IMG/VR virus record: IMGVR_UViG_2703718774_000012
Length of the DNA stretch: 64,000 nt
Direction: 5' to 3' (one strand)
DNA from: a virus
Taxonomy: Duplodnaviria > Heunggongvirae > Uroviricota > Caudoviricetes
Part shown: positions 1 through 64,000 of the stretch, piece after piece
Position numbering within the stretch: position 1 is the first letter of the stretch
Layout: each line of letters opens with the position of its first letter
The notes under the pieces: model-generated
What the model was told of the DNA's origin: nothing
Database searches by the model: none
The model's input: only the letters and a program-made list of their open reading frames with translations
Position numbers and translations under genes: made by a program

Positions 1-106
1 ATTTGCCTGATAATTCCCTTTCCGCCCGTGCCAGCATTCCTTTTAGACTCGCATTCTCTTTTTCAAGAATCTCTATGCGCGCCTGTAACTCAGCTTTCGT
101 TGGCAT
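1..106 (-). CDS. hypothetical coiled-coil protein, N-terminal part only (gene runs off the window start)
   Basis: ATG at 104-106 (minus) opens frame MPTKAELQARIEILEKENASLKGMLARAERELSGK that continues past position 1; absent from ORF track because truncated. Confidence 0.3.
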   Translation of the reverse strand, partial: MPTKAELQARIEILEKENASLKGMLARAERELSGK

Positions 107-770
107 GGTCCGCCTCATGCTTTTCAGCCACCAGCGGCAATAAAGCCCTGGCCATCTTATGAACCAACAGAGCATCGATAATGCCAAGCGTATGCCCCGG
201 CTTAATGTTTAATGCCGCCTCAAGGTGACACCTTTCCAGGTCACTTTTCTCGGCTTGTTTATGATGATCTGGCGTAATAACGTCGCCCAAAACACGGCTA
301 ATTCTTTCTCGTAATTGCCGGGTGCCTGCACACTTGATCGCTGTATCGTGGAGACGGTTAACCAGTTCGCGATAAACATGCGGCTTAATGCGGATACGTT
401 CACCGGTGACGCCCTTTCCTGGCGCTGGCACCGAACTATCCGGAATATCCGGATAGTTGCCAGCCTCGTAAGCTACCCGCAGCCAGTGCATGAATGTTTC
501 AGTAGACACACAACCACAGTCCACATCGATTTTTCCGCGTTGCTGTTCCAGCCACTGCTCAAAATTCAATCTACACGTATTACTTTCATGTTGCTCTTTT
601 TGTCTTAAGGCCAGCACCTGTTGGGCCAGTTCCAGAACGATACCGGGTGACGCTAACCTCTCAAATTCCAATAAATAGTTTGCGTCAGGATGACAAGTAG
701 CCTCGCCTGCAAAAAATACCAATTGCTGTAAGTATGCTGTCGTTAGAGTAGTCATTTCTTTTTGCGCCAT
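90..770 (-). CDS. hypothetical protein (226 aa)
   Basis: Long ORF in track; tightly packed in minus-strand operon; no family recognised by eye. Confidence 0.5.
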   Translation of the reverse strand: MAQKEMTTLTTAYLQQLVFFAGEATCHPDANYLLEFERLASPGIVLELAQQVLALRQKEQHESNTCRLNFEQWLEQQRGKIDVDCGCVSTETFMHWLRVAYEAGNYPDIPDSSVPAPGKGVTGERIRIKPHVYRELVNRLHDTAIKCAGTRQLRERISRVLGDVITPDHHKQAEKSDLERCHLEAALNIKPGHTLGIIDALLVHKMARALLPLVAEKHEADHANES

Positions 771-1126
771 TTCTTTTCACATTCCTTAGTCCATTTTTCA
801 ATGTTCATTTTGGCAATATCAGTCATTCCATCACCTAAGAAATACTTTTTCCGGTACGTCTTGCACTTAAACCACACTACAACAGCCACCAGCCAGAAAA
901 TAAAAGGCCATACAGCAATACCAACTCCAGCCGCGATAAAGCCCAATAGCCATAAATGAAGCTCTCCAACTTCTGTTTGCGGCAATATTCTTAAAGAATT
1001 AAACAGCAGGCTGAACGAATGGTCGTATGCATTGGCAGTATAAGACATGCAATCCATATAATTAAAGTCATAGCCTGCGGCTGCCGCCCATAATGGGCGG
1101 TCAAGAAAATGTTTTAGTGTCATCAT
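752..1126 (-). CDS. small membrane protein (2 predicted TM helices), basic C-terminus
   Basis: ORF track; hydrophobic stretches LWLLGFIAAGVGIAVWPFIFWLVAVVVWF; start uncertain. Confidence 0.4.
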   Translation of the reverse strand: MMTLKHFLDRPLWAAAAGYDFNYMDCMSYTANAYDHSFSLLFNSLRILPQTEVGELHLWLLGFIAAGVGIAVWPFIFWLVAVVVWFKCKTYRKKYFLGDGMTDIAKMNIEKWTKECEKKWRKKK

Positions 1127-1132
1127 ATAAAT

Positions 1133-1513
1133 TTAAGGTTCAGACCAGTTATCTTCAATAGCAATGCTTAATCTTTGTAGCCATTCTGCTAATTTCAGCA
1201 TTGCTTCTCTTTCGCTTAAACCACGAGGAAAATCATCAAGCGATATTGTTGGCTTGAAGCCCCCGTAATTATCCATTTCAACGGTCAGATTTTGCTCCAG
1301 TACGGTATTCCTTACGCGGCTATTGTGGCGAAGCAAATATACTGAACGTGATTTATTGGTTTTGTGGTCGAGCTGATATTCGGTAAGTATCATCTGGCTT
1401 TTTCCATGACTATTACCTCTCCACATACTTACCCCACTTAATAAAACAACTCCATACGTAGTTGATGATTTTTCCCCACGTAATATAAATATGCACTCCA
1501 GCAGAAAAACCAA
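1133..1513 (-). CDS. hypothetical protein (126 aa)
   Basis: ORF track; operon context only. Confidence 0.4.
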   Translation of the reverse strand: MVFLLECIFILRGEKSSTTYGVVLLSGVSMWRGNSHGKSQMILTEYQLDHKTNKSRSVYLLRHNSRVRNTVLEQNLTVEMDNYGGFKPTISLDDFPRGLSEREAMLKLAEWLQRLSIAIEDNWSEP

Positions 1514-1604
1514 AACCTACAATTACTGAAAAAATCAAAACATTTACTTTTGACATTATAAAACTTCTCTCTGTGTCGTAGGTGATAGAACCATAATTGA
1601 TAAT

Positions 1605-1856
1605 TTAGTGAGTTAGCAGTTCCATTTTTTTGATGATTTCCGCATGAGCATCATCGTTATCAACACTTAGCTCGTTTAATGCTTCTCGCACTACATCAAC
1701 TTCTTCTGGTTGGAAGAAATCATCTCGGTAGTCACCAAATAGAACCGAAACAAGCCTGCCACCGGCAACATCAAGATTGGCGCTAACAGGTGGCTCTTTA
1801 CCATCCTCAAATTCGACTACAAAAGTTATTTTTCCCATCGTTACCACCAGCGACAA
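1605..1856 (-). CDS. hypothetical protein (83 aa, acidic)
   Basis: ORF track; operon context. Confidence 0.4.
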   Translation of the reverse strand: MSLVVTMGKITFVVEFEDGKEPPVSANLDVAGGRLVSVLFGDYRDDFFQPEEVDVVREALNELSVDNDDAHAEIIKKMELLTH

Positions 1857-1920
1857 ATTGAATACAAACCCAGTGCTGCCGCCATCACAATTCCTACCGT
1901 GGTGAATGCTTCAGGCCAGG

Positions 1921-2265
1921 TCATCGTAAAACATCCTCTGCGCTTATCAGTCCGTTTCGCTTCAGGTAGTCCATCGCCTTACCCGGCAATTTACAGTCCG
2001 GCTTCGTTTTCCTCAGTTGCCAGGTTAACTGCTTTACCAGCATGGTTAACTCGTCGACCAGACGCTGATGTCCCACTGGTTTGTATTCATGCAATTTACC
2101 GGCTGGCTCTGCTGCCAGCGATGCCAGTGCGATTTCCAGAACAGCAATATCCATCTTATATGTGCGGATGATGTCATGGTCGATTGTGCCCGGTATACAC
2201 AGTCTCTGTGCTTCAATAGTCTCCTCTGCGTGAGCTATTAACTGCTCTCTGGTAATAGTGGTCAT
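1921..2265 (-). CDS. hypothetical protein (114 aa)
   Basis: ORF track; stop/start overlap with downstream gene at 2262-2265. Confidence 0.45.
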
Positions 2266-2777
2266 GCCGCGTTTCCTTCTTTCTTATTAACAATTACACC
2301 GTCATATATTTCATTAAGGTGCCCTCTCAACTCCATGCGCCTTAATGCAGACAACATGTAATCGCATTCAACCTGCTTATTTCCAGTAAATGGCTTATCG
2401 TCAGGATTACCCCAACAGCAATTACCCTTGGGCCACCCATGTACTTTCCGTACTCTTCCGTTAACAACGTGAAGTAATCCCCAGCCAGGTGGTAAATCCT
2501 CAACTGAAATAATTCCCGGCTCACTAATAAAGAATCGCCAGTCGCCCATGCCAAGTGAGGGATTTTTACGGAAACGCTTTTTTCTATCTGCCAACAAGTC
2601 AGCACGAGAACATTTCGCCTCTATCAGGCATGATGCTGAATTTCTGAATCCCATAGCATCTGGCTGTTCTCCGGTACTGGTTACAGCTATAAAGCGGTCA
2701 TGAAAACAAACCTTGAACCCGTTGCGCTTAAGGAACTTGTACGCAATCTGACAGAGTTCGCGGTGTGTTAACGCCAT
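2262..2777 (-). CDS. hypothetical protein with PD-(D/E)xK-nuclease-like signature
   Basis: Start re-placed at ATG 2775-2777 (MALTHREL...) preceded by AAGGAG 8 nt upstream; motif ...PDAMG...CLIEAKCS resembles D...(E)xK nuclease core; inference from motif only. Confidence 0.45.
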
Positions 2778-2778
2778 A

Positions 2779-3663
2779 TCACTCTCCTTTGATGCGAATG
2801 CCAGCAAGCCAGTTTCTTATGCCGATATATTCAGCGTTCCTGAAACCGCCATTTACATATATAAATGGCAAGCGAAGATTGTGACCATTGACTGCCAGGT
2901 AGTCTTTACAACCCTGTTCGGTGAAACAGCAGGTAACGAATTCATCAATATCTTTCACAGCAACGCGCCGCCATTTTTCTGGTGGCTCTCGAAAGTTTTC
3001 GTGAAGTAGTTCGAGACGACGACTTTGGCGTTTATTGGCTTCATTGCCATCTTCATCAACCCAGACAATCCGGTCATAGTCATAATCAGCATCAACAACG
3101 ATTTCGCGCTTTTGATACACACAAAACATAGGGTCTGACGTTATTCGATTATCCTGTGTTCGAATATTTTCACCGATGATGCCAAACGAATCTGGTGCAG
3201 ATTTTGTCTGCAACTCTTCGATACGTTCAGCCATCGCAGCACACTCTTCAAAGTTGCTTAATGCTTTTCGCTCCCATTCGGCGCATTGTTTTTCCAGTTC
3301 TGCTATGCGCTTACTTCCATCCGCTATTACTCCCTCGTAATATTCACGCTGCTCGTTGAGTTTTGATTTTGCTGCTTCAAGCTCAACGCGCAGCTTCCCT
3401 ACCGTTAGCGCAATATCCTCGTTCTCCTGGTCGCGGCGTTTGATGTATTGCTGGTTTCTTTCCCGTTCATCCAGTAGTGCCAGCACGGTTTCTGGTCCGG
3501 CCAGAAATTTGAAGGCGTTGAGCGCATCAATATCCACACCGTAATCTTTAAGTTCCTGTTCACTTAACAAATCATCATCAGCTGGCAACATTAACAGGCG
3601 TTCCATTGCTGGAATTGCACGTTCCGCCGCCTCACGCAGTGCCTGATAGTCAATCTTGCTCAC
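2779..3663 (-). CDS. Ea22/ead-like prophage protein (294 aa)
   Basis: N-terminus MSKIDYQALREAAERA and coiled-coil region typical of ead/Ea22-like family; paralogous to adjacent gene. Confidence 0.55.
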   Translation of the reverse strand: MSKIDYQALREAAERAIPAMERLLMLPADDDLLSEQELKDYGVDIDALNAFKFLAGPETVLALLDERERNQQYIKRRDQENEDIALTVGKLRVELEAAKSKLNEQREYYEGVIADGSKRIAELEKQCAEWERKALSNFEECAAMAERIEELQTKSAPDSFGIIGENIRTQDNRITSDPMFCVYQKREIVVDADYDYDRIVWVDEDGNEANKRQSRRLELLHENFREPPEKWRRVAVKDIDEFVTCCFTEQGCKDYLAVNGHNLRLPFIYVNGGFRNAEYIGIRNWLAGIRIKGE

Positions 3664-4361
3664 TGGTTGCCTCCTTTTCGAAGCTGGGCGGCGATATCTT
3701 CGAGAACGCCATCAGAGAATGAGCGGTCAAAATCGCCTTCCGGCGCATTAGCCATAAACTCAGTAGAGGTAAGAATCATCCGGGCAATATCCGCGGCGTT
3801 CTTCGCAGTATCATCAATAAAACCAGCTTCCCAGGCAGCCAGCATTCTGTTCGCCACAAAATAAGCGCCTTCCTTGCGTGCTTCAGTCTTCACTTCAGCT
3901 AGAAAAGCATCGGTAGCTGGAGTTTCGCTGTGGTGCAGGGCATCGTTGATAATCATTGCAGCAACTCCGGCCTGCCCTGCATCCGTGACCGACACATGCT
4001 CAAGAGTTACGGCCATTGCGTGTTTCAGCCCGGCGTTCTCTGCCACCAGCGCCGCGAGATTAGTCTCAAGCTCTGCAATTCGACACATAGCATCAATATT
4101 TGTGTCCTCCAGGCACTTAATTTCACCAAGCAGCTCCAGTGCAACCTTTGGGTTGAACGCGGCAACATGACGAGCGTTGTTCTCTGCATTTTTCTGTCCA
4201 TCAAAGCCGGTCCATTTGATAACGTCTTCACATCGTTCATCACCGGGCGTGTGCACCGCATAAGTACCAGTATCCGTCGAAATAAATGCGACCCATTCGT
4301 CTGGTGTTGCCTTTTCTGCCGCCTCACGCAGTACCTGATAGTCAATTGTCATTCTCGCCAT
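3660..4361 (-). CDS. Ea22/ead-like prophage protein (233 aa)
   Basis: N-terminus MTIDYQVLREAAEKA and C-terminus ...AAQLRKGGNQ shared with paralogs; ATGA overlap with next gene. Confidence 0.55.
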   Translation of the reverse strand: MARMTIDYQVLREAAEKATPDEWVAFISTDTGTYAVHTPGDERCEDVIKWTGFDGQKNAENNARHVAAFNPKVALELLGEIKCLEDTNIDAMCRIAELETNLAALVAENAGLKHAMAVTLEHVSVTDAGQAGVAAMIINDALHHSETPATDAFLAEVKTEARKEGAYFVANRMLAAWEAGFIDDTAKNAADIARMILTSTEFMANAPEGDFDRSFSDGVLEDIAAQLRKGGNQ

Positions 4362-4975
4362 CCTTCACAGTTGTAATCACTACAGCCTTCAAAATCATAT
4401 GGGCTGTACTGCCAGGTTATTTTTCCGCAATGCGGACAATTCCAACGCACCTTCCCGCTTCGCGACTTCTTTCTTCTGTTCTGCTCTTCCAACCAGTCAG
4501 GCATGACCAAACCTGCGCCCTGAACCATTGTTCTGCGGTTAAAGTTATTGATATTGAACGTCCGACGCTTTGCTGCATCAGCAATGGAAAATGGCAACCA
4601 AACTATTCCTGGTTCGTTTTTGTTGGCGACGCTAAAGATGGTCGCTTTACTGAAGTCATCTGTTGGCAATCCACCGTGTTGAAGCCAGTAAACATCGTTG
4701 CCGTTCCAGCTACCTTTTTTGTAGGCCACATACGCAGTGCAATCTGACTCAATCAGGCTTTCTGTAGGGATGTACTGGCAATCAACGTGCCACACAGCCA
4801 TTGCATCCACACTATCGGCACAAACAGGCTGATCGATATCTCGACCACAATTCCAGGCTTTTTGGGCTTCTTCCTGCGTGTAAACATGTGCTCGATCGAT
4901 ATCAGAACTGTAACCATTGCCGTTATGGCAATGGAATGAGGCGTTATTACCCACAGTTTCACGCAAGCACATCAT
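4349..4975 (-). CDS. hypothetical protein with C-terminal Cys-rich (CPHCG...C..C) zinc-ribbon-like region
   Basis: ORF track 4349..5029; start moved to in-frame MM at 4975/4972 because upstream part overlaps preceding gene; start uncertain. Confidence 0.4.
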   Translation of the reverse strand: MMCLRETVGNNASFHCHNGNGYSSDIDRAHVYTQEEAQKAWNCGRDIDQPVCADSVDAMAVWHVDCQYIPTESLIESDCTAYVAYKKGSWNGNDVYWLQHGGLPTDDFSKATIFSVANKNEPGIVWLPFSIADAAKRRTFNINNFNRRTMVQGAGLVMPDWLEEQNRRKKSRSGKVRWNCPHCGKITWQYSPYDFEGCSDYNCEGWRE

Positions 4976-4989
4976 GTAAAAACGGTTAC

Positions 4990-5229
4990 TCACTGGTTGC
5001 CTCCTTGGCGGAGTTGCGCTGCGATGCACGAAAAAAAAGACTCCCGAGTGTGACAGTTAAGAGCTGGTGCGAACGCCGCGTTAAGAACGGCGGAATCACA
5101 GCCGTCATCAATATAGAGCGCAATTTTTTTCTCCAGGCGCGCTTTGGCTTCCTGCAACTGCATACCCCGGCACGCACGCGGGATATAATCAGCAATTTGA
5201 GCGATAGCTTTTTCGTTCTGTTTAAACAT
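4990..5229 (-). CDS. truncated Ea22-like paralog (79 aa, C-terminal homology only)
   Basis: Ends ...CIAAQLRQGGNQ like the 233-aa paralog; same junction sequence tcactggttgcctcc follows both genes; contains an A8/T8 homopolymer. Confidence 0.4.
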   Translation of the reverse strand: MFKQNEKAIAQIADYIPRACRGMQLQEAKARLEKKIALYIDDGCDSAVLNAAFAPALNCHTRESFFSCIAAQLRQGGNQ

Positions 5230-5425
5230 GCTTCACCTCGATAGGCTTGATGGTGTCTAACAGCAGTCGGCGGCGCGTATTTTCTGCAAAATGGCGGCGT
5301 CCAGTTTCTTTGTGGTAAAACTCGTTTTTGCCAACGACCCACATCCGCTCTGTTTGGTGCAGTTTTTTTACCTTCGGGCCATCTTTGGTGATCACGGTAC
5401 CGGTATGGGTTTTTACGATTGTCAT
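5222..5425 (-). CDS. small hypothetical protein (67 aa)
   Basis: ORF track; 4-nt overlaps with both neighbours. Confidence 0.4.
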   Translation of the reverse strand: MTIVKTHTGTVITKDGPKVKKLHQTERMWVVGKNEFYHKETGRRHFAENTRRRLLLDTIKPIEVKHV

Positions 5426-6300
5426 TCCACTACCTCTTCGAATTTCAACTCCGATTGGTCACCCCAGATTTCACATGATTCGGAACACGAACCAGTATCA
5501 AACCGCTTGGCCAGCACCATCGCCTGATACAAATTTCTGTAGTCACTGTCGGCATACATTCTGGCAATCCCGTCAAGCGTCAGGTGGCCACGGTACATAA
5601 CGTCTTTACCTGTTCTGCGATGACCATCCCTGACGTGTTTGCCTGTAACCAGTTCATTAAAAACCCGCATCAGACCTGGTTCGTCTTTACATGCAAGCCC
5701 CAGCTTTTGCGTTGACTTTTTGATGCAAAAAACACAGTTCCCGAGGTGCTCCGGGATTTGCAAATCAAAAGGTTGTTTTCGCCACCACCGGATAACATCC
5801 GACTTATCAAAATCTGACAGTTCGGCAAGATACCGGACGCCCGGTTTCGGTTTCAGCCTACGGGGTTCGTCCGCACGAATACCGAGCCATGTGATGTAAT
5901 TCCCTCGCCCAAAATGGTCATCGCAATATTTCGTGAAAGGGGTGAGTTTTAGCCTGTCGGTACAGAACGCGCCGCCGATGTATGGCGTACCGTACTTTTT
6001 AACCATGTCCATAAACGGTTTAAGCACCGGCATTCGCGTCTGAATATCCTTTGGTTCCCATTCCGTATAACCATTTGGCTGCCCAAGTTCTGGATTTATA
6101 TCGACCTGCAACACCGTTAGCGGTACGTTCCAGAACTTCACAACCTCACGAATAAAGCGATACGTCAGAGGATGTTCACAGCCGGTATCCATAAAAATGA
6201 AATGGACGCTAGCGCCAGCTTTTCGCTGTGCTTCCATCAGATGAACGAGATAAGCCGATGTTCGTCCACCTGAAAAGCTGACGACTTGATGCATACTCAC
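5422..6300 (-). CDS. phosphoadenosine-phosphosulfate (PAPS) reductase family / PP-loop protein
   Basis: N-terminal PP-loop-like SFSGGRTSA and overall similarity to PAPS reductase-like phage proteins (recalled family pattern). Confidence 0.65.
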   Translation of the reverse strand: MSMHQVVSFSGGRTSAYLVHLMEAQRKAGASVHFIFMDTGCEHPLTYRFIREVVKFWNVPLTVLQVDINPELGQPNGYTEWEPKDIQTRMPVLKPFMDMVKKYGTPYIGGAFCTDRLKLTPFTKYCDDHFGRGNYITWLGIRADEPRRLKPKPGVRYLAELSDFDKSDVIRWWRKQPFDLQIPEHLGNCVFCIKKSTQKLGLACKDEPGLMRVFNELVTGKHVRDGHRRTGKDVMYRGHLTLDGIARMYADSDYRNLYQAMVLAKRFDTGSCSESCEIWGDQSELKFEEVVE

Positions 6301-6303
6301 GGT

Positions 6304-6882
6304 TTATTCCTGAATGCGCTTAAACTCGATTACCCATACCAACGGGTTAGATAGCCAGTTATCCTGCCCGTAAATACTGCGCCAGATATCACCAAAACCA
6401 ACGCGATAAACAGCTTCAGATGGCGTAATCTTGTACGTCGCCGGAGTTGCGCCTTCTGCTTTAGCATCTGCCTCGCTCATGTCATGCAGCCGTTCCACAC
6501 GCACGTCGGTAATTTCCAGAAGAATGCGCGATGCCCAGCGCGGCATGTGAATTGATGGCGTCCACTTTTCTGATACTGGTTTATTACAAACCTCGACCGG
6601 AACCCGGTGCGTTTGTTCTGTCCAGGAGTTACGCACGCTTGCGCGATAAACCAGCGTTGCGACGTCCGTCGCTTTGCCATGTACCCGGTAGGTTTCGCGA
6701 ACCCAAATACGATCGCCCGGTTGACCATATGGACAATGCTTAGCAAGCAACTCTGCGGCCACTGCCCGTCCATAGAATTTTTCTTCAACAATCCTGCGAG
6801 TCTGTGTTTTATTCCCGCCAAGAATTGCCCGGACCATCTCATCGTTGAAAATCATGCCGCGCTCTTTCACTTCGCCTTTCAT
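6304..6882 (-). CDS. ASCH-domain-like protein
   Basis: N-terminal MIFNDEMVRAILGGNKTQTRR resembles ASCH G-x-K-T-x-T-x-R motif; recalled pattern. Confidence 0.5.
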   Translation of the reverse strand: MKGEVKERGMIFNDEMVRAILGGNKTQTRRIVEEKFYGRAVAAELLAKHCPYGQPGDRIWVRETYRVHGKATDVATLVYRASVRNSWTEQTHRVPVEVCNKPVSEKWTPSIHMPRWASRILLEITDVRVERLHDMSEADAKAEGATPATYKITPSEAVYRVGFGDIWRSIYGQDNWLSNPLVWVIEFKRIQE

Positions 6883-6891
6883 GCATCCCCC

Positions 6892-6978
6892 TTACCCATG
6901 CGCGACGATGCCGCCAAAAGTGATAGAGAACAGCCAGAAATAGATCGCGGCCATAATGATTTTGAATGCCGTGTTCAT
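6892..6978 (-). CDS. small hydrophobic peptide (28 aa, MNTAFKIIMAAIYFWLFSITFGGIVAHG)
   Basis: Not in track (too short); ATG preceded by AGGAG with 8-nt spacer; first gene downstream of an operator/promoter; single predicted TM helix. Confidence 0.35.
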   Translation of the reverse strand: MNTAFKIIMAAIYFWLFSITFGGIVAHG

Positions 6979-7060
6979 ATTTTCAGCTCCTGTGATTGAT
7001 TGGATACATGCCGCGCCTTGCGGCATGTTTTTATTTTCACTTTCTCTATTTTAAAAATCA

Positions 7061-7077
7061 AGATTTATTAGAGCAAT
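7061..7077 (-). promoter_or_regulatory. C1-repressor-type operator (minus strand reads ATTGCTCTAATAAATCT), overlapping candidate -35 TTGCTC / -10 TAAAAT promoter
   Basis: 16/17 match to recalled P1 C1 operator consensus ATTGCTCTAATAAATTT; overlaps stop codon of HAD gene. Confidence 0.5.
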
Positions 7078-7583
7078 TATTGTTGGTGGAGAAGCGCGTT
7101 TTCATACTCCCTGACCATTAACGTAAGTACGCCGTGACTCCTGAAAACACGCGCCACTTCAATCTTATCTTCCAGCGCGAACGCAATTTTACTTAGACCA
7201 ATTTTCTTCAGGAGATCAATCTTTGCTGGACCATCATTTCTGTCATCGGTGGCAGGACGCATAGATAGCAAAGGCTCAGCCCCGTTTGTTACGTACTTCC
7301 GCAGCCAGGCTCGTGTTTTATCCCTTGCGATCTCACAGCGCCCGGTTACAAACCAGACCGTGTAAACGTTAAATAACTGGCGCACCATATCAATAACCGG
7401 AGTGATGGGAGTATCGGTGTCACAGGCGAGATTAAACTCGTTCCAGTCCTTTGTTAATGCACCTTTACCTGGTGGCGGAAGCAAATGCAGTCTGTCTTCA
7501 GTTGCCTCTGATATTGTTCCATCAATATCGACTATGACGATATACGGACGTTCCTGGTGTGCGTGTTTATTGAAAATACTCAA
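7077..7583 (-). CDS. HAD-superfamily hydrolase-like protein
   Basis: Motif I DIDGT near N-terminus (IVIVDIDGTIS), later TGR and DD motifs; ORF track. Confidence 0.5.
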   Translation of the reverse strand: MSIFNKHAHQERPYIVIVDIDGTISEATEDRLHLLPPPGKGALTKDWNEFNLACDTDTPITPVIDMVRQLFNVYTVWFVTGRCEIARDKTRAWLRKYVTNGAEPLLSMRPATDDRNDGPAKIDLLKKIGLSKIAFALEDKIEVARVFRSHGVLTLMVREYENALLHQQ

Positions 7584-7655
7584 ATGCCCTCCTCATTGGA
7601 CGAAAAAAATGCTGGTGGGCGCACTCCACCAGCATTAAAAGTGACGCTGTAACTA

Positions 7656-8918
7656 TCAGCGGACGTAAATAGTGCCGCCGTTCTCTTTTTCCCATGCATC
7701 GCTACGTGCATAGCAAACATCGAGAAGTCTTCTTGCCGCTGTTTCCTCTAAACCCAATTCGACAACCAACTGCTCATGACGGCGGGTAACCACATCAAAC
7801 AGGGTATGCAACCCTTTAGTTGCCAGATCATCAATGAATTCCGGTTCGAACGGCAGCTCTGTATCTGCCAACATAACCTCTTGCGCCCACTCAACTCGAC
7901 GGACCAATTCCGGGCGGCGGCTTTCCATCTCTTTACAGATCAATTCATGGAAGAACTCTACCCAACCTTCCGGCTGGAACTCGCGGAAAATTGCCAACGG
8001 CTGGAAGTTTGGCATCAACCATTCGTTGATACGGATATCAATGGCATAGCCCATGTCGCAGCAGAACTGATAAGCAAAGTCCAGCTTAGAAACGATATAA
8101 GGACGCTCGTTATTGAACTCTTTAGGCGATGAGATCCCATAAGCCAGGAGGCGCGGGAAGAAGGAGATTTGCCCTAACGTCGGATGAAGTTTGCTTGCAG
8201 GGAAACGGCGCTCAGTAATGCCATACATTTCCTTCTTGAGCGTCGCAAATTTGGCATTCTCATTAACCAGCGCGGTAACCTCTGCTTTTTTATTAGCAAA
8301 TGCCACGCGCGCTTCGCTTGCATCTTTAATAGTTTTTTTGAGCTGTTGGTTAAGGTCGGCGACCTGCTTACGCAGTTCCTGTCGCTCGCTTTTAGCTTTG
8401 TTATAGCGTTTCTCAAGGTTAAAAGGATCAAGTTTCATGATCTCTTTATATTGAGATTTTAGCGTTGAAATCTGTGAGTTCCGCAGTTCAACCATCGCGG
8501 TCATTTCATTGAGTTTTGTTTCCAGCTCAATGCTTATACGTTCGGCATTATCAGCACGCTGGTTGGCGTCATGCGTCGCATCGTCGATCGCGTCCTGTTG
8601 CTGGCGTTTCAAATGTTCAATTTGTAGCTGAAGCTCTTCAATTTCTTTACCCTTCAGACCGAGATCCAACTGCATATTTTCAGCTGCATCTACCAGGGAG
8701 TTATGGCTATCAGCTTCTGCGTTATAAACATCAATAAGCTGTGCGTGAAGCATCTCCGCTGACTGAACCGCATTATCAAAAAAACGCGCTGTGAGGTCAT
8801 CACAACTAACGCGGCGTTGCGCGGCCCGGATGTTCTGGATAATGGCCGGGATACCGGCATTCAGGACGTCAGGGATAGATACATTTTCGATTGATTGGTT
8901 TTGTGCTGAAGTGATCAT
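7656..8918 (-). CDS. large coiled-coil protein (420 aa), function unknown
   Basis: ORF track; long heptad-rich central region (ELQLQIEHLKRQQQD...). Confidence 0.5.
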   Translation of the reverse strand: MITSAQNQSIENVSIPDVLNAGIPAIIQNIRAAQRRVSCDDLTARFFDNAVQSAEMLHAQLIDVYNAEADSHNSLVDAAENMQLDLGLKGKEIEELQLQIEHLKRQQQDAIDDATHDANQRADNAERISIELETKLNEMTAMVELRNSQISTLKSQYKEIMKLDPFNLEKRYNKAKSERQELRKQVADLNQQLKKTIKDASEARVAFANKKAEVTALVNENAKFATLKKEMYGITERRFPASKLHPTLGQISFFPRLLAYGISSPKEFNNERPYIVSKLDFAYQFCCDMGYAIDIRINEWLMPNFQPLAIFREFQPEGWVEFFHELICKEMESRRPELVRRVEWAQEVMLADTELPFEPEFIDDLATKGLHTLFDVVTRRHEQLVVELGLEETAARRLLDVCYARSDAWEKENGGTIYVR

Positions 8919-8919
8919 T

Positions 8920-9138
8920 TCAAAGTTCCGTATTAGCTTGTGCTTCGGTCATTTTTCCTAAGTATGAAGGAGGAAGGACTACGCAATTTGTATCCAGTCC
9001 CTCACCTATGGCAGCCTGTAAAATTCTGGCTAAGGTGAGTCTCTTGTTGCGATACCTGGTGATGACATGCCTGATACCGCCGGTCGGCGTAACAAAGGCG
9101 ATCAGCCAGTAGTGATATTTCCGTCGGAATGGCCACAT
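8920..9138 (-). CDS. hypothetical protein (72 aa)
   Basis: ORF track; AAGGTG RBS upstream of ATG 9136-9138; first gene after operator pair. Confidence 0.45.
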   Translation of the reverse strand: MWPFRRKYHYWLIAFVTPTGGIRHVITRYRNKRLTLARILQAAIGEGLDTNCVVLPPSYLGKMTEAQANTEL

Positions 9139-9152
9139 AGTGCACCTTGTAG

Positions 9153-9218
9153 ATTGCTCTAATAAAAAACGTGATGAGTGTACATCACGTTTTAAAAATA
9201 TGGAATTATTAGAGCAAT
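9153..9218. promoter_or_regulatory. pair of inverted C1-operator-like sites (9153-9169 fwd ATTGCTCTAATAAAAAA; 9202-9218 rev ATTGCTCTAATAATTCC) flanking a 28-bp palindrome
   Basis: Read directly; palindrome AAAACGTGATGagtgtacATCACGTTTT (9166-9193) followed by T-runs on both strands. Confidence 0.5.
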
Positions 9219-9219
9219 A

Positions 9220-22447: not shown

Positions 22448-22534
22448 TGGTGGGGAGTGATGGAGTCGAACCACCCGAGTCGCAATGACAGTAGATTTAC
22501 AGTCTACCCCGCTACCCCTACGGACTAACTCCCC
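22448..22534 (-). tRNA. candidate class-II tRNA, Tyr-like (anticodon GUA), 87 nt
   Basis: Perfect 7-bp acceptor stem, anticodon stem-loop GTAGA-CTGTAAA-TCTAC, long variable arm GTCATTGCGACTCG resembling E. coli tRNA-Tyr, T-arm GGTGG-TTCGACT-CCATC, 3' ACCA; D-arm irregular. Confidence 0.45.
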
Positions 22535-22539
22535 TAAAG

Positions 22540-22614
22540 TGGCGATGGTGGGTGGATTCGAACTACCGACCAGTTGGTTAACAGCCAACTGCTCTACCGC
22601 TGAGCTACACCATC
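22540..22614 (-). tRNA. tRNA-Asn (anticodon GUU)
   Basis: 75-nt cloverleaf GATGGTGTAGCTCAGCGGTAGAGC-A-GTTGG-CTGTTAA-CCAAC...TTCGAAT...CACCATCGCCA on minus strand. Confidence 0.8.
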
Positions 22615-23267
22615 ACTTGCCGGGTACGTCTCCGGCGAGGGCTTCCACCTCCGTATGCTTTTCGGCGCACCGCGCCCTGGCTGCAATTCGGTAACAGGGG
22701 ATGCATAACCCTGGCTTCCAGCGTGATTAGCGCCTTCAGCATGACGGGATATACCCGTAAATTCGTGGAACTGTACCCAAAGTGCTGTTAAGCACCGCTG
22801 TTACGCTGAAAAGAAAACGCAACAGGAAAGGACGCTGACCAACAGATGGCCCCTTCTCGTTCATCTGGTTAATCACACCAGCGCCCTTACCTGTTGTGCC
22901 TCCCCGTTCCCTAATACACAGACGGGGACACTCTGCGGTCGATTTTTTGACGGGGGACGACTCATACCCCATGGCATCTGGCTTCTTAGGCCGCTACCAT
23001 CATCAGATCATCGTTTGCATTTACTTTAATGGTCAGTTTCTAAACCGCCGCAAAGTCGCTAACCATGACGAAAACCCTGAAAAAAACGCCCACCCGAAGA
23101 TGGGCAAACTGGACGCTCGTAACGCACTTCGGCGTTGCCACTTAGGCGCATGGTCAACCTGGCAACTCGGTGGTTTGTCTGGGAGGACTAGGCCCAGCCA
23201 TGCTTACCGCCGCGCCTGTCGCGGCTAACAGCTAAATCGCTCTATAAATCACGATTCATTGAGGTAA

Positions 23268-23296
23268 TATTACACTAATAAATTTATTAGAGCAAT
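23268..23296. promoter_or_regulatory. composite operator: perfect consensus site ATTGCTCTAATAAATTT (minus, 23280-23296) overlapped by inverted partial site; candidate promoter of tRNA-ban operon
   Basis: 17/17 match; TTGCTC -35, 17-bp spacer, TAATAT -10 on minus strand; overlaps the last codons of the methyltransferase gene. Confidence 0.6.
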
Positions 23297-26200
23297 ATAA
23301 CCAAAACGTCATGAGCTACACCTCGAGTGTCCCCCTTACAAGACACAGAACGTCTGGCAAAAAGAGGTTCCACTCTGAAGCCACTGTCATGATAAAGCTC
23401 TCTGATGTTTGGCGCGCCACTGTTAGTAATGAGAACCTTTGCACCTCGACGATGAGCATCCGTCAACAGAGACACCAGGCGTTTTTGCTCTTCAAACTTA
23501 AAGTCATGACCGGAATAGTTCGTGAATCCCTCTGTATTTGGAAGCGGTTCATACGGCGGATCGCAAAAGATGACATCTCCTTCTCCGGCAGCTTCAATCA
23601 CCGCTGCAAAATCACCGCATACAAACTCAGACCGCCCTTCCGCACCGAGGAAGGCTTCCATCTCCTGTAATGGGAAATACGGAGTTTTATACTTCCCATA
23701 ACCGACATTGAACTCACCGGCCTGGTTGTAACGCGTCAATCCGTTAAAACAATGTCGGTTCAGGAACAAAAACGCCGCTGCGCGATGTAAATCATCATAG
23801 ACTTGTTTGTTAAACGCATTCCGTACTGCCAGGTATCCTTCCTGTGTGTTGTAGTCCTGGAAGAAACGATGTGCCAGAGTGATAAGTGAATGCGCCTCGC
23901 GTTGCAGAGTCTTGTAAAAGTTAATCAGGTCAGCATTCACATCATTTAGCAGATTTTCCTGGTATCCGGCATTCATGAAGACAGCTCCGCCACCAACGAA
24001 AGGTTCAATCAGGCGCTTCCCTTCTGGCAAATAGCGAAAGATTTGTTCCAGAACACCAAATTTTCCACCAGCCCATTTGAATATGGACCGTTCGAATTCT
24101 GCCGCTGGTTTAACTTTTCGCTCTTTTGTTTCACTTCCTTCTTTCTGCCGACATACGGCCTTAGTAATCCGATCGCCAATCCAGCGCATTACTGGTATTG
24201 CCATACTATTGCCGATCGCTTTGTAACGCGGTCCGTCAGCTGCAAGCATTGCGGCCTCTTCTTCGCTTAAATCTGGATAGTGATTGTGCAGATATGCCAG
24301 TTCATCTGAATTAACTTTTTTACGCTTTTCCGTAGGGATCAACGTATGCCAATCAGGAAAACCTTGCAGCCTTTCACATTCGACAGGGGTAAGACGGCGC
24401 ATTCTACCGTCGCCGAGCAATACAATTGGTGCTTCATGGTTACATGTCAAAGTTGGTGCCGAATTATCGGTTTTTATCTCAGCCCCTCCTTGCCCATGTG
24501 CCATGGCAATTATGTTTGTATCATCGCAAGTTCTGATAGCGATGTTTGAAGTATATCTGGTAGTTTCCTTCCCCTCGCCTCTGCTCGGCGCAATATTCCG
24601 GCGCACGCCTTCGAACTCAAAAAGTACCGTTGCGGGATCGAGATCTGTTCGAGCACTTGCGACAACAAACACGCGTCGGCGTCGTTGTGCCACTCCGAAG
24701 TATTGGGCATCAAGGATTCTCCAGGCCACTTTTCGCTGCGGTCCATAAATACAACCACACTGCGGCCACTTTGGAACATGGCAACCGGTTTTGCCATCCC
24801 ACCGCCAGAACGCGTTGCTTTTTCCTGATTCAGGTCGATCACCTGGTTCAAATGGCACATCTTCTCCAGCCAATCCGGCAAGGAAACATCCGAAGGCGTT
24901 ATCTGCCGATGACAAGACTCCTGGGACATTTTCCCAGACGATAACGGCTGGTTTGAGAAATGACTCAGCCCGTTTGTCGTCAATTGCATTTGCAAGCTCC
25001 ACATACTTTAAAGTTAGCGCGCCACGCTCATCATCAAGCCCACCACGTAATCCCGCGATACTGAATGCCTGACAGTTATGGACCACCGCACCATTGAGGA
25101 TATAGGAATGATCACCTTCGACTTCTATGTTGTATACAGTATCTAGGCCTACCGATTTAAACTCTTTGACTGTTCGTAAAAGCATTCCATGAGCCAATCT
25201 TGATTTACGTGACAATTTCTGCGGGCAGATTGTTACCTGATAATAATTCCGTTGATTTACCACGCGATCCTCGATCACTTTTTTGGGCTCAACTTCAATA
25301 AAGCTGACCGAAGAAACATAACCACAAGTCTGTGACAACCCCGCAACGCCCCAAGCAAGCGCAGAACTAACACTATTAATTCTAAATCCCGCTTTACCAC
25401 TTGGTGTCCCATCAGTATCAAGATAGCCTTGTAAAAACACATGACGCAATGGATGCGACATCACCCATGCAGGGATACGCTTAGCATGGCTTAACTCGCC
25501 AAAATGTTCATTAAGCCAATTGGCATAACACGTATCATTCAAGGTTACTTTGATGCTCCCTCGGATTTCGCTTGCCACGGAAAATATGTTTTCTGGTATG
25601 CGGCAATGAAACTTTCTCAATTTCTGGCAATTTATGCCAAAAACAACCGCCTTCTTAGATTTACCTCTCCATCTCCTAATATATCCATCGCCAACATAAG
25701 CGCCCGCAAGATACATAGCCTGTTCTTCAGACAAGAACCGAGAACAAATATCTGGAAATGCAATATTGAAATTAGTTAGAGCGCACCATTGATATCCCGG
25801 CATATCACATGCTGCTCGCCATTCCGGTTCAGACAACAACTCTCTCTTAAAATATGTGCCATTTTTCCGGGTGTTTTGGGCTTTCCACCGAACAGCCAGG
25901 AAGGGATGGTCATTGGTTGTTCTTATACCTAAAGGCTGCCCAACGGCATTAAGTAACCCCGTATTAGCTATTTTTGAACCAACTCTTTTTACTTGTTGTA
26001 ACCGCCCGAGATGACTGACTACGTAATCACCAGGGCAAACATTTTCTATTGGTTTATAGCCATTTTTACAAAGAACCATATGCCCCGCGGTAAAACATGG
26101 TGTTCCCCCGACGAGCACGTCAGGGGATTCGATTTCCCCAGCCAAGACTTTTTTGGCAAGTTTTTTCATGTCGCCAAGGTTGGCAACATGGGGCCAGCGG

Positions 26201-26328
26201 AGCGCAAGAACGGCCGATGGAAAAGGCTCGATTTCAGCAAACCACGCCGGACGCATACCCAACGGTTCCCAGGCAATACTCGCGGCTTCAATTCCACTGC
26301 AAACAGATCCATAGCACAGCTCTTTCAC
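23287..26328 (-). CDS. dmt: bifunctional DNA methyltransferase: N-terminal C5-cytosine MTase (intein-interrupted) + C-terminal Dam-like N6-adenine MTase
   Basis: C5-MTase motifs: [10 protein letters not shown] (I), GGTP|...|CQAFSIAG (IV, split), VWENVPGV (ENV), [20 protein letters not shown] (X); Dam-like part [28 protein letters not shown]. Confidence 0.8.
25075..26097 (-). other. intein (341 aa) with LAGLIDADG homing-endonuclease motifs, inserted in C5-MTase motif IV
   Basis: Begins CFTAGHMVL, block B TTNDHPF, two LAGLIDADG-type motifs [10 protein letters not shown] and [11 protein letters not shown], ends [21 protein letters not shown] followed by +1 Cys; removal restores [12 protein letters not shown]. 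Confidence 0.75.
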
Positions 26329-27230
26329 TGCTTAGCCTCTCCGCCAAGGGCATTTACCAGAGCATCAACCAGGCACGAAATTTCACTGGTCAACAGGAAG
26401 AAATCTGCGTCCAGTCGCTGCGCAACATCTTCACTATCAATATCAGAGTTCTGCTCAAGCAATTCATCCGCAAATTTGACGCTGGTAAGGCTGAAGTTAT
26501 GGTCCAGTGTAAATTTAATGCGGTTCTGCCAGTCGAGTGCCAACTTAGTGACGAGCTTGCCAGCTTCCAGGTGTGTGGAAATTTCATCGCTTCCCAAATC
26601 CTGCTTTTTCACTCGGGCAATACCGCCATCCTCAAGCACTGCCTTAAGTTCTGCCGCATCCCCCATTTGAAATCCCTGTGGAGCACTACCATCACGTACC
26701 CAGTCGGTCAGCGTTAATTCAATGGGATTTTCAACACTCAGGGGAACAGCAGGAAGAGAACCCAGAGACTTACGCATAAGCGCGAGCATATCCTCTGCCT
26801 GCCGCGCGCTGGCATTGATATAGATACGTTTAGTTGAACCGTCGTAGATCGCCTGGATAACAGAAAACTTTGAAAAAGCCCGTGGCAGAAGAGAATGCAG
26901 AACTTCGTCTTTCAGGGAGTCCTTCTCTGTTTTCTTCAGTTTACGCGCTTGTTCTTGCTCAAGTTTTTCAATTTTTTCTTGAATAGCTCGCTGGATAACC
27001 GGCGGGGGAAGAATTTTTGTTTCGCGCTTTGCTTCAACAAGGATAAAACCATTTCCATGCATAGCGATAACTTCAGAATTATCACCAAATGGCGATACAA
27101 AACCGAACTTGGCCATATCCTGACTACCGCATGGCGTGAAAAGGATCATTTTCTTTTTATCTTCTAAGTCGGTCAGATCCGCCTCACGAGAAAGTTTATA
27201 AATAGTAATGTTTTTCCAGTGCTTAAACAT
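26325..27230 (-). CDS. rdgC: recombination-associated protein RdgC homolog
   Basis: From [16 protein letters not shown]: [14 protein letters not shown]..., [50 protein letters not shown]-terminal GGEA closely parallel recalled E. coli RdgC; track ORF extended upstream spuriously. Confidence 0.8.
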
Positions 27231-27507
27231 GTTGTAACCCTTGAATATCAACCACAGAAAGCTCGTCTTTGTAGAAAAAGGCCAGGTTGTGGCACCCCCT
27301 CGTTTGAGCGTATGAGCTGGGACCAATTTCGTTCTTCCAGACAAATGGCTTCAAATCCGTACGGCGAAGCATAAAAACGCGATTTATTCCGCTCTGATTC
27401 CCAATGAGGCAAAAGCCTTCTTTCACCTTGATAGCCTGCAAGTTGTCGAGTTCACCGCTGGTTACACGGCTATCGAACTCTTTGCGGCTTATTAGCTCCA
27501 TCTGCAT
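27223..27507 (-). CDS. hypothetical protein (94 aa), first gene of operator-controlled operon
   Basis: Start placed at ATG 27505-27507 ([11 protein letters not shown]) with GGAG 7 nt upstream; track start is a TTG inside the operator. Confidence 0.4.
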
Positions 27508-27578
27508 CTGACGACTCCAAACAAATGCCCATTGAAGGGCGATGGCTGAATGGTACCGAAAATACGACATAAAAAACA

Positions 27579-27595
27579 ATATTTATTAGAGCAAT
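27579..27595 (-). promoter_or_regulatory. C1-type operator (minus strand reads ATTGCTCTAATAAATAT)
   Basis: 16/17 consensus match immediately upstream of the 27223-27507 / rdgC / dmt operon. Confidence 0.55.
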
Positions 27596-27676
27596 TTTGC
27601 GATAAGTAAACGCCATACAGACCACAAATAACCTAAGTTAAAATAACGAAAATCAGAGCAAATAATTGGTGATGGC

Positions 27677-27961
27677 GTGGCAAGCATTGCAACAAAAGAC
27701 AGCATTTGTTCGGGGCACGGAGGATTCCCATCCAGGCCTCCTGTAGAGAGTGAACCACTACTTAAAGTCAACGGAGTCGAAGTGTTAGTTGATGGTAAGC
27801 AATATGCACAGCATACCGATGGAAACAGTACGCACGGTGGGCAAGCTATATCAACCAGGGCATGGTTTACCGTCAATGGTAAAGGGATCGTATGCGTTGG
27901 TGACCCTGTTTCATGCGGATCTACCGTAGCGTCCGGAGACGGCCTGGTTCAGGTAAGTTAG
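27677..27961 (+). CDS. small Gly/Cys-containing protein, possibly PAAR-like spike-tip protein
   Basis: GTG start; pattern CSGHGG...VNG...VNGKGIVCVGDPVSCGSTVASGDG loosely resembles PAAR repeats; weak. Confidence 0.3.
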   Translation: MASIATKDSICSGHGGFPSRPPVESEPLLKVNGVEVLVDGKQYAQHTDGNSTHGGQAISTRAWFTVNGKGIVCVGDPVSCGSTVASGDGLVQVS

Positions 27962-27969
27962 GAGATATC

Positions 27970-28758
27970 ATGCTGGAAAAAGACTACCAGTTATCCGCAT
28001 ATAAAAAATTGGCCGCCGCCGGTGGGATGAAAACACCTGGTGCCATAACATCGGCACGAAACAGTGCTAACACAGCAAAACTGCTTGCAGAAGAATTGAC
28101 CGGATTAATTCTGGATACAATTGTCTATCCCGACACTATTACCAGCTATGTTTCAACGATCAGAACAACCACAACCGGCTTAACGAACATTGGAGAACTG
28201 GCAACTAAGCACGCGGACCTGTTGGCTGGTTATGCAGATCTGTCAATGCTGCTTCAACTCGATATTGGTTGGGATGTTTACTGCCGTGCTAATGAGCGAG
28301 AAGTTTCAGAACTGCCGATCTCTATTGCCATTGGTGATGTGAATATTACTAAATCGCTTGAGGACGCTGTTAACGCGCTTAATACATCAAGTTTAGTCGC
28401 TGCAATGGGGGAGATTAACCAGGCCCTTAACACTGGCTCAGAAAGCTCGTCAGGCTCTGGTTCAGGCGGCGGCACTGCCACTCCCCCACCAGCACTAACA
28501 GAAGAGCAAATTGAATCTCTGAAAGTAGCAACTGAACAGTTTGGGGTTGTTTTCAACCAGACAACAGCACCCACAACTGCGTTACAACAGCAGTATGAAC
28601 GAGCGAATGAAAGCGCCAACGTAGCCATAACTGCTTATAACCATGCTATCGGTACCGCGCTTGCGGAAGCATCAGCAAATAAGGCCAGCACAGCCAGCGC
28701 AGTCGCCGCTTTGGTTCCTGATTCTGTTCTTGATGAATTAAACAAAGCGGCACGGTAA
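27970..28758 (+). CDS. hypothetical protein (262 aa), Thr/Ser/Gly-rich linker
   Basis: Start placed at ATG (MLEKDYQ) with AGGAG 7 nt upstream; track ORF starts earlier at 27913. Confidence 0.45.
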   Translation: MLEKDYQLSAYKKLAAAGGMKTPGAITSARNSANTAKLLAEELTGLILDTIVYPDTITSYVSTIRTTTTGLTNIGELATKHADLLAGYADLSMLLQLDIGWDVYCRANEREVSELPISIAIGDVNITKSLEDAVNALNTSSLVAAMGEINQALNTGSESSSGSGSGGGTATPPPALTEEQIESLKVATEQFGVVFNQTTAPTTALQQQYERANESANVAITAYNHAIGTALAEASANKASTASAVAALVPDSVLDELNKAAR

Positions 28759-28797
28759 CAAAGGACTTCATTGATAATTTTTCTTCAGGAGGAAGAC

Positions 28798-29220
28798 ATG
28801 TCATTCTTTTCTACGTTAAAAACAGCTTTGTCTTTGAAGGAGAAACTTGCTGCTACTGGTGTTCTTGTTCTGATTTGCGCACTTGTTGGTGCTGGGTTTG
28901 CATGGGAACGTCATCAGCTAAAGCAAGCCATGGAGAAAATTGGCAGTCTTGATCAGGCTGTTAAGGAACGTGATAAGTCAATAATGGATCTTAACCAGAC
29001 CATTGAGACGATGAACAAAGCAGAGCAACATTTTCACAGCCAGGAAGTGAAAAATGAATCAGAACAAGCCAAATATGCTGACAGGCAAATGGAACGAAAA
29101 GCTGAAGTTCAGAAACAACTGGTTGCGGCGGGTAATGTTCGCCAGCGCATTCCTGCTGACACTCAGCGGTTGCTCCGGGAGTCGATCAGCGAATTTAACG
29201 CCGACGCCGACAAAGGTTAA
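28798..29220 (+). CDS. putative i-spanin (Rz-like): N-terminal TM anchor + coiled coil
   Basis: Start MSFFSTLK with AGGAGG RBS; TM segment LAATGVLVLICALVGAGFAW then heptad-rich region; contains embedded out-of-frame lipoprotein gene. Confidence 0.45.
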   Translation: MSFFSTLKTALSLKEKLAATGVLVLICALVGAGFAWERHQLKQAMEKIGSLDQAVKERDKSIMDLNQTIETMNKAEQHFHSQEVKNESEQAKYADRQMERKAEVQKQLVAAGNVRQRIPADTQRLLRESISEFNADADKG

Positions 29221-29386
29221 CCACCCTGCCCCCAAAAGTGCGTTTATGTGCAGGATGCCAGAGTTTAGCAGTGAATATTTTGATGATCTGCCAGCGTATA
29301 TCCTCGATACAGAAACGATGCTGATGGGGATTAACAGGAAGAATCGCAACGTTAATGATTACAACCGCGCTATCAGCGGTAACTAA
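29135..29386 (+). CDS. putative o-spanin (Rz1-like) lipoprotein, overlapping i-spanin in +1 frame
   Basis: MFASAFLLTLSGCSG lipobox followed by Pro-rich TPTPTKVNHPAP; starts inside 28798-29220. Confidence 0.4.
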   Translation: MFASAFLLTLSGCSGSRSANLTPTPTKVNHPAPKSAFMCRMPEFSSEYFDDLPAYILDTETMLMGINRKNRNVNDYNRAISGN

Positions 29387-29397
29387 AAGGGATTTTT

Positions 29398-29790
29398 ATG
29401 TCTGATAAAGTAACAGTAAAGCAAACTATCAACAAAGCGACTTCAATTTACAAAATTGAGCACATCACTGTTGGCAAGCCAGGATCTGAACAATACCGTC
29501 ATGCTTTCGAGCTTGCCGATCAGCTTGGTTTAAAACACCCGGATTGCATCGAGCATGTATTTCCGACCTATGCTGATGAGCAATGTACTCATGTTCTTAC
29601 CGAAGAGGATTTTTTCAGCACTGAAGAACGAGAAGGCGTTGATCGCTGCATTGGTGTGATTTGCTCTTCAGTGAGTTATGAGTTATTCCCTAATGTCCAT
29701 GAAAATGGTGGTATTGGATACCAATTCCTGTACGAAGGCGATGAGCTTAAATGTTATGAACATGGTCTTCTTATCGAAAGCGTAGAATAA
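29398..29790 (+). CDS. hypothetical protein (130 aa)
   Basis: ORF track; followed by hairpin aaccggctatgttggccggtt at ~29804-29824. Confidence 0.5.
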   Translation: MSDKVTVKQTINKATSIYKIEHITVGKPGSEQYRHAFELADQLGLKHPDCIEHVFPTYADEQCTHVLTEEDFFSTEEREGVDRCIGVICSSVSYELFPNVHENGGIGYQFLYEGDELKCYEHGLLIESVE

Positions 29791-29943
29791 TACCCTTCCT
29801 TCCAACCGGCTATGTTGGCCGGTTTATTCAACTTATCCACAGCATAGATCCAATAAACAGATCCTAAAGAGAACCCAGGAAGATCCAAAGAAGATCCCGG
29901 ATCGCTGTAAGCCGCGCCATTTCTGGCCTGAAATGGGATCAAC

Positions 29944-30048
29944 ATTGACTATACGCGATTTTATGTTGACTGTGCACGATTTATTGTTGACTGCACGCGA
30001 TTTATTGTTGACTATATGCGACAGAAACATTGACTGTACGCGATTTTA
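29944..30048 (+). repeat. five direct ~19-bp iterons (TTGACTRTRCGCGATTT) upstream of repA: origin / incC-like
   Basis: Read directly: ttgactatacgcgatttta, ttgactgtgcacgatttat, ttgactgcacgcgatttat, ttgactatatgcgacag, ttgactgtacgcgatttta at ~21-bp spacing. Confidence 0.7.
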
Positions 30049-30123
30049 GAGCCTGACTATTCACAGTTGTTGATAACTGCAATCCAGATGACGCCAGGCC
30101 GCGCCACATATGGAGAAACCACG

Positions 30124-31008
30124 ATGCTGGAAGAAAATAAAGGCTTCCTTAGCGTTGAAGAAGTTGCAGGAAATACAGGAGAAATCCACAGCCTGAAACC
30201 CAATAACAATAGCACTATACAACCCATTGCTTTGTTGCGCTTAGGTGTGTTTGTGCCAACCTTAAAATCTACCAATGTGGCACTACGTCGCGGATCGTCA
30301 GTTACTACAAACACAACGAACGCAACCGAAGAACTATCAAGCCTCAAAATTGTTGAGCAGGAAGGCTATGAGGGAATTGAAATTCATGGTCCACGCCTGG
30401 ATATGGATACTGATTTTAAGGTGTGGGTGGGCATAACCTCCGCGTTGTTTGACTACGCACCTGATGATGACGGCATAATCACCCTGCCATTCTCCGAGTT
30501 TGCCGATCGATGCGGCTATCCACGTAAGCGCCTTTCAAAGGCGTTCCGTAAAAGTATTGATGACTCTCTGACACGCATTCAGCAGACAGTTGTCAAATTC
30601 CGCTTCCCGGCGGCAAAAGGTCATCTCAATAACATTAACGTCAACTTGTTGGCATATAGCAGCCTGAATACCGAGCTTGATGTTATCGAGATCCAGCCGC
30701 AGAAACAGCTATCTGAACTTTACTATGTTGACTATAAGCGAATCCTGAAGCTGAAGATGCTGGATAAGCTCGGGCGCAAAGAGACGGCCAAGGTACTGTA
30801 TACATTCTTTGAGGCTCTACCCGCCAACCCGGCACCTGTCAGCATTGAGCGCCTTAGAGCAAGGCTTAATCTCAAATCATCCGTTAGCGTGCAAAATAGC
30901 GTTATCAGAAAAGCCATGAAAGATTTGGAAGCTATTGAATATCTTAAATTTTCAGAGATAAAAAACGGCAGGAAAATCGGCTTTCAGATCCATAAGCGCA
31001 ATCCATAA
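30124..31008 (+). CDS. repA: iteron-binding replication initiator RepA (P1 RepA-like)
   Basis: Start MLEENKG with GGAG RBS; QPIALLRLGVFVP and GPRLDMDTDFKVWVGI match recalled P1 RepA; flanked by iterons on both sides. Confidence 0.8.
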   Translation: MLEENKGFLSVEEVAGNTGEIHSLKPNNNSTIQPIALLRLGVFVPTLKSTNVALRRGSSVTTNTTNATEELSSLKIVEQEGYEGIEIHGPRLDMDTDFKVWVGITSALFDYAPDDDGIITLPFSEFADRCGYPRKRLSKAFRKSIDDSLTRIQQTVVKFRFPAAKGHLNNINVNLLAYSSLNTELDVIEIQPQKQLSELYYVDYKRILKLKMLDKLGRKETAKVLYTFFEALPANPAPVSIERLRARLNLKSSVSVQNSVIRKAMKDLEAIEYLKFSEIKNGRKIGFQIHKRNP

Positions 31009-31016
31009 TATTGACT

Positions 31017-31275
31017 ATATGCGATAGCGAGAAGTTGACTATAGGCGACATTCGTTGACGCTGGTGGATTTTTGCTGGCGTCAATATTCTGCAAGTCGCT
31101 ATTGAGATGGCTTTTAGGGTCATTTCATCGCGTATAGTCAACGTTTCTCCCGACAATATCTTACATAGTCGATCTTTGGTGGAGTTAAATCGACTACAGT
31201 CAACTTTTGACTGTAGTCACATCGCGCATAGTCAACTATTCACATTAACTTTCGCGCATAGTCAACATTTGCGCG
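31017..31275. repeat. downstream iteron cluster in both orientations (incA-like copy-control region)
   Basis: ttgactatatgcgata, ttgactataggcgaca, and inverted cgcg(t/c)atagtcaac copies. Confidence 0.6.
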
Positions 31276-31300
31276 GTTCTCATCAAGCAGTGGTATTGAT

Positions 31301-31636
31301 ATGCAAGAAGAGAAACAACACTACCTCTACGTTCTGGTGCCGGAGAACGGAGATACTTTTAAAATCGGCATTTCATGTGGTCCATTGGCACGGTTTAAAG
31401 GGCTACAAGTGAGTCCCGATTTTGCGCTTTCACGGGTCTATCGTGGTACGCGTTTGGCAATGGTTAATCTTGAGCGGGCTTTACACGCAACCTTTTTCCC
31501 CTGGAATGCGCCGTGGGAGAAAAGCGCCGGTGGCGGGCATACTGAATGGTTTACACGAGAGTGTCTTGATAAGGTTTTGGCTCATATCGAATATCTAAAT
31601 GATATGTGGGGAGGGATTCTCGAGCGCATTAAGTAG
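31301..31636 (+). CDS. hypothetical protein, possibly GIY-YIG/T5orf172-like
   Basis: HYLYVLVPENGDTFKIGIS resembles GIY...YIG-type motif; weak. Confidence 0.4.
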   Translation: MQEEKQHYLYVLVPENGDTFKIGISCGPLARFKGLQVSPDFALSRVYRGTRLAMVNLERALHATFFPWNAPWEKSAGGGHTEWFTRECLDKVLAHIEYLNDMWGGILERIK

Positions 31637-31705
31637 AATGATTTACTTCAGCGTCCAGTAGATGCTGCTCGCTCTTTCGAAAAAGAACTGGATGTTACTT
31701 CTATC

Positions 31706-32110
31706 GTGACTTTCAAAGATGACGCAGGAATGAGGGACGTGGCTTATGTCTCCATATCTGGCTATGAACCGGACGCGATCCGCGCTCAATGTGAATTGCT
31801 GAAAGCAATGTTTATGCTTCGGACTAAATATCCCTGGGAGACAGGGCGGGTGTGCTTCCCTATGGAAGAGTTAACCGCCACCATTGATTCTCAGCTTTAC
31901 CACGATAATCCAGAGAAGTTTTTTAGCCTTTTAGCCGGTAATGGGCTTAACTGTGTGTCCGGGCTGGGGCGAAGTAGAATCCAACATGCCTCGCTCTTCG
32001 GTCCCTTCTTTTACGATCGACACGGGTACTTTGAGGCTGAACTTCCGGCGCTTACGCGTGCTATAGATACTATCGATTTCGAACGATTATTCGCTGCTCT
32101 TAGCAAATAA
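31706..32110 (+). CDS. hypothetical protein (134 aa)
   Basis: ORF track; followed by strong terminator. Confidence 0.45.
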   Translation: MTFKDDAGMRDVAYVSISGYEPDAIRAQCELLKAMFMLRTKYPWETGRVCFPMEELTATIDSQLYHDNPEKFFSLLAGNGLNCVSGLGRSRIQHASLFGPFFYDRHGYFEAELPALTRAIDTIDFERLFAALSK

Positions 32111-32116
32111 CACTGA

Positions 32117-32138
32117 TGCCCCTGAACGGGGCTTTTTT
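32117..32138 (+). terminator. rho-independent terminator
   Basis: GCCCCtgaacGGGGC followed by TTTTTTGT. Confidence 0.6.
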
Positions 32139-32278
32139 GTGCCTTTCTTGTAACTCTCAATCGTGCAAAATGAACAAAACATGCAGAGAATGCCATGTAC
32201 AAGCATCTACGCATACATTATTATTTTATGCAGCATTTTTAATTAAATTCAAAAATACAGCATAAAGGATGACTTTCG

Positions 32279-33475
32279 ATGAGTGATTCCAGCCAGCTTC
32301 ACAAGGTTGCTCAAAGAGCAAACAGAATGCTCAATGTTCTGACTGAACAAGTACAGTTGCAAAAGGATGAGCTACACGCGAACGAGTTTTACCAGGTCTA
32401 TGCGAAAGCGGCACTGGCAAAATTGCCTCTACTGACTCGAGCGAACGTTGACTATGCCGTAAGTGAAATGGAAGAAAAGGGTTATGTTTTCGATAAACGC
32501 CCTGCTGGCTCTTCAATGAAATATGCGATGTCAATTCAGAACATCATTGACATATATGAACATCGCGGAGTGCCAAAATACCGGGATCGCTACAGCGAAG
32601 CGTATGTGATTTTCATCTCCAATCTTAAAGGCGGTGTGTCAAAAACTGTATCGACGGTTTCTCTGGCGCATGCAATGCGTGCTCACCCTCATCTTCTGAT
32701 GGAAGATTTAAGGATTCTGGTTATTGACCTTGATCCGCAATCTTCAGCAACGATGTTTTTAAGCCATAAACACTCTATTGGTATCGTAAACGCAACATCT
32801 GCACAGGCTATGTTGCAGAATGTAAGCCGTGAAGAGCTGTTAGAGGAGTTTATTGTTCCTTCTGTTGTACCTGGGGTTGACGTTATGCCTGCGTCGATTG
32901 ACGATGCCTTTATTGCATCCGATTGGAGAGAGCTGTGCAATGAGCATCTACCGGGTCAGAACATCCATGCTGTCCTGAAAGAAAATGTGATTGATAAGCT
33001 GAAGAGCGATTATGACTTTATCCTCGTTGATAGTGGTCCTCACCTTGACGCCTTCCTGAAAAATGCTTTGGCCTCGGCCAATATACTGTTTACACCTCTG
33101 CCGCCAGCAACTGTCGATTTCCACTCATCGCTTAAATACGTTGCCCGCCTTCCTGAGTTGGTGAAACTCATTTCGGATGAAGGCTGCGAGTGCCAGCTTG
33201 CGACTAACATTGGTTTTATGTCCAAGTTGAGTAACAAGGCAGATCATAAGTATTGCCATAGCCTGGCTAAAGAAGTGTTCGGTGGGGATATGCTCGATGT
33301 CGTCCTCCCTCGCCTTGACGGTTTTGAACGTTGCGGCGAGTCTTTTGACACTGTTATTTCAGCTAACCCGGCAACGTATGTTGGTAGTGCTGATGCATTG
33401 AAGAACGCGCGAATTGCCGCGGAAGATTTTGCTAAAGCAGTTTTTGACCGTATTGAATTTATCAGATCTAACTGA
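32279..33475 (+). CDS. parA: plasmid partition ATPase ParA (type Ia, SopA/P1 ParA-like)
   Basis: Deviant Walker A NLKGGVSKT, long N-terminal HTH-type extension, 398 aa; followed by parB. Confidence 0.85.
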   Translation: MSDSSQLHKVAQRANRMLNVLTEQVQLQKDELHANEFYQVYAKAALAKLPLLTRANVDYAVSEMEEKGYVFDKRPAGSSMKYAMSIQNIIDIYEHRGVPKYRDRYSEAYVIFISNLKGGVSKTVSTVSLAHAMRAHPHLLMEDLRILVIDLDPQSSATMFLSHKHSIGIVNATSAQAMLQNVSREELLEEFIVPSVVPGVDVMPASIDDAFIASDWRELCNEHLPGQNIHAVLKENVIDKLKSDYDFILVDSGPHLDAFLKNALASANILFTPLPPATVDFHSSLKYVARLPELVKLISDEGCECQLATNIGFMSKLSNKADHKYCHSLAKEVFGGDMLDVVLPRLDGFERCGESFDTVISANPATYVGSADALKNARIAAEDFAKAVFDRIEFIRSN

Positions 33476-33491
33476 GGAGTAAGAAACCCCC

Positions 33492-34493
33492 ATGTCAAAG
33501 AAAAACAGACCAACAATTGGGCGAACCCTTAATCCTTCAATATTAAGCGGATTTGATAGTTCTTCAGCCTCTGGCGATCGAGTCGAGCAGGTATTCAAGT
33601 TATCAACTGGTCGCCAGGCCACATTTATTGAAGAGGTAATACCTCCGAACCAGGTAGAAAGCGATACCTTTGTTGATCAGCATAACAACGGGCGTGACCA
33701 GGCATCTCTTACGCCAAAATCATTAAAAAGTATCCGAAGCACTATTAAGCATCAGCAATTTTACCCTGCAATAGGTGTTAGACGGGGTACAGGGAAAATT
33801 GAAATTTTGGATGGTTCCCGGCGTCGAGCTTCTGCCATCTTAGAGAACGTAGGGTTGCGGGTTTTAGTCACGGACCAGGAGATCAGCGTTCAGGAAGCGC
33901 AAAATTTAGCGAAAGACGTTCAGACAGCATTGCAGCACAGCATTCGAGAAATAGGTCTGCGTTTGATGCGAATGAAAAATGATGGGATGAGTCAGAAGGA
34001 TATTGCAGCCAAAGAAGGGCTGTCTCAGGCTAAGGTCACGCGTGCTCTCCAGGCAGCGAGTGCTCCGGAAGAATTAGTCGCCCTTTTCCCTGTGCAGTCG
34101 GAATTAACCTTTTCGGACTACAAAACGCTTTGTGCTGTTGGCGACGAAATGGGGAACAAGAATTTAGAGTTTGATCAGCTTATTCAAAACATATCCCCGG
34201 AAATAAACGACATCTTATCCATTGAAGAAATGGCCGAAGATGAAGTTAAAAATAAAATCCTGCGCTTGATAACAAAGGAAGCCTCACTACTCACGGATAA
34301 AGGTTCTAAAGATAAGTCCGTAGTTACTGAATTATGGAAATTTGAGGACAAGGATCGCTTTGCAAGGAAGCGCGTGAAAGGCCGTGCATTTTCTTATGAG
34401 TTTAATCGACTTTCAAAAGAGCTACAGGAAGAACTCGACAGGATGATTGGGCATATCCTTAGAAAGAGCCTCGATAAAAAGCCGAAGCCTTAA
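33492..34493 (+). CDS. parB: partition protein ParB (centromere-binding)
   Basis: ParB-box-like GVRRGTGKIEILDGSRR; HTH region; 333 aa; 16-nt gap after parA. Confidence 0.8.
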   Translation: MSKKNRPTIGRTLNPSILSGFDSSSASGDRVEQVFKLSTGRQATFIEEVIPPNQVESDTFVDQHNNGRDQASLTPKSLKSIRSTIKHQQFYPAIGVRRGTGKIEILDGSRRRASAILENVGLRVLVTDQEISVQEAQNLAKDVQTALQHSIREIGLRLMRMKNDGMSQKDIAAKEGLSQAKVTRALQAASAPEELVALFPVQSELTFSDYKTLCAVGDEMGNKNLEFDQLIQNISPEINDILSIEEMAEDEVKNKILRLITKEASLLTDKGSKDKSVVTELWKFEDKDRFARKRVKGRAFSYEFNRLSKELQEELDRMIGHILRKSLDKKPKP

Positions 34494-34497
34494 ACTT

Positions 34498-34582
34498 TCG
34501 CCATTCAAATTTCACTATTAACCTACTGTTTTTAAAGTAAATCCATCTAAAATTTCAAGGTGAAATCGCCACGATTTCACCT
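34498..34582 (+). promoter_or_regulatory. parS centromere-like site (heptamer ATTTCAC and hexamer TCGCCA boxes around an AT-rich IHF-like spacer)
   Basis: tcgccattcaaATTTCACtatt...tttttaaagtaaatc...TGAAATcgccacgATTTCACc immediately downstream of parB. Confidence 0.6.
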
Positions 34583-34717
34583 TGGATTTTACCTTCCTCC
34601 CCTACTCCCGAAAAAATAAAAAAATTGCTTGTCACGAGAAAGTCAACAAGTGACTTTCAATAAAATCTCTTCCGAAAAGGGATTCACACAAGTGCCTTGT
34701 GTTTAAGGAAGAGTAAA

Positions 34718-36424
34718 TTGAGTAACTTACGCGAATACCAGAATCGTATTGCAGATATCGCAAAACGCTCTAAAGCTGTGCTTGGCTGGGCAAGCACTGC
34801 GCAGTTCGGTACTGATAACCAATTCATTAAAGATGATGCCGCGCGTGCCGCATCTATCCTTGAAGCTGCACGTAAAGACCCGGTTTTTGCGGGTATCTCT
34901 GATAATGCCACCGCTCAAATCGCTACAGCGTGGGCAAGTGCACTGGCTGACTACGCCGCAGCACATAAATCTATGCCGCGTCCGGAAATTCTGGCCTCCT
35001 GCCACCAGACGCTGGAAAACTGCCTGATTGAGTCCACCCGCAATAGCATGGATGCCACTAATAAAGCGATGCTGGAATCCGTCGCAGCAGAGATGATGAG
35101 CGTTTCTGACGGTGTTATGCGTCTGCCTTTATTCCTCGCGATGATCCTGCCTGTTCAGTTGGGGGCAGCTACCGCTGATGCGTGTACCTTCATTCCGGTT
35201 ACGCGTGACCAGTCCGACATCTATGAAGTCTTTAACGTGGCAGGTTCCTCTTTTGGTTCTTATGCTGCTGGTGATGTTCTGGACATGCAATCCGTTGGTG
35301 TGTACAGCCAGTTACGTCGCCGCTATGTGCTGGTGGCAAGCTCCGATGGCACCAGCAAAACCGCAACCTTCAAGATGGAAGACTTCGAAGGCCAGAATGT
35401 ACCAATCCGAAAAGGTCGCACTAACATCTACGTTAACCGTATTAAGTCTGTTGTTGATAACGGTTCCGGCAGCCTACTTCACTCGTTTACTAATGCTGCT
35501 GGTGAGCAAATCACTGTTACCTGCTCTCTGAACTACAACATTGGTCAGATTGCCCTGTCGTTCTCCAAAGCGCCGGATAAAGGCACTGAGATCGCAATTG
35601 AGACGGAAATCAATATTGAAGCCGCACCTGAGCTGATCCCGCTGATCAACCACGAAATGAAGAAATACACCCTGTTCCCAAGTCAGTTCGTTATCGCGGC
35701 TGAGCACACGGTACAGGCGGCGTATGAAGCACAGCGTGAATTTGGTCTGGACCTGGGTTCCCTACAGTTCCGCACCCTGAAGGAATACCTGTCTCATGAA
35801 CAGGATATGCTGCGTCTTCGCATCATGATCTGGCGTACTCTTGCGACCGACACCTTTGACATCGCTCTGCCGGTTAACCAGTCCTTTAATGTATGGGCAA
35901 CCATCATTCGTGGCAAATTCCAGACTGTATATCGCGACATTATTGAGCGCGTTAAATCTTCTGGTGCGATGGGGATGTTTGCTGGTGCTGATGCAGCATC
36001 TTTCTTCAAACAGTTGCCGAAGGATTTCTTCCAGCCAGCCGAAGACTATATCCAGACTCCGTATGTTCACTACATCGGTACCCTGTTCGGTAACGTGAAA
36101 GTGTACGAAGTACCTGCTGGTATTTGTAAGAACTTAACGACAGAGAACATTCAGTTCAGCTCGATGGATGTGCTGTGCTACGTCCGTGATGAAAATCCGG
36201 GTAAAGCAGGCTTCGTGACTGGTGATGCTGTCCCGGCTATCCCGTTCCAGCATCCGACCACTCCGGCGCTGGTCAACCGTACCACACTGTGGGGTTCGGC
36301 TATCAACGATATGCACCCACGCAACGGCGCTGATTACTTCACTCGTGTAACGCTGACAATGGCCAAAAAAGGCGGGCTTAACTTCATAAGCGGCGACACG
36401 ATTGATGCCGGTGACTCTGAGTAA
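34718..36424 (+). CDS. large virion structural protein, candidate major head protein precursor
   Basis: Start placed at TTG with AAGGAAGAG RBS (track start 34697); ~62 kDa; first gene of sheath/tube operon; assignment by size and context. Confidence 0.35.
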   Translation: MSNLREYQNRIADIAKRSKAVLGWASTAQFGTDNQFIKDDAARAASILEAARKDPVFAGISDNATAQIATAWASALADYAAAHKSMPRPEILASCHQTLENCLIESTRNSMDATNKAMLESVAAEMMSVSDGVMRLPLFLAMILPVQLGAATADACTFIPVTRDQSDIYEVFNVAGSSFGSYAAGDVLDMQSVGVYSQLRRRYVLVASSDGTSKTATFKMEDFEGQNVPIRKGRTNIYVNRIKSVVDNGSGSLLHSFTNAAGEQITVTCSLNYNIGQIALSFSKAPDKGTEIAIETEINIEAAPELIPLINHEMKKYTLFPSQFVIAAEHTVQAAYEAQREFGLDLGSLQFRTLKEYLSHEQDMLRLRIMIWRTLATDTFDIALPVNQSFNVWATIIRGKFQTVYRDIIERVKSSGAMGMFAGADAASFFKQLPKDFFQPAEDYIQTPYVHYIGTLFGNVKVYEVPAGICKNLTTENIQFSSMDVLCYVRDENPGKAGFVTGDAVPAIPFQHPTTPALVNRTTLWGSAINDMHPRNGADYFTRVTLTMAKKGGLNFISGDTIDAGDSE

Positions 36425-36484
36425 TCAGGGGAAGTTCTCCGTTTAACATAGCGCCCCCGTGCGGGGCGCATAACAGGGAAAGTT

Positions 36485-38074
36485 ATGTCTCAATATTCAA
36501 TTCAACAGTCATTAGGTAATGCATCCGGCGTCGCGGTTAGCCCGATCAATGCCGATGCGACGTTATCTACCGGTGTTGCATTAAATAGCAGCTTGTGGGC
36601 TGGTATTGGCGTATTTGCGCGTGGCAAGCCGTTTACTGTTCTTGCGGTTACTGAGTCCAATTACAAAGATGTTCTCGGCGAACCGCTGAAGCCGTCTTCC
36701 GGCTCACAGTTCGAACCAATTCGCCATGTATACGAAGCTATTCAGCAAACGTCAGGTTATGTTGTTCGTGCTGTTCCGGATGATGCGAAGTTCCCGATTA
36801 TTATGTTCGATGAATCAGGCGAACCGGCTTACAGTGCGTTGCCATACGGTTCTGAAATTGAACTTGATAGTGGCGAAGCCTTTGCTATCTACGTTGATGA
36901 TGGTGATCCGTGTATTTCACCTACCCGTGAGTTAACCATCGAAACGGCAACAGCGGACAGCGCGGGTAATGAACGCTTCCTCTTAAAACTGACCCAGACG
37001 ACTTCGCTCGGCGTGGTAACGACCCTGGAGACACACACTGTGTCTTTGGCGGAAGAAGCGAAAGATGACATGGGCCGCTTGTGTTATCTGCCTACGGCTC
37101 TGGAAGCCCGTTCTAAATATCTGCGCGCGGTTGTTAATGAAGAGCTGATTTCGACGGCGAAAGTAACAAATAAAAAATCGCTGGCGTTCACTGGTGGTAC
37201 CAACGGTGATCAGTCGAAAATCTCAACCGCTGCGTACCTGCGTGCGGTTAAGGTGCTGAACAATGCGCCGTACATGTACACCGCTGTTCTCGGCCTGGGT
37301 TGCTATGACAATGCGGCGATCACCGCGTTAGGTAATATCTGTTCTGATCGCCTGATTGATGGCTTCTTTGATGTCAAACCGACATTGACGTATACGGAAG
37401 CGCTCTCTGCTGTTGAAGATACCGGTTTACTTGGTACCGATTATGTAAGCTGTGCTGTCTATCACTACCCGTTCTCCTGCAAAGACAAATGGACCCAATC
37501 CCGTGTGGTCTTTGGTCTGTCTGGCGTGGCGTATGCGGCGAAAGCTCGTGGCGTCAAGAAAAACTCTGATGTCGGCGGTTGGCATTACTCACCGGCTGGT
37601 GAAGAACGTGCCGTCATTGCTCGTGCGTCAATTCAACCGCTGTATCCGGAAGATACCCCGGACGAAGAAGCAATGGTCAAGGGCCGTCTCAATAAAGTAT
37701 CTGTTGGCACCTCTGGCCAGATGATCATCGACGATGCTTTAACTTGCTGCACGCAGGATAACTATCTGCACTTCCAGCACGTCCCATCCCTGATGAATGC
37801 AATCAGCCGTTTCTTTGTCCAGTTAGCCCGACAGATGAAGCATAGCCCGGACGGTATTACTGCGGCTGGCCTGACTAAAGGGATGACCAAACTTTTAGAT
37901 CGCTTTGTCGCCTCCGGCGCTCTGGTGGCTCCTCGTGATCCTGATGCTGACGGTACAGAACCGTATGTGCTGAAAGTTACGCAGGCGGAATTCGATAAAT
38001 GGGAAGTAGTCTGGGCCTGCTGCCCGACTGGCGTAGCCCGTCGTATCCAGGGCGTACCGCTGCTTATTAAGTAA
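36485..38074 (+). CDS. putative contractile tail sheath protein
   Basis: 529 aa; N-terminal region (GIGVFARGKPFTVLAVTESNYKDVLG) resembles sheath-protein N-termini; followed by tube-sized genes. Confidence 0.5.
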   Translation: MSQYSIQQSLGNASGVAVSPINADATLSTGVALNSSLWAGIGVFARGKPFTVLAVTESNYKDVLGEPLKPSSGSQFEPIRHVYEAIQQTSGYVVRAVPDDAKFPIIMFDESGEPAYSALPYGSEIELDSGEAFAIYVDDGDPCISPTRELTIETATADSAGNERFLLKLTQTTSLGVVTTLETHTVSLAEEAKDDMGRLCYLPTALEARSKYLRAVVNEELISTAKVTNKKSLAFTGGTNGDQSKISTAAYLRAVKVLNNAPYMYTAVLGLGCYDNAAITALGNICSDRLIDGFFDVKPTLTYTEALSAVEDTGLLGTDYVSCAVYHYPFSCKDKWTQSRVVFGLSGVAYAAKARGVKKNSDVGGWHYSPAGEERAVIARASIQPLYPEDTPDEEAMVKGRLNKVSVGTSGQMIIDDALTCCTQDNYLHFQHVPSLMNAISRFFVQLARQMKHSPDGITAAGLTKGMTKLLDRFVASGALVAPRDPDADGTEPYVLKVTQAEFDKWEVVWACCPTGVARRIQGVPLLIK

Positions 38075-38083
38075 GGGAATACA

Positions 38084-38899
38084 ATGAGCAAAAACTTTTT
38101 TCAATCCGGGGCATTTTTGGGGAATGGACTGTCTCGTTTCGCTTTGAACTCTGATCCTGTGCAGCTGATGGAGTCTGCCCGAGCAAGCGCCGAACAGCCA
38201 ACAGATCCGGTTATTAATAATAATCCGGAACCGGCGGCACAGACTAACGATAACGTTCCATCTGCCCCGGCTCCTGAGCAAATCCTGGAAGGGAAAGACG
38301 GTAAAGAATGGACCGTCGAACAGGCGCACCAGATGATTCTGGAAGCTGCAAATAGAAGTGCTATGCAGAATGCGTTGAGTGATGCGGCCGACGCCGTTTT
38401 CGCCTGGGCTGATAGCGGTGATCTGACTTTCGACTCCCTTGATGGTTTCGTTCAGGCTATCGCTGGTATCTCTGATGACGACGACTCCGAAGTTACAGAA
38501 GAACAGGACGATGCCTATAACGAAGCATGGGCAAATGTTGCTGACTTCCTCGCAGCATGCGGTGTAGATGATGACCTGATCGAAGCACTGGCTGACGATG
38601 AAGACGACGACGCAGCTGCTGATGTTGGTGCCTCTATCGCTGGTTTAGATAGCGACGACCGTGACGAACTGGAAGCGGCGTTTGTTGTTGCTGGCACTTC
38701 TGATGAAATGCTGACTGAAGCATTTAAGAAGGTTGTTCGTAACGGTGAGATCAAACTCATCCGTAAACGCCTGCGTAAAAAACGTCTGACTGCGGCTCAA
38801 AAATCGGCGCTGAAAAAAGCGCGTCGAAAAGCCCAGACGGGTGCGGCAAAACTTGCCCGCAAAAAGTCAATGAAACTGCGCCGTAAGCGCCTTGGCTAA
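38084..38899 (+). CDS. hypothetical virion protein with acidic core and highly basic C-terminus
   Basis: ORF track; D/E-rich centre, C-terminal KLIRKRLRKKRL...KLRRKRLG. Confidence 0.5.
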   Translation: MSKNFFQSGAFLGNGLSRFALNSDPVQLMESARASAEQPTDPVINNNPEPAAQTNDNVPSAPAPEQILEGKDGKEWTVEQAHQMILEAANRSAMQNALSDAADAVFAWADSGDLTFDSLDGFVQAIAGISDDDDSEVTEEQDDAYNEAWANVADFLAACGVDDDLIEALADDEDDDAAADVGASIAGLDSDDRDELEAAFVVAGTSDEMLTEAFKKVVRNGEIKLIRKRLRKKRLTAAQKSALKKARRKAQTGAAKLARKKSMKLRRKRLG

Positions 38900-38934
38900 A
38901 GGAGGAGGCCGGAGAACTCCGGCCTTTAACTTGA

Positions 38935-39516
38935 ATGGCACCTATACCTTATGGGGTTTACAGCCAGGCTGACGGTGTATCGCCATTTCTGAAAGTTACT
39001 TTAACGAACTCTCAGTACCAGGTTACCGGATATATCAGCCAGGGGGCAGCAATGAACATGGCCCAGAATTGGGAAGCGCCGTTTACCGGTATGTCCATGG
39101 GGTCTGTTGCTGGTGCCTTCAGTGGTTTTGCGCAGGTTGGTACTGAAACAACGTCGGTGGCCCGTTGGAACAGCTTAATGGTTTGGGAGGGGGGAACACC
39201 GCCAACTTTCACGCTGCCAGTAACTTTCATCGCTTTGTTTGATCCATTCACGGAGGTTTCAGGCGCTATCGCCGCATTGTCAGCGATGATTAGCCCGGAA
39301 CTTAAAGATGCCAGTATTGGTGGTCGAATCCCGGAGCGTGTGACGCTAAACATTGGTCGCCAGATCAACATCATTGATGTCGCTATCCAGGACATAAGTT
39401 TCGATCTCGATGCGCCCAGGGACAGCAATGGGCATTTCCTGAAAAACACAGTCAACCTCCAGTTGACCGGTTCTTCGATATATAACAGCTCCGATATTGT
39501 TCGGGCGTTCCAGTAA
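38935..39516 (+). CDS. hypothetical structural protein (193 aa)
   Basis: ORF track; operon context. Confidence 0.5.
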   Translation: MAPIPYGVYSQADGVSPFLKVTLTNSQYQVTGYISQGAAMNMAQNWEAPFTGMSMGSVAGAFSGFAQVGTETTSVARWNSLMVWEGGTPPTFTLPVTFIALFDPFTEVSGAIAALSAMISPELKDASIGGRIPERVTLNIGRQINIIDVAIQDISFDLDAPRDSNGHFLKNTVNLQLTGSSIYNSSDIVRAFQ

Positions 39517-39527
39517 AAGGATTTTAT

Positions 39528-40037
39528 ATGGGGCACAATAACACTAAGGGAAACCGTAAATTTATTAAGGGCCGCTATACTGCCAACGCGGCCAAAGGCG
39601 AACGACTGGTATCTTCTGAATTCCAGCTCACTGTTGCAGGCCATGAAGATATCAGCGTACTGGTTCGCACGTCGCAAATTCCTGAAATGACCCGCGAGGA
39701 TGTGGAGGACTATGGTCCGAATGGTGTGAAGTTCAACCAGCACGGACCAATTCGAAACTCTGGGGAAATCCAGGTCCAGTGCGTGGAGACTATCGAAGGC
39801 GATATTCTTCAGTTCATCAAGGATCGCATTGCGGCGAAGGACTATGTTGATATCACGATGGCTGCTACCCCTGAATCCAAATCTTCCGGGGTTAACGCTG
39901 TGACAAAAGCTGCTACAACAATTGAAATGTTGGACTGCAAAATCTACAGTGATGCAATCGACTTTAGTACCGAAGATGTGACTGCCGCTGTGCGCCCGTC
40001 ACTTCGTATCGTCTACAACTGGATTGAGTGGGATTAA
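39528..40037 (+). CDS. putative tail tube protein
   Basis: 169 aa, follows sheath candidate; context-based. Confidence 0.4.
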   Translation: MGHNNTKGNRKFIKGRYTANAAKGERLVSSEFQLTVAGHEDISVLVRTSQIPEMTREDVEDYGPNGVKFNQHGPIRNSGEIQVQCVETIEGDILQFIKDRIAAKDYVDITMAATPESKSSGVNAVTKAATTIEMLDCKIYSDAIDFSTEDVTAAVRPSLRIVYNWIEWD

Positions 40038-40057
40038 TAGTAATCCCTTGTATTTTA

Positions 40058-40084
40058 AAGCTCCTTCGGGAGCTTTTTTATTTG
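40058..40084 (+). terminator. rho-independent terminator ending the sheath/tube operon
   Basis: aaAGCTCCttcgGGAGCTTTTTTATTT. Confidence 0.65.
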
Positions 40085-40153
40085 GAGAGGAAAGGGTGCA
40101 TTGAGGATACCTGACACACGAAGAGTGGCGGGGATCTCTCCCCGCCAGGTCTC

Positions 40154-40309
40154 TTACCTTTCAGATTCGTAGGCTGTGAAGACAGTGACCTCCGTCTGGC
40201 CGGTTCGGATTCGTACCTCGCAGAGGTCTTTCCTCGTTACCAGTGCCGTCACAATGACGGTTAAACAGATGACGATCAGAGCGATTAACATCGCTTTTTG
40301 CTGCTTCAT
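40154..40309 (-). CDS. hok: Hok/Gef-family type I toxin (51 aa)
   Basis: Translation MKQQKAMLIALIVICLTVIVTALVTRKDLCEVRIRTGQTEVTVFTAYESER nearly collinear with recalled Gef/Hok; not in ORF track (short). Confidence 0.8.
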   Translation of the reverse strand: MKQQKAMLIALIVICLTVIVTALVTRKDLCEVRIRTGQTEVTVFTAYESER

Positions 40310-40367
40310 AGCCTGCTTCTCCTTGACCTTTTGGTCGGTAAGAGGCTAATCTACGTATGCTAAGCAT
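40161..40367 (-). CDS. mok: mok-like overlapping reading frame (modulator of killing)
   Basis: 68-aa ORF overlapping hok out of frame; GAGG RBS upstream of its ATG. Confidence 0.5.
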   Translation of the reverse strand: MLSIRRLASYRPKGQGEAGYEAAKSDVNRSDRHLFNRHCDGTGNEERPLRGTNPNRPDGGHCLHSLRI

Positions 40368-40420
40368 AGATGTGGCCTCAGATTAATGTTAAGCGTCTTG
40401 CAGGACGCGTAATGTTATCT
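40355..40420 (+). ncRNA. candidate Sok-like antisense RNA complementary to mok leader
   Basis: Plus-strand TTGACC (40323-40328) / GCTAAT promoter-like elements facing into the mok translation-initiation region; ends not defined. Confidence 0.3.
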
Positions 40421-40490
40421 GGGGCTTTCTTCTATCTGCTTTTCGGGTAATGCCTGAAGCAGATAGCCTCAAGCACCCGCAACGATTGTA

Positions 40491-40817
40491 TCAATGTCTG
40501 GCTTTTTTTCTATAGAAATCACCTGGAAGGGTGAATATCCACATCAGAAGAAATGTTGCAGCAAACATGATCCCTAATGGCCAGACCGCGCCAAAGAAAA
40601 TCCATACTAAGATCTCCTCTGCTTGTTCTTTGCGGTCGATATCGACAAGCATTTTTCGGCTGATCATGTATACACAGAAGCCAATACAAACATATCCTGC
40701 AAAAGCGATCGCTAACTGTAAAAAATCAGATTGCATCTCCGACCTCAAACTGAAAACGCCAGGTGACTCCAGATTAGAGCAATCTATCACCCTCTGAATC
40801 CTGCCGGTATACCCCAT
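40491..40817 (-). CDS. small membrane protein (start uncertain; possibly 40736)
   Basis: ORF track; 2 TM helices; upstream part overlaps repL-like stop. Confidence 0.4.
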   Translation of the reverse strand: MGYTGRIQRVIDCSNLESPGVFSLRSEMQSDFLQLAIAFAGYVCIGFCVYMISRKMLVDIDRKEQAEEILVWIFFGAVWPLGIMFAATFLLMWIFTLPGDFYRKKARH

Positions 40818-41632
40818 TGTTCGTTATCTTTATTTTTGGCTAAAACCGCATTAAGAGCTTCGTTTACCGTCATGCAATGCGGCAGATTATCGAAGTTTGA
40901 TACCCCGCCAATATCAGGAGAACGCTTGTTCTTCAGGTAAGCATATTTCCGCGCTGCCGCCTCTACTTTCTGCTTGAACTCATGTTTTTGAGCGCGTTTT
41001 TTGGATAACCGCAGATTGTCAGCCTTTGCTTTTGCCTCAGCGATCCATGAAGTCAATTTTTTGAGTTTGGTCGTTCCGGCAGCGCCGGAAACTGATCTTT
41101 TTGTTTTTTTAAATTGTGACTTCTTATTCTTTATTGCCACGTCATCCTGACAGGGGGAGGGGGTATCATTTTGACATGGGGGTGTGGATAAAAAATTAAA
41201 TAAAGCCAATGTCTTAGCGAGAACAGCTTTAACCTTGGTTGCCGCTGAAGAGATCTTTAATTTGCTTTCAATCAGCGCATTTTTTGCTTGTTGTGCGAAG
41301 GCCAAAAAGGATGGTGTAAACCGGTACAGGTTAGCGCGACGTTCACGGTGATCGCCGATAACAATCTCTACTGACAGGATTCCTTTGTTTACAGCTTCAC
41401 GGAATGCACGAACGACGGTTGATTGGCTATAACCAGTTTCTGCCGCGATCAGGCGGTGAGGCTTGTGAATGAAGTATTCACTGGTTGTTGCCGCGAGATT
41501 TGCACATTGCGACAGGATATGCCCGGCGCTACGGGATAGACCGGAGTGTGTTACAAAGCAGGCCAATTCATAGCCAGAAAAAGTAAAATCGCTCATCGTT
41601 ATACAGCTCAGGAAAGTGACTTTAGCCAGCAT
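40787..41632 (-). CDS. repL: RepL-like lytic-replicon protein
   Basis: 281 aa directly downstream of kilA; assignment by size and gene order. Confidence 0.5.
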   Translation of the reverse strand: MLAKVTFLSCITMSDFTFSGYELACFVTHSGLSRSAGHILSQCANLAATTSEYFIHKPHRLIAAETGYSQSTVVRAFREAVNKGILSVEIVIGDHRERRANLYRFTPSFLAFAQQAKNALIESKLKISSAATKVKAVLAKTLALFNFLSTPPCQNDTPSPCQDDVAIKNKKSQFKKTKRSVSGAAGTTKLKKLTSWIAEAKAKADNLRLSKKRAQKHEFKQKVEAAARKYAYLKNKRSPDIGGVSNFDNLPHCMTVNEALNAVLAKNKDNEQWGIPAGFRG

Positions 41633-41661
41633 TACAATGCTGGTGGTTCTTACTACGTCTG

Positions 41662-42462
41662 TTAGCGCGCTGCCGCGACAGGTACCAGCACACCAGCATC
41701 AAGCAATCGCTTCATCAGCCACTGCTGACCTTTGCCGGTTATACGAGTCGTGAAAGAAATCCTGCTTCCATTGCTTGTATCGATCACGGTTTCTTTAAGG
41801 GTGAAATACCCACGGGATATGTATTCTTGTTTGGGGACGTTCCTGCGTTCACCGGTTGCGATCAGAATTCCGTTATCACGCAACCAGGTGAAGAGATAGT
41901 TTTGGCCCAGGCCGAGCACTTTGGCATAGTTGCCGATTAGAACCCCGCTGGCGGTAGCAACGCGTTCGGCGAATTCGACTTTAGGTGCATCCATCAGCAT
42001 TTTTTGCTCCAGCCGTTGCTTTTGCTCTGCCAGGTCGGCAGCCAAACGGAGAGCTTCTGGGAGGCTCTTCGGAATAGCAGGTTGTAATCTTCCAGCTCGA
42101 TAGTCGATAAATGTCTGGTTTACCTTCAGCCGAAACGCGGGAGAAATCCAACCAGCGTACTCCACTGCGAGCAATTCATGAGCAAAAGTGCCGCCGCCAC
42201 GGCCTTCGAACGAAACTATGCAATTCTGCATAGTTTCTTTTTCAAGCTCTTCGATGAGCTGTTTAGCTGACAGCGTTCTTAGCCATTGAGCTGGCGCTTT
42301 ATGGGCACCGAGTCCGCTCGCTCTGTGTAGAGCATTAAGGTTGTAACGGCCAGCGCGGTCGGTCGTAATTTCAACACCACAAATAACGGGCAGAGTGGTT
42401 GAAGGATCGACATTTTGATGAAGGTTTGATATATTCATATCCGCATTGAATGTTTGTTGCAT
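41662..42462 (-). CDS. kilA: KilA (KilA-N domain + KilA-C/antirepressor-C domain)
   Basis: KilA-N-like GRYNLNALHRASG; C-terminal region paralogous to C-terminus of ant (VLIGNYAKVLGL.. vs ILIGNFAKVVGL..). Confidence 0.65.
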   Translation of the reverse strand: MQQTFNADMNISNLHQNVDPSTTLPVICGVEITTDRAGRYNLNALHRASGLGAHKAPAQWLRTLSAKQLIEELEKETMQNCIVSFEGRGGGTFAHELLAVEYAGWISPAFRLKVNQTFIDYRAGRLQPAIPKSLPEALRLAADLAEQKQRLEQKMLMDAPKVEFAERVATASGVLIGNYAKVLGLGQNYLFTWLRDNGILIATGERRNVPKQEYISRGYFTLKETVIDTSNGSRISFTTRITGKGQQWLMKRLLDAGVLVPVAAAR

Positions 42463-42531
42463 TTTTTCTCCAAATTTGCATCAACCTTCAATCACCAGCT
42501 CGAAATGGTGATTCTTTGCACTTAGAAAACG

Positions 42532-42548
42532 AAATTTATTAGAGCAAA
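42532..42548 (-). promoter_or_regulatory. C1-type operator upstream of kilA (minus strand reads TTTGCTCTAATAAATTT)
   Basis: 16/17 consensus match 70 nt upstream of kilA start. Confidence 0.5.
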
Positions 42549-42626
42549 TTTTTCTGACTCGATCCAGATCGGGTTGGTCGATCTGCTCAGAAACCTGCCA
42601 GTTTGCTGGCAGGTTTTTTTCTTTTG

Positions 42627-43670
42627 TTAACCTATTGCTACTGGTTTTAACAAACCAGCATCAAGTAGCTTGCGAGTTAACCACTGCTGGCCTTTACCCG
42701 TTAATTGGGGCGTCAGCCGTATCTGGTAGCCATCTTCATCATCCAGCACCACTTCTTTCACCGTGAAATATCCGGCGTTGATGTACTGTTGGCGCGGTAC
42801 GTTTTTGCGCGCACCAAAAGCCATGAGAATGCCGTTCTGGCGCAACCATGAGAAAAGGGCGTTTTGCTTAAGTCCAACGACCTTTGCAAAGTTCCCGATC
42901 AGGATTCCATTAGCCGCTGATACCCGGTCGGCAAAATCGACTTTAGGGGCTGCGGCCACCAGCTGTTGTTCCAACTGCATTTTCTGTTCTGCCAACTCGG
43001 CAGCCAGGCGTAGAGCTTCTGGTAATGTTTGGGGGATCGATGGGGTAGGGGAGTTTGCCTGCTGCAATTCTTCCAGTTTGTCGATCAGCGAACGGCGGAC
43101 GGCTTTTGATTCGCGTGCGGCGACTCGCAGGGCTTGTTTGTAGGTCATGGTTATGACAACCATAGGCGTACCGCCACCTGGCGGCACGGTTGCACTTTTT
43201 GTGTAACCGTCCTCACCTTCTAATTCGTCGAGTATTTTTTCGATGAATTTGTTGTTCCGAACCTCTGGTTCCCCACATAACTTACGCGCTTCATTGACCA
43301 TCTTTAACAGTGTCTGGCTGTCGATTGTGTCTCCAGTGTTGGAGATAACATTCACAGCTGGTGATGGCGTAGCTGAAGCAACAGGTGCTGTTTTTTCAAC
43401 ATTCAAATTATTACCGGTCATTCTGCGCGCCTCCTTTCTCATTTCTGCTGCCACTGTTGCGTAACGTAGACGTCCTTGTTCAATCAAATAATCCCTGATC
43501 TCGGCTATCAGTAGCCTGTTGATCACAGCCTTATCTGTTCGGGTATAAAAACGTCTGGTTATCATGAAATAGTTGGCAATTGCGCCGGGGATCTCCCGTG
43601 TCGGCATACAGGTTGTATGCAAAGCGATCGCTTCGGCTATTTCATTACGGGTGACGAGAGGTTTTTTCAT
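42627..43670 (-). CDS. ant: antirepressor Ant (347 aa)
   Basis: C-terminal antirepressor domain shared with KilA; translationally coupled to icd (ATGA overlap); downstream of c4-like RNA. Confidence 0.6.
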   Translation of the reverse strand: MKKPLVTRNEIAEAIALHTTCMPTREIPGAIANYFMITRRFYTRTDKAVINRLLIAEIRDYLIEQGRLRYATVAAEMRKEARRMTGNNLNVEKTAPVASATPSPAVNVISNTGDTIDSQTLLKMVNEARKLCGEPEVRNNKFIEKILDELEGEDGYTKSATVPPGGGTPMVVITMTYKQALRVAARESKAVRRSLIDKLEELQQANSPTPSIPQTLPEALRLAAELAEQKMQLEQQLVAAAPKVDFADRVSAANGILIGNFAKVVGLKQNALFSWLRQNGILMAFGARKNVPRQQYINAGYFTVKEVVLDDEDGYQIRLTPQLTGKGQQWLTRKLLDAGLLKPVAIG

Positions 43671-43888
43671 AAAACCCCCTGAACGTCGGCAGAGAAGGGG
43701 AGGTTCCAGTAACTAAGTGAATTGCGCGAGTTAGTTGAAAAACGGGCAGTGAAAATGCAGGGGCCATCAGGCAATTGAGAGCGTGCTTCGTCTTCTGTTG
43801 CTGCGATAACGAAGTGATAGTGGTGTTTTTTACAGGAATAGAAACGCCAGATGAATTCTTGGCGTGCGCAAGGATTGGCATTAACCAT
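43667..43888 (-). CDS. icd: Icd-like small protein overlapping ant start
   Basis: 73-aa ORF whose RBS/start region carries the c4 target repeats. Confidence 0.5.
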   Translation of the reverse strand: MVNANPCARQEFIWRFYSCKKHHYHFVIAATEDEARSQLPDGPCIFTARFSTNSRNSLSYWNLPFSADVQGVL

Positions 43889-43938
43889 AGTTACGGCCTC
43901 ACAATCAGGTTTAACAACCTGCTACCCGCTGTCAAACA

Positions 43939-44016
43939 GGTGGCAGGACGTGACAGGGTTGACAGACTGGCGATTGTGAAACCAGCAGGCCGAAGCCTCC
44001 CCATCACGCCCCACCA
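43939..44016 (-). ncRNA. c4: c4-like antisense repressor RNA of immI (~78 nt)
   Basis: Minus strand GGTGGGGCG...CACAATC...CTGTCAAC...CCTGCCACC: loops complementary to TTGACAG and GATTGTG repeats found upstream (~44085-44105) and at the icd RBS (~43895-43935); closing stem GGTGG/CCACC. Confidence 0.5.
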
Positions 44017-44202
44017 TAATTTGGGCGTAACGCGGTTTAACGGACACAAAAATACCGCAATATCGGAAATCTGCGGTTGTCCGCACAATCATTCAGGCTG
44101 TCAAACCTGGTCGCAGAATTTGCTACGACGGCGGAACTATAAGCCTGAACGATTAAAAGGTCAATATGATGCGAAAAGATAGCATTCGCGACTTAAAAAT
44201 AC

Positions 44203-44219
44203 AAATTTATTAGAGCATT
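44203..44219 (-). promoter_or_regulatory. C1-type operator (AATGCTCTAATAAATTT) with TTGACC-N17-TATAGT promoter for c4-icd-ant
   Basis: 16/17 consensus match; strong sigma70-like promoter immediately downstream on minus strand. Confidence 0.5.
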
Positions 44220-44315
44220 GCTTGTTTAATAAATGCACAATTGGATCTAATAACCTCTTTTTTTTAAAGGCGAAAATATGTACCCTAAATGAGTTATAAG
44301 GCAGGTGAGGTTATA

Positions 44316-44807
44316 ATGAGAAAACTATTACTACCGTTATTATTTATGGCTGGGACTGTTAATGCAGCATCAAGCGTGAAGGAGATTTGTACCGATTATA
44401 CGAAATACCTTGGGCACGTTTACGGCTTTGCTGTCAGTCAAGACGAATCCATGCGCAAGAAGTTACTGTCAGATATGAAACGTCTTAAACTTTCTGAAGC
44501 GATGGTGCAGCAAGAACTATATAAAGTCGCAACCAACGAAAATGCTAAATATCAATATTCTCGCCTATTAAATCCCGACGCAAACGAGATCAATCGAAGC
44601 ACTTTCGATTATATGGTAAAGGCATGCGAAACCGCTCCTGATTTTGCTATCCCTAGCTGGGGTGTGCTGGTGGCGAGCAATGCCGTTAATAAAGAAGATG
44701 TTGGAAGAAATGGCATTGACTCAATAAGAAATGCCCCAGGAATGCGCCATCAAAACGTACAGGGTACGCTTGAAGAACGAGCCAGGGGGCCGGGTGTAGC
44801 CCCATAA
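44316..44807 (+). CDS. secreted protein of unknown function (signal peptide)
   Basis: Start MRKLLLPLLFMAGTVNAAS with GGTGAGG RBS; AT-rich gene; C-terminus carries PGMR..VQGTLEERARG motif also present in the tape-measure protein. Confidence 0.45.
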   Translation: MRKLLLPLLFMAGTVNAASSVKEICTDYTKYLGHVYGFAVSQDESMRKKLLSDMKRLKLSEAMVQQELYKVATNENAKYQYSRLLNPDANEINRSTFDYMVKACETAPDFAIPSWGVLVASNAVNKEDVGRNGIDSIRNAPGMRHQNVQGTLEERARGPGVAP

Positions 44808-44895
44808 TTTAATAAATAATATTAAATTCTCTGGGCATAGTGGATCTAACAATATGGACTATGCCTATAATATCTAAAAACAAAAGGATAAAAAT

Positions 44896-45402
44896 ATGAA
44901 ATTGTATAAGTCATTGTATAGCTTTTTATTAATGTTCTCTTTTCTGCCATTATCAGCAATGGCAGGTTCTACCGTTTGGACGGTAGGAGGTGAGCAAGGG
45001 TGGAGAGAAATCTCTGCAACCAATGACGATGGTTACACAATTAACTTTTCCTGTGATGCTGGAGCAAGGGAAGGTTCAGAAGATCATATCGCTGGAAGAA
45101 ATTTGTATGTAAGCGGAGGAAAAGAGAATGCCGATTTTTCTACACGCGACACAATATCACGTAAAGCAGATGTAATTACTTTAATTGTTGGCCCGGATAG
45201 TTTTAATATTGGCACGCAAAACACTGCTCCTAATCGTAGGGAATGGTATTCATTTTGGAAGGCAGTGTCATCTACAAATGAAAAAAAAATAGATGTATAT
45301 ATCGGTTCGAGTCGAATCACATCATTCACTCTGGATGGTATTTCCAGTATTTATACAGAAGCTAAAAATGACGGGTGTTTAAAACAAGATGACGGTGAAT
45401 AA
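44896..45402 (+). CDS. secreted protein of unknown function (signal peptide)
   Basis: MKLYKSLYSFLLMFSFLPLSAMAGS; contains A9 homopolymer in coding sequence. Confidence 0.5.
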   Translation: MKLYKSLYSFLLMFSFLPLSAMAGSTVWTVGGEQGWREISATNDDGYTINFSCDAGAREGSEDHIAGRNLYVSGGKENADFSTRDTISRKADVITLIVGPDSFNIGTQNTAPNRREWYSFWKAVSSTNEKKIDVYIGSSRITSFTLDGISSIYTEAKNDGCLKQDDGE

Positions 45403-46573
45403 AGTGAAGGATATTAAAAAACTTGCACTTGGCTCAGTAAGCGATCTCTATAATAGAGATTCAAATATTACCTGGCGTGATAATTTAAGTAAAATCAAAA
45501 TGCCAGGATATACATCGGCAAGTGATTTATTAAAATCAGAATATGCTTCTAATAATTTGGTTAGACAGTTGGCAGAACTGCAAAAAAACGCAATCATTCC
45601 ATCGTATAGAGAACATATGGCAAACTTGCAAGAACAGTTAAGAATAGGGCGGCTAGCTCAAGAACAAATAGCAAGATTGAATTTGCAATCGTTACTTAGT
45701 GATTCTGTTAAAAAACAGCTTGCGAACATGACGAGCTTGAGAAGAATAAATAGCAAGCATCGTGAATTTCTTGAAATTCTACAGAAACAGGCCAAGGTTT
45801 ATCCCCCGCATGATGCAAATAAATACATTCAAATGCTAAGGAAGCAGGCAGAAATTGCTATGCCGTTACGAAACCAGTTCGAGATGCTTAATAAGCAAGC
45901 TGGTTTAAATAACATGCAAGCAATACTTAATGAATTGCGACAAAATGTAAGTCATAAGATAGATTTAAACAATGAAATAAAAGAATCATTAAAACAATAT
46001 ACCCTAGCGCAAAAGGCTTCATTACATCAAATAATGGAGCAAAGTCTTTCATCAATTGCACAGGCTTATGTCGAAGGTGCTATTGAAACATCTCACAACG
46101 AAAGTGATGTTCAAGACAAAGGATTAAATAAATCCAGTCCGACGTTCATTGATTCATTTAAGTCGCTCCCTCACCCGCTTCAGTTTATTATTATGTGGCT
46201 TTTAACAGAAGTGGTGCTTGGCGCTATTGCTGATTATGCAAAAGAACAAATCTTATCGCAAATACACAAGACAGAATCATATTCTGTATCCCTATATGAG
46301 GATGCACCAATATCAAAACAAAAATTAATTAAAGAAAACACAGAAATTAAGTGGGAAGATCTCAATGGTTTTAGGTTTATAACTGGTGATAACGTAAGAT
46401 TACATGTCAGTCCTTCTTTAAATAGTGAAGTGATTGAATGCATTGGCAAAAACACAATTGTTGCTATTTTAGATAAGAAAGATCGTCAATGGCTTTACGT
46501 GCAGGTTAAATCAGGGGATGAGTTTATTACTGGTTGGATTACACGAACATACACAAAGCCTCTTAAGGCTTGA
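45389..46573 (+). CDS. membrane-anchored protein with coiled-coil region and C-terminal SH3-like domain
   Basis: Internal TM LQFIIMWLLTEVVLGAIADY; C-terminus ...VRLHVSPSLNSEVIECIGKNTIVAILDKKDRQWLYVQV..GWI resembles bacterial SH3. Confidence 0.45.
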   Translation: MTVNKVKDIKKLALGSVSDLYNRDSNITWRDNLSKIKMPGYTSASDLLKSEYASNNLVRQLAELQKNAIIPSYREHMANLQEQLRIGRLAQEQIARLNLQSLLSDSVKKQLANMTSLRRINSKHREFLEILQKQAKVYPPHDANKYIQMLRKQAEIAMPLRNQFEMLNKQAGLNNMQAILNELRQNVSHKIDLNNEIKESLKQYTLAQKASLHQIMEQSLSSIAQAYVEGAIETSHNESDVQDKGLNKSSPTFIDSFKSLPHPLQFIIMWLLTEVVLGAIADYAKEQILSQIHKTESYSVSLYEDAPISKQKLIKENTEIKWEDLNGFRFITGDNVRLHVSPSLNSEVIECIGKNTIVAILDKKDRQWLYVQVKSGDEFITGWITRTYTKPLKA

Positions 46574-46703
46574 ATTTTATCTCCGCATCTTCGGATTGGG
46601 TGTTGATGACGATGTGCTACTTGAAGCACTTGAGTTGTTTTAACGTAGTATCTGAAATGTGTAGACTGACCGGTAACAAATGACAACTCGTAGAATCGGT
46701 TAA

Positions 46704-47294
<591 letters not shown>

Positions 47295-47304
47295 GGTCGT
47301 TGAT

Positions 47305-47916
47305 ATGGGACTTAATGTTGCATCAGTAAAGTCTTATATATCTTCGGCATTAACGACGACATTATTTGGCTCCGGCGTTGGTGAGCGGGAAGTTGGTAAG
47401 CTGACGTCAATCATCATGAACAAAATGCTGTTCGCGCAAGGATGGCAGTTCTCTGTCGAAGTTGATGGGCTGGAGGGGGCAGACTTCTTTGCCAAAGACA
47501 TTACCTACCACGATTACAGCATCGAATATGAAACGATTAAAATCGGCGGAGGGAATATCCTTCAGCCAACGGAGCGTTCGCCTGGGCAGATAACAATGAT
47601 GGTCAGGGATACCGGTGATGGCCTCGTTTTGGACTGGTTTAAGACGGCAAAAAGTCGGGTGATCAATCCTGACGGCACCGTGAACATACCGTCTAAATAT
47701 TTGCTCAATGTGCGTATTTATCGGTTGCTGTCTTCCGGTTTAACCAAACTGGAAAATGAGATGACGGTATTCCCGGTTACTACCGGCGATGTCACCTATG
47801 CGCGGGATCAGGTTACGGAATTTAAGTCATTCCCAATGACCTTCGCATTGCACAGCACGTTTAACCAATCCTCAAGTTCTTTGGCTTCCCTTCTGGGCTT
47901 TAGCTTTTCTCTTTGA
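47305..47916 (+). CDS. hypothetical tail-module protein (203 aa)
   Basis: ORF track; operon context. Confidence 0.5.
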   Translation: MGLNVASVKSYISSALTTTLFGSGVGEREVGKLTSIIMNKMLFAQGWQFSVEVDGLEGADFFAKDITYHDYSIEYETIKIGGGNILQPTERSPGQITMMVRDTGDGLVLDWFKTAKSRVINPDGTVNIPSKYLLNVRIYRLLSSGLTKLENEMTVFPVTTGDVTYARDQVTEFKSFPMTFALHSTFNQSSSSLASLLGFSFSL

Positions 47917-47930
47917 ATTAAGGAGCAAGG

Positions 47931-48812
47931 ATGCTTTTACCTCTTTTCCCGCTACCATCGCGGCCAACTGAATTGATCCAGTTCCGTCAGCCAAATATTG
48001 CTGATGCGATGCGTTTCAACTCGATAACACCGGAGGAACAAGAACAACAGACAACGGCGTATTTAAAAGCCTTGCTGGCTGAACCCGCGAAATATGATCC
48101 CCTGACATGGACGGCGCAGGACCGGATTACCGCGTTATGGTGGATATTTACTGGCTCCCGTGAAACACCGGTCGAGACATTCACCTACACCTGTAAACAT
48201 TGCGGTAAAGAGCATTATTACGATTGTGATATGAATGCTCTGGCTGAAGATATCCAGGTCCTGGAAGTGGAACCTTTCATTGACGATATTGAGGTGTCTG
48301 TAGAGGGAGTACCTTATCAATGGCGTATCGTGCCGCTTGATGGTTGGGCAATGGAAATGCTGGAGATGCGCCGTGCAGCATTGCCACCTGAAGACGACGC
48401 GGAATTCAAAGAAGCGATCGTTGATTTGCGTTTTTGGGAATTCGCTTATCAGTGTGAGCTTTATAACGATGTTAGTGGTACTCGTGAAGATCAGGCTGAG
48501 CGTCGTTATGAAACGATCAAACGGATGGCCATTGATACTGAATTTATGAAGCTGGCGGCACACATCCGGCTGGCTCATGAAAAGCTCGAACATGGTTTAC
48601 CGTGCTACATCGATAAAGGCGAAATGCGTCTTCGTCTCCCGCCGCACAAATGCCCAAACCAGGATACAAAGGAGTCCACAGAGGGTGCGTACACCCGTCT
48701 GTGGGTGCCCTTTCGGGCTACCGACTTCATTCCACAGGTGGGGATTGAAAAGCTATCAGACCTTAGTGTCCAACCTGGTTTTGTATGGGGGTATACCGAT
48801 TCAGGACGCTGA
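47931..48812 (+). CDS. hypothetical tail-module protein (293 aa), Cys-containing
   Basis: ORF track; immediately upstream of tape-measure gene. Confidence 0.5.
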   Translation: MLLPLFPLPSRPTELIQFRQPNIADAMRFNSITPEEQEQQTTAYLKALLAEPAKYDPLTWTAQDRITALWWIFTGSRETPVETFTYTCKHCGKEHYYDCDMNALAEDIQVLEVEPFIDDIEVSVEGVPYQWRIVPLDGWAMEMLEMRRAALPPEDDAEFKEAIVDLRFWEFAYQCELYNDVSGTREDQAERRYETIKRMAIDTEFMKLAAHIRLAHEKLEHGLPCYIDKGEMRLRLPPHKCPNQDTKESTEGAYTRLWVPFRATDFIPQVGIEKLSDLSVQPGFVWGYTDSGR

Positions 48813-48893
48813 AAGGCTTACTGAATCCTATGCGTTTTTCCTGTTGGAGAAACTGGAAGAAAAACTTAAACCGAAACGGTAGGCGATAAGATC

Positions 48894-51800
48894 ATGGAAA
48901 GAAAAAACGCCAATATTGACGATGTTATAAGGACAGTTGAAACCGCCAGCGCGAAAGAGCTGGAAGAGCTTGCAGGTATTCGGGAAGCTGTTGAAGATTT
49001 GAAAGGGGAACGAGTTGCAACTGTTGATCCTGTCTCTCGCAGTGTGTCGGCATTAAATCGCACAATCGAAAATTCCCGGCCAGACTTTGTGGCCAATGCG
49101 CCATCAGTAGACCCTATTGTTGACGCAATGAAACGGCTTAATTTAGGGGACGTTTCTCGTGTAGTTCAGGAGGATGTTGATCTACAGGAACCGCAGGCCA
49201 AATCAACTACGCGAAAGGGTAAAAAACGACGCAAGAAGGCTATAACAGAAGATGTAAAGGCGCAACGGACCGAAGCAGCCGAACACGCTCGCGAAATGTT
49301 CGGTCAAAAAGGCGGTGCGCAAAAAAGCCAAAACCAACGCGATGCGCGTGGTCGTTTTATTGGAAAGTCAGGGAGTAAGGCCGCAGCGGAAGATGCCCGT
49401 GCTGAACGTGCTGAAAAGGCCTGGCGCAAAGAGGATGATGAGCGTCTAAATGCTGAATCAGGTTTATTAAAAAAACTGTCAAAAGTAGCTGAAGGCATAG
49501 GTAACCCTTCAGAGACTCGTGCCGTCGATGCGTTAGGTTATGCCGTTGCTGGTCCATTGTGGGCAGCAGGGAAGGAGCTTGGCGGGATATCAAAAGAAGT
49601 TGGTGGATCGCTTAATGGTGCCAGAAAGTCTATTGCCGATGTGATTCGTGGCAATGACGATAACAGCCGTAGAAAAGGTTTTTTTAGGCGTAAATCGCAA
49701 AATAGTGCCGATGTCGTTCAGGTTAACACCCAAAAACGGACGGTTCAGGAACTTCAGGAGCAGACCAGCGAAATTAAAGAGGGCAATGACAAGATTCTCC
49801 GTGCCCTTGATCAGATAGCCAAAAACACCGGTAAAAAGAAGGGCGGCTTGCTGTCCAAACTATTTAGCCTGTTAGGGAAGGGGGCCGGTGGCGTCGCGTC
49901 GTTGTTAATGGGGCGTGGCATGCTGAAAAAAGCTGGAGCACTCGCTTTTGGCGCTCTGGGGGCAAAGAAACTTGTAGGAATGCTACGCGGTGGTGGCAAG
50001 AAGACTCTCGCTCATGAAGGCGGAGATTTGGCTGCCCGGGCAGCAGGTAAACTTGGATTAAAGGCAGTTGGTAAAGGGGCGTTACGCGCAATTCCCCTAG
50101 TCGGCACAGTGGCTGGAGGTATTTATGGTGCGGTAACCGGTTGGAATGATACAGAAGCGCAACGTCGAGCGTTTGGGCTTAAATCAGGACAAGATCCATC
50201 ATTCCAGCAAAAAGCCGCTTATACGTTAGCTAATGTTCTTGATATGGGGGGACTGGTATCTGGTATTAGCAGCGCCATTGGTGAGGTTCTCAAATCACTT
50301 GGATTTGAGGATATCGGCAATATGTTGCAATCATTTTCGACGGAAAGTATTGCCCTGGCCATTGATAGTGGGATTACCAACTTAGAAACATATATTTCTA
50401 ACCTTGGCGACACCATTTCTACCAAGTTCGATGATTACACAGCAAAGATTGGTGATGCTGTTTCAGCATGGTTTAGCGATACATCTAATAAGCTGCTTGA
50501 AAAGCTGGATGCCATCAAAGACTTCTTTACTGTCGATAACCTGAAACAGGTTTTCAGTGATGCAATTGATAGTGCAATTGATTTCATTAAGAACCCAGGG
50601 AAACACATTAAAGAGGCGGCTGGTAATATTTGGGATGGGGTTAAAAATTTACCAGGTAAAGCATTAGATGCAGCGGTTGATGCCGTTAAAAATACCCCTG
50701 CGGCAATGATTGTATCAAAAATACCCAATCCGATCGGCGAGGCTAATGCGAAAGAAATCACTCCAGAGTCAAAAGTTCCGGTTAATAGCCACCAGGGGAC
50801 ATCTGATTCTAAAACTGAATCCGATGCCAAACAGACTAATATTGCTGCCCGCGTGATATATGCGGCCCTGGATATGGCGAAAGATAGCAATAAAACAGTT
50901 AAAGAAACTGCTAATCAGATTATCAATGCAAATGCCGTAGAAACAGGAAATAAAGCAGCACAAACAATTGATGCTGCCTTGGGCCAGTCTGCTACAGGTA
51001 AGGAGGAAGCATTAAGTGCATATGAGATAGATAAACGTCGATTTAACAATGGCAAGGATGTTTCTTTGCCAAAATTAAATGCTGCCGGATACCAATGGAT
51101 TTCTGACAATGCCGATTATTTTGATGAGCTTGAACGTAAGTATGGGCTTGAAAAAGGGATTCTGTCAGCAGTTGCATCCGCAGAGTCTAGTGCAGGCCAG
51201 AGAACTGGAAATCCAGTAGACAAAAACGGGAACAAACTTTCATCTGCCCTTGGGGCTTTTCAGATCACTAAAGGTACAAGGGAGGATCTTGGACTCAGCG
51301 ATGCTGATGCCATGGATACACGAAAAGCAGCTGATGGTGCCGCCAGATACCTAAGTATGCTGATGAACCGTTATAACGGTGACCAGGGTCGTGCAATAGC
51401 TGCCTATCATGCTGGTATGGGGCATGTTGATAAGGGGAGAGTAGTCGCAGGTACCGGCGAATATGTTACTCGTGTCAGAGGGTATCAGCAGATGCTCAAT
51501 AATGGTGCCGTTTATGGCTCTAAGGTAGATCATAGCGCACCAGCAATTTACGAAAAGATACCTGATAACGCCGTTATCGATCAGTCTACTGGCCTGGCGT
51601 TTACCCCTGGTGATAGCCCGTTTGAGAAAGGCGGTCTGGTCGACAAAATCGGCAATGCTGTTGGCGTTAACGATCTGGTCAACAAATTCATGAATGGCCG
51701 GGGGATGCGTCGGGAAGTCGTTCAGGGAACGCTAGAAGAACGTGCACGAGGGAAGGGGACCGCAACAGCAGCTGGCAATGTGTATGTTGATACTCCGATG

Positions 51801-52268
51801 CCAGTTGAAGAGGCGCGTCCGGTGGCCAACAACTCAAGTTACTTTGACCATCTCGGCGCACAAATGGGGATTGATGGACTATTCGATAAACTCCGCAACT
51901 CGCCGGGGATGCGGAAAAATAATGCGCCTGAACCAGCCTCCACGTCCCAGGTGACGACTGCCGCCAACGATTTGCAGCAACCAACCGGTCGTATGCAGAT
52001 AGACGGGCAGGTTATTAGTGACCTTGGCGGTTCCGGTGCCAAGCCGACAATGCAGTTGGCTGATAATACCGTTTCACTTGATGGTGAAACGAAGCGGCTG
52101 TTTGCGCAGATGACCTCATTGCTTGCCAGGATTGAAGAGCACACTAAAGACTCGGCGAAAGGCCAGGGAACTGTCGTAAAGGTCAGCACGCCTCAGCCGG
52201 GCGTTATGCGCACGGTACCACTGTCAATTGATGATCCGTTGATGAATGACTACGCGAGAGTTGATTGA
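48894..52268 (+). CDS. tape-measure / injection protein with lytic transglycosylase (SLT) domain (P1 Sit-like)
   Basis: 1124 aa; Gly/Lys-rich N-terminal third; SLT signature AVASAESSAGQ...GAFQITKGT...AAYHAGMGHV. Confidence 0.7.
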   Translation: MERKNANIDDVIRTVETASAKELEELAGIREAVEDLKGERVATVDPVSRSVSALNRTIENSRPDFVANAPSVDPIVDAMKRLNLGDVSRVVQEDVDLQEPQAKSTTRKGKKRRKKAITEDVKAQRTEAAEHAREMFGQKGGAQKSQNQRDARGRFIGKSGSKAAAEDARAERAEKAWRKEDDERLNAESGLLKKLSKVAEGIGNPSETRAVDALGYAVAGPLWAAGKELGGISKEVGGSLNGARKSIADVIRGNDDNSRRKGFFRRKSQNSADVVQVNTQKRTVQELQEQTSEIKEGNDKILRALDQIAKNTGKKKGGLLSKLFSLLGKGAGGVASLLMGRGMLKKAGALAFGALGAKKLVGMLRGGGKKTLAHEGGDLAARAAGKLGLKAVGKGALRAIPLVGTVAGGIYGAVTGWNDTEAQRRAFGLKSGQDPSFQQKAAYTLANVLDMGGLVSGISSAIGEVLKSLGFEDIGNMLQSFSTESIALAIDSGITNLETYISNLGDTISTKFDDYTAKIGDAVSAWFSDTSNKLLEKLDAIKDFFTVDNLKQVFSDAIDSAIDFIKNPGKHIKEAAGNIWDGVKNLPGKALDAAVDAVKNTPAAMIVSKIPNPIGEANAKEITPESKVPVNSHQGTSDSKTESDAKQTNIAARVIYAALDMAKDSNKTVKETANQIINANAVETGNKAAQTIDAALGQSATGKEEALSAYEIDKRRFNNGKDVSLPKLNAAGYQWISDNADYFDELERKYGLEKGILSAVASAESSAGQRTGNPVDKNGNKLSSALGAFQITKGTREDLGLSDADAMDTRKAADGAARYLSMLMNRYNGDQGRAIAAYHAGMGHVDKGRVVAGTGEYVTRVRGYQQMLNNGAVYGSKVDHSAPAIYEKIPDNAVIDQSTGLAFTPGDSPFEKGGLVDKIGNAVGVNDLVNKFMNGRGMRREVVQGTLEERARGKGTATAAGNVYVDTPMPVEEARPVANNSSYFDHLGAQMGIDGLFDKLRNSPGMRKNNAPEPASTSQVTTAANDLQQPTGRMQIDGQVISDLGGSGAKPTMQLADNTVSLDGETKRLFAQMTSLLARIEEHTKDSAKGQGTVVKVSTPQPGVMRTVPLSIDDPLMNDYARVD

Positions 52269-52624
52269 TGGCCAACAATAACGAAATTGATCCTTTGCTG
52301 ACGCTGGAGTTATCCGGCGTAAAAACGTATGAGTCCCAGGAGGAGGCCTGGGGCGCTCGTTTATATGAGTGGCTAAACACTTATCAGGGTGAGGTATACG
52401 GAGATCCGTCATGGGGCAATGTTTTACCGCAGTTTAAACACGAACCGACCAACTTGTCGCATGTTCAAATTGCGGTTGAGGCAATGCTGTTGCAAAAACT
52501 GACGGTAGATTTACCTGACATACCGATTTCTGGCTTGTCAGTAGCCGAGGGAGATGCTTTTGATAAGTTGAAAATATCCATTCGTATCAGGGATATAACT
52601 ATCACACAGGACGTGGTGCTATGA
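52265..52624 (+). CDS. baseplate wedge protein (gp25/gpW-like)
   Basis: 119 aa directly between tape-measure and J-like genes; size and position. Confidence 0.45.
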   Translation: MMANNNEIDPLLTLELSGVKTYESQEEAWGARLYEWLNTYQGEVYGDPSWGNVLPQFKHEPTNLSHVQIAVEAMLLQKLTVDLPDIPISGLSVAEGDAFDKLKISIRIRDITITQDVVL

Positions 52625-54054
52625 GTAAAACAACACCGACTAAAGACAGTATTCGTGCAGAGTTTGAAGAGCTTGTCGAGAAAGATTCATTCTGGTCGAA
52701 GTTTGTCGGCTCTCAATTTGTCTCGATGCTGACATTGTTTATTACCCAGATTGTCTACAGGTGCTTTCAGTATGCCGATGCGGCGCTGGCTGAAGGCTTT
52801 ATATCGACCGCGACGCGGCGTTCCTCTATCCTGGCAGCGGCAGAAACGAATAGTTACGTTGGTACCAAGCCAACACCGTCATCGGGGATGATTGAGATCA
52901 CCGCCACAAGTGAAGATGCCCCAGCGGTAATCCCCAAAAACATGCCTTTAATATCTGACGACCAGTACCCTTACATGACTATGGATGTATGCAGGTTGGT
53001 TGACGGCACCGGTACGGTAGAAGTGGCACAGTTGGAAATCCAGGAGGTGACATATACCGTTACGGCAGCCAAAGAATTTCTGGAAGTCGTGTTATCAAAG
53101 GCTCTCACTGCTGTCTGCTATAAGCTGGAAGTATTCGTGACGACCGATGGTAAGACCACGCAGTGGTCTTCCAGCACTATGTTCCGGTTAGCCGGTAGTA
53201 AAAGCCAAGTCTACGTTGAGTTTTATAAACCATCCGAGCAGTTGGGGGTTCGATTCGGTGATGGGCTAATTGGGCAAATACCGCCAGAAGGCTCGACCAT
53301 TACACTTAAGGTATGGTGCACCAACGGAGATATAACCTTGGTTGCTGGCCAAAATCTGACGCCTGTCGATTCTGCGGCTAATTTAGCTAATTTGATTTCA
53401 GTTAAGACAACGACACCCATAACCGCAGGTACCGATGCCGAAACAACGGAGATCACACGTAATCGTGCACAATATTACCTTGCCTATGATGATCAGGTCG
53501 TATGGGGCGGGGACTATACGTATTTTCTGGTGCGTAACATCCCGGGACTGTCATGGGTAAAGGCATGGGGCGAAGGCCAGCAAGAGAAATTAGATGGTGC
53601 TTATAATGTTCGGAATATCAATAAGATATTTATTTCAGGGTGGCATCCAAATAAAAGCCAGTCAGAGCTTGAAGAAATGATCCTGGCTGCCTTTAAGAAG
53701 GTGCCGAATGAGTTGAACAAGAAATTCTCGTATAAAGAGGTCAGAAAACTACCATTTAAGATAACCATCACCGGACGGATATCGGCAAGCCTGACCATTG
53801 AGAATGTGACCGATGAGCTGAAGTCGGCACTGGAAACAAAATTTGGGCGCGACTCAACTTTCTTTGATCCGAACCGCGTCGGGAAGTACATCCTGATTAA
53901 GAAAAAAGACGTTTGGGCGTTTATCGAAACGCTGGGTTATTTCCGCGACTTTTATCTGGAATTTGTCGAGTGGAATGAGTCCAACGGCTTTTACGATTTC
54001 GTTTATCTGGATACAGAAAACTCCACCTTTAATATTTCGTATGAGGAGGAGTGA
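52621..54054 (+). CDS. baseplate J-like protein
   Basis: 477 aa; gene order W-J-I-fibre; context-based. Confidence 0.45.
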   Translation: MSKTTPTKDSIRAEFEELVEKDSFWSKFVGSQFVSMLTLFITQIVYRCFQYADAALAEGFISTATRRSSILAAAETNSYVGTKPTPSSGMIEITATSEDAPAVIPKNMPLISDDQYPYMTMDVCRLVDGTGTVEVAQLEIQEVTYTVTAAKEFLEVVLSKALTAVCYKLEVFVTTDGKTTQWSSSTMFRLAGSKSQVYVEFYKPSEQLGVRFGDGLIGQIPPEGSTITLKVWCTNGDITLVAGQNLTPVDSAANLANLISVKTTTPITAGTDAETTEITRNRAQYYLAYDDQVVWGGDYTYFLVRNIPGLSWVKAWGEGQQEKLDGAYNVRNINKIFISGWHPNKSQSELEEMILAAFKKVPNELNKKFSYKEVRKLPFKITITGRISASLTIENVTDELKSALETKFGRDSTFFDPNRVGKYILIKKKDVWAFIETLGYFRDFYLEFVEWNESNGFYDFVYLDTENSTFNISYEEE

Positions 54055-54890
54055 TGCAGCGTTCCTGGTTTAATAACCGGCTTACATCAGCTAAGCAAAA
54101 GTCATTGCTCTATAAATCATTGGCTGATTTGGTTCAGTCAATGATGGACACCTTTGTTGACCCATGGTTGGAGCGAATTACCAACCGGAAGTCTATTTTC
54201 TCCATGAGCAAGGAGGATCTGGAGACCAGGACAAATGAACTTGGCCAGTTCTTTACTATCAGAACCTCGGACTCATCTTCCGTTCCGATGTTGTTACAAC
54301 AGCGGCTTGATGAGATCCACTTTAAGGGAACTGAACGTCCTATAAACCAGACAATTTACCGCGAATTTAACGGTATTTCTGTTTTATGGGATCCGATATA
54401 TGCACCGGTGGACCTTGAGCGTCATCCCTATGGCACAGTTCTAATACCAGAAAGCACATTGGAGACTACCGGCGGCACATTCGGCGAGATGTTTCTGACT
54501 TCCAGAGGGATGATCAGTATTCCCATAAACGACCTGGCCCGGACAATGGGTATTACTGGCACGATAGATCAGTCCGCAATTACAGAAGAAATTCTCAGAA
54601 AGTTTAATCAGTTCGTAAAGCCTCTACTGCCACTGCATATAGTGTTTGATGGGCTTACGCTCTATTTGTCGGTTGTTGTAAATGAACAGGCCGACATGAT
54701 CACTTTGAACGAGATTTCTGATACCGAAAAAGCATTCTGCTGGTTTGAAACTTCGGATACAACTTCGCTTACTGGAGTTACGTCGATTAGCGCCCCGATC
54801 ACCGCAACGCCTGGTGGCACTATTGTGAAAGCGACACCTACGTTTGATCGCACCCGCGCAGATGATTTGTTGCTGGATAGCGACGCCTGA
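54051..54890 (+). CDS. baseplate/tail-fibre attachment protein (gpI-like position)
   Basis: ORF track; operon context. Confidence 0.4.
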   Translation: MMQRSWFNNRLTSAKQKSLLYKSLADLVQSMMDTFVDPWLERITNRKSIFSMSKEDLETRTNELGQFFTIRTSDSSSVPMLLQQRLDEIHFKGTERPINQTIYREFNGISVLWDPIYAPVDLERHPYGTVLIPESTLETTGGTFGEMFLTSRGMISIPINDLARTMGITGTIDQSAITEEILRKFNQFVKPLLPLHIVFDGLTLYLSVVVNEQADMITLNEISDTEKAFCWFETSDTTSLTGVTSISAPITATPGGTIVKATPTFDRTRADDLLLDSDA

Positions 54891-54968
54891 CAATCACCCC
54901 GTCCGCAGGGCGGGGTGACAAGTTACTTCTCTTACAATGAGGCTTCACAACAGTGATTAGGGAAAATC

Positions 54969-55403
54969 ATGTCTGACGTCTCAACAAACCTCTATAAGAG
55001 TCAGTTGTTGGACTATTACTATCAGCGGCGCGCTGAATCGTCCATTAACAAAGGCTCTCGATTTTTAATCAGCAAGGCCGTTTTCGGTACCAGTTCTCTG
55101 GTTACTAAGAAAGGAGATGGCACTTATGAGATTGGAGAACTGCCAAAGGCTTTCGATCTGGCAGAACTGACCAGCCAATTTTGTACCATCAACCTCGTGC
55201 CAACCTACTCAGGTGGGATAATTACTGTCCGAATGGACCTTGATCAAAGCCAGTTGCAGGAAGGGAAAAACTACCCATTCAACACTCTGGTTGTTCTGGA
55301 TAACGAGAACAAGCCAATCGCCATTATTTGTGTCCAGGAAGACTCGTTGTATGTGGGCAAAACATATACCGCAGTTATGGCCATAAACACGACAACAGCA
55401 TAA
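54969..55403 (+). CDS. small tail-fibre-associated protein (P1 R-like position)
   Basis: 144 aa immediately upstream of tail fibre gene. Confidence 0.4.
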
Positions 55404-55414
55404 GGATATGCTTG

Positions 55415-58264
55415 ATGAATGACGTTACAGTTGTTACATCAGTTACTTACCCATCACCCGAGTCGTTGGCTCTGGTGGCTGATGTGCAATACCACGAACC
55501 ATATCTGTCAGCCGCGCTAAACCGAAAATTCAGGGGGATTGTTGACCCGGGATTTTATGCCGGTTTCTTACCTAAGCCTGGCGGTGGGATGAACCTGTTA
55601 ATCACCTCTGTGGATGGTGATAAAACTGCTGGCGCAGCGTCAGTGGATATTGGTGAATTCTACCAGGTAACTATTCAGCAACGTACGGATATTCCTCTTG
55701 CACTTAGTGCAGGCAAGAAATATGCAATTGTGCTGAAGGGAAGATACCTCCTTGGAGAGGATACCTATCAGGTTAATACCGCGTCACATATTCATGCGGC
55801 TGAATTTGTTACCAGAACCTATACCGATTCATATCAGTTAGGAGATGGGGAGCTGCTTGTTTGTACGGTGAATATCCCTGCTGGAGTATCAGCCATTACC
55901 CAGGAGATGATTGATACATCCGAGCGTATTAACCGCACGATCGGCATTGATATTTCAGACTCTGTAACCAGTAGCAGAAGTGATGTTGCTGCAAGTTCGC
56001 TGGCAGTTAAAAAAGCCTACGATCTGGCGAACAGTAAGTATACGGCGCAGGATGCAAGCACAACGCAAAAGGGATTAGTTCAGCTCAGTAGCGAAACTAA
56101 CAGCGACAGCGAAACAATGGCGGCTACCCCTAAAGCCGTTAAGTCTGTAAAAGATCTTGCTGATACCAAAGCGCCAATAGAAAGCCCGAGTCTGACAGGA
56201 ACGCCAACCGCGCCGACGGCAGCGCAAGGTACAAATAGCACGCAGATCGCAAATACAGCCTTTGTTAAGGCAGCTATAACGGCACTTATCAACGGTGCAC
56301 CTGGCACACTGGATACGCTTAAAGAAATAGCTGCTGCGATCAATAACGACCCGAATTTCAGCACAACTATCAACAATGCTCTGGCTCTTAAAGCTCCTTT
56401 AGCAAGTCCTGCATTAACGGGAATACCTACTGCGCCTACCGCTGCACAGGGTACGAATAACACGCAGATTGCTACGACCGCTTATGTAAGAGCTGCCATA
56501 TCCGCATTGGTTGGTTCATCACCAGAAGCTCTTGATACCCTGAATGAGCTTGCCGCAGCACTTGGTAATGACCCGAACTTTGCGACAACAATGACAAATG
56601 CGCTGGCAGGCAAACAGCCTCTGGATGCAACTTTAACCGCGCTTGCTGGTCTTGCTACAGGCGCAAATAAATTGCCGTACTTTACCGGTACAGACACTAT
56701 TTCTCAGACTGACTTAACGTCAGTCGGTCGCGATATTCTGGCCAAAACAAGCGTCCTTGCTGTTATCCAATACCTTGATTTAAGAGAACTTGGCACAAGC
56801 GGTGAAAAGATCCCCCTGTTGAGCACGGCTAACAAATGGAGTGCACGCCAGACTTTCAACGGTGGGATCACCGGGGCGCTGACAGGGAACGCCGACACCG
56901 CGACGAAATTAAAAACAGCCATAAACATTAATGGCGTCAGATTCGATGGTTCGGCTGACATTAATATCAATACTCTGGTATCTCGCGGTCGCGTAACGGC
57001 CCTAGAGGCGAATGCACAGGGAACATCCGGGATTCAGCTGTATGAGGCATACAACAATGGCTACCCTTCCCCCTATGGCAATGTGCTTCACCTTAAAGGT
57101 GCCACCGCTGCTGGCGAAGGTGAGTTATTCATTGGCTGGAGTGGCACGAGCGGTGACCATGCGCCCGTACATATCCGTTCGCGGCGTGATACTGATTCTG
57201 CCAACTGGTCTGAATGGGCGCAGGTCTATACGTCAAAAGATTCAATTCCCGGCGTCAATGCCAAAGGGGATCAGGACACCTCTGGTAATGCGGCTACAGC
57301 GACCAAGTTGCAGACAGCATGTACTATCAATGGCGTCTCGTTTGATGGTTCTACTGATATCACTTTAACCGCTGCGCATGTTGCTGCTTTTGCCAGAAGA
57401 GCAACGGATACGTATGCCGATGCGGATGGGGGCGTTCCCTGGAATGCCGAATCAGGCGCTTACAATGTCATTCGCTCTGCCGACAGCTATATTCTGGTTA
57501 ACTTCTATACCGGAGTCGGAAGTTGCCCGACCTTGCAGATGAAGGCGCATTACAGAAATGGTGGTCTGTTCTACCGTTCTTCAAGAGACGGTTATGGTTT
57601 TGAGGAAGACTGGGCAGAAGTTTATACCTCGAAAAATCTTCCACCAGAAAGCTACCCAGTCGGCGCACCAATCCCGTGGCCATCAGATACCGTTCCGTCT
57701 GGTTATGCCCTGATGCAGGGGCAGACTTTTGACAAATCTGCATACCCGAAACTTGCAGCGGCTTATCCGTCAGGCGTTATTCCTGATATGCGTGGCTGGA
57801 CGATTAAGGGCAAGCCCGGCAGTGGTCGTGCCGTATTGTCTCAGGAACAGGACGGCATTAAATCGCACACCCACAGCGCCAGCGCATCCAGTACGGATTT
57901 GGGGACGAAAACCACATCGTCGTTTGATTACGGTACTAAAACGACCAGTTCATTTGATTACGGCACAAAAACTACGAATAGCGCTGGAAATCATTCACAC
58001 AATATACCTGTTGGTCACACTGGCGCGGGGAATGGTGTATCAGCCGGTTTTAACGCTGCGTTAGGTACTGGTACCACGTCGAGCGCAGGCGGGCATGCTC
58101 ACAATGTATATATCGGTGCCCATAACCACACTATCGGCATTGGTGCTCATGCCCATTCTGTCATTATTGGTCCCCACGGACACACCATCACCGTTAACGC
58201 TACGGGTAACGAAGAAAACACCGTAAAAAACATCGCATTTAACTATATTGTGAGGCTTGCATAA
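55415..58264 (+). CDS. tail fibre protein (949 aa) with collar-like repeats and C-terminal His-rich HxH repeats
   Basis: Start MNDVTVV with AAGGA RBS (track starts earlier at 55328); repeats [23 protein letters not shown] / [23 protein letters not shown]; C-terminal [34 protein letters not shown]. Confidence 0.8.
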
Positions 58265-58842
58265 TGACATTCAGAATGAGTGAACAATCACGGACCATAA
58301 AAATTTATAATCTACTGGCTGGAACCAATGAGTTTATTGGTGAAGGTGATGCATACATTCCACCTCATACAGGTCTGCCTGCAAACAGTACCGATATTGC
58401 CCCGCCAGATATTCCGGCTGGCTTCGTGGCCGTTTTCAACAGTGATGAGGCATCGTGGAATCTCGTTGAAGACCATCGGGGAAAAACCGTCTATGACGTG
58501 GCTTCCGGCGACGCGTTATTTATTTCTGAACTTGGCCCATTACCGGAAAATGTCACCTGGTTATCCCCGGAAGGGGAGTTTCAGAAGTGGAACGGCACAG
58601 CCTGGGTGAAAGATGCAGAAGCAGAAAAACTGTTCCGGATCCGGAAGGCGGAAGAAACAAAAAACAGCCTGATGCAGATGGCCAGTGAGCATATTGCGCC
58701 ACTTCAGGATGCCGTAGATTTGGATATTGCGACGGAGGAAGAGGCATCGTTACTGACTGCATGGAAGACATATCGGGTATTGTTGAATCGTGTTGATACA
58801 ACAGTAGCATCGGATGTTGAGTGGCCAGTCGCCCCGCAATAA
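58264..58842 (+). CDS. tail fibre assembly chaperone (Tfa/U-like)
   Basis: 192 aa; start overlaps fibre stop (TAATG); pattern ...[15 protein letters not shown]...[19 protein letters not shown] typical of Tfa. Confidence 0.75.
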
Positions 58843-58885
58843 AAGGATAAAGCCATCGATAGAAATATTGATGGCTTCATGTACT

Positions 58886-59458
58886 CTATTTATACAATAC
58901 AACACCGCTCTTTTTTGTTATATATGTGCAGTTCGATGGTATATCTTTATTTATAAAAGACATTGCACCTATTTTTACATTATCCCCAATTTTACGTGAT
59001 AATCCAATGATGCAACAATTAGCTCCGATATCAACGTTATTACCAATTTTTACTCTTGAACCAGGCATGTCACCATCTACCTGTCCAATGGTAGTATTCT
59101 GTCGCAAAACCAGATTTTCACCAGCATCAACAGCAAAATGAACAACAATTCCAGTATGATGGGGAATTGTTAAACCTTTTCCAATATTTGCGCCCAATCC
59201 AATTTCGCAACCAAATCTGTTAATTATATTATTGTTTAACTTTCTGGCTGCTTTCTTATGTAATTTATTGCCATTAATATACATTTCATTAGCCAGTCTC
59301 CACCAGAAAAGGAAATTCCGATTGCGCTGCTTCTTCTCTCTTAATAGTCGCCAAACATCCATTTTTTCACGCCTGATGATTTCAGCCATCCAATAGCTCA
59401 ATAGAGCTTTTGAATTCCCGAAGATGACAAAGTGAATAGCTATTAAGTAACATAACAT
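58886..59458 (-). CDS. hexapeptide-repeat (left-handed beta-helix) acetyltransferase
   Basis: Repeats GLGANIGKG, IVVHFAVDAGENLVLRQNTTIG, VKIGNNVDIGANCCIIG; AT-rich gene convergent with tail fibre operon. Confidence 0.65.
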   Translation of the reverse strand: MLCYLIAIHFVIFGNSKALLSYWMAEIIRREKMDVWRLLREKKQRNRNFLFWWRLANEMYINGNKLHKKAARKLNNNIINRFGCEIGLGANIGKGLTIPHHTGIVVHFAVDAGENLVLRQNTTIGQVDGDMPGSRVKIGNNVDIGANCCIIGLSRKIGDNVKIGAMSFINKDIPSNCTYITKKSGVVLYK

Positions 59459-59948
59459 ATTGCAACTGCCTATATTTTTTGGTTTCTATGGTTATATATT
59501 GACATTATAATTAAAACAATAATCATCAGTGTGTTACTGCGTTCCTGCTAAACTAAATCAACGCACAATGTAAACACAAATGTTAATTTTAAACTGAGCG
59601 CTAAAGGGATGTCAATATTGTATTGATAATGAGTTGCAAGATTGCCAACACTTTCTATATTTTTGGATGTAATAATTTATATTTTATCTATTTAGTGTTT
59701 CTTTAGACTTATTAAGGATGTCATTATTAATTTATGGCTTGCCATTTCTATACATATCTGTTAAAAATTTTGACTTGTTTGTTGAAAATAGATTTAATTG
59801 ATTGGTTTATTTTTTACATGACGCTCTTTAATATAGCTTCAGGTATATATAAGCACAATGCATTATTTCCAGAGGAAATTAACAAAATTGTTAGCTCTTA
59901 TTTGTTGAGCTTATAGATATTAATTAAGGCCCGATTCCGGGCCTTTCC

Positions 59949-60185
59949 TCATTCCGGCTTTTCGGGAAACGTTACTGGAAGGATGGAGGTATCCGTGGAT
60001 TCGACTTTCTGCGCATAGAGAATCCACTCGGTTAATTTTTGTTTACCCTGAACGGAAATAATGCCTAGCCGTAACTGTGAGTCCCAGAGCTGAGTTTTAT
60101 CCCTGACGAGCTGTAGCAGGCTTTGCTTTTCTTTTTCCGCTTGTTGTCTTTGCATGACCGGTTGAGAAGTTACTTTGCATACCAT
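59949..60185 (-). CDS. hypothetical small protein (78 aa)
   Basis: ATG with AGGAGGTA RBS; divergent from holin-like gene; track ORF longer (to 60446). Confidence 0.3.
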   Translation of the reverse strand: MVCKVTSQPVMQRQQAEKEKQSLLQLVRDKTQLWDSQLRLGIISVQGKQKLTEWILYAQKVESTDTSILPVTFPEKPE

Positions 60186-60213
60186 TACCTCCTGACAACG
60201 TAGGAGGGAACTT

Positions 60214-60543
60214 GTGCTTGACACACAGGAATTAGCTCCAGTTGCTATTGCGCTCCTGCTTTCAGTAATTGGTGGGATAGGCACGTTCCTGATGGATGTC
60301 CGAGACGGTCGCCAGTCTGGCAATTTGTTGGGATTGGTTACGGAGATCTTTGTTGCAGTGACAGCTGGCGCGGTGGCGTACCTATTGGGGCAACACGAGG
60401 GCTGGGAGTTATCAATTACGTACTTAATGGTAACGATAGCCAGCAATAACGGTCATGAGGTGATTTCAGGGATGAAACGAGTGAATATCGATAGCATTCT
60501 GAATGTTCTTACAAGTTTGGTGAAAAAGGGAGGTGGGAAATGA
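60214..60543 (+). CDS. putative holin (LydA-like), 109 aa
   Basis: GTG start with TAGGAGGGA RBS; 2-3 TM helices, charged C-terminus; first gene of late operon containing DarA-like gene. Confidence 0.45.
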   Translation: MLDTQELAPVAIALLLSVIGGIGTFLMDVRDGRQSGNLLGLVTEIFVAVTAGAVAYLLGQHEGWELSITYLMVTIASNNGHEVISGMKRVNIDSILNVLTSLVKKGGGK

Positions 60544-60983
60544 TTGGCTGGGGTGTATGCGCTCTTGCGTTAGCCTTAGCCGATCGCTATTTGCTAAAAC
60601 GCAAGGACATCACGCATTTAGAACTTGGTGATGTGGAAATTAAACCGGGTTTCATCCGGGTGCCGTTCAAATACCGGTCTAAATTCCCGTTTTTGCGTGG
60701 CGCAACGGTCAGATATTGGATCCGCGATGTTCAGAAGCCAACGACAGTGATTGAAGGCGAACAACGTTGTCTGACGTCGGCTGAACAGGGCGAAAACAGT
60801 GAATGGTTGTACATACCCACTGAATATATGGGTAAAGGAGAACGGCTGTGGCATTTCAACGTCATGGTTACGCATGGCGACTCGTTCATTAACCCGTTGT
60901 ATCGGATTTTCCCTGTTACTCAGCAAATCCGCAGAAGTTACGTAATAAATCTCGCACAGGATGTGTCAGATGACGAAAAATAA
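60540..60983 (+). CDS. putative antiholin/lysis accessory protein (LydB-like position)
   Basis: 147 aa, N-terminal signal-anchor; ATGA overlap with holin gene. Confidence 0.4.
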   Translation: MIGWGVCALALALADRYLLKRKDITHLELGDVEIKPGFIRVPFKYRSKFPFLRGATVRYWIRDVQKPTTVIEGEQRCLTSAEQGENSEWLYIPTEYMGKGERLWHFNVMVTHGDSFINPLYRIFPVTQQIRRSYVINLAQDVSDDEK

Positions 60984-61572
60984 GTATGCAACGGTCGATT
61001 TTGACCAGGTTAATGAAAAGGGGCTGAAATCCCTTATCGCGGCGATCAATAAAACCGGTGTTACGGTAATTGAGGTTGACTCCAGCAACCGCGCAACAAC
61101 GAAAGATGGCGTTAAAGTTAAAACCGCAAAGCTGGTTCTTAACGACGGACAAATTCTTGCCATACAGGTAAACGATACTGGCGATATATCGTCTGTGAGG
61201 CTGAATGGAAAAGCTATTCCTAACGCTCAATCGCCGGATATCAAGACGCTTGGTACCGTCATGGGGCAGGCGGCCCGCAAAAACTCCGCAAAATTCCAGA
61301 AATCACTGATCGCCAAAGCGAAACGTGTTGCCAATCCGGTAGACAAGAAACCGGCAGTAAAATCCAACTTTCAGCGCCTGCAAGAGGCAAAACAGCGGAA
61401 TGCTCAGGTGGTTGCCGCTTATAAATCAGCGCAGAACTCGGTGTCTTTCAATCAACAGCAGATCACTGATTTGCGGGCGAAGCTGGATAAGGAGACAGGC
61501 CGACTCAATAACGAAAAGGCCCGAAATGGCGAACTCAAACGCCGTCTTAAGCAACTGAAAGCAGGAAATTAA
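60961..61572 (+). CDS. hypothetical protein (203 aa), basic coiled-coil C-terminus
   Basis: ORF track; operon context. Confidence 0.5.
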   Translation: MCQMTKNKYATVDFDQVNEKGLKSLIAAINKTGVTVIEVDSSNRATTKDGVKVKTAKLVLNDGQILAIQVNDTGDISSVRLNGKAIPNAQSPDIKTLGTVMGQAARKNSAKFQKSLIAKAKRVANPVDKKPAVKSNFQRLQEAKQRNAQVVAAYKSAQNSVSFNQQQITDLRAKLDKETGRLNNEKARNGELKRRLKQLKAGN

Positions 61573-61573
61573 C

Positions 61574-63493
61574 ATGGAACAGTTCAATATCAATAAAGGG
61601 GTGACGATCAAGCCTGGGCTTGACGTGCTTCCCCCGCCAGTGACTGATGATGAATATCGCGCATTAATGGCCGGTGAGGACCGCTATCTGATGACGGAAT
61701 CCAACACCCTGGAGGAAATCGAGGCTACGTTCTTCTATGACACGCCGATCCACTGGTGTGCTACGGATTTACTGGAGGCGATTAGTTCTACTCGTTTGCA
61801 GTTACACCGGACCATGCAGGCATTTGTCCGGGCATTGAACCAGAAGCTGAATGGTACCGGAATCTCTGCGGGGAGTGATAAAACGGGGGATGTGGCCCAG
61901 AGCGGCGCGCGCGCGATCGGCGGAGCTGAAATTGGTCGGGCACGTAACGTTAACGGGTTGTCGGTCCTGCCAGCCATTATTCCGCTCAGTGATGGTCAGA
62001 CTATCAGCATTTTGTTTCATAGCCCGACAGCGGAAAACCGGATCACCAATAGCGATACGCTGGTTGCTTTCCAGTTCTTACTGAATAAAAAAGACGTTAC
62101 TCACACCGTTGCTCCGATGAGTGGACGTGATATGACGCTGGCGCAGGTCACCATGAAACTTGCCAACCTTGCAGAGAAAAACTCGGCAAAATTTCAGCGT
62201 GCGCAGAAGAAGAAAAAAGCCCTTGTTGATGAAATAACCCAACTACAGGCTGACAGTGACCAGAAAGAGGATGCCATGAGCGACCTCGTGGATCAGGTGG
62301 CAGCGGTAGAAGGGCAGAAGGTAGATCTGGAGCAGAAAATTAACGCTGTTGCATCGGAAGCGGATTCTCTTTATGAAGAGAATGAGCGTTTGCAGACGGA
62401 GATTGATCAGCTCAATCGAACTGGTGGGCGCGAAACCATTGCTCCTGCGGGGATGACTGGTGGACACTCTCGCGCGATGACGGATCGCCTTGCAAGTATC
62501 AAAAATCGTATGCATATGAACGGGGAAGTGACGCTCAGTAATGGTGCATCAATGAAGCAATTCATTGAGGACGGTGAAGGGTATATCCAGTTAACCGATT
62601 CGGATGGCAGCGTGTACATGATCAAGGCTAAATCCATACAGGGTGTGGACATGGCAGATGCGATCGGCAAGCTGTTTAAAGCCTATAAAGCGGGTAATGT
62701 ATCGGAATACCTGGTCCAACCAGAAGAACATAAACCGGAAAACGTCGAACCTGAACCAGCGGAGGATACCGGTAGCTCTTCGCCTGAACCAGAAGTCTCT
62801 GTAGGTGCATATCGATATGCCCTGCAAATGCGTCCGGCGGCCCCTGGCGCAATACCTGAAGGTAACAAAGCAATTCTGCCGCGCCCTGATGAAGGTGACC
62901 CGTATTATGAATATGCACGCTACGGCATTGCTACTTACGATACCCCGCTTTCTGATCAGCAAATGAGTGAGTACGACCTGAAGTTATTGCCTCGCGAGGA
63001 TTCTTTCGACTTCCTGGCGAAGACACTTACTAATGGTCCGTTTGGCAAATATGCACAAAAAGCTCTGGAGCTGGCCACCAGCTCACCAGACGAGTTCCGC
63101 GTAATGCTGAAAACTCAGTTTCAAAAAACTTTCCCCAATATTGCGTATCCGGGGGGCGCTGGCACCGAGAAAATGGTGCAGAGCATGATCAATGCATTGC
63201 AGGCCGAAGTCGGTGAGATTACTCAGCCAGAACCTGCCCCGGCACAGCCTGATGAAACGGTTAGCGAAGCAGATGCAGAGGCTAATAAAGCCATTGAATA
63301 TCTCAATAACGTGATGGATATGCAAAGCACTGACATGGCGGAGATCCGTAACGCCCGGGGTAATGTCCGGGAAGCGATTGCAGCCCTTCAGGCTGCCGGG
63401 CGTTTTGAGGAAAACGAAGAGCTGGTTAATGGCGCTGCTCGCCACCTGGCTGATCTGCTGGTAGCAATCCAGAAAGCGGGGGTAGCGGCATGA
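61574..63493 (+). CDS. DarA-like virion antirestriction/head-associated protein (639 aa)
   Basis: Size (~70 kDa) and position after holin/antiholin genes match the P1 darA operon as I recall it; no motif-level proof. Confidence 0.4.
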   Translation: MEQFNINKGVTIKPGLDVLPPPVTDDEYRALMAGEDRYLMTESNTLEEIEATFFYDTPIHWCATDLLEAISSTRLQLHRTMQAFVRALNQKLNGTGISAGSDKTGDVAQSGARAIGGAEIGRARNVNGLSVLPAIIPLSDGQTISILFHSPTAENRITNSDTLVAFQFLLNKKDVTHTVAPMSGRDMTLAQVTMKLANLAEKNSAKFQRAQKKKKALVDEITQLQADSDQKEDAMSDLVDQVAAVEGQKVDLEQKINAVASEADSLYEENERLQTEIDQLNRTGGRETIAPAGMTGGHSRAMTDRLASIKNRMHMNGEVTLSNGASMKQFIEDGEGYIQLTDSDGSVYMIKAKSIQGVDMADAIGKLFKAYKAGNVSEYLVQPEEHKPENVEPEPAEDTGSSSPEPEVSVGAYRYALQMRPAAPGAIPEGNKAILPRPDEGDPYYEYARYGIATYDTPLSDQQMSEYDLKLLPREDSFDFLAKTLTNGPFGKYAQKALELATSSPDEFRVMLKTQFQKTFPNIAYPGGAGTEKMVQSMINALQAEVGEITQPEPAPAQPDETVSEADAEANKAIEYLNNVMDMQSTDMAEIRNARGNVREAIAALQAAGRFEENEELVNGAARHLADLLVAIQKAGVAA

Positions 63494-63855
63494 CACTATC
63501 AGCTATTGAGTTAATGGATCTCAGCGATAAGTTGGATGCTCTGATGTCCAAAGCGGCTACCGCGAGTGGCATGGAGTTGCTGGATATCAGCGATGAAATT
63601 GACCAGATCATGCAACAGATGGGGTACGGCGTGTCCGGCGGCAGTAGTGACGAGGAAAAACAACCTTCGGAACATGATGGTGTGCCAAAACTGATTGCTG
63701 ATTTCCTGGCTGATAAATTCGTCGATCAGAGCACTGATGCATTTATCGGTACGTTACAGGACTTGAGTCAATATGTTGGCACATACATCGACCTGGACCA
63801 AGTTAAACAGCACACGGCGGCATGGATAGCCGCCAACATTAAAGAGGCAGCGTGA
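63490..63855 (+). CDS. hypothetical acidic protein (121 aa)
   Basis: ORF track; ATGA overlap with upstream gene; followed by GC hairpin ccacgcccttcggggcgtgg. Confidence 0.5.
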   Translation: MTLSAIELMDLSDKLDALMSKAATASGMELLDISDEIDQIMQQMGYGVSGGSSDEEKQPSEHDGVPKLIADFLADKFVDQSTDAFIGTLQDLSQYVGTYIDLDQVKQHTAAWIAANIKEAA

Positions 63856-64000
63856 CATCCTCCACGCCCTTCGGGGCGTGGATTCCTGCTACGTTCAGGC
63901 TGTCGCCTGAATCATTTCGGTGGGTTCCTGCTTCAACGGGCGGCCTGACTGCACCATCCCTCCACAGGCAAGTACGGCGTGCCCCGCCGCTAAAATGTTA

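What the first reader, a model, noticed from the sequence alone, without database searches (positions are those of the whole stretch)
5422..7077. Operator-controlled mini-operon: 28-aa hydrophobic peptide, ASCH protein and PAPS-reductase-like PP-loop protein
An operator-overlapping promoter is followed by a well-RBS'd 28-aa single-TM peptide absent from the ORF track, then an ASCH-like protein and a PAPS-reductase-family protein. PAPS-reductase-like PP-loop enzymes are used by DNA-modification systems such as Dnd-type phosphorothioation, so DNA or RNA modification under lysogenic control is a possibility. A plus-oriented hairpin plus T-run (7006-7038) sits between promoter and peptide gene.
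Basis: inference. Interest (0 to 1): 0.5.

Follow-up and report, generated by a model that had tools for sequence, protein, structure and literature searches.

The report
P1 early accessory operon with leader peptide
This is the start of a known repressor-controlled, non-essential early operon of a P1-like phage-plasmid. Its one under-appreciated feature is a small conserved membrane-peptide gene that precedes a swappable set of accessory genes.

Summary
The window is a P1-like phage-plasmid. The operator at 7061-7077 is P1's known C1 operator OpmgT (former Op88), called Op(hea) in P7. It overlaps the -35 hexamers of the two promoters predicted in the P1 record.

The 28-aa ORF is a real gene. 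In a divergent Salmonella lineage it keeps 14/28 identical residues at 45% nucleotide divergence (simulation P about 1e-4), with the same position, Shine-Dalgarno sequence and frame.

The hairpin is conserved in position but not in sequence, and starts 6 nt after the conserved -10. It is best read as a 5'-terminal mRNA stem-loop. The plus-strand T-run is the complement of the -10 region and is absent in the sister lineage.

It is not a three-gene mini-operon. Overlapping genes continue for about 7 kb. Cargo after the peptide varies, and NinC follows ASCH in only 6 of 80 P1-like contigs.

The enzyme functions remain unknown. Interest is modest.

The parts
7061..7077 (-). C1 repressor operator (P1 OpmgT / former Op88; P7 Op(hea)). 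Its first base is the last base of the pap stop codon.
   Evidence: 16/17 match to the consensus, with 9 sites in the window against 0.33 expected. The orthologous sites are annotated in AF234172 and AF503408.
7033..7061 (-). Predicted sigma-70 promoter equivalent to P1pmgT: -35 TTGATT (7061-7056), 17-nt spacer, -10 GAAAAT (7038-7033). This is the promoter conserved across lineages.
   Evidence: It is invariant in 54 of 55 P1-like leaders and is kept as TTGATT-17-AAGAAT in the divergent L007 lineage. It is a prediction only, matching 8/12 positions.
7048..7076 (-). Predicted promoter equivalent to P2pmgT: -35 TTGCTC inside the operator, -10 TAAAAT.
   Evidence: The -10 reads TAAAAC or worse in the other 55 P1-like leaders examined, and TAGATA in L007. 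This promoter is therefore less conserved.
7006..7028 (-). GC-rich stem-loop that starts 6 nt after the -10 GAAAAT. Proposed to be the 5'-terminal stem-loop of the operon mRNA. On the plus strand it reads as hairpin plus T-run.
   Evidence: A different hairpin sequence sits at the same position in L007, L010 and L011, with no T-run on either strand. Two independent C>T stem variants keep G.U pairs only in the sense RNA.
6892..6978 (-). 28-aa single-span hydrophobic peptide gene (MNTAFKIIMAAIYFWLFSITFGGIVAHG), with SD AGGAG at 6987-6991. It is the first cistron of the operon.
   Evidence: - Against the L007 lineage it has 14/28 identical residues and BLOSUM62 score 76, with 38/84 nucleotide differences. 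Simulation gives P(identity)=1.2e-4 and P(score)<1e-5; the other two frames give only 7 identities each.
- Within the L007 lineage there are 5 synonymous and 0 non-synonymous changes in the first 28 codons.
- The gene is present in 75 of 76 P1-like contigs that carry pap, whatever cargo follows.
6304..6882 (-). 192-aa PmgT-family protein with an ASCH (PUA-like) fold and a YqfB-type G-x-K-x-x-T-x-R motif (K25, T28, R30).
   Evidence: - 43% identical to P1 PmgT.
- AF2 model pLDDT 90.
- Pfam ASCH is only sub-threshold: 15.3 bits against 21.2, with 31 of 54 relatives giving weak hits.
- The YqfB catalytic residues Lys21, Thr24 and Arg26 are from PMC6972931.
5422..6300 (-). Ortholog of lambda NinC: a PP-loop ATP pyrophosphatase (SFSGGRTS) with six invariant cysteines. 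The likely true start is the ATG at 6294, giving 290 aa.
   Evidence: - 80% identical to lambda NinC over 285 aa.
- Pfam PAPS_reduct scores 37.7 bits over residues 6-72 only.
- Invariant C113, C126, C189, C192, C272 and C276.
- AF2 model pLDDT 88.6.
90..5425 (-). Continuation of the same transcription unit: at least 11 further co-oriented, mostly overlapping genes. They are the 67-aa and 79-aa proteins, a Upf87.6-like 226-aa protein, two Ead/Ea22-like proteins, and others ending in a protein with a PmgU-like C-terminus.
   Evidence: ORF list and start/stop overlaps. Pfam and PHROG hits. No strong minus-strand intrinsic terminator lies in 1-5400.

Best explanation
The region is the control region and first three cistrons of the C1-repressed early accessory operon of a P1-like phage-plasmid. 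This operon is called pmgT in P1 and hea in P7.

Proposed mechanism:
1. In the plasmid prophage, C1 binds the single operator that overlaps the -35 hexamers of two weak sigma-70 promoters, and the operon is silent.
2. On infection or induction, transcription starts a few bases before a GC-rich stem-loop. This gives the mRNA a 5'-terminal hairpin that probably protects it from 5'-end-dependent decay.
3. An unstructured CAAUCAAUCA-type leader and a strong Shine-Dalgarno sequence drive translation of a 28-aa single-span membrane peptide.
4. The peptide's stop codon lies 9 nt before the next start codon, so the cargo genes are probably translationally coupled to it.

The operator, promoter, hairpin and peptide form the conserved 'head' of the unit. 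Everything after the peptide stop codon is exchangeable cargo shared with lambdoid prophages.

In this element the cargo begins with two enzymes. The first is a PmgT-type ASCH enzyme, likely an N4-acyl-cytidine-type amidohydrolase or modified-base reader. The second is lambda NinC, a cysteine-rich PP-loop ATPase that probably adenylates a nucleotide or nucleic-acid substrate for sulfur or nitrogen transfer. The whole operon is dispensable for plaque formation in the laboratory.

What is shown here: the identity of the operator, the coding status of the peptide, the two folds, NinC orthology, and cargo variability. What is inferred: the transcription start, the role of the hairpin, translational coupling, and both enzyme activities.
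For: - Operator identity.
- Promoter and hairpin geometry conserved between two lineages even though the hairpin sequences are unrelated.
- Stem variants compatible only with sense-RNA pairing.
- Peptide under protein-level selection.
- Peptide retained with ASCH cargo, other cargo, or a convergent hsdR.
- ASCH fold and motif.
- NinC orthology, invariant cysteines and PP-loop fold.
- Mosaic link to Stx and lambdoid early-left regions at 92.5% nucleotide identity.
- P1 pmgT, pmgU and pmgV and lambda ninC scored non-essential by CRISPRi (PMC10695390).
- Gene overlaps and no internal terminator.
Against: - Neither promoter reaches the scanner's 9/12 threshold, and no transcription-start data were available.
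- The hairpin with its T-run also fits a plus-strand terminator pattern.
- Only two peptide lineages exist, so conservation rests on one deep comparison plus within-lineage polymorphism.
- Within P1-likes there are 5 singleton non-synonymous variants, and the Gly22/Gly23 positions vary in the hsdR-type loci.
- The Pfam ASCH score is below its gathering threshold.
- No biochemical function is known for PmgT or NinC.
Confidence: 0.7

Rival explanations
1. One reading: a compact three-gene module that modifies DNA or RNA in a Dnd/Ssp-like way (phosphorothioation), with the PP-loop protein as sulfur-transferase and the ASCH protein as its partner.
For: - The NinC N-terminal domain hits PADLOC SspD (E 1.8e-13) and, weakly, BrxP and DndC.
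- Six invariant cysteines could bind an Fe-S cluster, as in DndC, TtuA and NcsA.
- NinC-Dam methyltransferase fusions in Vibrio phages suggest a DNA-linked role.
- ASCH-NinC adjacency recurs in both P1-like and non-P1 contexts, with a conserved junction.
Against: - The DndC model TIGR03183 scores 17.8 bits against a cut-off of 290, and the match covers only the generic PP-loop part.
- There is no cysteine desulfurase and no DndB/D/E or SspA/B/C gene in the operon.
- NinC follows the ASCH gene in only 6 of 80 P1-like contigs. In 53 of 80 NinC loci the upstream neighbour is instead an HD/YfbR-like protein.
- The operon runs on for about 7 kb.
- From general knowledge: lambda DNA, made in the presence of NinC, is a heavily used standard with no reported backbone or base modification beyond host methylation.
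Confidence: 0.1
2. The peptide is a type I toxin (or other antisense-regulated small membrane toxin). The plus-strand hairpin and T-run at 7006-7038 would be the terminator of a cis-antisense RNA covering its ribosome-binding site.
For: - The product is a 28-aa, strongly hydrophobic single-span peptide (core Kyte-Doolittle hydropathy 2.1).
- A terminator-like motif on the opposite strand lies immediately upstream of the SD, with z-score -4.2.
- There is a weak sRNA-like Rfam hit on the plus strand at 6951-7034: GcvB, 20 bits against a gathering score of 42, E 0.05.
- The peptide is retained even where it is the only gene left in the unit.
Against: - No plus-strand promoter better than 8/12 was found, and none is positionally conserved in the sister lineage.
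- The T-run is the complement of the -10 GAAAAT plus AAAAAC, and it is absent in the L007 lineage, where the hairpin persists.
- Both stem substitutions seen in P1-likes would create A.C mismatches in an antisense RNA but G.U pairs in the sense RNA.
- The peptide matches no toxin family in Pfam or NCBIfam.
- Expression is already controlled by C1.
Confidence: 0.1
3. The short ORF is not a functional gene product. It would be a chance ORF, or a leader ORF whose translation matters but whose sequence does not.
For: - It is unannotated in the curated P1 and P7 records.
- It matches no protein family.
- An 84-nt ORF stays open by chance in 43% of simulated divergences.
- Several singleton non-synonymous variants exist.
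Against: - Amino-acid identity and similarity across lineages are far above the neutral expectation (P 1.2e-4 and <1e-5), and only in this reading frame.
- Within the L007 lineage there are 5 synonymous and 0 non-synonymous changes in the conserved 28 codons, while the C-terminal tail varies.
- The only high-frequency polymorphism in P1-likes is synonymous: GCG against GCA, 23 against 27 loci.
- The SD and start codon are conserved in both lineages.
Confidence: 0.08
4. The PP-loop gene is a phage-borne auxiliary metabolic copy of host sulfate-assimilation PAPS reductase (cysH).
For: Public records annotate it as 'phosphoadenosine phosphosulfate reductase family protein'. PHROG 424 is filed under auxiliary metabolic genes.
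Against: - Only residues 6-72 match PAPS_reduct.
- The cysH and PAPS-reductase NCBIfam models score 13-22 bits against cut-offs of 154-254.
- The catalytic ECG[IL]H motif is absent.
Confidence: 0.02

Closest known systems
Bacteriophage P1 OpmgT (Op88)-controlled pmgT-pmgU-pmgV operon, and the P7 Op(hea)/hea operon
   Same: - Same operator sequence and position, overlapping the pap stop codon.
- Same predicted promoters, hairpin and peptide ORF (97-98% nucleotide identity over 6860-7110).
- The first large gene is a PmgT/Upf86.8 homolog.
   Different: The cargo differs. Here a 192-aa PmgT variant is followed by lambda-type NinC and lambdoid Ea-type genes. P1 has PmgT (309 aa), PmgU and PmgV. 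P7 has Upf87.4 and Upf87.6. The 28-aa ORF is not annotated in either reference record.
Lambda NinC (nin region, ORF-290)
   Same: 80% amino-acid identity over the full length, with the same PP-loop and the same six cysteines. It is non-essential.
   Different: It sits in a C1-controlled P1-type operon after an ASCH gene, rather than between ninB and ninD under pR/N control. Its closest DNA relatives lie in the early-left regions of Stx2 phages.
E. coli YqfB and other ASCH-domain ac4C amidohydrolases / tRNA ac4C erasers
   Different: It is about 90 residues longer, with insertions and a C-terminal helical region. It is below the Pfam ASCH threshold. The substrate is untested, and the equivalent of Glu74 was not mapped.
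DndC / SspD / BrxP PAPS-reductase-like DNA phosphorothioation enzymes
   Same: A PP-loop N-terminal domain. The best PADLOC hit is SspD. Like them it is cysteine-rich.
   Different: It fails the curated family cut-offs. None of the partner genes that define those systems is present. It is about 290 aa, against 450-780 aa.
5'-terminal stem-loops that stabilise bacterial mRNAs (e.g. ompA 5' UTR); comparison from general knowledge
   Same: A stable hairpin within a few nucleotides of the predicted 5' end, followed by an unstructured leader and SD.
   Different: The transcription start and any effect on mRNA half-life have not been measured here.
Small hydrophobic bacterial and phage membrane peptides (type I toxins such as TisB and Ibs; regulators such as MgtR and AcrZ); comparison from general knowledge
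   Same: Size (28 aa), a single predicted membrane span, and absence from standard annotation.
   Different: There is no sequence similarity to any of them, no convincing antisense RNA, and the gene is the first cistron of a repressor-controlled phage operon.

Membership tests
P1 C1 repressor operator | 17-bp asymmetric site matching ATTGCTCTAATAAATTT | tested here: met
   16/17 match at 7061-7077. The window holds 9 sites against 0.33 expected.
P1 C1 repressor operator | Orthology to an operator documented in P1 or P7 | tested here: met
   It aligns with OpmgT (former Op88) of AF234172 and Op(hea) of AF503408.
P1 C1 repressor operator | C1 binding and repression of the downstream promoter | not testable with these tools
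   The P1 record cites earlier Op88 sequence entries (M25414, X98146). No binding data were read here.
Sigma-70 promoter | -35 and -10 hexamers with 16-18 nt spacing, close to consensus | tested here: inconclusive
   Both candidates match 8/12, below the tool's threshold of 9/12. The TTGATT/GAAAAT pair is conserved across lineages.
ASCH domain (PF04266) | Pfam gathering score | tested here: not met
   15.3 bits against 21.2. Of 54 family members, 31 give weak hits, best E 0.0011.
ASCH domain (PF04266) | ASCH/PUA-like beta-barrel fold | tested here: met
ASCH domain (PF04266) | Octapeptide motif G-x-K-x-x-[E/T]-x-R | tested here: met
   G23-N-K25-T-Q-T28-R-R30. K25, T28, R29 and R30 are invariant in 54 homologs.
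ASCH domain (PF04266) | ac4C / N4-acyl-cytidine amidohydrolase activity | not testable with these tools
   Inferred only, from YqfB and from the 19 ASCH proteins tested in bioRxiv 10.64898/2026.02.27.708502.
Lambda NinC family | Full-length similarity to lambda NinC | tested here: met
   227/285 identical, E 0.0.
PP-loop ATP pyrophosphatase / PAPS_reduct (PF01507) | Pfam gathering score and an SGGxxS PP-loop | tested here: met
CysH PAPS/APS reductase | Curated equivalog score and the C-terminal ECG[IL]H catalytic cysteine motif | tested here: not met
   NF002537 scores 21.9 against 154. TIGR02057 scores 13 against 254. The motif is absent.
DndC / SspD DNA phosphorothioation | Curated family score | tested here: not met
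   TIGR03183 scores 17.8 bits against 290.4. The PADLOC SspD match is partial, covering model positions 2-121 of 277.
DndC / SspD DNA phosphorothioation | Partner genes (dndA/B/D/E or sspA/B/C) in the locus | tested here: not met
   None appear among the operon's Pfam, PHROG or PADLOC hits.
Type I toxin-antitoxin | Small hydrophobic membrane peptide | tested here: met
   28 aa, core hydropathy 2.1.
Type I toxin-antitoxin | Cis- or trans-encoded antisense RNA with its own promoter and terminator | tested here: not met
   A terminator-like motif is present. However, there is no conserved plus-strand promoter, the T-run is absent in the sister lineage, and stem variants disfavour antisense pairing.
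Type I toxin-antitoxin | Toxicity on overexpression | not testable with these tools
   Needs an experiment.
Rho-independent terminator (plus strand, 7006-7038) | GC hairpin followed by a U-run, placed downstream of a transcribed unit on that strand, and conserved | tested here: inconclusive
   The pattern is met. There is no plus-strand gene upstream of it in 1-12,500, and the U-run is not conserved in L007, L010 or L011.

The most novel reading that the evidence does not exclude
There are two parts to the most novel reading not excluded.

1. The operator-hairpin-peptide 'head' is a dedicated expression platform into which P1-like phage-plasmids load exchangeable cargo. Its 28-aa membrane peptide would be a functional early protein in its own right, for example a membrane-acting host-takeover, exclusion or toxin-like factor, present in essentially all P1-like elements yet missing from the P1 reference annotation.
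2. The ASCH and NinC pair would act together on cytidine-type modifications of host tRNA or nucleic acid. ASCH would remove an N4-acyl group, and the Fe-S PP-loop NinC would adenylate and re-derivatise the base. This would give lambda NinC its first function.
Probability: 0.1. Interest if true: 0.7.

Novelty: new member of a known kind. Interest (0 to 1): 0.3.

Why it matters
Most of this locus is textbook P1 biology. The operator, the predicted promoters, PmgT and NinC are all in public annotated records, and near-identical plasmids are common. Three points go beyond the existing annotation.

1. A 28-aa membrane-peptide gene under clear protein-level selection heads the operon in essentially every P1-like element examined. 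It is absent from the curated P1 and P7 records. It survives even where all cargo has been replaced by a convergent type I restriction system.

2. Cargo exchange with lambdoid prophages begins exactly after this peptide's stop codon. This defines a recombination and expression platform for accessory genes in a clinically widespread family of phage-plasmids.

3. PmgT, long labelled 'putative morphogenetic function', is an ASCH enzyme with the YqfB-type catalytic motif. NinC is a cysteine-rich PP-loop enzyme that is sometimes fused to a Dam methylase. Both observations give concrete, cheap biochemical tests for two phage proteins that have had no function for decades.

None of this is surprising enough to rank highly.

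Tried and rejected
- A protein search with the 192-aa protein returned only hits of 96% identity or more, which were useless for an alignment. The representative search was used instead.
- A genome-contig scan with Pap gave only two near-identical E. coli loci.
- tblastn of PmgS against plasmids with 'spread' rows did not expose the nine records below 60% identity, so no third lineage could be examined.
- A profile search with the peptide found only the two known lineages. A first attempt failed because the first sequence was shorter than 40 aa.
- A viral-contig scan with NinC gave only relatives of 92% identity or more. It was useful for gene context but not for diversity. Searching with lambda NinC gave the diverse set.
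- PDB sequence searches with the ASCH protein and with its family profile found nothing.
- Pfam, NCBIfam and PHROGs gave no family for the peptide.
- Rfam gave only a sub-threshold GcvB hit, judged to be chance.
- A relaxed search for an antisense promoter found nothing conserved.
- Literature searches found no function for NinC and no paper on the pmgT/hea operon. The P1 genome paper (tried as PMC523184) is not held.
- I considered that ASCH and NinC form an obligate two-enzyme pathway. I rejected this as the default reading because NinC is present after the ASCH gene in only 6 of 80 P1-like contigs, and its usual neighbour elsewhere is an HD-domain protein.
Full report
**What the window is.** The 2.4 kb around the finding is 99.9% identical to E. 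coli plasmid CP148519.1 and to dozens of other plasmids of about 95 kb. Parts of it match phages P1, P7 and SJ46 at 95-98%. The neighbouring genes are P1 late and early genes in P1 order: pmgS at 7656-8918, pap at 7077-7583, then pmgR, pmgQ and ppp further up. The element is a P1-like phage-plasmid (Punavirus). Everything discussed here lies on the minus strand.

**Checking the observation.**
- The 17-mer ATTGCTCTAATAAATCT at 7061-7077 matches the C1 operator consensus at 16/17. The window holds nine such sites where 0.33 are expected.
- This site aligns with the annotated operator OpmgT (former Op88) of P1 and Op(hea) of P7, which that record says is 'predicted to regulate expression of hea operon'.
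- The P1 record places two predicted sigma-70 promoters on it. Their equivalents here are TTGCTC-17-TAAAAT (7076-7048) and TTGATT-17-GAAAAT (7061-7033). Both match only 8/12 and fall below the 9/12 threshold of the scanning tool.
- The hairpin at 7006-7028 followed by TTTTTATTTTC on the plus strand was found by the terminator scan.
- The 28-aa ORF at 6892-6978 has AGGAG 8 nt upstream of its ATG.

The operator and promoters are therefore already known. The ORF is not annotated in the curated P1 and P7 records. SJ46 annotates it as a 44-aa 'membrane protein', and a few NCBI entries carry it as 28 aa.

**The peptide is a real gene.** A divergent P1-like lineage in Salmonella plasmids (L007, L010, L011; PmgS 69% identical) lacks pap. 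After its pmgS it has the same layout: operator ATTGCTCTAATAAATAT, TTGATT-17-AAGAAT, a hairpin, a CAATCAATCA leader, GGAG, and an ORF beginning MHTVFKLAMAAFYIWIFTIVFTGIA.

Over the 28 shared codons the two lineages differ at 38 of 84 nucleotides, distributed 12, 8 and 18 by codon position. They still share 14 identical residues with a BLOSUM62 score of 76. In 100,000 simulations with the same number of random substitutions, only 0.012% reached that identity and none reached that score. The other two frames give 7 identities each.

Further support comes from polymorphism within each lineage.
- Within the Salmonella lineage, the first 28 codons carry five synonymous and no non-synonymous differences, while the 18-residue tail varies.
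- In 55 P1-like leaders, the only common polymorphism is synonymous (GCG against GCA). Non-synonymous changes are singletons.

The N-terminal extension of the 44-aa annotation is not conserved, because in L007 the upstream ATG is in another frame. The product has a short polar N-terminus with Lys6, followed by a 19-residue hydrophobic span. It matches no family in Pfam, NCBIfam or PHROGs.

**The hairpin.** The two lineages have unrelated stem sequences: ACAUGCCGC/GCGGCAUGU against AGGCCAC/GUGGCCU. In both, the stem begins 6 nt after the conserved -10 hexamer, and both fold stably as sense RNA (-17.2 and -11.8 kcal/mol; z -3.1 and -2.2).

The plus-strand T-run of the window is the complement of GAAAAT (the -10) plus AAAAAC. 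The Salmonella lineage has no T-run on either strand.

Two independent stem substitutions occur among P1-like contigs. One is C>T at the loop-closing pair, in 8 loci. The other is C>T at the second pair, in 1 locus. Both leave G.U pairs in the sense RNA but would give A.C mismatches in a plus-strand RNA.

No plus-strand gene lies upstream of the motif in the first 12.5 kb. No conserved plus-strand promoter was found.

My reading is that the hairpin is a 5'-terminal stem-loop of the operon mRNA, and that the 'terminator' appearance is incidental. This rests on a predicted transcription start, not a measured one.

**The 192-aa protein.** It is 43% identical to P1 PmgT, with an identical N-terminus, and it is the homolog of P7 Upf86.8. 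The family is very large: 42,792 cluster representatives at E<=0.001.

K25, T28, R29 and R30 are invariant. They reproduce the K-x-x-T-x-R spacing of YqfB's essential Lys21, Thr24 and Arg26 (PMC6972931). This is the 'GKTR' subgroup of ASCH amidohydrolases. A 2026 preprint reports that all 19 ASCH proteins it tested remove ac4C from tRNA.

The ASCH call is therefore supported by structure and motif, though not by the Pfam threshold. An amidohydrolase or modified-base-binding role is inferred.

**The 292-aa protein.** It is 80% identical to lambda NinC over 285 residues, and it probably starts at the ATG at 6294.
- Only residues 6-72 match PAPS_reduct.
- The cysH, PAPS-reductase and DndC models score 13-22 bits against cut-offs of 154-290.
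- The best PADLOC hit is a partial SspD match.
- The CysH ECG[IL]H motif is absent.
- In 52 homologs of 53-80% identity, the PP-loop and six cysteines (113, 126, 189, 192, 272, 276) are invariant.
- Two Vibrio-phage homologs are fused to a phage Dam methyltransferase domain. This is a hint of a DNA-linked role.

Lambda ninC and P1 pmgT, pmgU and pmgV are non-essential by CRISPRi (PMC10695390). I found no paper that assigns NinC a function.

**Extent and variability of the unit.** The NinC stop codon overlaps the start of a 67-aa gene. Co-oriented genes, mostly overlapping, continue to at least position 90. They include a 79-aa protein, a Upf87.6-like protein, two Ead/Ea22-like proteins, and finally a protein with a PmgU-like C-terminus. 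No strong minus-strand terminator lies among them. 'Mini-operon' is therefore wrong. This is the head of an early operon of about 7 kb.

The segment from NinC downward is 92.5% identical to the early-left regions of Stx2 phages. There NinC sits downstream of kil, recT and exo.

I surveyed 80 P1-like contigs from IMG/VR.
- pap followed by the peptide occurs in 75.
- The next gene is a PmgT/ASCH variant in about 55.
- NinC follows the ASCH gene in only 6, with either of two ASCH variants.
- In 20 contigs the sequence diverges right after the peptide's TAA-GGGG into a convergent type I hsdR gene.

I also surveyed 80 NinC loci.
- The upstream neighbour is an HD/YfbR-like protein in 53.
- It is an ASCH protein in about 14, including four non-P1 contexts that share the same ASCH-stop / NinC-start junction.
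- It is an unrelated 147-aa protein in about 10.

The ASCH-NinC adjacency is thus recurrent but optional. The conserved module is operator, promoter, hairpin and peptide. What follows is exchangeable cargo.

**Most likely mechanism.**
1. C1 occupies the operator in the plasmid prophage and blocks the overlapping promoters.
2. On infection or induction the operon is transcribed as an early message. Its 5' hairpin probably slows 5'-end-dependent decay.
3. The peptide is translated from a strong SD. It ends 9 nt before the ASCH start, whose SD (GGGGGA) follows the stop codon, so the cargo is probably translationally coupled.
4. The cargo enzymes act on nucleotides or nucleic acids during lytic growth.

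The regulatory anatomy, the coding status of the peptide, the folds and the orthology are shown. The transcription start, the role of the hairpin, the coupling and the enzyme chemistry are inferred. I put 0.7 on this overall picture.

**Rivals.**
- The Dnd-like DNA-modification reading (0.1) has the SspD/DndC-like PP-loop, the cysteines and the Dam fusions in its favour. It lacks every partner gene, fails the family cut-offs, and must cope with NinC's optional presence. It must also cope, from general knowledge, with the absence of any reported unusual modification in lambda DNA.
- The type I toxin/antisense reading (0.1) fits the shape of the peptide and the plus-strand motif. It has no conserved promoter or U-run, and the stem variants argue against it.
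- A non-functional or purely regulatory ORF (0.08) is contradicted by the selection tests.
- A cysH-type metabolic gene (0.02) is refuted.

**Novelty and interest.** The locus is a mosaic member of a known, annotated operon type, and near-identical copies are common in sequenced plasmids. Three modest additions come out of this work:
- a conserved small membrane-peptide gene that is missing from the reference P1 and P7 annotation;
- the reinterpretation of the hairpin as a sense-strand 5' stem-loop;
- the assignment of PmgT to the YqfB-type ASCH enzymes.

The functions of the peptide, of PmgT and of NinC remain open but are cheaply testable. I score interest at 0.3.

Noticed in passing
L025, L031, L039, L043 and others (20 of 80 P1-like IMG/VR loci); L012; L008: Directly after the peptide stop codon (TAAGGGG) the operon cargo is replaced by a convergently oriented type I restriction gene, hsdR, preceded by its own hairpin. 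IncF plasmids carry the peptide fragment next to hsdR. This matches the P1 record's notes on R124/3 and EcoDXXI flanks.
   Followed up: partly
P0336, P0349 (Vibrio phage proteins found with lambda NinC): A full-length NinC domain is fused to a phage Dam (PF05869) DNA adenine methyltransferase domain. This is a possible functional link between NinC and DNA.
   Followed up: partly
L173 2447-3010 and 52 other NinC loci (L094-L173): In lambdoid prophage contigs, NinC is most often preceded by a 187-aa HD-domain, YfbR-like protein that overlaps it. The Pfam YfbR-like score is 24.6 bits against a cut-off of 25.9.
   Followed up: partly
L101-L104: A non-P1 context carries Ser/Thr phosphatase - DUF968-like 331-aa protein - ASCH variant (192-232 aa, N-terminus VDQKMKERG) - NinC. 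The ASCH-stop / NinC-start junction is the same as in the window. The ASCH gene itself looks mosaic.
   Followed up: partly
window 7608-7636 (- strand): A strong intrinsic terminator (11-bp stem plus T-run) lies between pmgS and pap. pap therefore sits between a terminator and the C1 operator, with no obvious promoter of its own.
   Followed up: no
window 9153-9169 (+) and 9202-9218 (-): A pair of C1 operator-like sites with 3 mismatches each lies upstream of the pmgR homolog. They correspond to P1 OpmgRa and OpmgRb (former Op86a/b).
   Followed up: no
window 23269-23296: Two overlapping C1 operator matches on opposite strands (0 and 2 mismatches) form a bivalent operator next to the end of a 1013-aa minus-strand ORF.
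   Followed up: no
window 7048-7053: The -10 hexamer of the P2pmgT-type promoter reads TAAAAT in this window. It reads TAAAAC or a weaker variant in all 55 other P1-like leaders examined, so this element may have a stronger second promoter.
   Followed up: partly
window 90-770 (- strand): A 226-aa protein whose C-terminal half matches P1 PmgU, joined to an unrelated N-terminal half. In P1 itself, pmgT and pmgU overlap by about 195 nt and the PmgT C-terminus diverges after WV, which suggests a frameshift or mosaic junction in the reference.
   Followed up: no
window 6951-7034 (+ strand): A sub-threshold Rfam GcvB match (20.3 bits against a gathering score of 42, E 0.05) spans the plus-strand hairpin. 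It is judged to be chance.
   Followed up: yes

Follow-up and report, generated by a model that had tools for sequence, protein, structure and literature searches.

An annotated C1 operator pair at the pmgR promoter of a P1-like phage encloses a putative one-way terminator hairpin

What is the role of a perfect palindrome placed between two facing copies of one 13-bp sequence, in the short gap between two genes that are read in the same direction? This question is raised by positions 9153-9218 of the window, i.e., the whole 64,000-nt stretch of IMG/VR virus record IMGVR_UViG_2703718774_000012 that was analyzed here. A sequence-only reading of the locus had described an inverted pair of operator-like sites around a terminator-like 28-bp palindrome in a 5' leader, and had proposed a bidirectional terminator combined with a repressor-gated attenuator or, alternatively, a looping element. 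We hold with high confidence that the interval comprises the C1 operator pair and the promoter region of pmgR-pmgS. By its match to phage P1, the feature is one that is already known, namely, the annotated P1 operator pair OpmgRa/OpmgRb together with the promoter PpmgR. Within it, the palindrome emerges as a conserved hairpin that probably terminates transcription on the sense strand.

The operator pair and its place in the P1 genome

The 5-kb stretch around the interval shows 99.0% identity to bacteriophage P1 and 99.7% identity to a P1-like phage, and we regard the studied phage as P1-like on this nucleotide identity. At the locus itself, a 64-nt core of the studied interval is identical to AF234172 82153-82216, the pmgQ/pmgR intergenic region of P1. 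The element lies within an 81-nt gap separating two minus-strand open reading frames (ORFs) of 233 and 72 amino acids (Table 1). These are pmgQ, which RefSeq NC_005856 labels “glycosyltransferase,” and pmgR, in agreement with the earlier placement of the element between a glycosyltransferase-like gene and a 72-aa gene. The pmgQ stop codon (TAA, 9222-9220) is found one base before operator a. A Pfam search assigned neither PmgQ nor PmgR to a family and gave for PmgS only a sub-threshold match to PF25785, below the cutoff of that family. Passages in PMC10695390 and bioRxiv 10.64898/2025.12.28.696737 cite pmgR as reported to be essential for making infectious particles. The CRISPRi data of PMC10695390 are uninformative on pmgR, the pmgR guide itself having failed to score.

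A repeat finder places the outer arms at 9153-9165 and 9206-9218 (13 nt each, 100% complementary, 40 nt between them), such that two perfect 13-bp inverted copies of ATTGCTCTAATAA surround the palindrome at 9166-9193. Both sites contain this perfect 13-nt core within a 17-mer match to the C1 operator consensus ATTGCTCTAATAAATTT, and the two asymmetric 17-bp operators face each other across 32 bp, or 49 bp from center to center. With up to three mismatches allowed, the consensus is matched at nine sites in the window against 0.33 expected, a count reached in 0 of 100 shuffles, and the operator matches are thus not explained by chance. The exact 12-mer TTGCTCTAATAA is present in six copies in the window. 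PMC8546580 describes 22 dispersed C1 operators in P1 that share this asymmetric consensus, as well as the corepressor Lxc and the antirepressor Coi as modulators of C1.

Both sites correspond to catalogued operators, in sequence as well as in annotated position. In AF234172, OpmgRa is described as a “monovalent C1-controlled operator” that controls expression of pmgR and pmgS, and in the P7 record this pair carries the names Op(sht[a])/Op(sht[b]). We observe the same locus, the same bases, and the same flanking genes pmgQ/pmgR as in the P1 and P7 systems, with no sequence difference. Following the P1 and P7 annotation, we consider the two sites to be genuine C1 repressor operators, and the inverted operator-like sites that had been proposed to flank the palindrome are thereby confirmed in sequence and given their names.

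Table 1. Features at the pmgQ/pmgR junction and in the adjoining genes, with positions in the window
Feature	Positions	Strand	Description	Basis
pmgQ	9220-9921	minus	233 aa; final gene of upstream unit	ORF list and P1 annotation
OpmgRa (former Op86a)	9202-9218	minus	ATTGCTCTAATAATTCC; 14/17 consensus match; identical to P1	annotated protein_bind 82152-82168 in AF234172 and NC_005856
Annotated -35 of PpmgR	9212-9217	minus	TTGCTC; inside operator a	record 82153-82158
Alternative weak -35 (candidate)	9200-9205	minus	TTCCAT; 17 bp upstream of loop -10; overlaps operator a 3' end	weight-matrix scan
Annotated -10 of PpmgR (predicted)	9189-9194	minus	TAAAAC; in hairpin 5' arm	record 82176-81
Hairpin	9166-9193	minus	AAAACGUGAUG-UACACU-CAUCACGUUUU; 11-bp stem, 6-nt loop	folds, covariation, d-score
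Candidate -10 in hairpin loop	9177-9182	minus	TACACT	alignment and weight-matrix scan
Putative terminator U-tract	9161-9169	minus	TTTTTTATT (U6AUU); overlaps operator b	sequence and tail score
OpmgRb (former Op86b)	9153-9169	plus	ATTGCTCTAATAAAAAA; inverted relative to operator a; 14/17 consensus match	record 82201-82217, complement
Shine-Dalgarno sequence	9143-9148	minus	AAGGTG; 4 nt ahead of pmgR ATG (9138-9136)	read from sequence
pmgR	8920-9138	minus	72 aa	ORF list and P1 annotation
pmgS	7656-8918	minus	next gene after pmgR	

Further C1 operators are seen elsewhere in the window. Just past the 3' end of dmt, two convergent C1 17-mers at 23269-23296 overlap by 6 bp (ATTACACTAATAAATTTATTAGAGCAAT); judging by its map position, this “bivalent” pair is probably Op72a/b of P1. 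It displays the same convergent polarity of asymmetric 17-mers as the pmgR pair, with the ATTGC ends pointing outward. However, its overlapping sites lie only 11 bp apart from center to center, whereas the pmgR operators are separated by the 49 bp given above, with promoter and hairpin between them. Single C1 operators with one or two consensus mismatches are found at 7061-7077 (minus), 12817-12833 (plus), 27579-27595 (minus), 42532-42548 (minus), and 44203-44219 (minus), the first two being OpmgT (Op88) and O26 (Op82), respectively, by comparison with AF234172. At ~11919-11935, the expected place of P1 Oppp (Op83, upstream of pmgN), there is no consensus match at three or fewer mismatches, and either Oppp matches the consensus poorly or the window differs from P1 there.

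The pmgR promoter and its candidate -10 elements

A predicted sigma-70 promoter, PpmgR, is annotated between the operators in AF234172 and NC_005856. Expression during P1vir infection bears on it at the level of genes, in the form of log fold changes for which the length normalization is unstated (PMC8201110 Table S1). At 10 min, the wild type displays values of 6.9 to 7.4 from pmgO to pmgQ, 9.02 for pmgR, and 9.99 for pmgS, and the dksA mutant displays 6.1 to 6.6, 9.00, and 9.09, respectively, which corresponds to a 4- to 8-fold rise at the junction between pmgQ and pmgR/pmgS. Since pmgR is the shorter gene (219 nt), this rise opposes any gene-length bias. The rise points to a promoter that is active in the pmgQ/pmgR interval, and we conclude that such a promoter exists here, its exact hexamers being predicted. 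The operator pair overlaps or abuts this promoter, which is active when C1 is inactive, as in the P1vir data. At 30 min, the gene-level values are 11.66 for pmgQ, 10.81 for pmgR, and 11.70 for pmgS, with no clear drop that persists downstream (PMC8201110).

In the same table, pmgR-pmgS and pmgT-pmgU-pmgV (~7656-9138 and downstream, minus strand) are among the most abundant P1vir transcripts at 10 min. The levels of these “putative morphogenetic” genes match those of ant1, parA/B, and cre and are far above those of true late genes, an early abundance that would not be expected of genes for head and tail assembly.

For a comparison of the promoter elements, relatives of the locus were collected by scanning IMG/VR for inverted exact 12-mers with a gap of 30 to 50 nt. 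All 120 loci returned represent this same locus, with a gap of 40 nt (rarely 41), and because exact 12-mers were required by the search, invariance of the outer stem among them is an ascertainment artifact. The resulting alignment (A1) combines the IMG/VR loci with Cronobacter phage JK004, of which PmgR is 81% identical to P1 PmgR, and a Salmonella Newport plasmid, and comprises four sequence lineages. We observe in this alignment that the annotated -10 varies among relatives (TAAAAC, TGAAAC, TAAAGC, and TGAAGC) and that positions T48, A49, and T53 of the hairpin loop (TAnnnT) are invariant, the loop being TACACT in P1 and TATCAT in other lineages.

In addition, promoters were scored with a rough sigma-70 weight matrix. 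The best sense-strand match has its -10 at the dyad center in all six lineages scored (P1, L072, L058, JK004, Citrobacter, and Pantoea). For P1, this rough matrix yields 6.4 for TTCCAT-17-TACACT versus 5.2 for the annotated pair, and both candidates are weak by consensus. A simple promoter scanner picks TTTACT-16-TATCAT in JK004, and simple promoter and terminator scanning of the studied locus reported no promoter and no terminator. Where the public P1 annotation has the -10 at TAAAAC, we thus favor the loop hexamer TACACT as probably the better candidate in P1, a preference held with moderate confidence. A -10 in the loop would place the pmgR start at about 9170-9172 on the minus strand, with operator a then covering -48 to -32 and operator b covering +2 to +18.

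With the -10 in the loop, transcription of pmgR would begin right before a T6 run (G/A-UUUUUU..., 9161-9172, minus strand). At some E. coli promoters, reiterative transcription is favored by initially transcribed sequence of this kind; that it occurs at the pmgR start is pure speculation. Finally, a strong antisense promoter-like sequence, ATGATA-18-TAAAAT, is seen inside the element in relatives with the TATCAT loop, at 2423-2452 of the JK004 sequence (L002) and at the equivalent position in L072, and is lacking in P1.

A conserved hairpin and its distribution among P1-like elements

The palindrome AAAACGTGATGagtgtacATCACGTTTT consists of two 11-nt arms (9166-9176 and 9183-9193) that are 100% complementary according to the repeat finder, with a 6-nt loop. 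Relative to shuffled sequences, the minus-strand RNA of the element folds with z = -5.1 (-30.8 kcal/mol) and the plus strand with z = -4.0, and the P1 palindrome taken by itself folds on both strands, at -13.4 and -13.1 kcal/mol. On the sense strand, a stem of 7 to 11 bp (-8.5 to -12.9 kcal/mol) is directly followed by U6AUU. A terminator index of the d'Aubenton-Carafa form assigns the sense strand, with the 7-bp stem, d-scores of +23 to +26 (+23 for the studied hairpin) and the antisense strand scores of ≤0; the d-score falls slightly below zero once all 11 bp of the stem are counted. The simple terminator scanner misses the hairpin because the stem runs into the U-tract, of which the first four U residues pair with the A-tract. 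U-runs had previously been described on both sides of the palindrome, a description that does not hold for the plus strand: the run TTTTTTATT belongs to the minus strand, and the plus strand has only four T residues, all of them already within the stem, followed by AAAAA (antisense tail, TTTTAAAAA).

Like the intrinsic terminators found in E. coli and in phages of this host, among them ones that overlap the next promoter, the hairpin has a 7-bp core (four of seven pairs being G-C) that can be extended by A-U pairs, directly followed by U6AUU where a transcription unit ends. It differs from typical intrinsic terminators in that it contains the -10 of the downstream promoter and has a repressor site on its U-tract, and in that the terminator is a predicted one.

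Conservation of the inner helix was assessed over 19 distinct sequences, in which 97% of the inner-helix cells are paired, versus 39 to 54% over the whole structure with slid partners. In two pairs, both bases have changed in a compensatory manner, one from G-C to A-U and the other from A-U to G-C, probably through no more than one or two evolutionary events. Six pairs have G·U variants that pair only in pmgR-sense RNA, which indicates that the sense hairpin is kept while the antisense hairpin decays. The inner hairpin is present with differing sequence in the P1 lineage (arms AAAACGUGAUG and CAUCACGUUUU), the type 2 lineage (AAAACAUGGUG and CACCAUGUUUU), and the JK004 lineage (GAAGCAUGGUG and CGCCAUGUUUU), and operator b overlaps the U-tract in every P1-type, type 2, and JK004 locus. 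Sense folds reach -14.0 kcal/mol versus -5.8 kcal/mol for antisense in JK004, -10.2 versus -5.0 kcal/mol in L100, and -14.0 versus -9.7 kcal/mol in L127. Across the variants, the sense fold (-10 to -14 kcal/mol) is as stable as the antisense fold or stabler, with three singletons displaying the opposite.

This conservation with covariation argues for a structure that is maintained by selection, and the palindrome that was called terminator-like from its letters behaves as a selected RNA hairpin with terminator features in its folds, covariation, and d-score. We consider it probable, with moderate confidence, that the hairpin is a one-way, sense-strand intrinsic terminator for the upstream pmgN-pmgQ unit. 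The P1 record, over its stretch 74,000-85,500, does not annotate this terminator, and this reading is an addition to the public annotation. No Rfam family was found for the hairpin, the sole match, to the model of a plant miRNA hairpin, being due to chance (19.6 bits versus a gathering score of 211; E = 0.37). A late-promoter box for Lpa was also considered and rejected, the -22 box of LP26/LPpmgL (TAGTCATTT) being unlike the palindrome.

Beyond these lineages, the inner hairpin is absent from loci on Citrobacter and Pantoea plasmids. A Citrobacter freundii plasmid, encoding a PmgR with 35% identity to P1 PmgR, carries ACCATACTAATT-N20-AATTAGTATGGT around TATCAT, and a Pantoea plasmid, encoding a PmgR with 45% identity to the Citrobacter homologue, carries AAGATACTAAAATATG-N13-CATATTTTAGTATCTT around GATATT. 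As in P1, an inverted operator-like pair in these plasmids (L125 and L132 for Citrobacter, L126 for Pantoea) brackets a -10 just upstream of the pmgR homologue. Unlike in P1, the operator sequence is another one, the arms are 13 to 20 bp apart, and there is neither a hairpin nor a U-tract. The Citrobacter motif (A/C)ATACTAATT has 14 matches against 2.8 expected in 50 kb (L129, NZ_CP056338.1, 1-50000), often just upstream of genes, which identifies it as the Citrobacter element's own operator-like motif. A dispersed operator-like motif, AGATACTAAAAT, is also seen in the Pantoea plasmid. Comparison of these elements implies that the specificity of C1-type repressors has co-evolved in distant P1-like phage-plasmids, with a CTAA core in common. 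Bracketing of the pmgR -10 by a pair of operators is thus an old layout, conserved across P1-like plasmids. Other searches returned few relatives: PmgR found only two loci among genome contigs, both identical to P1, the Citrobacter PmgS homologue found one close relative among viral contigs, and a tblastn search of phage D6 for PmgR homologues was negative.

Proposed mechanism and competing explanations

We propose that in a lysogen, C1 at operator a would cover the -35 or upstream part of the pmgR promoter and C1 at operator b would cover about +2 to +18, and that both together would shut the promoter, some form of cooperation between the two bound repressors being presumed. When C1 is absent or inactivated, the pmgR promoter would fire early. 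The upstream unit is served, according to the P1 record, by PpmgN, which adjoins the operator Oppp, as well as by LPpmgL, a late promoter situated further upstream, and the sense hairpin with U6AUU would terminate transcripts from this pmgN-pmgQ unit, including late transcripts from LPpmgL. With the -10 inside the hairpin, in either the loop or the 5' arm, pmgR transcripts would begin within or after the hairpin and would escape termination. Such transcripts, with their first base in the loop or the 3' arm under either -10, would lack the 5' arm and could not form the hairpin, which would act only on transcripts arriving from upstream.

A more elaborate form of this proposal is put forward tentatively, as we think it unlikely to hold in full. 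It pictures a nested insulator-promoter module, in which the upstream terminator hairpin would hold the downstream -10 in its loop, which would make locally started transcripts immune to it, and the C1 pair would clamp both, the operator on the U-tract blocking initiation and also boosting termination as a roadblock; the hairpin would then be an insert that arose within an older layout of a pair bracketing the -10, one common to P1-like plasmids even of differing repressor specificity.

A separate division of labor between the two operators, which we judge improbable, would have operator a repressing initiation and C1 on operator b stalling polymerase arriving from pmgQ at the terminator, with termination much stronger in lysogens than in lytic growth as the outcome. 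The overlap of operator b (9153-9169) with the U-tract (9161-9169) in P1-type, type 2, and JK004 loci fits such a roadblock, as does the moderate strength of the hairpin alone. However, C1 operators also adjoin PpmgN (Oppp) and overlap the pmgL promoters (O26), which would leave little to block in a lysogen, and the hairpin-less relatives retain the operator pair, so that the pair does not need a terminator.

It is quite improbable that the hairpin serves mainly RNA stability or processing with little termination, either by protecting the 3' end of pmgQ mRNA or, together with the outer stem, as an RNase III-type substrate. Read-through RNA could indeed form a 64-nt, two-tier stem of 13 and 11 bp at the -30.8 kcal/mol noted above, but the outer stem is a by-product of the inverted operators and is interrupted by a 12-nt one-sided bulge, and the conserved U-tract directly after the inner stem is a signature of termination.

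The function originally proposed for the locus, which combined a bidirectional terminator with repressor-gated attenuation in the pmgR leader or, alternatively, saw here an element for DNA looping from one operator to the other, is in our view very improbable. It draws on the perfect palindrome of P1, which folds on both strands and is flanked by an A-run and, on its opposite side, a T-run, and on the 49-bp spacing of the operators, across which bridging would be possible in principle. C1-mediated looping has been described for the c1 region. Termination in both directions is nevertheless disfavored by the orientation of the flanking genes, which are on the same strand, by an antisense tail of TTTT and then AAAAA that lacks a U-tract (d ≤0 versus +23 for sense), and by the relatives, which keep the hairpin on the sense strand only, the antisense stem having decayed in JK004. 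The attenuator does not fit either of the predicted -10 elements, as the annotated TAAAAC and the loop TACACT would both place the start within or after the hairpin and leave it outside the pmgR leader. Moreover, the Citrobacter and Pantoea plasmids have the operator pair without any hairpin.

Least probable of all is that the inner palindrome acts as DNA and not as an RNA hairpin, either by binding a dimeric protein (e.g., a host factor or an activator of late genes) or by forming a cruciform, since, for all the perfect dyad symmetry in P1 and the two double changes of type 2 that also preserve DNA symmetry, many variants break this symmetry yet keep sense G·U pairing (three positions in JK004 alone), the -22 box of LP26/LPpmgL does not resemble the palindrome, and only one side has a conserved T-run.

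The one-way sense terminator at the end of pmgQ, with its support from covariation, and the loop -10 for PpmgR would be small additions to the P1 map, the former being unannotated to date. To these is added a bracketing layout that is conserved across P1-like plasmids with different operator sequences. Beyond careful annotation, the finding matters little. P1 is a standard engineering chassis, and pmgR-pmgS, as a self-contained, early-firing, C1-controlled unit that would be insulated from pmgQ, may be useful for genome refactoring.

Follow-up and report, generated by a model that had tools for sequence, protein, structure and literature searches.

A phage-type tRNA-Tyr(GUA) gene, in all likelihood functional, within the putatively C1-controlled tRNA cassette of a P1-like phage-plasmid

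A 64,000-nt stretch of DNA from a P1-like phage-plasmid (IMG/VR record IMGVR_UViG_2703718774_000012), referred to here as the window, carries an 87-nt class II tRNA-Tyr(GUA) gene in its tRNA cluster. We hold with good confidence that this gene is best explained as an intact, functional tRNA-Tyr of a phage type, placed between Asn and Thr in a three-tRNA cassette of the ban operon, which C1 would repress. Taken by itself, the claim that the gene encodes a functional tRNA-Tyr is firmer still, and we consider it very probable. The gene has an unusual D-arm, in which 4 nt instead of 2 nt connect the acceptor stem to the D-stem. This connector is a fixed hallmark of the phage tRNA-Tyr family to which the gene belongs and is not damage.

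On the coding strand, the order of elements is dmt, Op(ban), a hairpin, the Asn-Tyr-Thr genes, small ORFs, an SPFH/Band-7 gene, a tRNA gene with the anticodon cat, and a helicase gene. The elements are listed here in that order.

23287-26328, minus strand: dmt
23269-23296, ~655 nt upstream of tRNA-Asn: Op(ban), a bivalent C1 operator of two overlapping 17-mers, found by consensus search
23087-23106, minus strand: terminator-like hairpin plus T-run that separates Op(ban) from the tRNA cluster; it is conserved in both P1 and P7
22540-22614, minus strand: tRNA-Asn(GUU), first of the cassette (ARAGORN, Rfam; alignment)
22535-22539, minus strand: Asn/Tyr spacer, 5 nt, CUUUA on the RNA strand
22448-22534, minus strand: tRNA-Tyr(GUA), 87 nt, class II, with a long variable arm, a 4-nt acceptor/D-stem connector and an encoded CCA (ARAGORN, Rfam RF00005, existing annotation, family covariation)
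22444-22447, minus strand: Tyr/Thr spacer, 4 nt, CAUU on the RNA strand
22368-22443, minus strand: tRNA-Thr(UGU), last of the cassette (ARAGORN, Rfam; alignment)
20450-21277, downstream of the cassette on the coding strand, after the small ORFs: SPFH/Band-7 protein
20347-20422, minus strand: distal tRNA of the operon, anticodon CAU, immediately upstream of the ban helicase gene (ARAGORN; tRNA-Ile in P7, tRNA-Met in MH160767)
18702-20072, minus strand: DnaB-type helicase, the Ban equivalent (DnaB domains)

A reading of the letters alone, made without database searches (the sequence-only reading), had picked out an extra 87-nt Tyr-like tRNA between tRNA-Thr and tRNA-Asn and had proposed ARAGORN and tRNAscan-SE as checks. 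ARAGORN calls tRNA-Tyr(gta) at exactly 22448-22534, and Rfam confirms the gene at the same place. The candidate was thus correctly located, with the correction that the gene is on the minus strand. The Rfam tRNA model RF00005 matches positions 22451-22534 in full length (model 1-71) with an E value of 1.7e-05 for the whole window and places a 2-nt insertion at the connector. A covariance score below the pseudogene threshold, together with the lack of a mature transcript, had been named as evidence against the gene; the Rfam score is 41.9 bits, above the RF00005 gathering threshold of 29. Scores for the window's other three tRNAs run from 64.7 to 69.9 bits, and the connector insertion together with the long arm accounts for the ~26 bits by which tRNA-Tyr falls under its neighbours (68-70 bits).

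The anatomy of the gene could be read directly. The acceptor stem (GGGGAGU/ACUCCCC) is paired at 7/7 positions, and the anticodon stem (GUAGA/UCUAC) is paired at 5/5 and closes a 7-nt loop, CUGUAAA, with the GUA anticodon. The variable region, UGUCAUUGCGACUCG, is 15 nt long and contains a GUC/GAC stem of 3/3 bp. The T-arm (GGUGG/UUCGACU/CCAUC) is again paired at 5/5, and the 3' end consists of the discriminator A followed by an encoded CCA, with G1-C83 as the first pair. The sequence-only reading had described the acceptor stem, anticodon arm, variable arm and T-arm as folding canonically and had noted the 3' ACCA. Its description of the D-arm as irregular stood only in part. The connector is longer than usual, but it has 4 nt (UAGU) and not 3, so the gene departs from the canonical geometry of 2 nt (positions 8 and 9); the supposedly weak D-stem, CCGU/GCGG, forms four pairs out of four (C-G, C-G, G-C and U.G). 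The D-loop, AGGGGUA, has 7 nt and is of the canonical A14/G18G19/A21 type, and position 26, which follows the D-stem, is G. We also considered a 3-nt connector with a 5-bp D-stem. That reading needs a U11.G27 pair, which is possible in only 22 of the 77 relatives described below, and it was rejected.

The identity elements for TyrRS, which we take from the E. coli TyrRS literature to be A73, the G1-C72 pair and a long class II variable arm, are all intact in the window gene, as is the GUA anticodon. Broken stems or lost identity elements, the marks of a tRNA pseudogene, are not found in this copy. Folding of the single sequence gives the cloverleaf with a 4-bp D-stem as the minimum free energy structure, with z = -0.67 against shuffles. 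Folding energy is therefore uninformative here, and the case for a real gene is carried by the covariance model and by comparative evidence.

The 87-mer matches 1,524 phage records, and 1,359 of these matches cover at least 80% of it. Most are annotated as tRNA-Tyr, and some family members are mis-annotated as tRNA-Val or tRNA-OTHER or are present without annotation. T4-like and rV5-like phages match at 90-93% identity, and for T5-like, FelixO1-like and Klebsiella phages the figure is 78-85%. One match in an Enterococcus phage (78% identity) received no tRNA call from ARAGORN and was left out. Thirteen relatives were chosen from two similarity searches without any structural condition; the window gene itself is among them, as are two further P1-like elements. 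All 13 have UA plus 2-3 extra nt, a CCGU-type stem strand, an AGRGGUA-type loop and a GCGG-type stem strand, with CUGU in 8sent1748 and UCGU in CitS1 as variants of the 5' strand of the D-stem.

We also scanned IMG/VR with a pattern that took in no more of the D-arm than its 3' half, together with the anticodon loop, and obtained 120 loci. These loci were parsed structurally, using the T-loop as an anchor and then the pairing of a 7-mer with the 3' acceptor strand, and this yielded 77 distinct members. The connector has 4 nt in 73 of the 77 and 5 nt in the other four. A73 is present in all 78 parsed relatives and G1-C72 in 69/77, and the stems are almost always fully paired. In the alignment of the 77 sequences, 99.0% of cells hold a standard pair, and 19 of the 24 pairs vary on both sides. 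Sliding the partners by 1-3 columns lowers the covariation score from 0.549 to 0.07-0.11, and no shuffle out of 500 attains the observed values. Support extends to all five helices, with covariation at 7/7 acceptor pairs and 3/3 variable-stem pairs; the covariation of the D-stem carries the caveat that its 3' strand belonged to the search pattern. Since the 4-nt connector is conserved family-wide, the odd D-arm is not a sign of decay, which had been one of the two options of the sequence-only reading.

The window gene carries each part of the family signature, namely a UA+NN connector (UAGU), a CCGU/GCGG-type D-stem (CCGU, GCGG) and a D-loop of 7-8 nt (AGGGGUA). Within the family, the second extra connector nucleotide has its top mutual information with position 26, at 0.50 bit (true helix pairs reach 1.1-1.6 bit). 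C at connector nucleotide 2 occurs with U at position 26 in 11/12 cases, and A occurs with G in 32/38. This link may be a tertiary contact, or it may reflect only shared ancestry. P1-like alleles differ mainly in the D-loop, at position 26 and in the variable loop, or in ways that keep pairing; three singleton metagenomic copies from P1-like elements in IMG/VR have stem mismatches. The phages that share the non-canonical core include T5, T6, rV5-like, FelixO1-like and P1-like members, among others.

In IMG/VR, over 60 different tRNA-array contexts contain the family Tyr gene, and the Asn-Tyr-Thr order is seen in 17 loci. The same pattern gave 121 matches in species-representative bacterial assemblies, and the 51 with a T-loop-like motif were parsed. 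At least 6/7 acceptor pairs were found in 38 of these 51, which on that basis parse as tRNAs, and 33 of the 38 have a 4-nt connector. Twenty of those 33 loci lie in arrays of 3-20 tRNAs within 3 kb, and such dense tRNA arrays around the bacterial copies are typical of prophages or phage contigs. A strictly phage-only family cannot be claimed, because assemblies of diverse bacteria also contain the architecture, for the most part where tRNA genes are densely arrayed. The connector architecture travels with the family, and it offers a clean sequence signature of phage-type tRNA-Tyr. The 4-nt connector also accounts for the low covariance scores of the family and for the mis-annotations that sometimes occur in it.

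The gene has been annotated before. Positions 22300-22700 of the window are 100% identical to Escherichia phage vB_EcoM-Ro157c2YLVW (Punavirus; MH160767/NC_050153), and MH160767 lists tRNA-Asn(gtt), tRNA-Tyr(gta), tRNA-Thr(tgt) and tRNA-Met(cat). RefSeq labels tRNA-Tyr, tRNA-Thr and tRNA-Asn together in 40/40 E. coli plasmids among the matches listed. Given these annotations, in its own phage record and in the matching plasmids, the gene is already known, and the sequence-only reading was mistaken in suggesting that it might be unannotated. The NCBI pipeline calls tRNAs with tRNAscan-SE, so the RefSeq labels amount to repeated runs of the second proposed check, which the gene passes.

We searched complete E. 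coli genomes with the three-gene block (22368-22614), for which a coverage of at least 80% requires the Tyr gene. The block matches 331 records, and the 264 that reach this coverage represent 262 of 5,426 complete E. coli genomes. Of the 307 plasmids matched in PLSDB, 237 reach the same coverage. Dozens of independent plasmids carry the cassette at 100% identity (at least 40 among the matches listed in E. coli genomes, and at least 50 at 99% identity or more). The Tyr gene is carried by ~80% of P1-like plasmids with the tRNA cluster in complete E. coli genomes, and P1 and P7, which are without it, are the minority form. The sequence-only reading had stated that P1-type phages are annotated with only Asn, Thr and Ile tRNAs; this holds for P1 and P7 but not for most natural P1-like plasmids. 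Literature searches for tyrosine tRNA in P1-like elements or Punavirus, and for the phage name, found no paper on the Tyr gene in P1-like elements, and tRNA goes unmentioned in a comparative paper on P1-like elements (PMC9603915). Nor did the literature search find a description of the 4-nt connector that the phage tRNA-Tyr family conserves. The family connector and the Tyr gene in P1-like phage-plasmids are modest leads, undescribed as far as these searches show.

The regulatory setting is that of the P1 ban operon. The two 17-mers of Op(ban) have 0 and 2 mismatches to the consensus; operator-like sites number 9 in the window as a whole, where 0.33 would be expected. The sequence of Op(ban) is identical to the annotated Op(ban) of P7, and the operator note in the P7 record states that Op(ban) regulates tRNA genes. 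The leader from Op(ban) to tRNA-Asn, hairpin included, is 98.4% identical to P1 and 95.2% identical to P7. Because the operator and leader match P1, the cluster belongs to the operon that holds the P1 tRNAs and would likewise be under C1 control. Judging from this placement, tRNA-Tyr would be expressed on induction. Levels of transcription are uncertain owing to the hairpin between Op(ban) and the cluster. We found no sigma-70-like promoter near the tRNA cluster, and PADLOC gave no defence-gene match among the co-operonic ORFs.

In P1 and P7, the ban-operon cluster has the same place between dmt/Op(ban) and ban, with flanks 95-98% identical to those of the window. However, Asn is followed directly by Thr in both, with Tyr absent, and downstream they have tciABC where the window has an SPFH/Band-7 gene pair instead. 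In an alignment of the clusters, the match to P1/P7 continues right up to the tRNA genes, and the Asn and Thr alleles then differ. Those of the window are nearer to N4-like phage alleles than to the P1/P7 ones. One CMS-2020a phage-plasmid is a mosaic of window-type Asn and Tyr with P1-type Thr. We rejected a simple insertion of Tyr into the Asn-Thr pair of P1, as the flanking alleles also differ and the mosaic element exists. Taken together, the matching flanks, the differing Asn and Thr alleles and the mosaic point to the exchange of a ~250-nt block with breakpoints inside tRNA genes, a concrete example of phage tRNA-array shuffling.

The Asn-Ser-Thr cluster of N4-like phages (e.g., vB_EcoP_3HA13) is 76% identical over the three-gene block and equals the cassette in gene lengths and in its 5-nt and 4-nt spacers. 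Its middle gene, however, is a 90-nt tRNA-Ser(UGA) with the standard 2-nt connector and not a tRNA-Tyr. Homology between the two middle genes was rejected: the megablast match rides on the Asn and Thr flanks, and the Ser gene differs in sequence and keeps the standard connector. P7 and the CMS elements carry a tRNA-Ser(UGA)-like gene, which is absent from the window.

Two host defences that act on tRNA-Tyr bear on what the gene may do. Azam et al. (2024) reported that PtuAB of retron-Eco7 depletes E. coli tRNA-Tyr (PMC11555353). The tRNA-Tyr of T5 or SP15 rescues phage from retron-Eco7, and both the anticodon and the stems are required (PMC11555353). When the anticodon of the SP15 tRNA-Tyr was changed, rescue was lost, and the authors concluded that a function in protein synthesis is required (PMC11555353). 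Chihara et al. (2026) located the cuts made by Septu EcB88, which fall at C48/A49 in the variable arm of E. coli tRNA-Tyr and at C48 in the T6 tRNA-Tyr (PMC13096335). The T6 tRNA-Tyr is detected on Northern blots and counteracts Septu by dosage, and T6 escapes Septu through amplification of its tRNA-Tyr gene, whereas T4, without a tRNA-Tyr, cannot (PMC13096335). The window tRNA-Tyr has G46-U47-C48-A49 at the same linear positions. Since Septu EcB88 cuts the T6 tRNA-Tyr with its identical variable arm, any protection by the window gene would depend on dosage.

We propose that the operon would be transcribed once C1 repression is lifted, by induction or on infection. Host tRNA-processing enzymes would then cut the polycistronic precursor at the 4-5-nt spacers, and the mature tRNA-Tyr would already carry its CCA, which is encoded. 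Host TyrRS would be expected to charge it by way of A73, G1-C72, G34-U35 of the anticodon and the long variable arm, and the charged tRNA would decode UAU and UAC. Charging is supported indirectly by the amber-suppressor activity of T5 tRNAY and by the anticodon requirement of the SP15 tRNA-Tyr. By analogy with the T5 and T6 homologues, it may top up or protect the tRNA-Tyr pool during lytic growth against Septu and the PtuAB of retron-Eco7. The analysis shows the integrity of the gene, its family membership and covariation, its operon context, its distribution and its existing annotation; for P1-like elements, expression, charging and a counter-defence role are inferred.

Codon usage in the long ORFs of the window was compared with that of a 50-kb K-12 sample treated in the same way, with frequencies given per 1000 codons.

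ACA (Thr): 15.5 in the window, 5.4 in the K-12 sample (2.9x)
ATA (Ile): 10.8 in the window, 2.2 in the K-12 sample (4.9x)
AAT (Asn): 25.8 in the window, 13.1 in the K-12 sample (2x)
Tyr (TAT + TAC): 29.8 in the window, 25.5 in the K-12 sample (1.17x)

TAT by itself stands at 18.7 per 1000 in the window and 14.1 in the K-12 sample. Codon supply has classically been proposed for the Asn, Thr(ACA) and Ile(AUA) tRNAs of P1. With ACA, ATA and AAT enriched and Tyr barely so, it fits these other P1 tRNAs better than it fits Tyr. The single tRNA-Tyr species of E. coli, with ~3 gene copies, reads both Tyr codons, so a rare-codon bottleneck is absent. Plain supply of Tyr-tRNA, in which the gene would serve codon demand only during lytic growth and have no link to host defence, is in our view a somewhat unlikely benefit. 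It does draw some weight from the shared operon with tRNAs for enriched codons, from the slight enrichment of the Tyr codons themselves and from the standing of codon compensation as the most widely accepted hypothesis for phage tRNAs (PMC11555353, discussion). Set against this, the enrichment is small and the demonstrated benefit of the T5 and T6 homologues is against defences that cleave tRNA-Tyr. Because Tyr codons are barely enriched, protection of the tRNA-Tyr pool from host defences would be the likelier benefit. We hold this reading tentatively and put counter-defence as the main selective benefit at a little under an even chance, by analogy with those homologues. A strong dedicated promoter is not evident, unlike in T5, a terminator-like hairpin lies upstream of the cluster, Septu cuts the T6 tRNA-Tyr in the variable arm that the window gene shares, and P1 and P7 manage without the Tyr gene; all four points count against a counter-defence role.

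Two further explanations concern whether the gene encodes a working tRNA at all. It could be a decaying or non-functional pseudogene, the remnant of a horizontally acquired phage tRNA, and several features would fit: a covariance score below that of its neighbours, the non-canonical connector, the lack of the gene in P1 and P7, and the three singleton P1-like copies with mismatched stems. However, every stem of the window copy is fully paired with the identity elements intact, and the non-canonical connector is found in 77/77 relatives, including the experimentally active T5 and T6 tRNAs. The 100% identity of the cassette across dozens of plasmids, its presence in most P1-like plasmids and the confinement of P1-like substitutions mainly to loops or to changes that keep pairing also argue against decay, and we leave this explanation only the slightest chance. 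A tRNA-shaped RNA with a mainly non-decoding role, either as a decoy for a tRNA-Tyr nuclease or as a recombination hotspot for cassette swaps, is also very unlikely, if a shade less so. The breakpoints inside tRNA genes, the CMS-2020a mosaic and the many array contexts of the family would be in line with it. Nevertheless, the anticodon change in SP15 abolished rescue (PMC11555353), and the anticodon loop, A73 and all stems are strictly conserved, as would be expected of a tRNA that decodes. As for recombination, tRNA genes undergo it because they are conserved, which does not make it their function. The option of a functional tRNA, which the sequence-only reading had left standing beside decay, is strongly supported by the intact stems, both detectors, the family covariation and the validated close relatives.

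A broader proposal joins these points. The 4-nt-connector core might be adapted across the family to alter recognition by nucleases or modification enzymes while keeping TyrRS charging, and the C1-controlled Tyr gene might in addition be a counter-defence of temperate phages. We regard this combined proposal as speculative and doubtful. If it were true, the Tyr gene in natural P1-like phage-plasmids would be a possible reason why P1 might differ in host range from the related elements found in the wild. The laboratory phages P1 and P7 are not typical of the group, and work on host range or defence evasion with P1vir misses the Tyr cargo. Otherwise, the gene is real, ordinary in kind and already annotated, and it belongs to a well-populated family with studied members, so little changes.

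The window gene is less like the host tRNA-Tyr than like those of the phages. The sequence-only reading had noted a resemblance to E. coli tRNA-Tyr, which is borne out for the anticodon loop and the GUCAU start of the variable arm but not overall, as identity is only 71.1% (tyrT). The E. coli reference sequence (tyrT/tyrV/tyrU) is matched at 100% in 5,426/5,426 genomes, with a median of 3 copies. Both tRNAs are class II with the CUGUAAA loop, G1-C72 and A73, and the distance from the acceptor to the anticodon stem is 20 nt in both. Within that distance, the connector of E. coli tRNA-Tyr takes up 2 nt, and its D-stem has 3 bp and closes a large loop. In the phage type, the connector takes up 4 nt, the D-stem has 4 bp and its loop 7-8 nt, which places the D-helix 2 nt further 3'. 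The variable loop is 3 nt in E. coli and 5 nt in the window gene.

The T5 tRNAY(GUA) (NC_005859, 35340-35427) is 83.5% identical to the window gene, with homology over the full length, and also has a 4-nt connector (UAUU). The T-arm is identical in the two, as is the 15-nt variable region, which T6 shares as well and which includes C48, the site cut by Septu EcB88 in T6. The acceptor, anticodon-stem and D-stem (CUGU/GCAG in T5) sequences differ. According to the T5 record NC_005859, tRNAY with a replaced anticodon is an effective amber suppressor. The T5 tRNA-Tyr is driven by an exceptionally strong dedicated promoter (PMC11555353), and none is evident for the window gene.

The T6 tRNA-Tyr (NC_054907, 66468-66554) is closer, at 89.7% identity over 87 nt, with full-length homology. 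It shares the 4-nt connector, the type of D-stem and D-loop, A73 and the encoded CCA, and its T-arm has one difference, which preserves pairing. The connector itself differs (UAUC in T6 and UAGU in the window gene), as does the anticodon-stem sequence. In T6, the gene lies in a tRNA array beside the segB homing endonuclease, where tandem amplification is possible, and no homing endonuclease is found near the window gene. T6 is a virulent T-even phage, whereas the window gene belongs to a temperate phage-plasmid and would be under C1/Op(ban) control.

Nine C1-operator-like 17-mers, counted at no more than three mismatches, were found in the window versus 0.33 expected by chance (positions 7061, 9153, 9202, 12817, 23269, 23280, 27579, 42532, and 44203), and these nine sites are a P1-type C1 regulon. 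Rfam matches at gathering level identified the following RNA features:

58607-58805, plus strand: IS009 RNA
40304-40478, minus strand: sok antitoxin RNA
43936-44021, minus strand: C4 antisense RNA
44090-44142, minus strand: a1/b1 targets of C4

The IS009, sok, C4, and a1/b1 RNAs fit a backbone of the P1-like phage-plasmid type.

Phage P7 and both CMS-2020a phage-plasmids contain an 87-nt tRNA-Ser(tga) candidate, identical in sequence in all three and positioned 3' of tRNA-Thr. ARAGORN placed it at these locus coordinates:

2536-2622, minus strand: P7 (AF503408)
2430-2516: CMS-2020a, locus L004
2709-2795: CMS-2020a, locus L005

The P7 record AF503408 carries no annotation for this candidate. 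Neither the window nor P1 has a counterpart, and therefore P1-like elements differ in their tRNA cargo. Alignment of the tRNA cluster (window 22368-22614) also showed that L005 (SCU-107) is a mosaic, with tRNA-Asn and tRNA-Tyr of the window type and tRNA-Thr of the P1 type. This arrangement places recombination breakpoints inside the tRNA genes.

The tRNA-Tyr architecture with a 4-nt connector between acceptor and D-stem, typical of T5/T6-type phage tRNA-Tyr, is not confined to these elements. Our pattern scan of species-representative bacterial assemblies found it in Lachnospiraceae, Bacteroidota, Tahibacter, Gammaproteobacteria, and other assemblies. Some of the contigs bearing it encode 14-20 tRNAs within 3 kb, and such tRNA-dense contigs probably represent prophages, or phage contigs that ended up in MAG bins. 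In some phage records (e.g., OL656107 and NC_055831), family members are labeled tRNA-Val or tRNA-OTHER, or are unannotated; the unusual connector probably reduces their model scores. Separately, the rV5-like tRNA array of phage LL12 includes a 99-nt tRNA-like gene (locus coordinates 1098-1196, minus strand) to which ARAGORN assigns a four-base anticodon (atcc). The LL12 record lists it as tRNA-Lys, noted as "isotype prediction inconsistent."

Two further features belong to the operon around the tRNA cluster:

20450-21494, minus strand: SPFH/Band-7 gene and an overlapping 78-aa ORF
23087-23106, minus strand: terminator-like hairpin, 8 pairs followed by T7

The 275-aa SPFH/Band-7 protein matches Pfam PF01145 (E = 1e-30) and is named "putative serine protease" in the record. 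The 78-aa ORF had no family match, and PADLOC returned no match for either product. In a 3.1-kb search, the interval separating tRNA-Thr from the SPFH operon genes gave a match to the sRNA STnc100 (21528-21647, minus strand) that falls below the Rfam threshold (38 bits vs a gathering cutoff of 47; E = 5e-06). On the coding strand, the hairpin follows the Op(ban) operator/promoter region and precedes tRNA-Asn, and it is kept in both P1 and P7. Transcripts starting at Pban would have to read through it before the tRNAs and ban. Where the window has the SPFH/Band-7 gene and the 78-aa ORF, P1 and P7 carry tciA/terB, tciB, and tciC.

What the first reader, a model, noticed from the sequence alone, without database searches (positions are those of the whole stretch)
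23287..26328. Bifunctional methyltransferase with C5 domain N-terminal and Dam-like domain C-terminal, ending inside an operator
C5 motifs I, IV, ENV and X lie in the N-terminal two-thirds; Dam-like motifs (FKWAGGK, NGLTRYN, DPPY) lie in the C-terminal third. The last codons (ATA TTG CTC TAA) sit inside a perfect ATTGCTCTAATAAATTT operator. The gene is co-transcribed with an RdgC homolog from an operator-controlled promoter at ~27580.
Basis: partly seen in the sequence, partly recalled or inferred. Interest (0 to 1): 0.5.

Follow-up and report, generated by a model that had tools for sequence, protein, structure and literature searches.

The report
Unannotated intein splitting phage P1-type Dmt methyltransferase
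The gene is the already-known two-headed DNA methyltransferase (Dmt) of a P1-like phage-plasmid.

Summary
ORF 23287-26328 (-) encodes a 1013-aa protein with a C5-cytosine MTase N-terminal part and a Dam-type MTase C-terminal part. Its stop codon lies inside a perfect 17-bp C1 operator, and it follows uhr and an RdgC homologue behind an operator-controlled promoter.

All of this is documented P1 biology: Dmt, Odmt/Op68, and Oban/Op72ab, which controls the downstream tRNA-ban operon, not dmt. Domain order is the same as in P1.

What is new is an in-frame 1023-bp insertion (25075-26097), residues C78-N418, between Pro77 and the catalytic Cys419 of motif IV (GGTP|CQAFS). P1 and P7 lack exactly these residues.
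- It has every canonical class-1 intein residue and two LAGLIDADG motifs.
- The AlphaFold model (pLDDT 90.9) matches PI-SceI-type intein endonucleases.
- Removing it in silico restores a contiguous C5-MTase match.

It occurs in 126 of about 495 P1-like plasmids and in 152 of 5426 complete E. coli genomes. It is always at this site, at 98.5% identity or more, combined with different target-recognition cassettes, and never annotated as an intein. Distant relatives occupy the same site in many C5 MTases.

Splicing and homing are inferred, not shown.

The parts
27579..27595 (-). C1 operator Odmt (P1 Op68), ATTGCTCTAATAAATAT, 1 mismatch to the consensus
   Evidence: Pattern search. Identical in sequence and position to the operator annotated in P1 and P7 (alignment).
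27550..27579 (-). Sigma-70 promoter Pdmt. The -35 hexamer is at 27574-27579 and the -10 hexamer at 27550-27555, by transfer from the P1 annotation.
   Evidence: P1 annotation mapped through alignment A2. There is a single A/G difference in the spacer. Transferred, not tested.
27223..27507 (-). uhr homologue (94 aa, function unknown), first gene of the operon
   Evidence: ORF list. Position and length match P1 uhr. No Pfam family.
26325..27230 (-). hrdC, an RdgC-family gene (301 aa). Its stop overlaps the dmt GTG start by 4 nt.
   Evidence: PF04381 RdgC, 327 bits. Same length and position as P1 hrdC. Overlap read.
23287..26328 (-). dmt precursor ORF (1013 aa): N-extein, intein, then C-extein
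   Evidence: 100% identical to plasmid NC_013370 of E. coli O111:H- 11128.
26098..26328 (-). N-extein, residues 1-77: C5-MTase motif I ([11 protein letters not shown]) up to GGTP of motif IV
   Evidence: Alignment with the intein-free P1 and P7 Dmt. Motif coordinates.
25075..26097 (-). Intein, residues C78-N418 (341 aa, 1023 nt): HINT splicing domain plus a LAGLIDADG homing endonuclease. Block A is CFTAGHMV, block B is TNDH (T138, H141), the LAGLIDADG motifs are at 207-216 (D214) and 299-307 (D306), block F is [14 protein letters not shown], and block G is VVHN.
   Evidence: Absent, to the residue, in P1 and P7. TIGR01443 intein_Cterm 28.9 bits (cutoff 15.6) and PF14528 LAGLIDADG_3 30.2 bits (cutoff 22.5). 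AF2 pLDDT 90.9. Best folds are PI-SceI, the TliVMA intein and PI-PfuI. GC is 42.7% against 49.0% in the extein.
24154..25074 (-). C-extein, C5-MTase part (residues 419 to about 725): catalytic Cys419 (CQAFS), [14 protein letters not shown], the short target-recognition cassette (about residues 582-643), motif IX and motif X
23290..24093 (-). Dam-type (D12 class) N6-adenine MTase domain, residues about 746-1013
   Evidence: PF02086 192 bits and TIGR00571 250.6 bits. Best solved relative is E. coli Dam, 2g1p, E = 2e-57.
23269..23296 (.). Divalent C1 operator Oban-ab (P1 Op72ab). Half-site a is at 23280-23296 (-), is perfect and contains the dmt stop codon. Half-site b is at 23269-23285 (+) and has 2 mismatches. 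It overlaps promoters P1ban/P2ban (about 23267-23312 by transfer).
   Evidence: The 28 bp are identical to those of P1 and P7, where they are annotated as controlling ban.
22368..22614 (-). Three tRNA genes of the downstream C1-controlled operon: Asn (gtt), Tyr (gta) and Thr (tgt)
   Evidence: ARAGORN and Rfam RF00005.

Best explanation
The window is a P1-like phage-plasmid, and the ORF is its dmt gene. It is the last gene of the C1-repressed uhr-hrdC-dmt operon and encodes the known fusion of a C5-cytosine MTase and a Dam-type GATC adenine MTase.

In this allele the C5 half is interrupted by a canonical class-1 intein that carries a LAGLIDADG homing endonuclease. The intein sits between Pro77 and the catalytic cysteine of motif IV.

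Proposed mechanism.
(1) On derepression, a 1013-aa precursor is made.
(2) The intein excises itself using Cys78, the T-x-x-H block, His417-Asn418 and the +1 Cys419. It joins Pro77 to Cys419 and recreates the GGTPCQAFS active-site loop of a 672-aa Dmt, the same length as the intein-free P7 Dam.
(3) The same cysteine serves first as the splicing nucleophile and then as the methyltransferase nucleophile, so C5 activity should depend on splicing. The C-terminal Dam domain is a separate fold and may work even in the precursor.
(4) When an intein-bearing and an intein-free P1-like element meet in one cell, the freed endonuclease cuts the empty site ...GGAACACCT|TGTCAGGCATTCAG.... Repair then copies the intein in (homing).

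Shown: the anatomy, the fold, the residue conservation, the precise presence/absence polymorphism and the population pattern. Inferred: splicing, endonuclease activity and homing.
For: Identity of the locus.
- The shared parts are 96-99% identical in DNA to P1, P7 and RCS47 dmt, with the same neighbours.
- The operators and promoter align with the P1 annotation.

Intein.
- It is an exact in-frame insertion of residues 78-418, absent in P1 and P7. Its flanks, GGTP and CQAFS, together make C5 motif IV.
- TIGR01443 and PF14528 score above their cutoffs. Hint_2 scores 28.2 against a cutoff of 28.4.
- The AF2 model has pLDDT 90.9 and pTM 0.88.
- The top 16 Foldseek hits are all intein-homing endonucleases: PI-SceI at E = 4e-18, the TliVMA and PhoVMA inteins, PI-PfuI and PI-PkoII.
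- The in-silico spliced protein raises PF00145 from 104.9 to 125.8 bits. The best match becomes contiguous over residues 8-135, profile positions 5-119.
- T61-x-x-H64, D137, K206, D229, D329 and H340 are 89-100% conserved in 122 family members. All, together with C1, N341 and the +1 Cys, are present here.

Intactness and selection.
- Six copies are all open. They differ at 11 synonymous and 11 non-synonymous codons, and none of these touches a key residue.

Mobility.
- The intein is in 126 plasmids, against 363 with an uninterrupted junction.
- It is in 152 of 5426 complete E. coli genomes, always at this site and at 98.5% identity or more.
- It occurs with both the short and the P1-type target-recognition cassettes, as do the intein-free alleles, so all four combinations exist.
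- In an E. albertii plasmid the 5' extein is 94.4% identical to the window, while the intein is 98.5% and the 3' extein 99.4%.
- The intein's GC content is 6 points below the extein's.
- Relatives at 28-56% identity occupy the same P|C...HN|CQ site in many other C5 MTases. They occur in diverse bacteria and on viral contigs.
Against: - No experiment shows splicing, cleavage or homing for this element.
- The -1 residue is proline. From general intein biochemistry (my knowledge, not tested here), that is unfavourable for the first acyl shift in several well-studied inteins. However, Pro at -1 is the rule in this family (about 75 of the top 80 hits).
- C5 methylation by P1 Dmt is annotated only as 'perhaps', so selection for splicing could be weak.
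- The ratio of non-synonymous to synonymous changes is higher in the intein (11:11) than in the Dam domain (4:19). That fits relaxed constraint on part of it, possibly the endonuclease.
- Homologous recombination between P1-like plasmids could produce the mosaic pattern without an active endonuclease.
Confidence: 0.85

Rival explanations
1. One reading: an uninterrupted bifunctional C5 + Dam methyltransferase whose expression is tied to the operator that overlaps its stop codon.
For: Both MTase classes are detected. The operator is perfect and contains the stop codon.
Against: Motif IV is split by 341 residues that have an intein/LAGLIDADG fold. The operator is annotated in P1 and P7 as Oban-ab, overlapping the ban promoters, and it controls the downstream operon. 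dmt itself is controlled from Odmt, 4.3 kb upstream.
Confidence: 0.05
2. The insertion is a dead or non-splicing intein remnant. The protein stays as a 1013-aa precursor, the C5 half is permanently inactive and only the Dam domain works. The element persists by hitch-hiking because P1 needs only the Dam activity.
For: The P1 annotation says C5 activity is only 'perhaps' present. According to a review, Dam methylation at pac is the requirement for packaging (PMC12707154). The intein's non-synonymous to synonymous ratio is higher than that of the Dam domain. The -1 residue is Pro.
Against: Every splicing residue is intact in all six copies examined: C1, TxxH, the block F Asp, HN and the +1 Cys. 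No copy examined has a stop or frameshift, apart from an IS1-disrupted gene. The C5 extein motifs I-X are intact. The target-recognition region exists in three alternative cassettes, which suggests the C5 half is used and is under diversifying pressure.
Confidence: 0.08
3. The intein splices but its endonuclease is inactive. The patchy distribution (about 26% of alleles, both recognition-cassette backgrounds) comes from ordinary homologous recombination among co-resident P1-like plasmids, not from homing.
For: P1-like plasmids are clearly mosaic here. There are three recognition cassettes, and the extein flanks are polymorphic. About 145 intein-free alleles have flanks nearly identical to the occupied ones and yet remain empty (my estimate from the identity bands; examples L006 and L007). 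The intein's non-synonymous to synonymous ratio is 11:11.
Against: Both LAGLIDADG catalytic aspartates (D214, D306) and the conserved Lys are present, and they are 94-98% conserved across the family. All occupied alleles carry CCA at the junction while all empty ones carry CCT. In L009 the 5' extein is about four times more diverged than the intein. That pattern is as expected for transfer of the intein into a diverged allele with a short conversion tract.
Confidence: 0.25
4. The long ORF is an assembly or annotation artefact that fuses separate genes.
For: None found.
Against: The same 3042-bp ORF is present at 98-100% identity in dozens of independently sequenced complete plasmids and phages. 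The intein is in 152 complete E. coli genomes. The exact protein is present in NCBI and UniRef.
Confidence: 0.01

Closest known systems
Bacteriophage P1 Dmt (AAQ14041, 754 aa) and P7 Dam (AAQ07538, 672 aa) with their regulatory sites Odmt/Op68 and Oban/Op72ab
   Same: Same operon (uhr-hrdC-dmt), same operators and promoter, and same domain order (C5 then Dam). The shared parts are 96-98% identical in DNA. After in-silico splicing, the window protein is 672 aa, like P7 Dam, and carries the same short recognition cassette.
   Different: P1 and P7 have no intein. The P1 reference has a different, longer recognition cassette (+82 aa) and a private G74W change next to the catalytic loop.
PI-SceI (the VMA1 intein of yeast) and other LAGLIDADG intein endonucleases (Tli/Pho VMA inteins, PI-PfuI, PI-PkoII)
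   Same: Two-domain architecture: a HINT splicing domain split by a LAGLIDADG endonuclease domain. It has Cys1, TxxH, a C-terminal His-Asn and a +1 Cys. These are the best structural matches to the AF2 model (E from 4e-18 to 2e-9; TM-score normalised to the query 0.52-0.64).
   Different: Sequence identity is only 11-17%. The host protein and insertion site differ: a DNA C5-MTase catalytic loop rather than a V-ATPase, ribonucleotide reductase or polymerase. The intein is smaller (341 aa) and has no extra DNA-recognition region of the PI-SceI type (inferred from its length). Pro is at -1.
Inteins in actinobacteriophage DNA methylases (DNMT-1/2 of mycobacteriophages, PMC5050341; the Dorothy_75 family, PMC9957025)
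   Same: These are phage-borne orphan DNA methyltransferases invaded by a LAGLIDADG-type intein. They show a patchy distribution and evidence for transfer between diverged host genes.
   Different: In PMC5050341 those hosts are described as N6/N4-type methylases (N6_N4_Mtase) of actinophages. Here the host is a C5 MTase of an enterobacterial phage-plasmid, and the intein sits exactly at the catalytic cysteine.
Uncharacterised inteins at the same P|C...HN|CQ site of other C5 MTases (for example P0022, a 1148-aa C5+D12 fusion at 56% identity; a Mannheimia haemolytica 'Hint domain-containing protein' P0010 at 47%; Metarhizobium album at 48%)
   Same: Same insertion point, same length class (323-368 aa) and the same conserved residues.
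   Different: They are at most 56% identical to the P1-group intein. None is characterised, and I found no paper describing this intein allele.

Membership tests
Intein (canonical class 1) | In-frame insertion inside a conserved motif of a host protein, absent from close orthologues | tested here: met
   Residues 78-418 are absent, to the residue, in P1, P7, L005, L006 and L007 Dmt. The flanks, GGTP and CQAFS, form C5 motif IV.
Intein (canonical class 1) | Nucleophile at position 1 (Cys/Ser), block B T-x-x-H, C-terminal His-Asn, and a +1 Cys/Ser/Thr | tested here: met
   C78, T138-N-D-H141, H417-N418 and C419. T61/H64 are 100% and H340 89% conserved in 122 relatives. Cys1, Asn341 and the +1 Cys were imposed by my extraction pattern, so their 100% is by construction.
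Intein (canonical class 1) | HINT fold, and a match to curated intein models | tested here: met
   TIGR01443 intein_Cterm scores 28.9 bits, cutoff 15.6. Two Pfam models are below their cutoffs: Hint_2 at 28.2 against 28.4, and Intein_splicing at 18 against 35.8. The AF2 model (pLDDT 90.9) matches PI-SceI, TliVMA and PI-PfuI over both domains.
Intein (canonical class 1) | Actual protein splicing | not testable with these tools
   Needs expression and a protein gel or mass spectrometry. Indirect support only: in-silico excision restores a contiguous PF00145 match.
LAGLIDADG homing endonuclease | Two LAGLIDADG motifs, each with the catalytic acidic residue, in an alpha-beta-beta-alpha-beta-beta-alpha fold | tested here: met
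   [10 protein letters not shown] (D214) and LQGYLDTDG (D306). PF14528 scores 30.2 bits, cutoff 22.5. The aspartates are 94% and 98% conserved in the family. The fold also matches I-DmoI and I-SceI.
LAGLIDADG homing endonuclease | Site-specific cleavage of the intein-free allele, and homing | not testable with these tools
   Population data are consistent with homing: all four intein/cassette combinations exist, the intein is less diverged than the 5' extein in L009, and the junction base is diagnostic.
C5-cytosine DNA methyltransferase (PF00145) | Motifs I, IV (PC), VI (ENV), VIII, IX and X in order, and a model score above the cutoff | tested here: met
   104.9 bits as the precursor and 125.8 bits after in-silico splicing, cutoff 22. 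TIGR00675 dcm scores 95.5, below its cutoff of 100.65, for the precursor. Catalytic activity was not tested.
Dam family (D12 class) N6-adenine MTase | A match to the Dam subfamily model, with the DPPY catalytic motif | tested here: met
   TIGR00571 scores 250.6 bits, cutoff 114.85. DPPY is at 923-926. The best solved relative is E. coli Dam, E = 2e-57.
E. coli Dam equivalog (NF008152) | Score above the equivalog cutoff | tested here: not met
   243.9 bits against a cutoff of 441. It is a Dam-family domain, not the host Dam itself.
P1 Dmt orthologue / P1 C1 regulon | Synteny (Odmt-uhr-hrdC-dmt-Oban-tRNAs) and 17-bp C1 operators at the annotated positions | tested here: met
   There are 9 operator-like sites in the window against 0.33 expected.

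The most novel reading that the evidence does not exclude
The intein is more than a parasite: it acts as a post-translational gate that uncouples the two activities of Dmt. The Dam domain would be active as soon as the precursor is made, giving the GATC methylation needed at pac. C5 methylation would appear only after splicing regenerates the Pro-Cys catalytic loop. Its timing could be set by a slow or condition-dependent step, for example one sensitive to redox state through Cys1/Cys+1 or slowed by Pro at -1. It would also be a native, currently spreading intein in E. coli's own mobilome, which allows direct homing crosses in phage P1.
Probability: 0.12. Interest if true: 0.75.

Novelty: new member of a known kind. 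Interest (0 to 1): 0.5.

Why it matters
The intein does add something.

- It sits on the residue that is the nucleophile for both splicing and cytosine methylation.
- It is carried by the classic genetic workhorse P1 and its relatives.
- It is present in about 3% of complete E. coli genomes and in about a quarter of P1-like plasmids.
- It is labelled only 'Dam family methyltransferase' everywhere I looked.

Natural intein-plus and intein-minus alleles, including a laboratory P1 derivative that carries it (OP279344), make splicing, homing and any regulatory effect directly testable in E. coli.

It also exposes a large, apparently undescribed family of inteins at motif IV of C5 MTases with Pro at -1. 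That is of practical interest for intein biochemistry and for genome annotation.

Tried and rejected
- **Literature.** Ten full-text searches combined intein with Dmt, P1, P1-like, phage-plasmid, Punavirus, cytosine methyltransferase and similar terms (one search failed on term length and did not count). None found a paper on an intein in P1-type Dmt or in a C5 MTase. Only the actinophage methylase inteins turned up (PMC5050341, which describes its hosts as N6/N4-type; PMC9957025). The P1 genome paper (PMC523184) is not held, so I relied on its GenBank annotation.
- **Sequence search of the intein against PDB.** It gave only weak hits: Spl DnaX mini-intein at E = 0.0015 and PI-PkoII at 0.024. 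The fold search was needed.
- **Promoter and terminator scan of 22900-27800.** It found fewer promoter-like sites than the shuffles, and none at Pdmt. It was uninformative, so I used the transferred P1 annotation instead.
- **Rfam on 22200-23400.** Only the three tRNAs were found. P1's annotated 'dicF-like region' did not reach any gathering score.
- **Partial intein matches in E. fergusonii plasmids.** I suspected a variant intein. It is an IS1 insertion that disrupts the gene.
- **Chromosomal copies.** I considered a second host gene. It is an integrated P1-like element with the same dmt.
- **P7's predicted internal late promoter LPdam2.** Its '-22 box' AAGTTTCTT reads AAGTTAATT in the window, so I did not pursue a Dam-only transcript.
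- **Names given by public sources.** 'Dam family site-specific DNA-(adenine-N6)-methyltransferase' for the full protein. 'Hint domain-containing protein' appears only on fragments or on distant relatives.
Full report
**1. What is in the sequence**

The ORF at 23287-26328 on the minus strand is real: 1013 aa with a GTG start. Its start overlaps the stop of the upstream gene by 4 nt. That upstream gene is an RdgC-family protein (PF04381, 327 bits).

Pfam and NCBIfam detect both methyltransferase classes:
- PF00145 DNA_methylase: 104.9 bits, in four separate stretches.
- PF02086 MethyltransfD12: 192.1 bits, residues 752-984.
- TIGR00571 dam: 250.6 bits, cutoff 114.85.

The final codons ATA TTG CTC TAA lie in a perfect ATTGCTCTAATAAATTT at 23280-23296. 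The window has nine such sites with up to 3 mismatches, against 0.33 expected by chance. One of them, at 27579-27595, lies upstream of the operon.

**2. What the locus is**

The gene is 100% identical to that of plasmid NC_013370 of E. coli O111:H- 11128. Its shared parts are 96-99% identical to dmt of phages P1, P7, RCS47 and Ro157c2YLVW.

- operator Odmt (formerly Op68) overlapping promoter Pdmt;
- the genes uhr, hrdC (RdgC family) and dmt, described as a 'bifunctional DNA methyltransferase' that methylates GATC adenine 'and perhaps' C5 cytosine;
- a divalent operator Oban-ab (formerly Op72ab) that overlaps the end of dmt and the promoters P1ban/P2ban, and controls the downstream tRNA-ban operon.

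The window aligns with these regions almost base for base. The second half-operator is at 23269-23285. Three tRNA genes follow.

So the operator at the stop codon is not a device regulating dmt. It is the control region of the next operon, packed against the end of dmt. Domain order in P1 and P7 Dmt is also the same as here. A review states that P1 needs GATC methylation at pac, which makes dmt essential in Dam- hosts (PMC12707154).

**3. The feature that was missed**

The translation shows ...[16 protein letters not shown]... and, 341 residues later...[15 protein letters not shown]....

Aligned with P1 Dmt (754 aa) and P7 Dam (672 aa), residues 78-418 are an exact in-frame insertion. It lies between Pro77 and Cys419, inside GGTP|CQAFS. 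That is motif IV of C5 MTases, whose cysteine is the catalytic nucleophile.

The insertion has every hallmark of a canonical intein with a homing endonuclease:
- Residues: Cys at position 1, a T-x-x-H block (T138, H141), two LAGLIDADG motifs with their aspartates (D214, D306), a block-F-like [14 protein letters not shown], a C-terminal His-Asn, and Cys at +1.
- Curated models: TIGR01443 (intein C-terminal region) and PF14528 (LAGLIDADG_3) score above their cutoffs. Hint_2 misses its cutoff by 0.2 bits.
- Structure: an AlphaFold2 model built on 12 sequences has pLDDT 90.9 and pTM 0.88. Its 16 best Foldseek matches in the PDB are all intein homing endonucleases: PI-SceI, the Tli and Pho VMA inteins, PI-PfuI and PI-PkoII, with E from 4e-18 to 2e-9. 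Free-standing LAGLIDADG enzymes come next.
- In-silico splicing: deleting residues 78-418 raises the C5-MTase score from 104.9 to 125.8 bits. The best match becomes contiguous over motifs I-VI. The product is 672 aa, the length of the intein-free P7 protein.

**4. Is it alive, and does it move?**

*Intactness.* Six copies from different plasmids, phages and one chromosome are all open reading frames. They differ at 11 synonymous and 11 non-synonymous codons, and none affects a key residue. The Dam domain of the same genes shows 19 synonymous and 4 non-synonymous changes. The intein is therefore constrained, but less so than Dam.

*Frequency.*
- In PLSDB the intein is complete in 126 plasmids, while 363 plasmids have an uninterrupted junction. 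About 26% of alleles are occupied.
- In RefSeq, 152 of 5426 complete E. coli genomes carry it: 148 copies on plasmids and 5 in chromosomes. One chromosomal copy is an integrated P1-like element.
- It is always in dmt, always at this site, and at 98.5% identity or more.

*Recombination and transfer.*
- The intein occurs with both the short and the P1-type target-recognition cassettes, and so do the intein-free alleles. All four combinations exist.
- In an E. albertii plasmid the 231-nt 5' extein is 94.4% identical to the window, while the intein is 98.5% and the next 480 nt are 99.4%.
- The intein's GC content is 42.7%, against 49.0% for the extein.

*The site itself.*
- Every occupied allele examined reads GGA ACA CCA | intein | TGT CAG (one, L009, has GGG for the first codon).
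- Every empty allele reads CCT | TGT CAG.
- Empty alleles come in two kinds. One is otherwise identical to the occupied flanks (L006, L007). The other carries three synonymous changes in the 6 bp before the junction, plus a run of linked changes up to +117 (P1, P7, L005).

These patterns are what homing with short conversion tracts would leave. Ordinary recombination among mosaic P1-like plasmids could contribute as well. I cannot separate the two without the full population or an experiment.

**5. The wider family**

An exhaustive HMMER search with the intein alone found 4287 cluster representatives at E <= 1e-3 and 186 at E <= 1e-30.

In about 75 of the 80 best hits, the intein sits at the same place...P | C...HN | CQxxSxAG, motif IV of a C5 MTase.

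The nearest non-P1 relative (56% identity) is again a C5 + D12 fusion. Others are plain C5 MTases. Named sources include Mannheimia haemolytica and Rodentibacter, and Metarhizobium, Mesorhizobium, Neisseria, Clostridia, Chloroflexota and Streptomyces. I confirmed the C5-MTase site only for the protein hits, and did not inspect the host genes of the loci. A further 154 loci lie on viral contigs. A mini-intein version without the endonuclease also exists (P0019).

In a 122-member alignment, T61/H64, D137, K206, D229, D329 and H340 are 89-100% conserved. Cys1, Asn341 and the +1 Cys were imposed by my extraction pattern, so their 100% is by construction. Proline at -1 was also imposed there, but it is seen independently.

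**6. How it most likely works**

- Shown: the anatomy, the fold, the conservation and the presence/absence polymorphism.
- Inferred from established intein chemistry: the precursor splices through Cys78, Cys419 and Asn418. This regenerates the Pro-Cys catalytic loop.
- Inferred: C5 methylation requires splicing, because the loop is split and its cysteine is the +1 residue.
- Inferred: the Dam domain, a separate fold 330 residues downstream, may act in the precursor too.
- Inferred: the LAGLIDADG domain cuts empty dmt alleles when two P1-like elements share a cell.

I put 0.95 on 'this is an intein by sequence and structure', about 0.8 on splicing competence and about 0.6 on a currently active endonuclease.

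**7. Novelty**

The intein is a new member of a known kind.

Every record I saw names the protein 'Dam family site-specific DNA-(adenine-N6)-methyltransferase', 'DNA cytosine methyltransferase', 'Dmt' or 'methyltransferase'. Only fragments or distant relatives carry 'Hint domain-containing protein'.

Ten full-text searches found no paper on it. The known phage methylase inteins are in actinophage methylases, described as N6/N4-type in PMC5050341 (PMC5050341, PMC9957025). I could not consult InBase, InterPro or REBASE, so a prior database record cannot be excluded.

**8. Verdict**

The real interest lies in the unannotated intein at the catalytic cysteine, which is common in E. coli's P1-like plasmids and readily testable.

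Noticed in passing
window 24400-24585 (about residues 582-643 of Dmt); L001, L005: The C5 target-recognition region, between motif VIII and motif IX, exists as at least three unrelated cassettes among P1-like elements. The short one (about 60 aa) is here and in P7. The P1 type is about 142 aa. The long one (about 250 aa) is in NZ_LR130557, whose Dmt is 862 aa. 257 PLSDB plasmids carry the P1 type. This suggests the alleles have different m5C specificities.
   Followed up: partly
L001 (AF234172, P1 reference), Dmt residue 74: The sequenced P1 mod749::IS5 c1.100 strain has VWGTPCQ where every other allele examined, including one with the same architecture (L007), has VGGTPCQ. This is a private G74W change right next to the catalytic Pro-Cys, and it might impair C5 activity in the reference laboratory strain.
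   Followed up: no
window 22368-22614 (-): Three tRNA genes lie downstream of dmt: Asn-gtt, Tyr-gta and Thr-tgt. The P1, P7, RCS47 and OP279344 records annotate only Asn and Thr at this position, so the tRNA-Tyr (41.9 bits in Rfam) is an extra gene in this lineage.
   Followed up: no
L004 (OP279344.1, 'Escherichia phage P1 isolate del res del mod'): A laboratory P1 derivative propagated on MG1655 carries the intein-containing, short-cassette dmt allele, 99.0% identical to the window. It differs from the P1 reference genome at this locus, so P1 stocks are not uniform here.
   Followed up: no
L012 (NZ_CP070875, E. fergusonii) and L011 (NZ_CP080229): These are disrupted dmt genes. An IS1 is inserted 76 nt into the intein in E. 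fergusonii plasmids. In an O141:H4 plasmid the 5' end of dmt is missing and an IS91-family element lies immediately upstream.
   Followed up: yes
L008 (NZ_CP099353, E. marmotae plasmid): This is a more distant P1-like element in which rdgC follows tail tape-measure and baseplate genes. The dmt-like reading frame after rdgC stops after 311 aa and is not annotated, so it is possibly a pseudogene.
   Followed up: no
window 23087-23106 (-): A terminator-like hairpin (TGCCCATCTTCGGGTGGGCG followed by a run of T) lies about 180 nt downstream of the dmt stop, close to where P1 annotates a 'dicF-like region'. No Rfam family reached its gathering score there.
   Followed up: partly
window 24298-24316 (-); L002 2789-2807: P7 annotates a predicted internal late promoter (LPdam2) inside the gene, upstream of the Dam domain. 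In the window its -22 box reads AAGTTAATT instead of AAGTTTCTT, because of the Ser-to-Asn codon at residue 673.
   Followed up: partly
window 7061, 9153, 9202, 12817, 42532, 44203: Six further C1-operator-like sites (1-3 mismatches) lie elsewhere in the window, as expected for a P1-type immunity regulon. I did not examine them individually.
   Followed up: no

Follow-up and report, generated by a model that had tools for sequence, protein, structure and literature searches.

The window analysed here, a stretch of 64,000 nucleotides from a virus of the Caudoviricetes (IMG/VR record IMGVR_UViG_2703718774_000012), carries a dmt gene (window 23287..26328) on its minus strand, where all the features described below also lie. 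The gene begins with a GTG start codon overlapping the stop codon of hrdC/rdgC, shares 98–99% identity with its counterparts in phages OP279344, Ro157c2YLVW and RCS47, and encodes a precursor of 1013 amino acids (plus stop) comprising, in order, an N-extein, a putative intein, the remainder of a C5-cytosine methyltransferase (C5-MTase) domain and a Dam domain. The N-extein (77 aa; 26098..26328) contains C5-MTase motif I and, at its GGTP end, the first half of motif IV, and the first part of the C-extein (24094..25074) completes the C5-MTase domain with CQAFS, ENVPG, QRRRRVF, the target-recognition region and GNSMAIPV. Allele alignments delimit a target-recognition region of a short type (24400..24585), which is replaced by unrelated longer segments in the P1 reference and Ro157c2YLVW and in the allele L098. 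The Dam-type N6-adenine MTase domain (23377..24075) is matched by Pfam MethyltransfD12 and TIGR00571 dam.

The segment separating the two parts of the C5-MTase domain spans 25075..26097 (precursor residues 78–418) and encodes 341 aa with a computed mass of 38.3 kDa and a pI of 9.4, in which a HINT domain appears to be split by a LAGLIDADG endonuclease domain. GGTP is followed by the insert, CFTAGHMVL...GAVVHN, and then by CQAFSIAG. These boundaries, together with the length of the ORF and of the insert, agree to the base with an earlier note on this DNA, and the motifs it had listed (an initial Cys, a TxxH block, two LAGLIDADG motifs, and VVHN followed by Cys) were all recovered. The composition of the insert is foreign to its flanks, with a GC content of 42.7% compared to 54.5% in the N-extein, 48.3% in the C-extein and 47.2% across the window. 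Read on the plus strand, 25075–26097 is full of stops, which places the feature on the minus strand; chance ORFs on the opposite strand within the insert (e.g., 25504–25779, plus) are accompanied by no supporting signal.

Cys1 (block A; codon at 26095..26097), predicted to act as the nucleophile when splicing starts, is preceded by Pro at the −1 position and is kept in every homologue retaining the N-terminal junction. Block B is represented by TNDH, a TxxH motif (residues 61–64; 25906..25917), the His of which is conserved across the homologue alignment. The first LAGLIDADG motif, LAGAYVGDG (residues 130–138; 25684..25710), includes the predicted catalytic acid Asp137, with G132, Y134, D137 and G138 being invariant in the same alignment, and the second, LQGYLDTDG (residues 222–230; 25408..25434), includes the predicted second catalytic acid Asp229, with conservation of D229 and G230 at or above 90%. 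VYNIEV, at residue 321, is matched in an alignment to block F/G of the Spl DnaX mini-intein (7cfv) (block F; 25096..25140); the block F position is occupied by Asn where many inteins have Asp, which counts against assignment to inteins. Block G, VVHN (residues 338–341), together with the +1 Cys (25072..25086), falls within a match to the NCBIfam profile intein_Cterm (25.9–28.9 bits; cut-off 15.6). Thus, the residues that splicing and cleavage would call for (C1, T61/H64, D137, D229, H340, N341 and C+1) are present, and those that could be scored are conserved among homologues of 29–53% identity. Pfam LAGLIDADG_3 matches residues 221–284 (E 3e-8; 34.2 bits, cut-off 22.5) and Pfam Hint_2 scores 28.1 bits, 0.3 under its cut-off of 28.4. 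The Intein_splicing profile stays well under its cut-off, and both of these sub-threshold scores also count against the assignment.

Conceptual splicing of the 113.1-kDa precursor gives a Dmt of 74.8 kDa; the earlier note had estimated ~74 kDa for this product and ~38 kDa for the insert. In the conceptually spliced protein, C5-MTase motifs I, IV (PCQ), VI (ENV), VIII (QRR), IX and X are all present and in order, and the score of PF00145 (DNA_methylase) rises from 104.9 bits, distributed over four pieces in the unspliced form, to 125.8 bits, with a single stretch (residues 8–135, profile positions 5–119) running across the splice junction. Together with the profile scores above and the intein-less alleles below, this shows that the resemblance to an intein is not fortuitous.

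Predicted fold and comparison with described inteins

Searches of the PDB by sequence returned only weak matches, the Spl DnaX mini-intein (E 0.0015) and PI-PkoII (E 0.024), so that a comparison of structures was needed. The AlphaFold2 model of the insert (pLDDT 92.1; pTM 0.89) has a predicted HINT fold, and the secondary structure modelled for residues 124–267 is compatible with the twice-repeated alpha-beta-beta-alpha-beta-beta-alpha LAGLIDADG fold. The best Foldseek matches in the PDB are PI-SceI, TliVMA, PhoVMA, PI-PfuI and PI-PkoII (E 1e-16 to 4e-10; TM 0.53–0.63); mini-inteins and the Prp8 intein are matched as well, and I-SceI, I-AniI and I-OnuI are matched at E 8e-5 to 5e-3. Overall, the model predicts an intein-endonuclease fold.

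PI-SceI (Sce VMA1), the archaeal VMA inteins, PI-PfuI and PI-PkoII are class 1 inteins with an inserted LAGLIDADG endonuclease. The dmt insert resembles them in the splitting of the HINT domain by a two-motif endonuclease, in the set of Cys1, TxxH, His-Asn and +1 Cys, and in interrupting its host protein at a conserved catalytic site. By contrast, its sequence identity to these inteins is just 11–16%, it is more compact (341 aa versus 360–540 aa), its −1 residue is Pro, and its host is a DNA C5-methyltransferase on a phage-plasmid rather than an ATPase, a polymerase or an RNR.

Inteins have been described in DNA methylases of actinobacteriophages, namely, DNMT-1/2 of mycobacteriophages, the host enzymes of which were classed in the N6_N4_Mtase family (Kelley et al., 2016; PMC5050341), and an actinophage methylase intein (Gosselin et al., 2023; PMC9957025). 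Like the dmt insert, these elements carry endonucleases, reside within orphan phage DNA methyltransferases and are patchily distributed, with signs of horizontal transfer and within-gene recombination; by tblastn, the dmt insert shares ~27% identity with the inteins in the 'DNA methylases' of cluster F mycobacteriophages. However, its host enzyme is a C5-cytosine MTase (PF00145) interrupted at the PC dipeptide of motif IV rather than an enzyme of the N6/N4 type, and it is found in phage-plasmids of Enterobacteriaceae. The full-text literature searched contained no description of a P1 dmt intein or of any intein at C5-MTase motif IV. The suggestion in the earlier note that such inteins are undescribed thus holds for P1 dmt and for this motif in the literature searched; the element itself is abundant in public records, and phage N6/N4 methylase inteins have been published.

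Invaded and empty dmt alleles

The P7 Dam (672 aa) and the reference P1 Dmt (754 aa), in which the motif IV site is uninterrupted, align with the protein encoded in the window with a gap of exactly the 341 residues, as expected for precise insertion and for the restoration of motif IV by splicing, both of which the earlier note had proposed. The empty site of P7 or P1 dmt reads ...GTCGGGGGTACGCCT followed directly by TGTCAGGCATTCAGTATC.... It could be argued from the in-frame position of the segment, and from nothing else found, that it is a native accessory domain of the methyltransferase family. This explanation is practically untenable: it is refuted by the exact absence of the segment from P7, P1 and 225 Escherichia coli genomes, with close alleles (96–98% DNA identity) lacking precisely this segment, and it is at odds with the distinct GC content, the modelled intein-endonuclease fold, and the occurrence of the same type of element at the same dipeptide of unrelated C5 MTases. 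The profile matches, the exact presence/absence relative to P7 and P1, the structure model and the same-site homologues described below jointly support the proposal of the earlier note, and we consider it likely that the insert represents a canonical intein of class 1 carrying a LAGLIDADG homing endonuclease, and thereby a selfish element in dmt of a P1-type phage-plasmid.

We identified the intein in 129 PLSDB plasmids and in 152 of 5426 complete E. coli genomes (~3%), whereas 225 of these genomes carry the empty site, so that ~40% of the P1-type dmt alleles in this set are invaded; it is also present in phages RCS47 and Ro157c2YLVW and in at least one record named phage P1 (OP279344). The 1013–1095 aa protein is denoted simply as 'Dam family methyltransferase' or 'Dmt' in hundreds of plasmid and phage records, and an intein annotation is absent from every such record inspected. 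Invaded and empty alleles are 96–99% identical. Extein polymorphisms linked to the intein reach no farther than −7 nt on one side and +160 nt on the other side of the point of insertion. On the 5' side, synonymous sites at −1, −4 and −7 (26098..26104) separate all sampled intein-carrying from all sampled intein-less alleles, and on the 3' side, 11 extein sites between +24 and +160 (24915..25074) are fully linked to the presence of the intein, with the exception of the recombinant allele L090. Beyond these tracts, invaded and empty alleles can share identical hrdC and target-recognition haplotypes. Such a linkage pattern is one that homing would leave behind.

The flanking tracts and the presence of the intein on several backgrounds are indirect signs that would fit site-specific cleavage of intein-less alleles followed by homing. 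Once freed, the 38-kDa intein would cut intein-less dmt alleles in a site-specific manner, around the junction of GGGGGTACGCCT and TGTCAGGCATTC. Cutting could occur where two P1-type genomes meet in one cell, and repair off the invaded allele would copy the intein along with a short flanking stretch of extein.

Alternatively, the co-conversion tracts could reflect ordinary homologous recombination without endonuclease-driven homing. In a rival scenario, to which we give limited weight, the intein splices but carries an inactive endonuclease and persists, late in the homing cycle, by vertical inheritance and ordinary recombination among P1-type plasmids. It would fit the very low diversity of the intein, copies of which are 98.5–100% identical across the 129 plasmids, and the extensive recombination of P1-type plasmids, apparent from mosaic blocks and from target-recognition types that assort independently. 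The signal of purifying selection is just modest: 12 sampled copies contain 13 synonymous and 13 non-synonymous polymorphic sites (pN/pS ~0.29), an estimate that is weak because the diversity among the P1 copies is low (0–15 differences in 1023 nt). Some relatives are also visibly decayed (see below). However, the two LAGLIDADG Asp residues are intact and conserved, as are the motif residues around them, the intein ORF is intact in all 12 sampled copies, none of the polymorphisms affects a motif residue, and there is no excess of non-synonymous changes in the endonuclease domain. Furthermore, the loss of flank linkage within 7 nt (5') and 160 nt (3') fits break-initiated conversion better than random crossovers, and the occupancy of ~40%, spread over many backgrounds, suggests that the element is actively spreading.

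Inteins at motif IV of other C5 methyltransferases

Of the 148 nearest protein clusters, at least 119 have a homologous intein at the motif IV site, the count being a lower bound because the heuristic boundary finder used here mis-set some boundaries. The homologues, 27–56% identical, span many bacterial phyla and several phages and are located at an identical position, in which xxP is followed by C...HN and then by C(Q/T)xxS. The carriers include Propionibacterium phage B22 (gp50), Asteriusvirus jumbo coliphages (A4_120), EBPR siphovirus 2 (gp44), Pseudomonas phage Lana (gp71) and Mannheimia phage 587AP2 (gene 35), as well as many bacterial genomes; the records inspected for these phage C5-MTase homologues carry no intein label. 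Hence, the element is not a peculiarity of one phage-plasmid, as the earlier note had implied, but one branch of a large intein family at motif IV. The P1-type copy differs from the other motif IV inteins in that its host is a bifunctional C5 and Dam fusion and in that invaded and empty alleles coexist within a single population of very closely related plasmids, a polymorphism that would make homing directly observable.

Several relatives show signs of decay: P0009 has the D229N substitution and HN changed to NN, P0015 ends in AKN, and the host gene of the Mannheimia phage is broken. Proline at −1 is the norm in the family (127 of 144 scored), although in engineered systems this residue is poorly tolerated by several commonly used inteins. 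It may thus disfavour splicing, and one could envisage that the insert is splicing-dead and has inactivated the C5-MTase half, with the fusion being retained just for its Dam domain. We regard this as very improbable. P1 does need Dam for methylation of the pac site in dam-negative hosts (PMC12707154), the P1 and P7 annotations grade the C5 activity of Dmt merely as 'perhaps', and a nonsense codon in the N-extein of the intein-carrying allele L092 shows that the C5 half can be lost. Nevertheless, all splicing residues are intact in each of the 12 sampled copies, C5 motifs I, IV, VI, VIII, IX and X of the exteins are preserved, 10 of 12 sampled intein-carrying genes are full-length, and the −1 Pro context is kept across more than 100 diverged clusters, in which a dead insertion would not persist in this manner.

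Proposed splicing and its consequences

If the insert is a class 1 intein, as we favour, its splicing can be envisaged from the residues present. Translation of dmt would yield the 113-kDa precursor, in which the HINT domain would fold and Cys1 would attack the Pro77-Cys78 bond in an N-S acyl shift. The thioester would be passed to the +1 Cys, cyclisation of Asn341 would release the intein, and an S-N shift would produce the 74.8-kDa Dmt with an intact motif IV, GGTPCQAFS. The +1 Cys is predicted to double as the nucleophile of the C-extein and the catalytic Cys of C5-MTase motif IV. With the catalytic nucleophile in this role and 341 residues interposed within motif IV, splicing should be a precondition for C5 methylation but probably not for the activity of the Dam domain, which is a separate C-terminal unit; the earlier note drew the same two conclusions, which are reasonable.

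In another scenario, splicing is conditional, depending for instance on temperature, zinc, redox state or how far the phage cycle has advanced, and the intein serves as a post-translational switch by which C5 methylation is timed or limited, with Dam being constitutive. Conditional splicing has been documented for other inteins (zinc; DnaB). In the dmt intein, the location on the catalytic Cys would probably leave the precursor inactive for C5 methylation, and 11 cysteines, including C1, C10 and C21, in addition to the +1 Cys, make a regulatory disulfide conceivable. Nonetheless, no sequence feature specifically indicates regulation, ~60% of the P1-type dmt alleles have no intein, and insertion at a catalytic nucleophile is the usual outcome of homing-site conservation rather than evidence of function, all of which renders such a switch improbable.

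A more sweeping proposition appears doubtful when taken as a whole: that motif IV of C5 MTases is a major unrecognised intein niche (no fewer than 186 protein clusters, drawn from many bacterial phyla and from several phage lineages), that its P1-type members constitute a live homing system in natural E. coli and Salmonella with ~40% of alleles invaded, that the family splices naturally after −1 Pro, and that, in the course of the phage-plasmid life cycle, splicing gates C5 methylation independently of Dam and thereby also controls anti-restriction protection or epigenetic marking. Within its large family, the dmt intein is ordinary; it is also common on plasmids of E. coli and leaves the general understanding of inteins unchanged. 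It does correct the annotation of the 'Dam family methyltransferase' and 'Dmt' records, which conceal an intein, and the presence of a seemingly intact intein in ~3% of complete E. coli genomes matters where a strain background is presumed to be free of inteins or homing endonucleases. An intein family that would work naturally after −1 Pro and before +1 Cys-Gln could interest protein engineers, and the endonuclease would represent a new LAGLIDADG specificity. Finally, invaded and empty alleles that are 96–99% identical and display visible co-conversion tracts offer a convenient natural system for studying homing between phage-plasmids.

Architecture and fold of the Dmt insert

The P1-type dmt gene (window positions 23287–26328, minus strand) starts with a GTG that overlaps the hrdC/rdgC stop and encodes a 1013-aa precursor. 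Its insert spans residues 78–418, which correspond exactly to positions 25075–26097 (minus strand), and is flanked by a C5-methyltransferase (C5-MTase) domain (PF00145) and then a Dam-type domain (PF02086, TIGR00571). The N-extein closes with GGTP, the insert runs from CFTAGHMVL to GAVVHN, and the C-extein opens with CQAFSIAG. These coordinates and junctions reproduce those of the earlier note, which had read the segment as an intein splitting the catalytic PCQ motif (motif IV); every motif named there was found, including TNDH of block B (intein residues 61–64), the LAGLIDADG motifs LAGAYVGDG (130–138) and LQGYLDTDG (222–230), and VVHN of block G (338–341). Block F ([15 protein letters not shown]) occupies intein residues 320–334. 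Translation of the interval on the plus strand gave many stops. The calculated masses of the predicted products are 113.1 kDa for the precursor, 74.8 kDa for spliced Dmt and 38.3 kDa for the intein.

The insert matched Pfam LAGLIDADG_3 (34.2 bits; cut-off 22.5), NCBIfam intein_Cterm (25.9–28.9 bits; cut-off 15.6) and Pfam Hint_2 (28.1 bits; cut-off 28.4), and more weakly the models of intein-containing RNR, GyrA, RFC and DnaB, a set of profile matches that points to more than chance similarity. With the insert removed in silico, DNA_methylase scored 125.8 bits and one matching stretch crossed the junction; with it in place, the match came in four pieces and 104.9 bits. Searched by sequence alone, the PDB gave weak matches. 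An AlphaFold2 model of the intein, computed from 11 homologues, reached a mean pLDDT of 92.1 and a pTM of 0.89, and its best Foldseek matches in the PDB (E from 1e-16 to 4e-10) were several entries of PI-SceI, the TliVMA and PhoVMA inteins, PI-PfuI and PI-PkoII, followed by the free-standing LAGLIDADG enzymes I-SceI, I-AniI and I-OnuI and by mini-inteins. The dmt intein resembles PI-SceI-type inteins in its predicted mechanism and, as modelled, in structure.

Allelic distribution and signs of mobility

Megablast recovered dmt at 96–99% identity in phage records; the insert is present in OP279344 (entered under the name phage P1), Ro157c2YLVW and RCS47, and the matches in P7, reference P1 and others lack exactly the insert segment. 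The insertion is also precise at the protein level, as the earlier note had expected of intein-less homologues: P7 Dam (672 aa) and P1 Dmt (754 aa) align with a single 341-column gap, the junction reading ...[11 protein letters not shown].... That the segment is a native domain of the methyltransferase thus carries no appreciable weight. Profiles, exact presence/absence and fold together bear out the intein interpretation, and the insert is best explained as a canonical class 1 intein with a predicted LAGLIDADG endonuclease that is active or was so recently.

OP279344.1 is labelled 'Escherichia phage P1 isolate del res del mod' and carries the intein, unlike reference P1 c1-100 mod749::IS5 (AF234172); dmt is therefore not the same in all laboratory or engineered 'P1' stocks. 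The reference laboratory strain also reads VWGTPCQ at dmt residue 74, against VGGTPCQ in all other alleles, so that Trp replaces Gly three positions ahead of the Pro-Cys of motif IV.

The 1023-bp intein DNA occurs at 98.5–100% identity in 129 PLSDB plasmids, nearly all of them non-mobilizable P1-type replicons, with hosts from Escherichia (114, E. albertii and E. fergusonii included), Salmonella (14) and Shigella (1). Among 5426 complete E. coli genomes, 152 contain the intein and 225 the empty site (full-length matches to a 100-bp probe spanning it), which puts the invaded fraction of P1-type dmt alleles in this set at about 40%. The inspected records leave the intein unmarked, naming the product 'Dam family site-specific DNA-(adenine-N6)-methyltransferase', 'DNA cytosine methyltransferase' or 'Dmt'.

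Twelve intein-carrying and seven intein-less alleles were compared from 1100 nt upstream of the insertion point to 480 nt beyond it. Across these 19 alleles, the sites in full association with the intein are confined to three synonymous ones, −1, −4 and −7 (GGA ACA CCA vs GGT ACG CCT), and eleven others spanning +24 to +160. The allele L090, which carries the intein, has the intein-less state from +24 onward and is a recombinant whose 3' tract is very short. Beyond the linked tract, identical hrdC polymorphisms occur in both classes. Such linkage is the pattern expected of break-initiated gene conversion with co-conversion of short flanks, and is no proof of endonuclease activity. The GC content of the intein is 42.7%, compared with 54.5% in the N-extein, 48.3% in the C-extein and 47.2% in the window.

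The intein is intact in all 12 copies, whose 26 variable sites (13 synonymous, 13 non-synonymous; pN/pS ~0.29) never fall on motif residues. Decay of the endonuclease is the only rival explanation to which we give appreciable weight; a dead insertion knocking out the C5 half has none. Two intein-carrying host genes are broken outside the intein, NZ_CP010146 by a nonsense change (L62*) in the N-extein and NZ_CP100503 by truncation of the Dam end by, or next to, an IS200/IS605 transposase gene.

Among P1-type dmt genes, the C5 target-recognition region (24400–24585, minus strand) has no fewer than three unrelated versions (in L003, reference P1 and L098), giving exteins of 672, 754 and 862 aa, which would imply different cytosine-methylation specificities. 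The version is independent of intein presence, short and long regions each occurring with the intein and with the empty site.

Elsewhere in the window, an extra tRNA-Tyr(gta) (22448–22534, minus strand) lies between tRNA-Asn (22540–22614) and tRNA-Thr (22368–22443); it is shared with Ro157c2YLVW, and reference P1 and OP279344 have Asn and Thr alone at that spot. The block at 29928–34548 has no megablast match to P1 (OP279344) and codes for a Rep3-type initiator, ParA and ParB; the replicon and partition module therefore differ from those of P1. Also unmatched are 1–6826 (two Ead/Ea22-like proteins and one PAPS-reductase-like protein), 20432–21527, 44456–46674 (including one ORF that matches SH3_3 below threshold) and 57354–60153 (within the tail-fibre/invertible-segment region), which is typical P1-family mosaicism.

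Related inteins at motif IV

A word-indexed search recovered other PF00145 proteins, from Mannheimia haemolytica and metagenomes, with inteins 46–53% identical over the full intein or its retained part, besides relatives at 29–32% identity and one mini-intein without endonuclease; where junctions are intact, the intein sits between P and C(Q/T). By tblastn, the same arrangement was found in five more phages or groups of phages: Propionibacterium phage B22 (gp50), the Asteriusvirus jumbo coliphages, EBPR siphovirus 2 (gp44), Pseudomonas phage Lana (gp71) and Mannheimia phage vB_MhS_587AP2, in which the host gene is broken. There (positions 1264–3584), the intein is 48% identical, and the C-extein lacks motifs IV–VIII, leaving the gene as two separate ORFs; directly after it comes a gene annotated as an HNH homing endonuclease.

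Scanning one genome per species placed full-length relatives at the motif IV site in Pseudomonadota, Clostridia, Chloroflexota, Bacteroidota, Actinomycetota, Spirochaetota, candidate-phyla-radiation lineages and one Desulfurococcales archaeon; weaker matches came from inteins in ribonucleotide reductase and in other proteins. Exhaustive phmmer comparison with 1.84 billion cluster representatives yielded 186 clusters with E no higher than 1e-30, the number being 1571 with the threshold at 1e-10. Of the 148 top-ranked clusters, at least 119 share the context xxP/C...N/CQxxS (slashes marking the junctions), and 127 of 144 scored clusters have Pro at −1. Two metagenomic homologues depart from the consensus, P0009 in its second LAGLIDADG motif (Asp to Asn) and its NN rather than HN end, and P0015 in ending with AKN; both show decay, which fits later stages of the homing cycle in other lineages.

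The dmt intein belongs to a large, seemingly undescribed site family. Biologically, the nearest published cases are the DNA methylase inteins of actinophages (PMC5050341, PMC9957025). Kelley et al. classed the mycobacteriophage methylase hosts as N6/N4-type (PMC5050341), and their inteins occupy a different site from that in dmt; those of the cluster F 'DNA methylases' are ~27% identical to the dmt intein (tblastn). Searches of the literature outside subscription journals and intein catalogues found no account of such an element, either for P1 dmt or for motif IV of any C5-MTase.

Splicing and DNA modification

The +1 Cys is also the catalytic nucleophile of motif IV. Because of this, and because the halves of the motif lie 341 residues apart, the precursor is probably C5-inactive, and C5 methylation would follow splicing. 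The C-terminal Dam domain, a separate fold, probably works in either state. Both expectations follow from the known architecture of C5-MTases and inteins. Methylation of pac sites by the Dam function of P1 Dmt is established (PMC12707154); on C5 activity, the P1 and P7 records go no further than 'perhaps'. We give no appreciable weight to conditional splicing that serves as a switch. Between the intein and the Dam domain, positions 24299–24317 (minus strand) match, with two mismatches, LPdam2 of P7, annotated there as a predicted internal late promoter; if functional, this site might yield a Dam-only product free of the splicing requirement.

As a class, the host protein is already known to harbour inteins, and the dmt intein, regarded as a canonical class 1 element, is well-behaved and unsurprising in principle. 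Its value lies in annotation, as a natural system in which homing among E. coli phage-plasmids could be studied and, possibly, in protein engineering.
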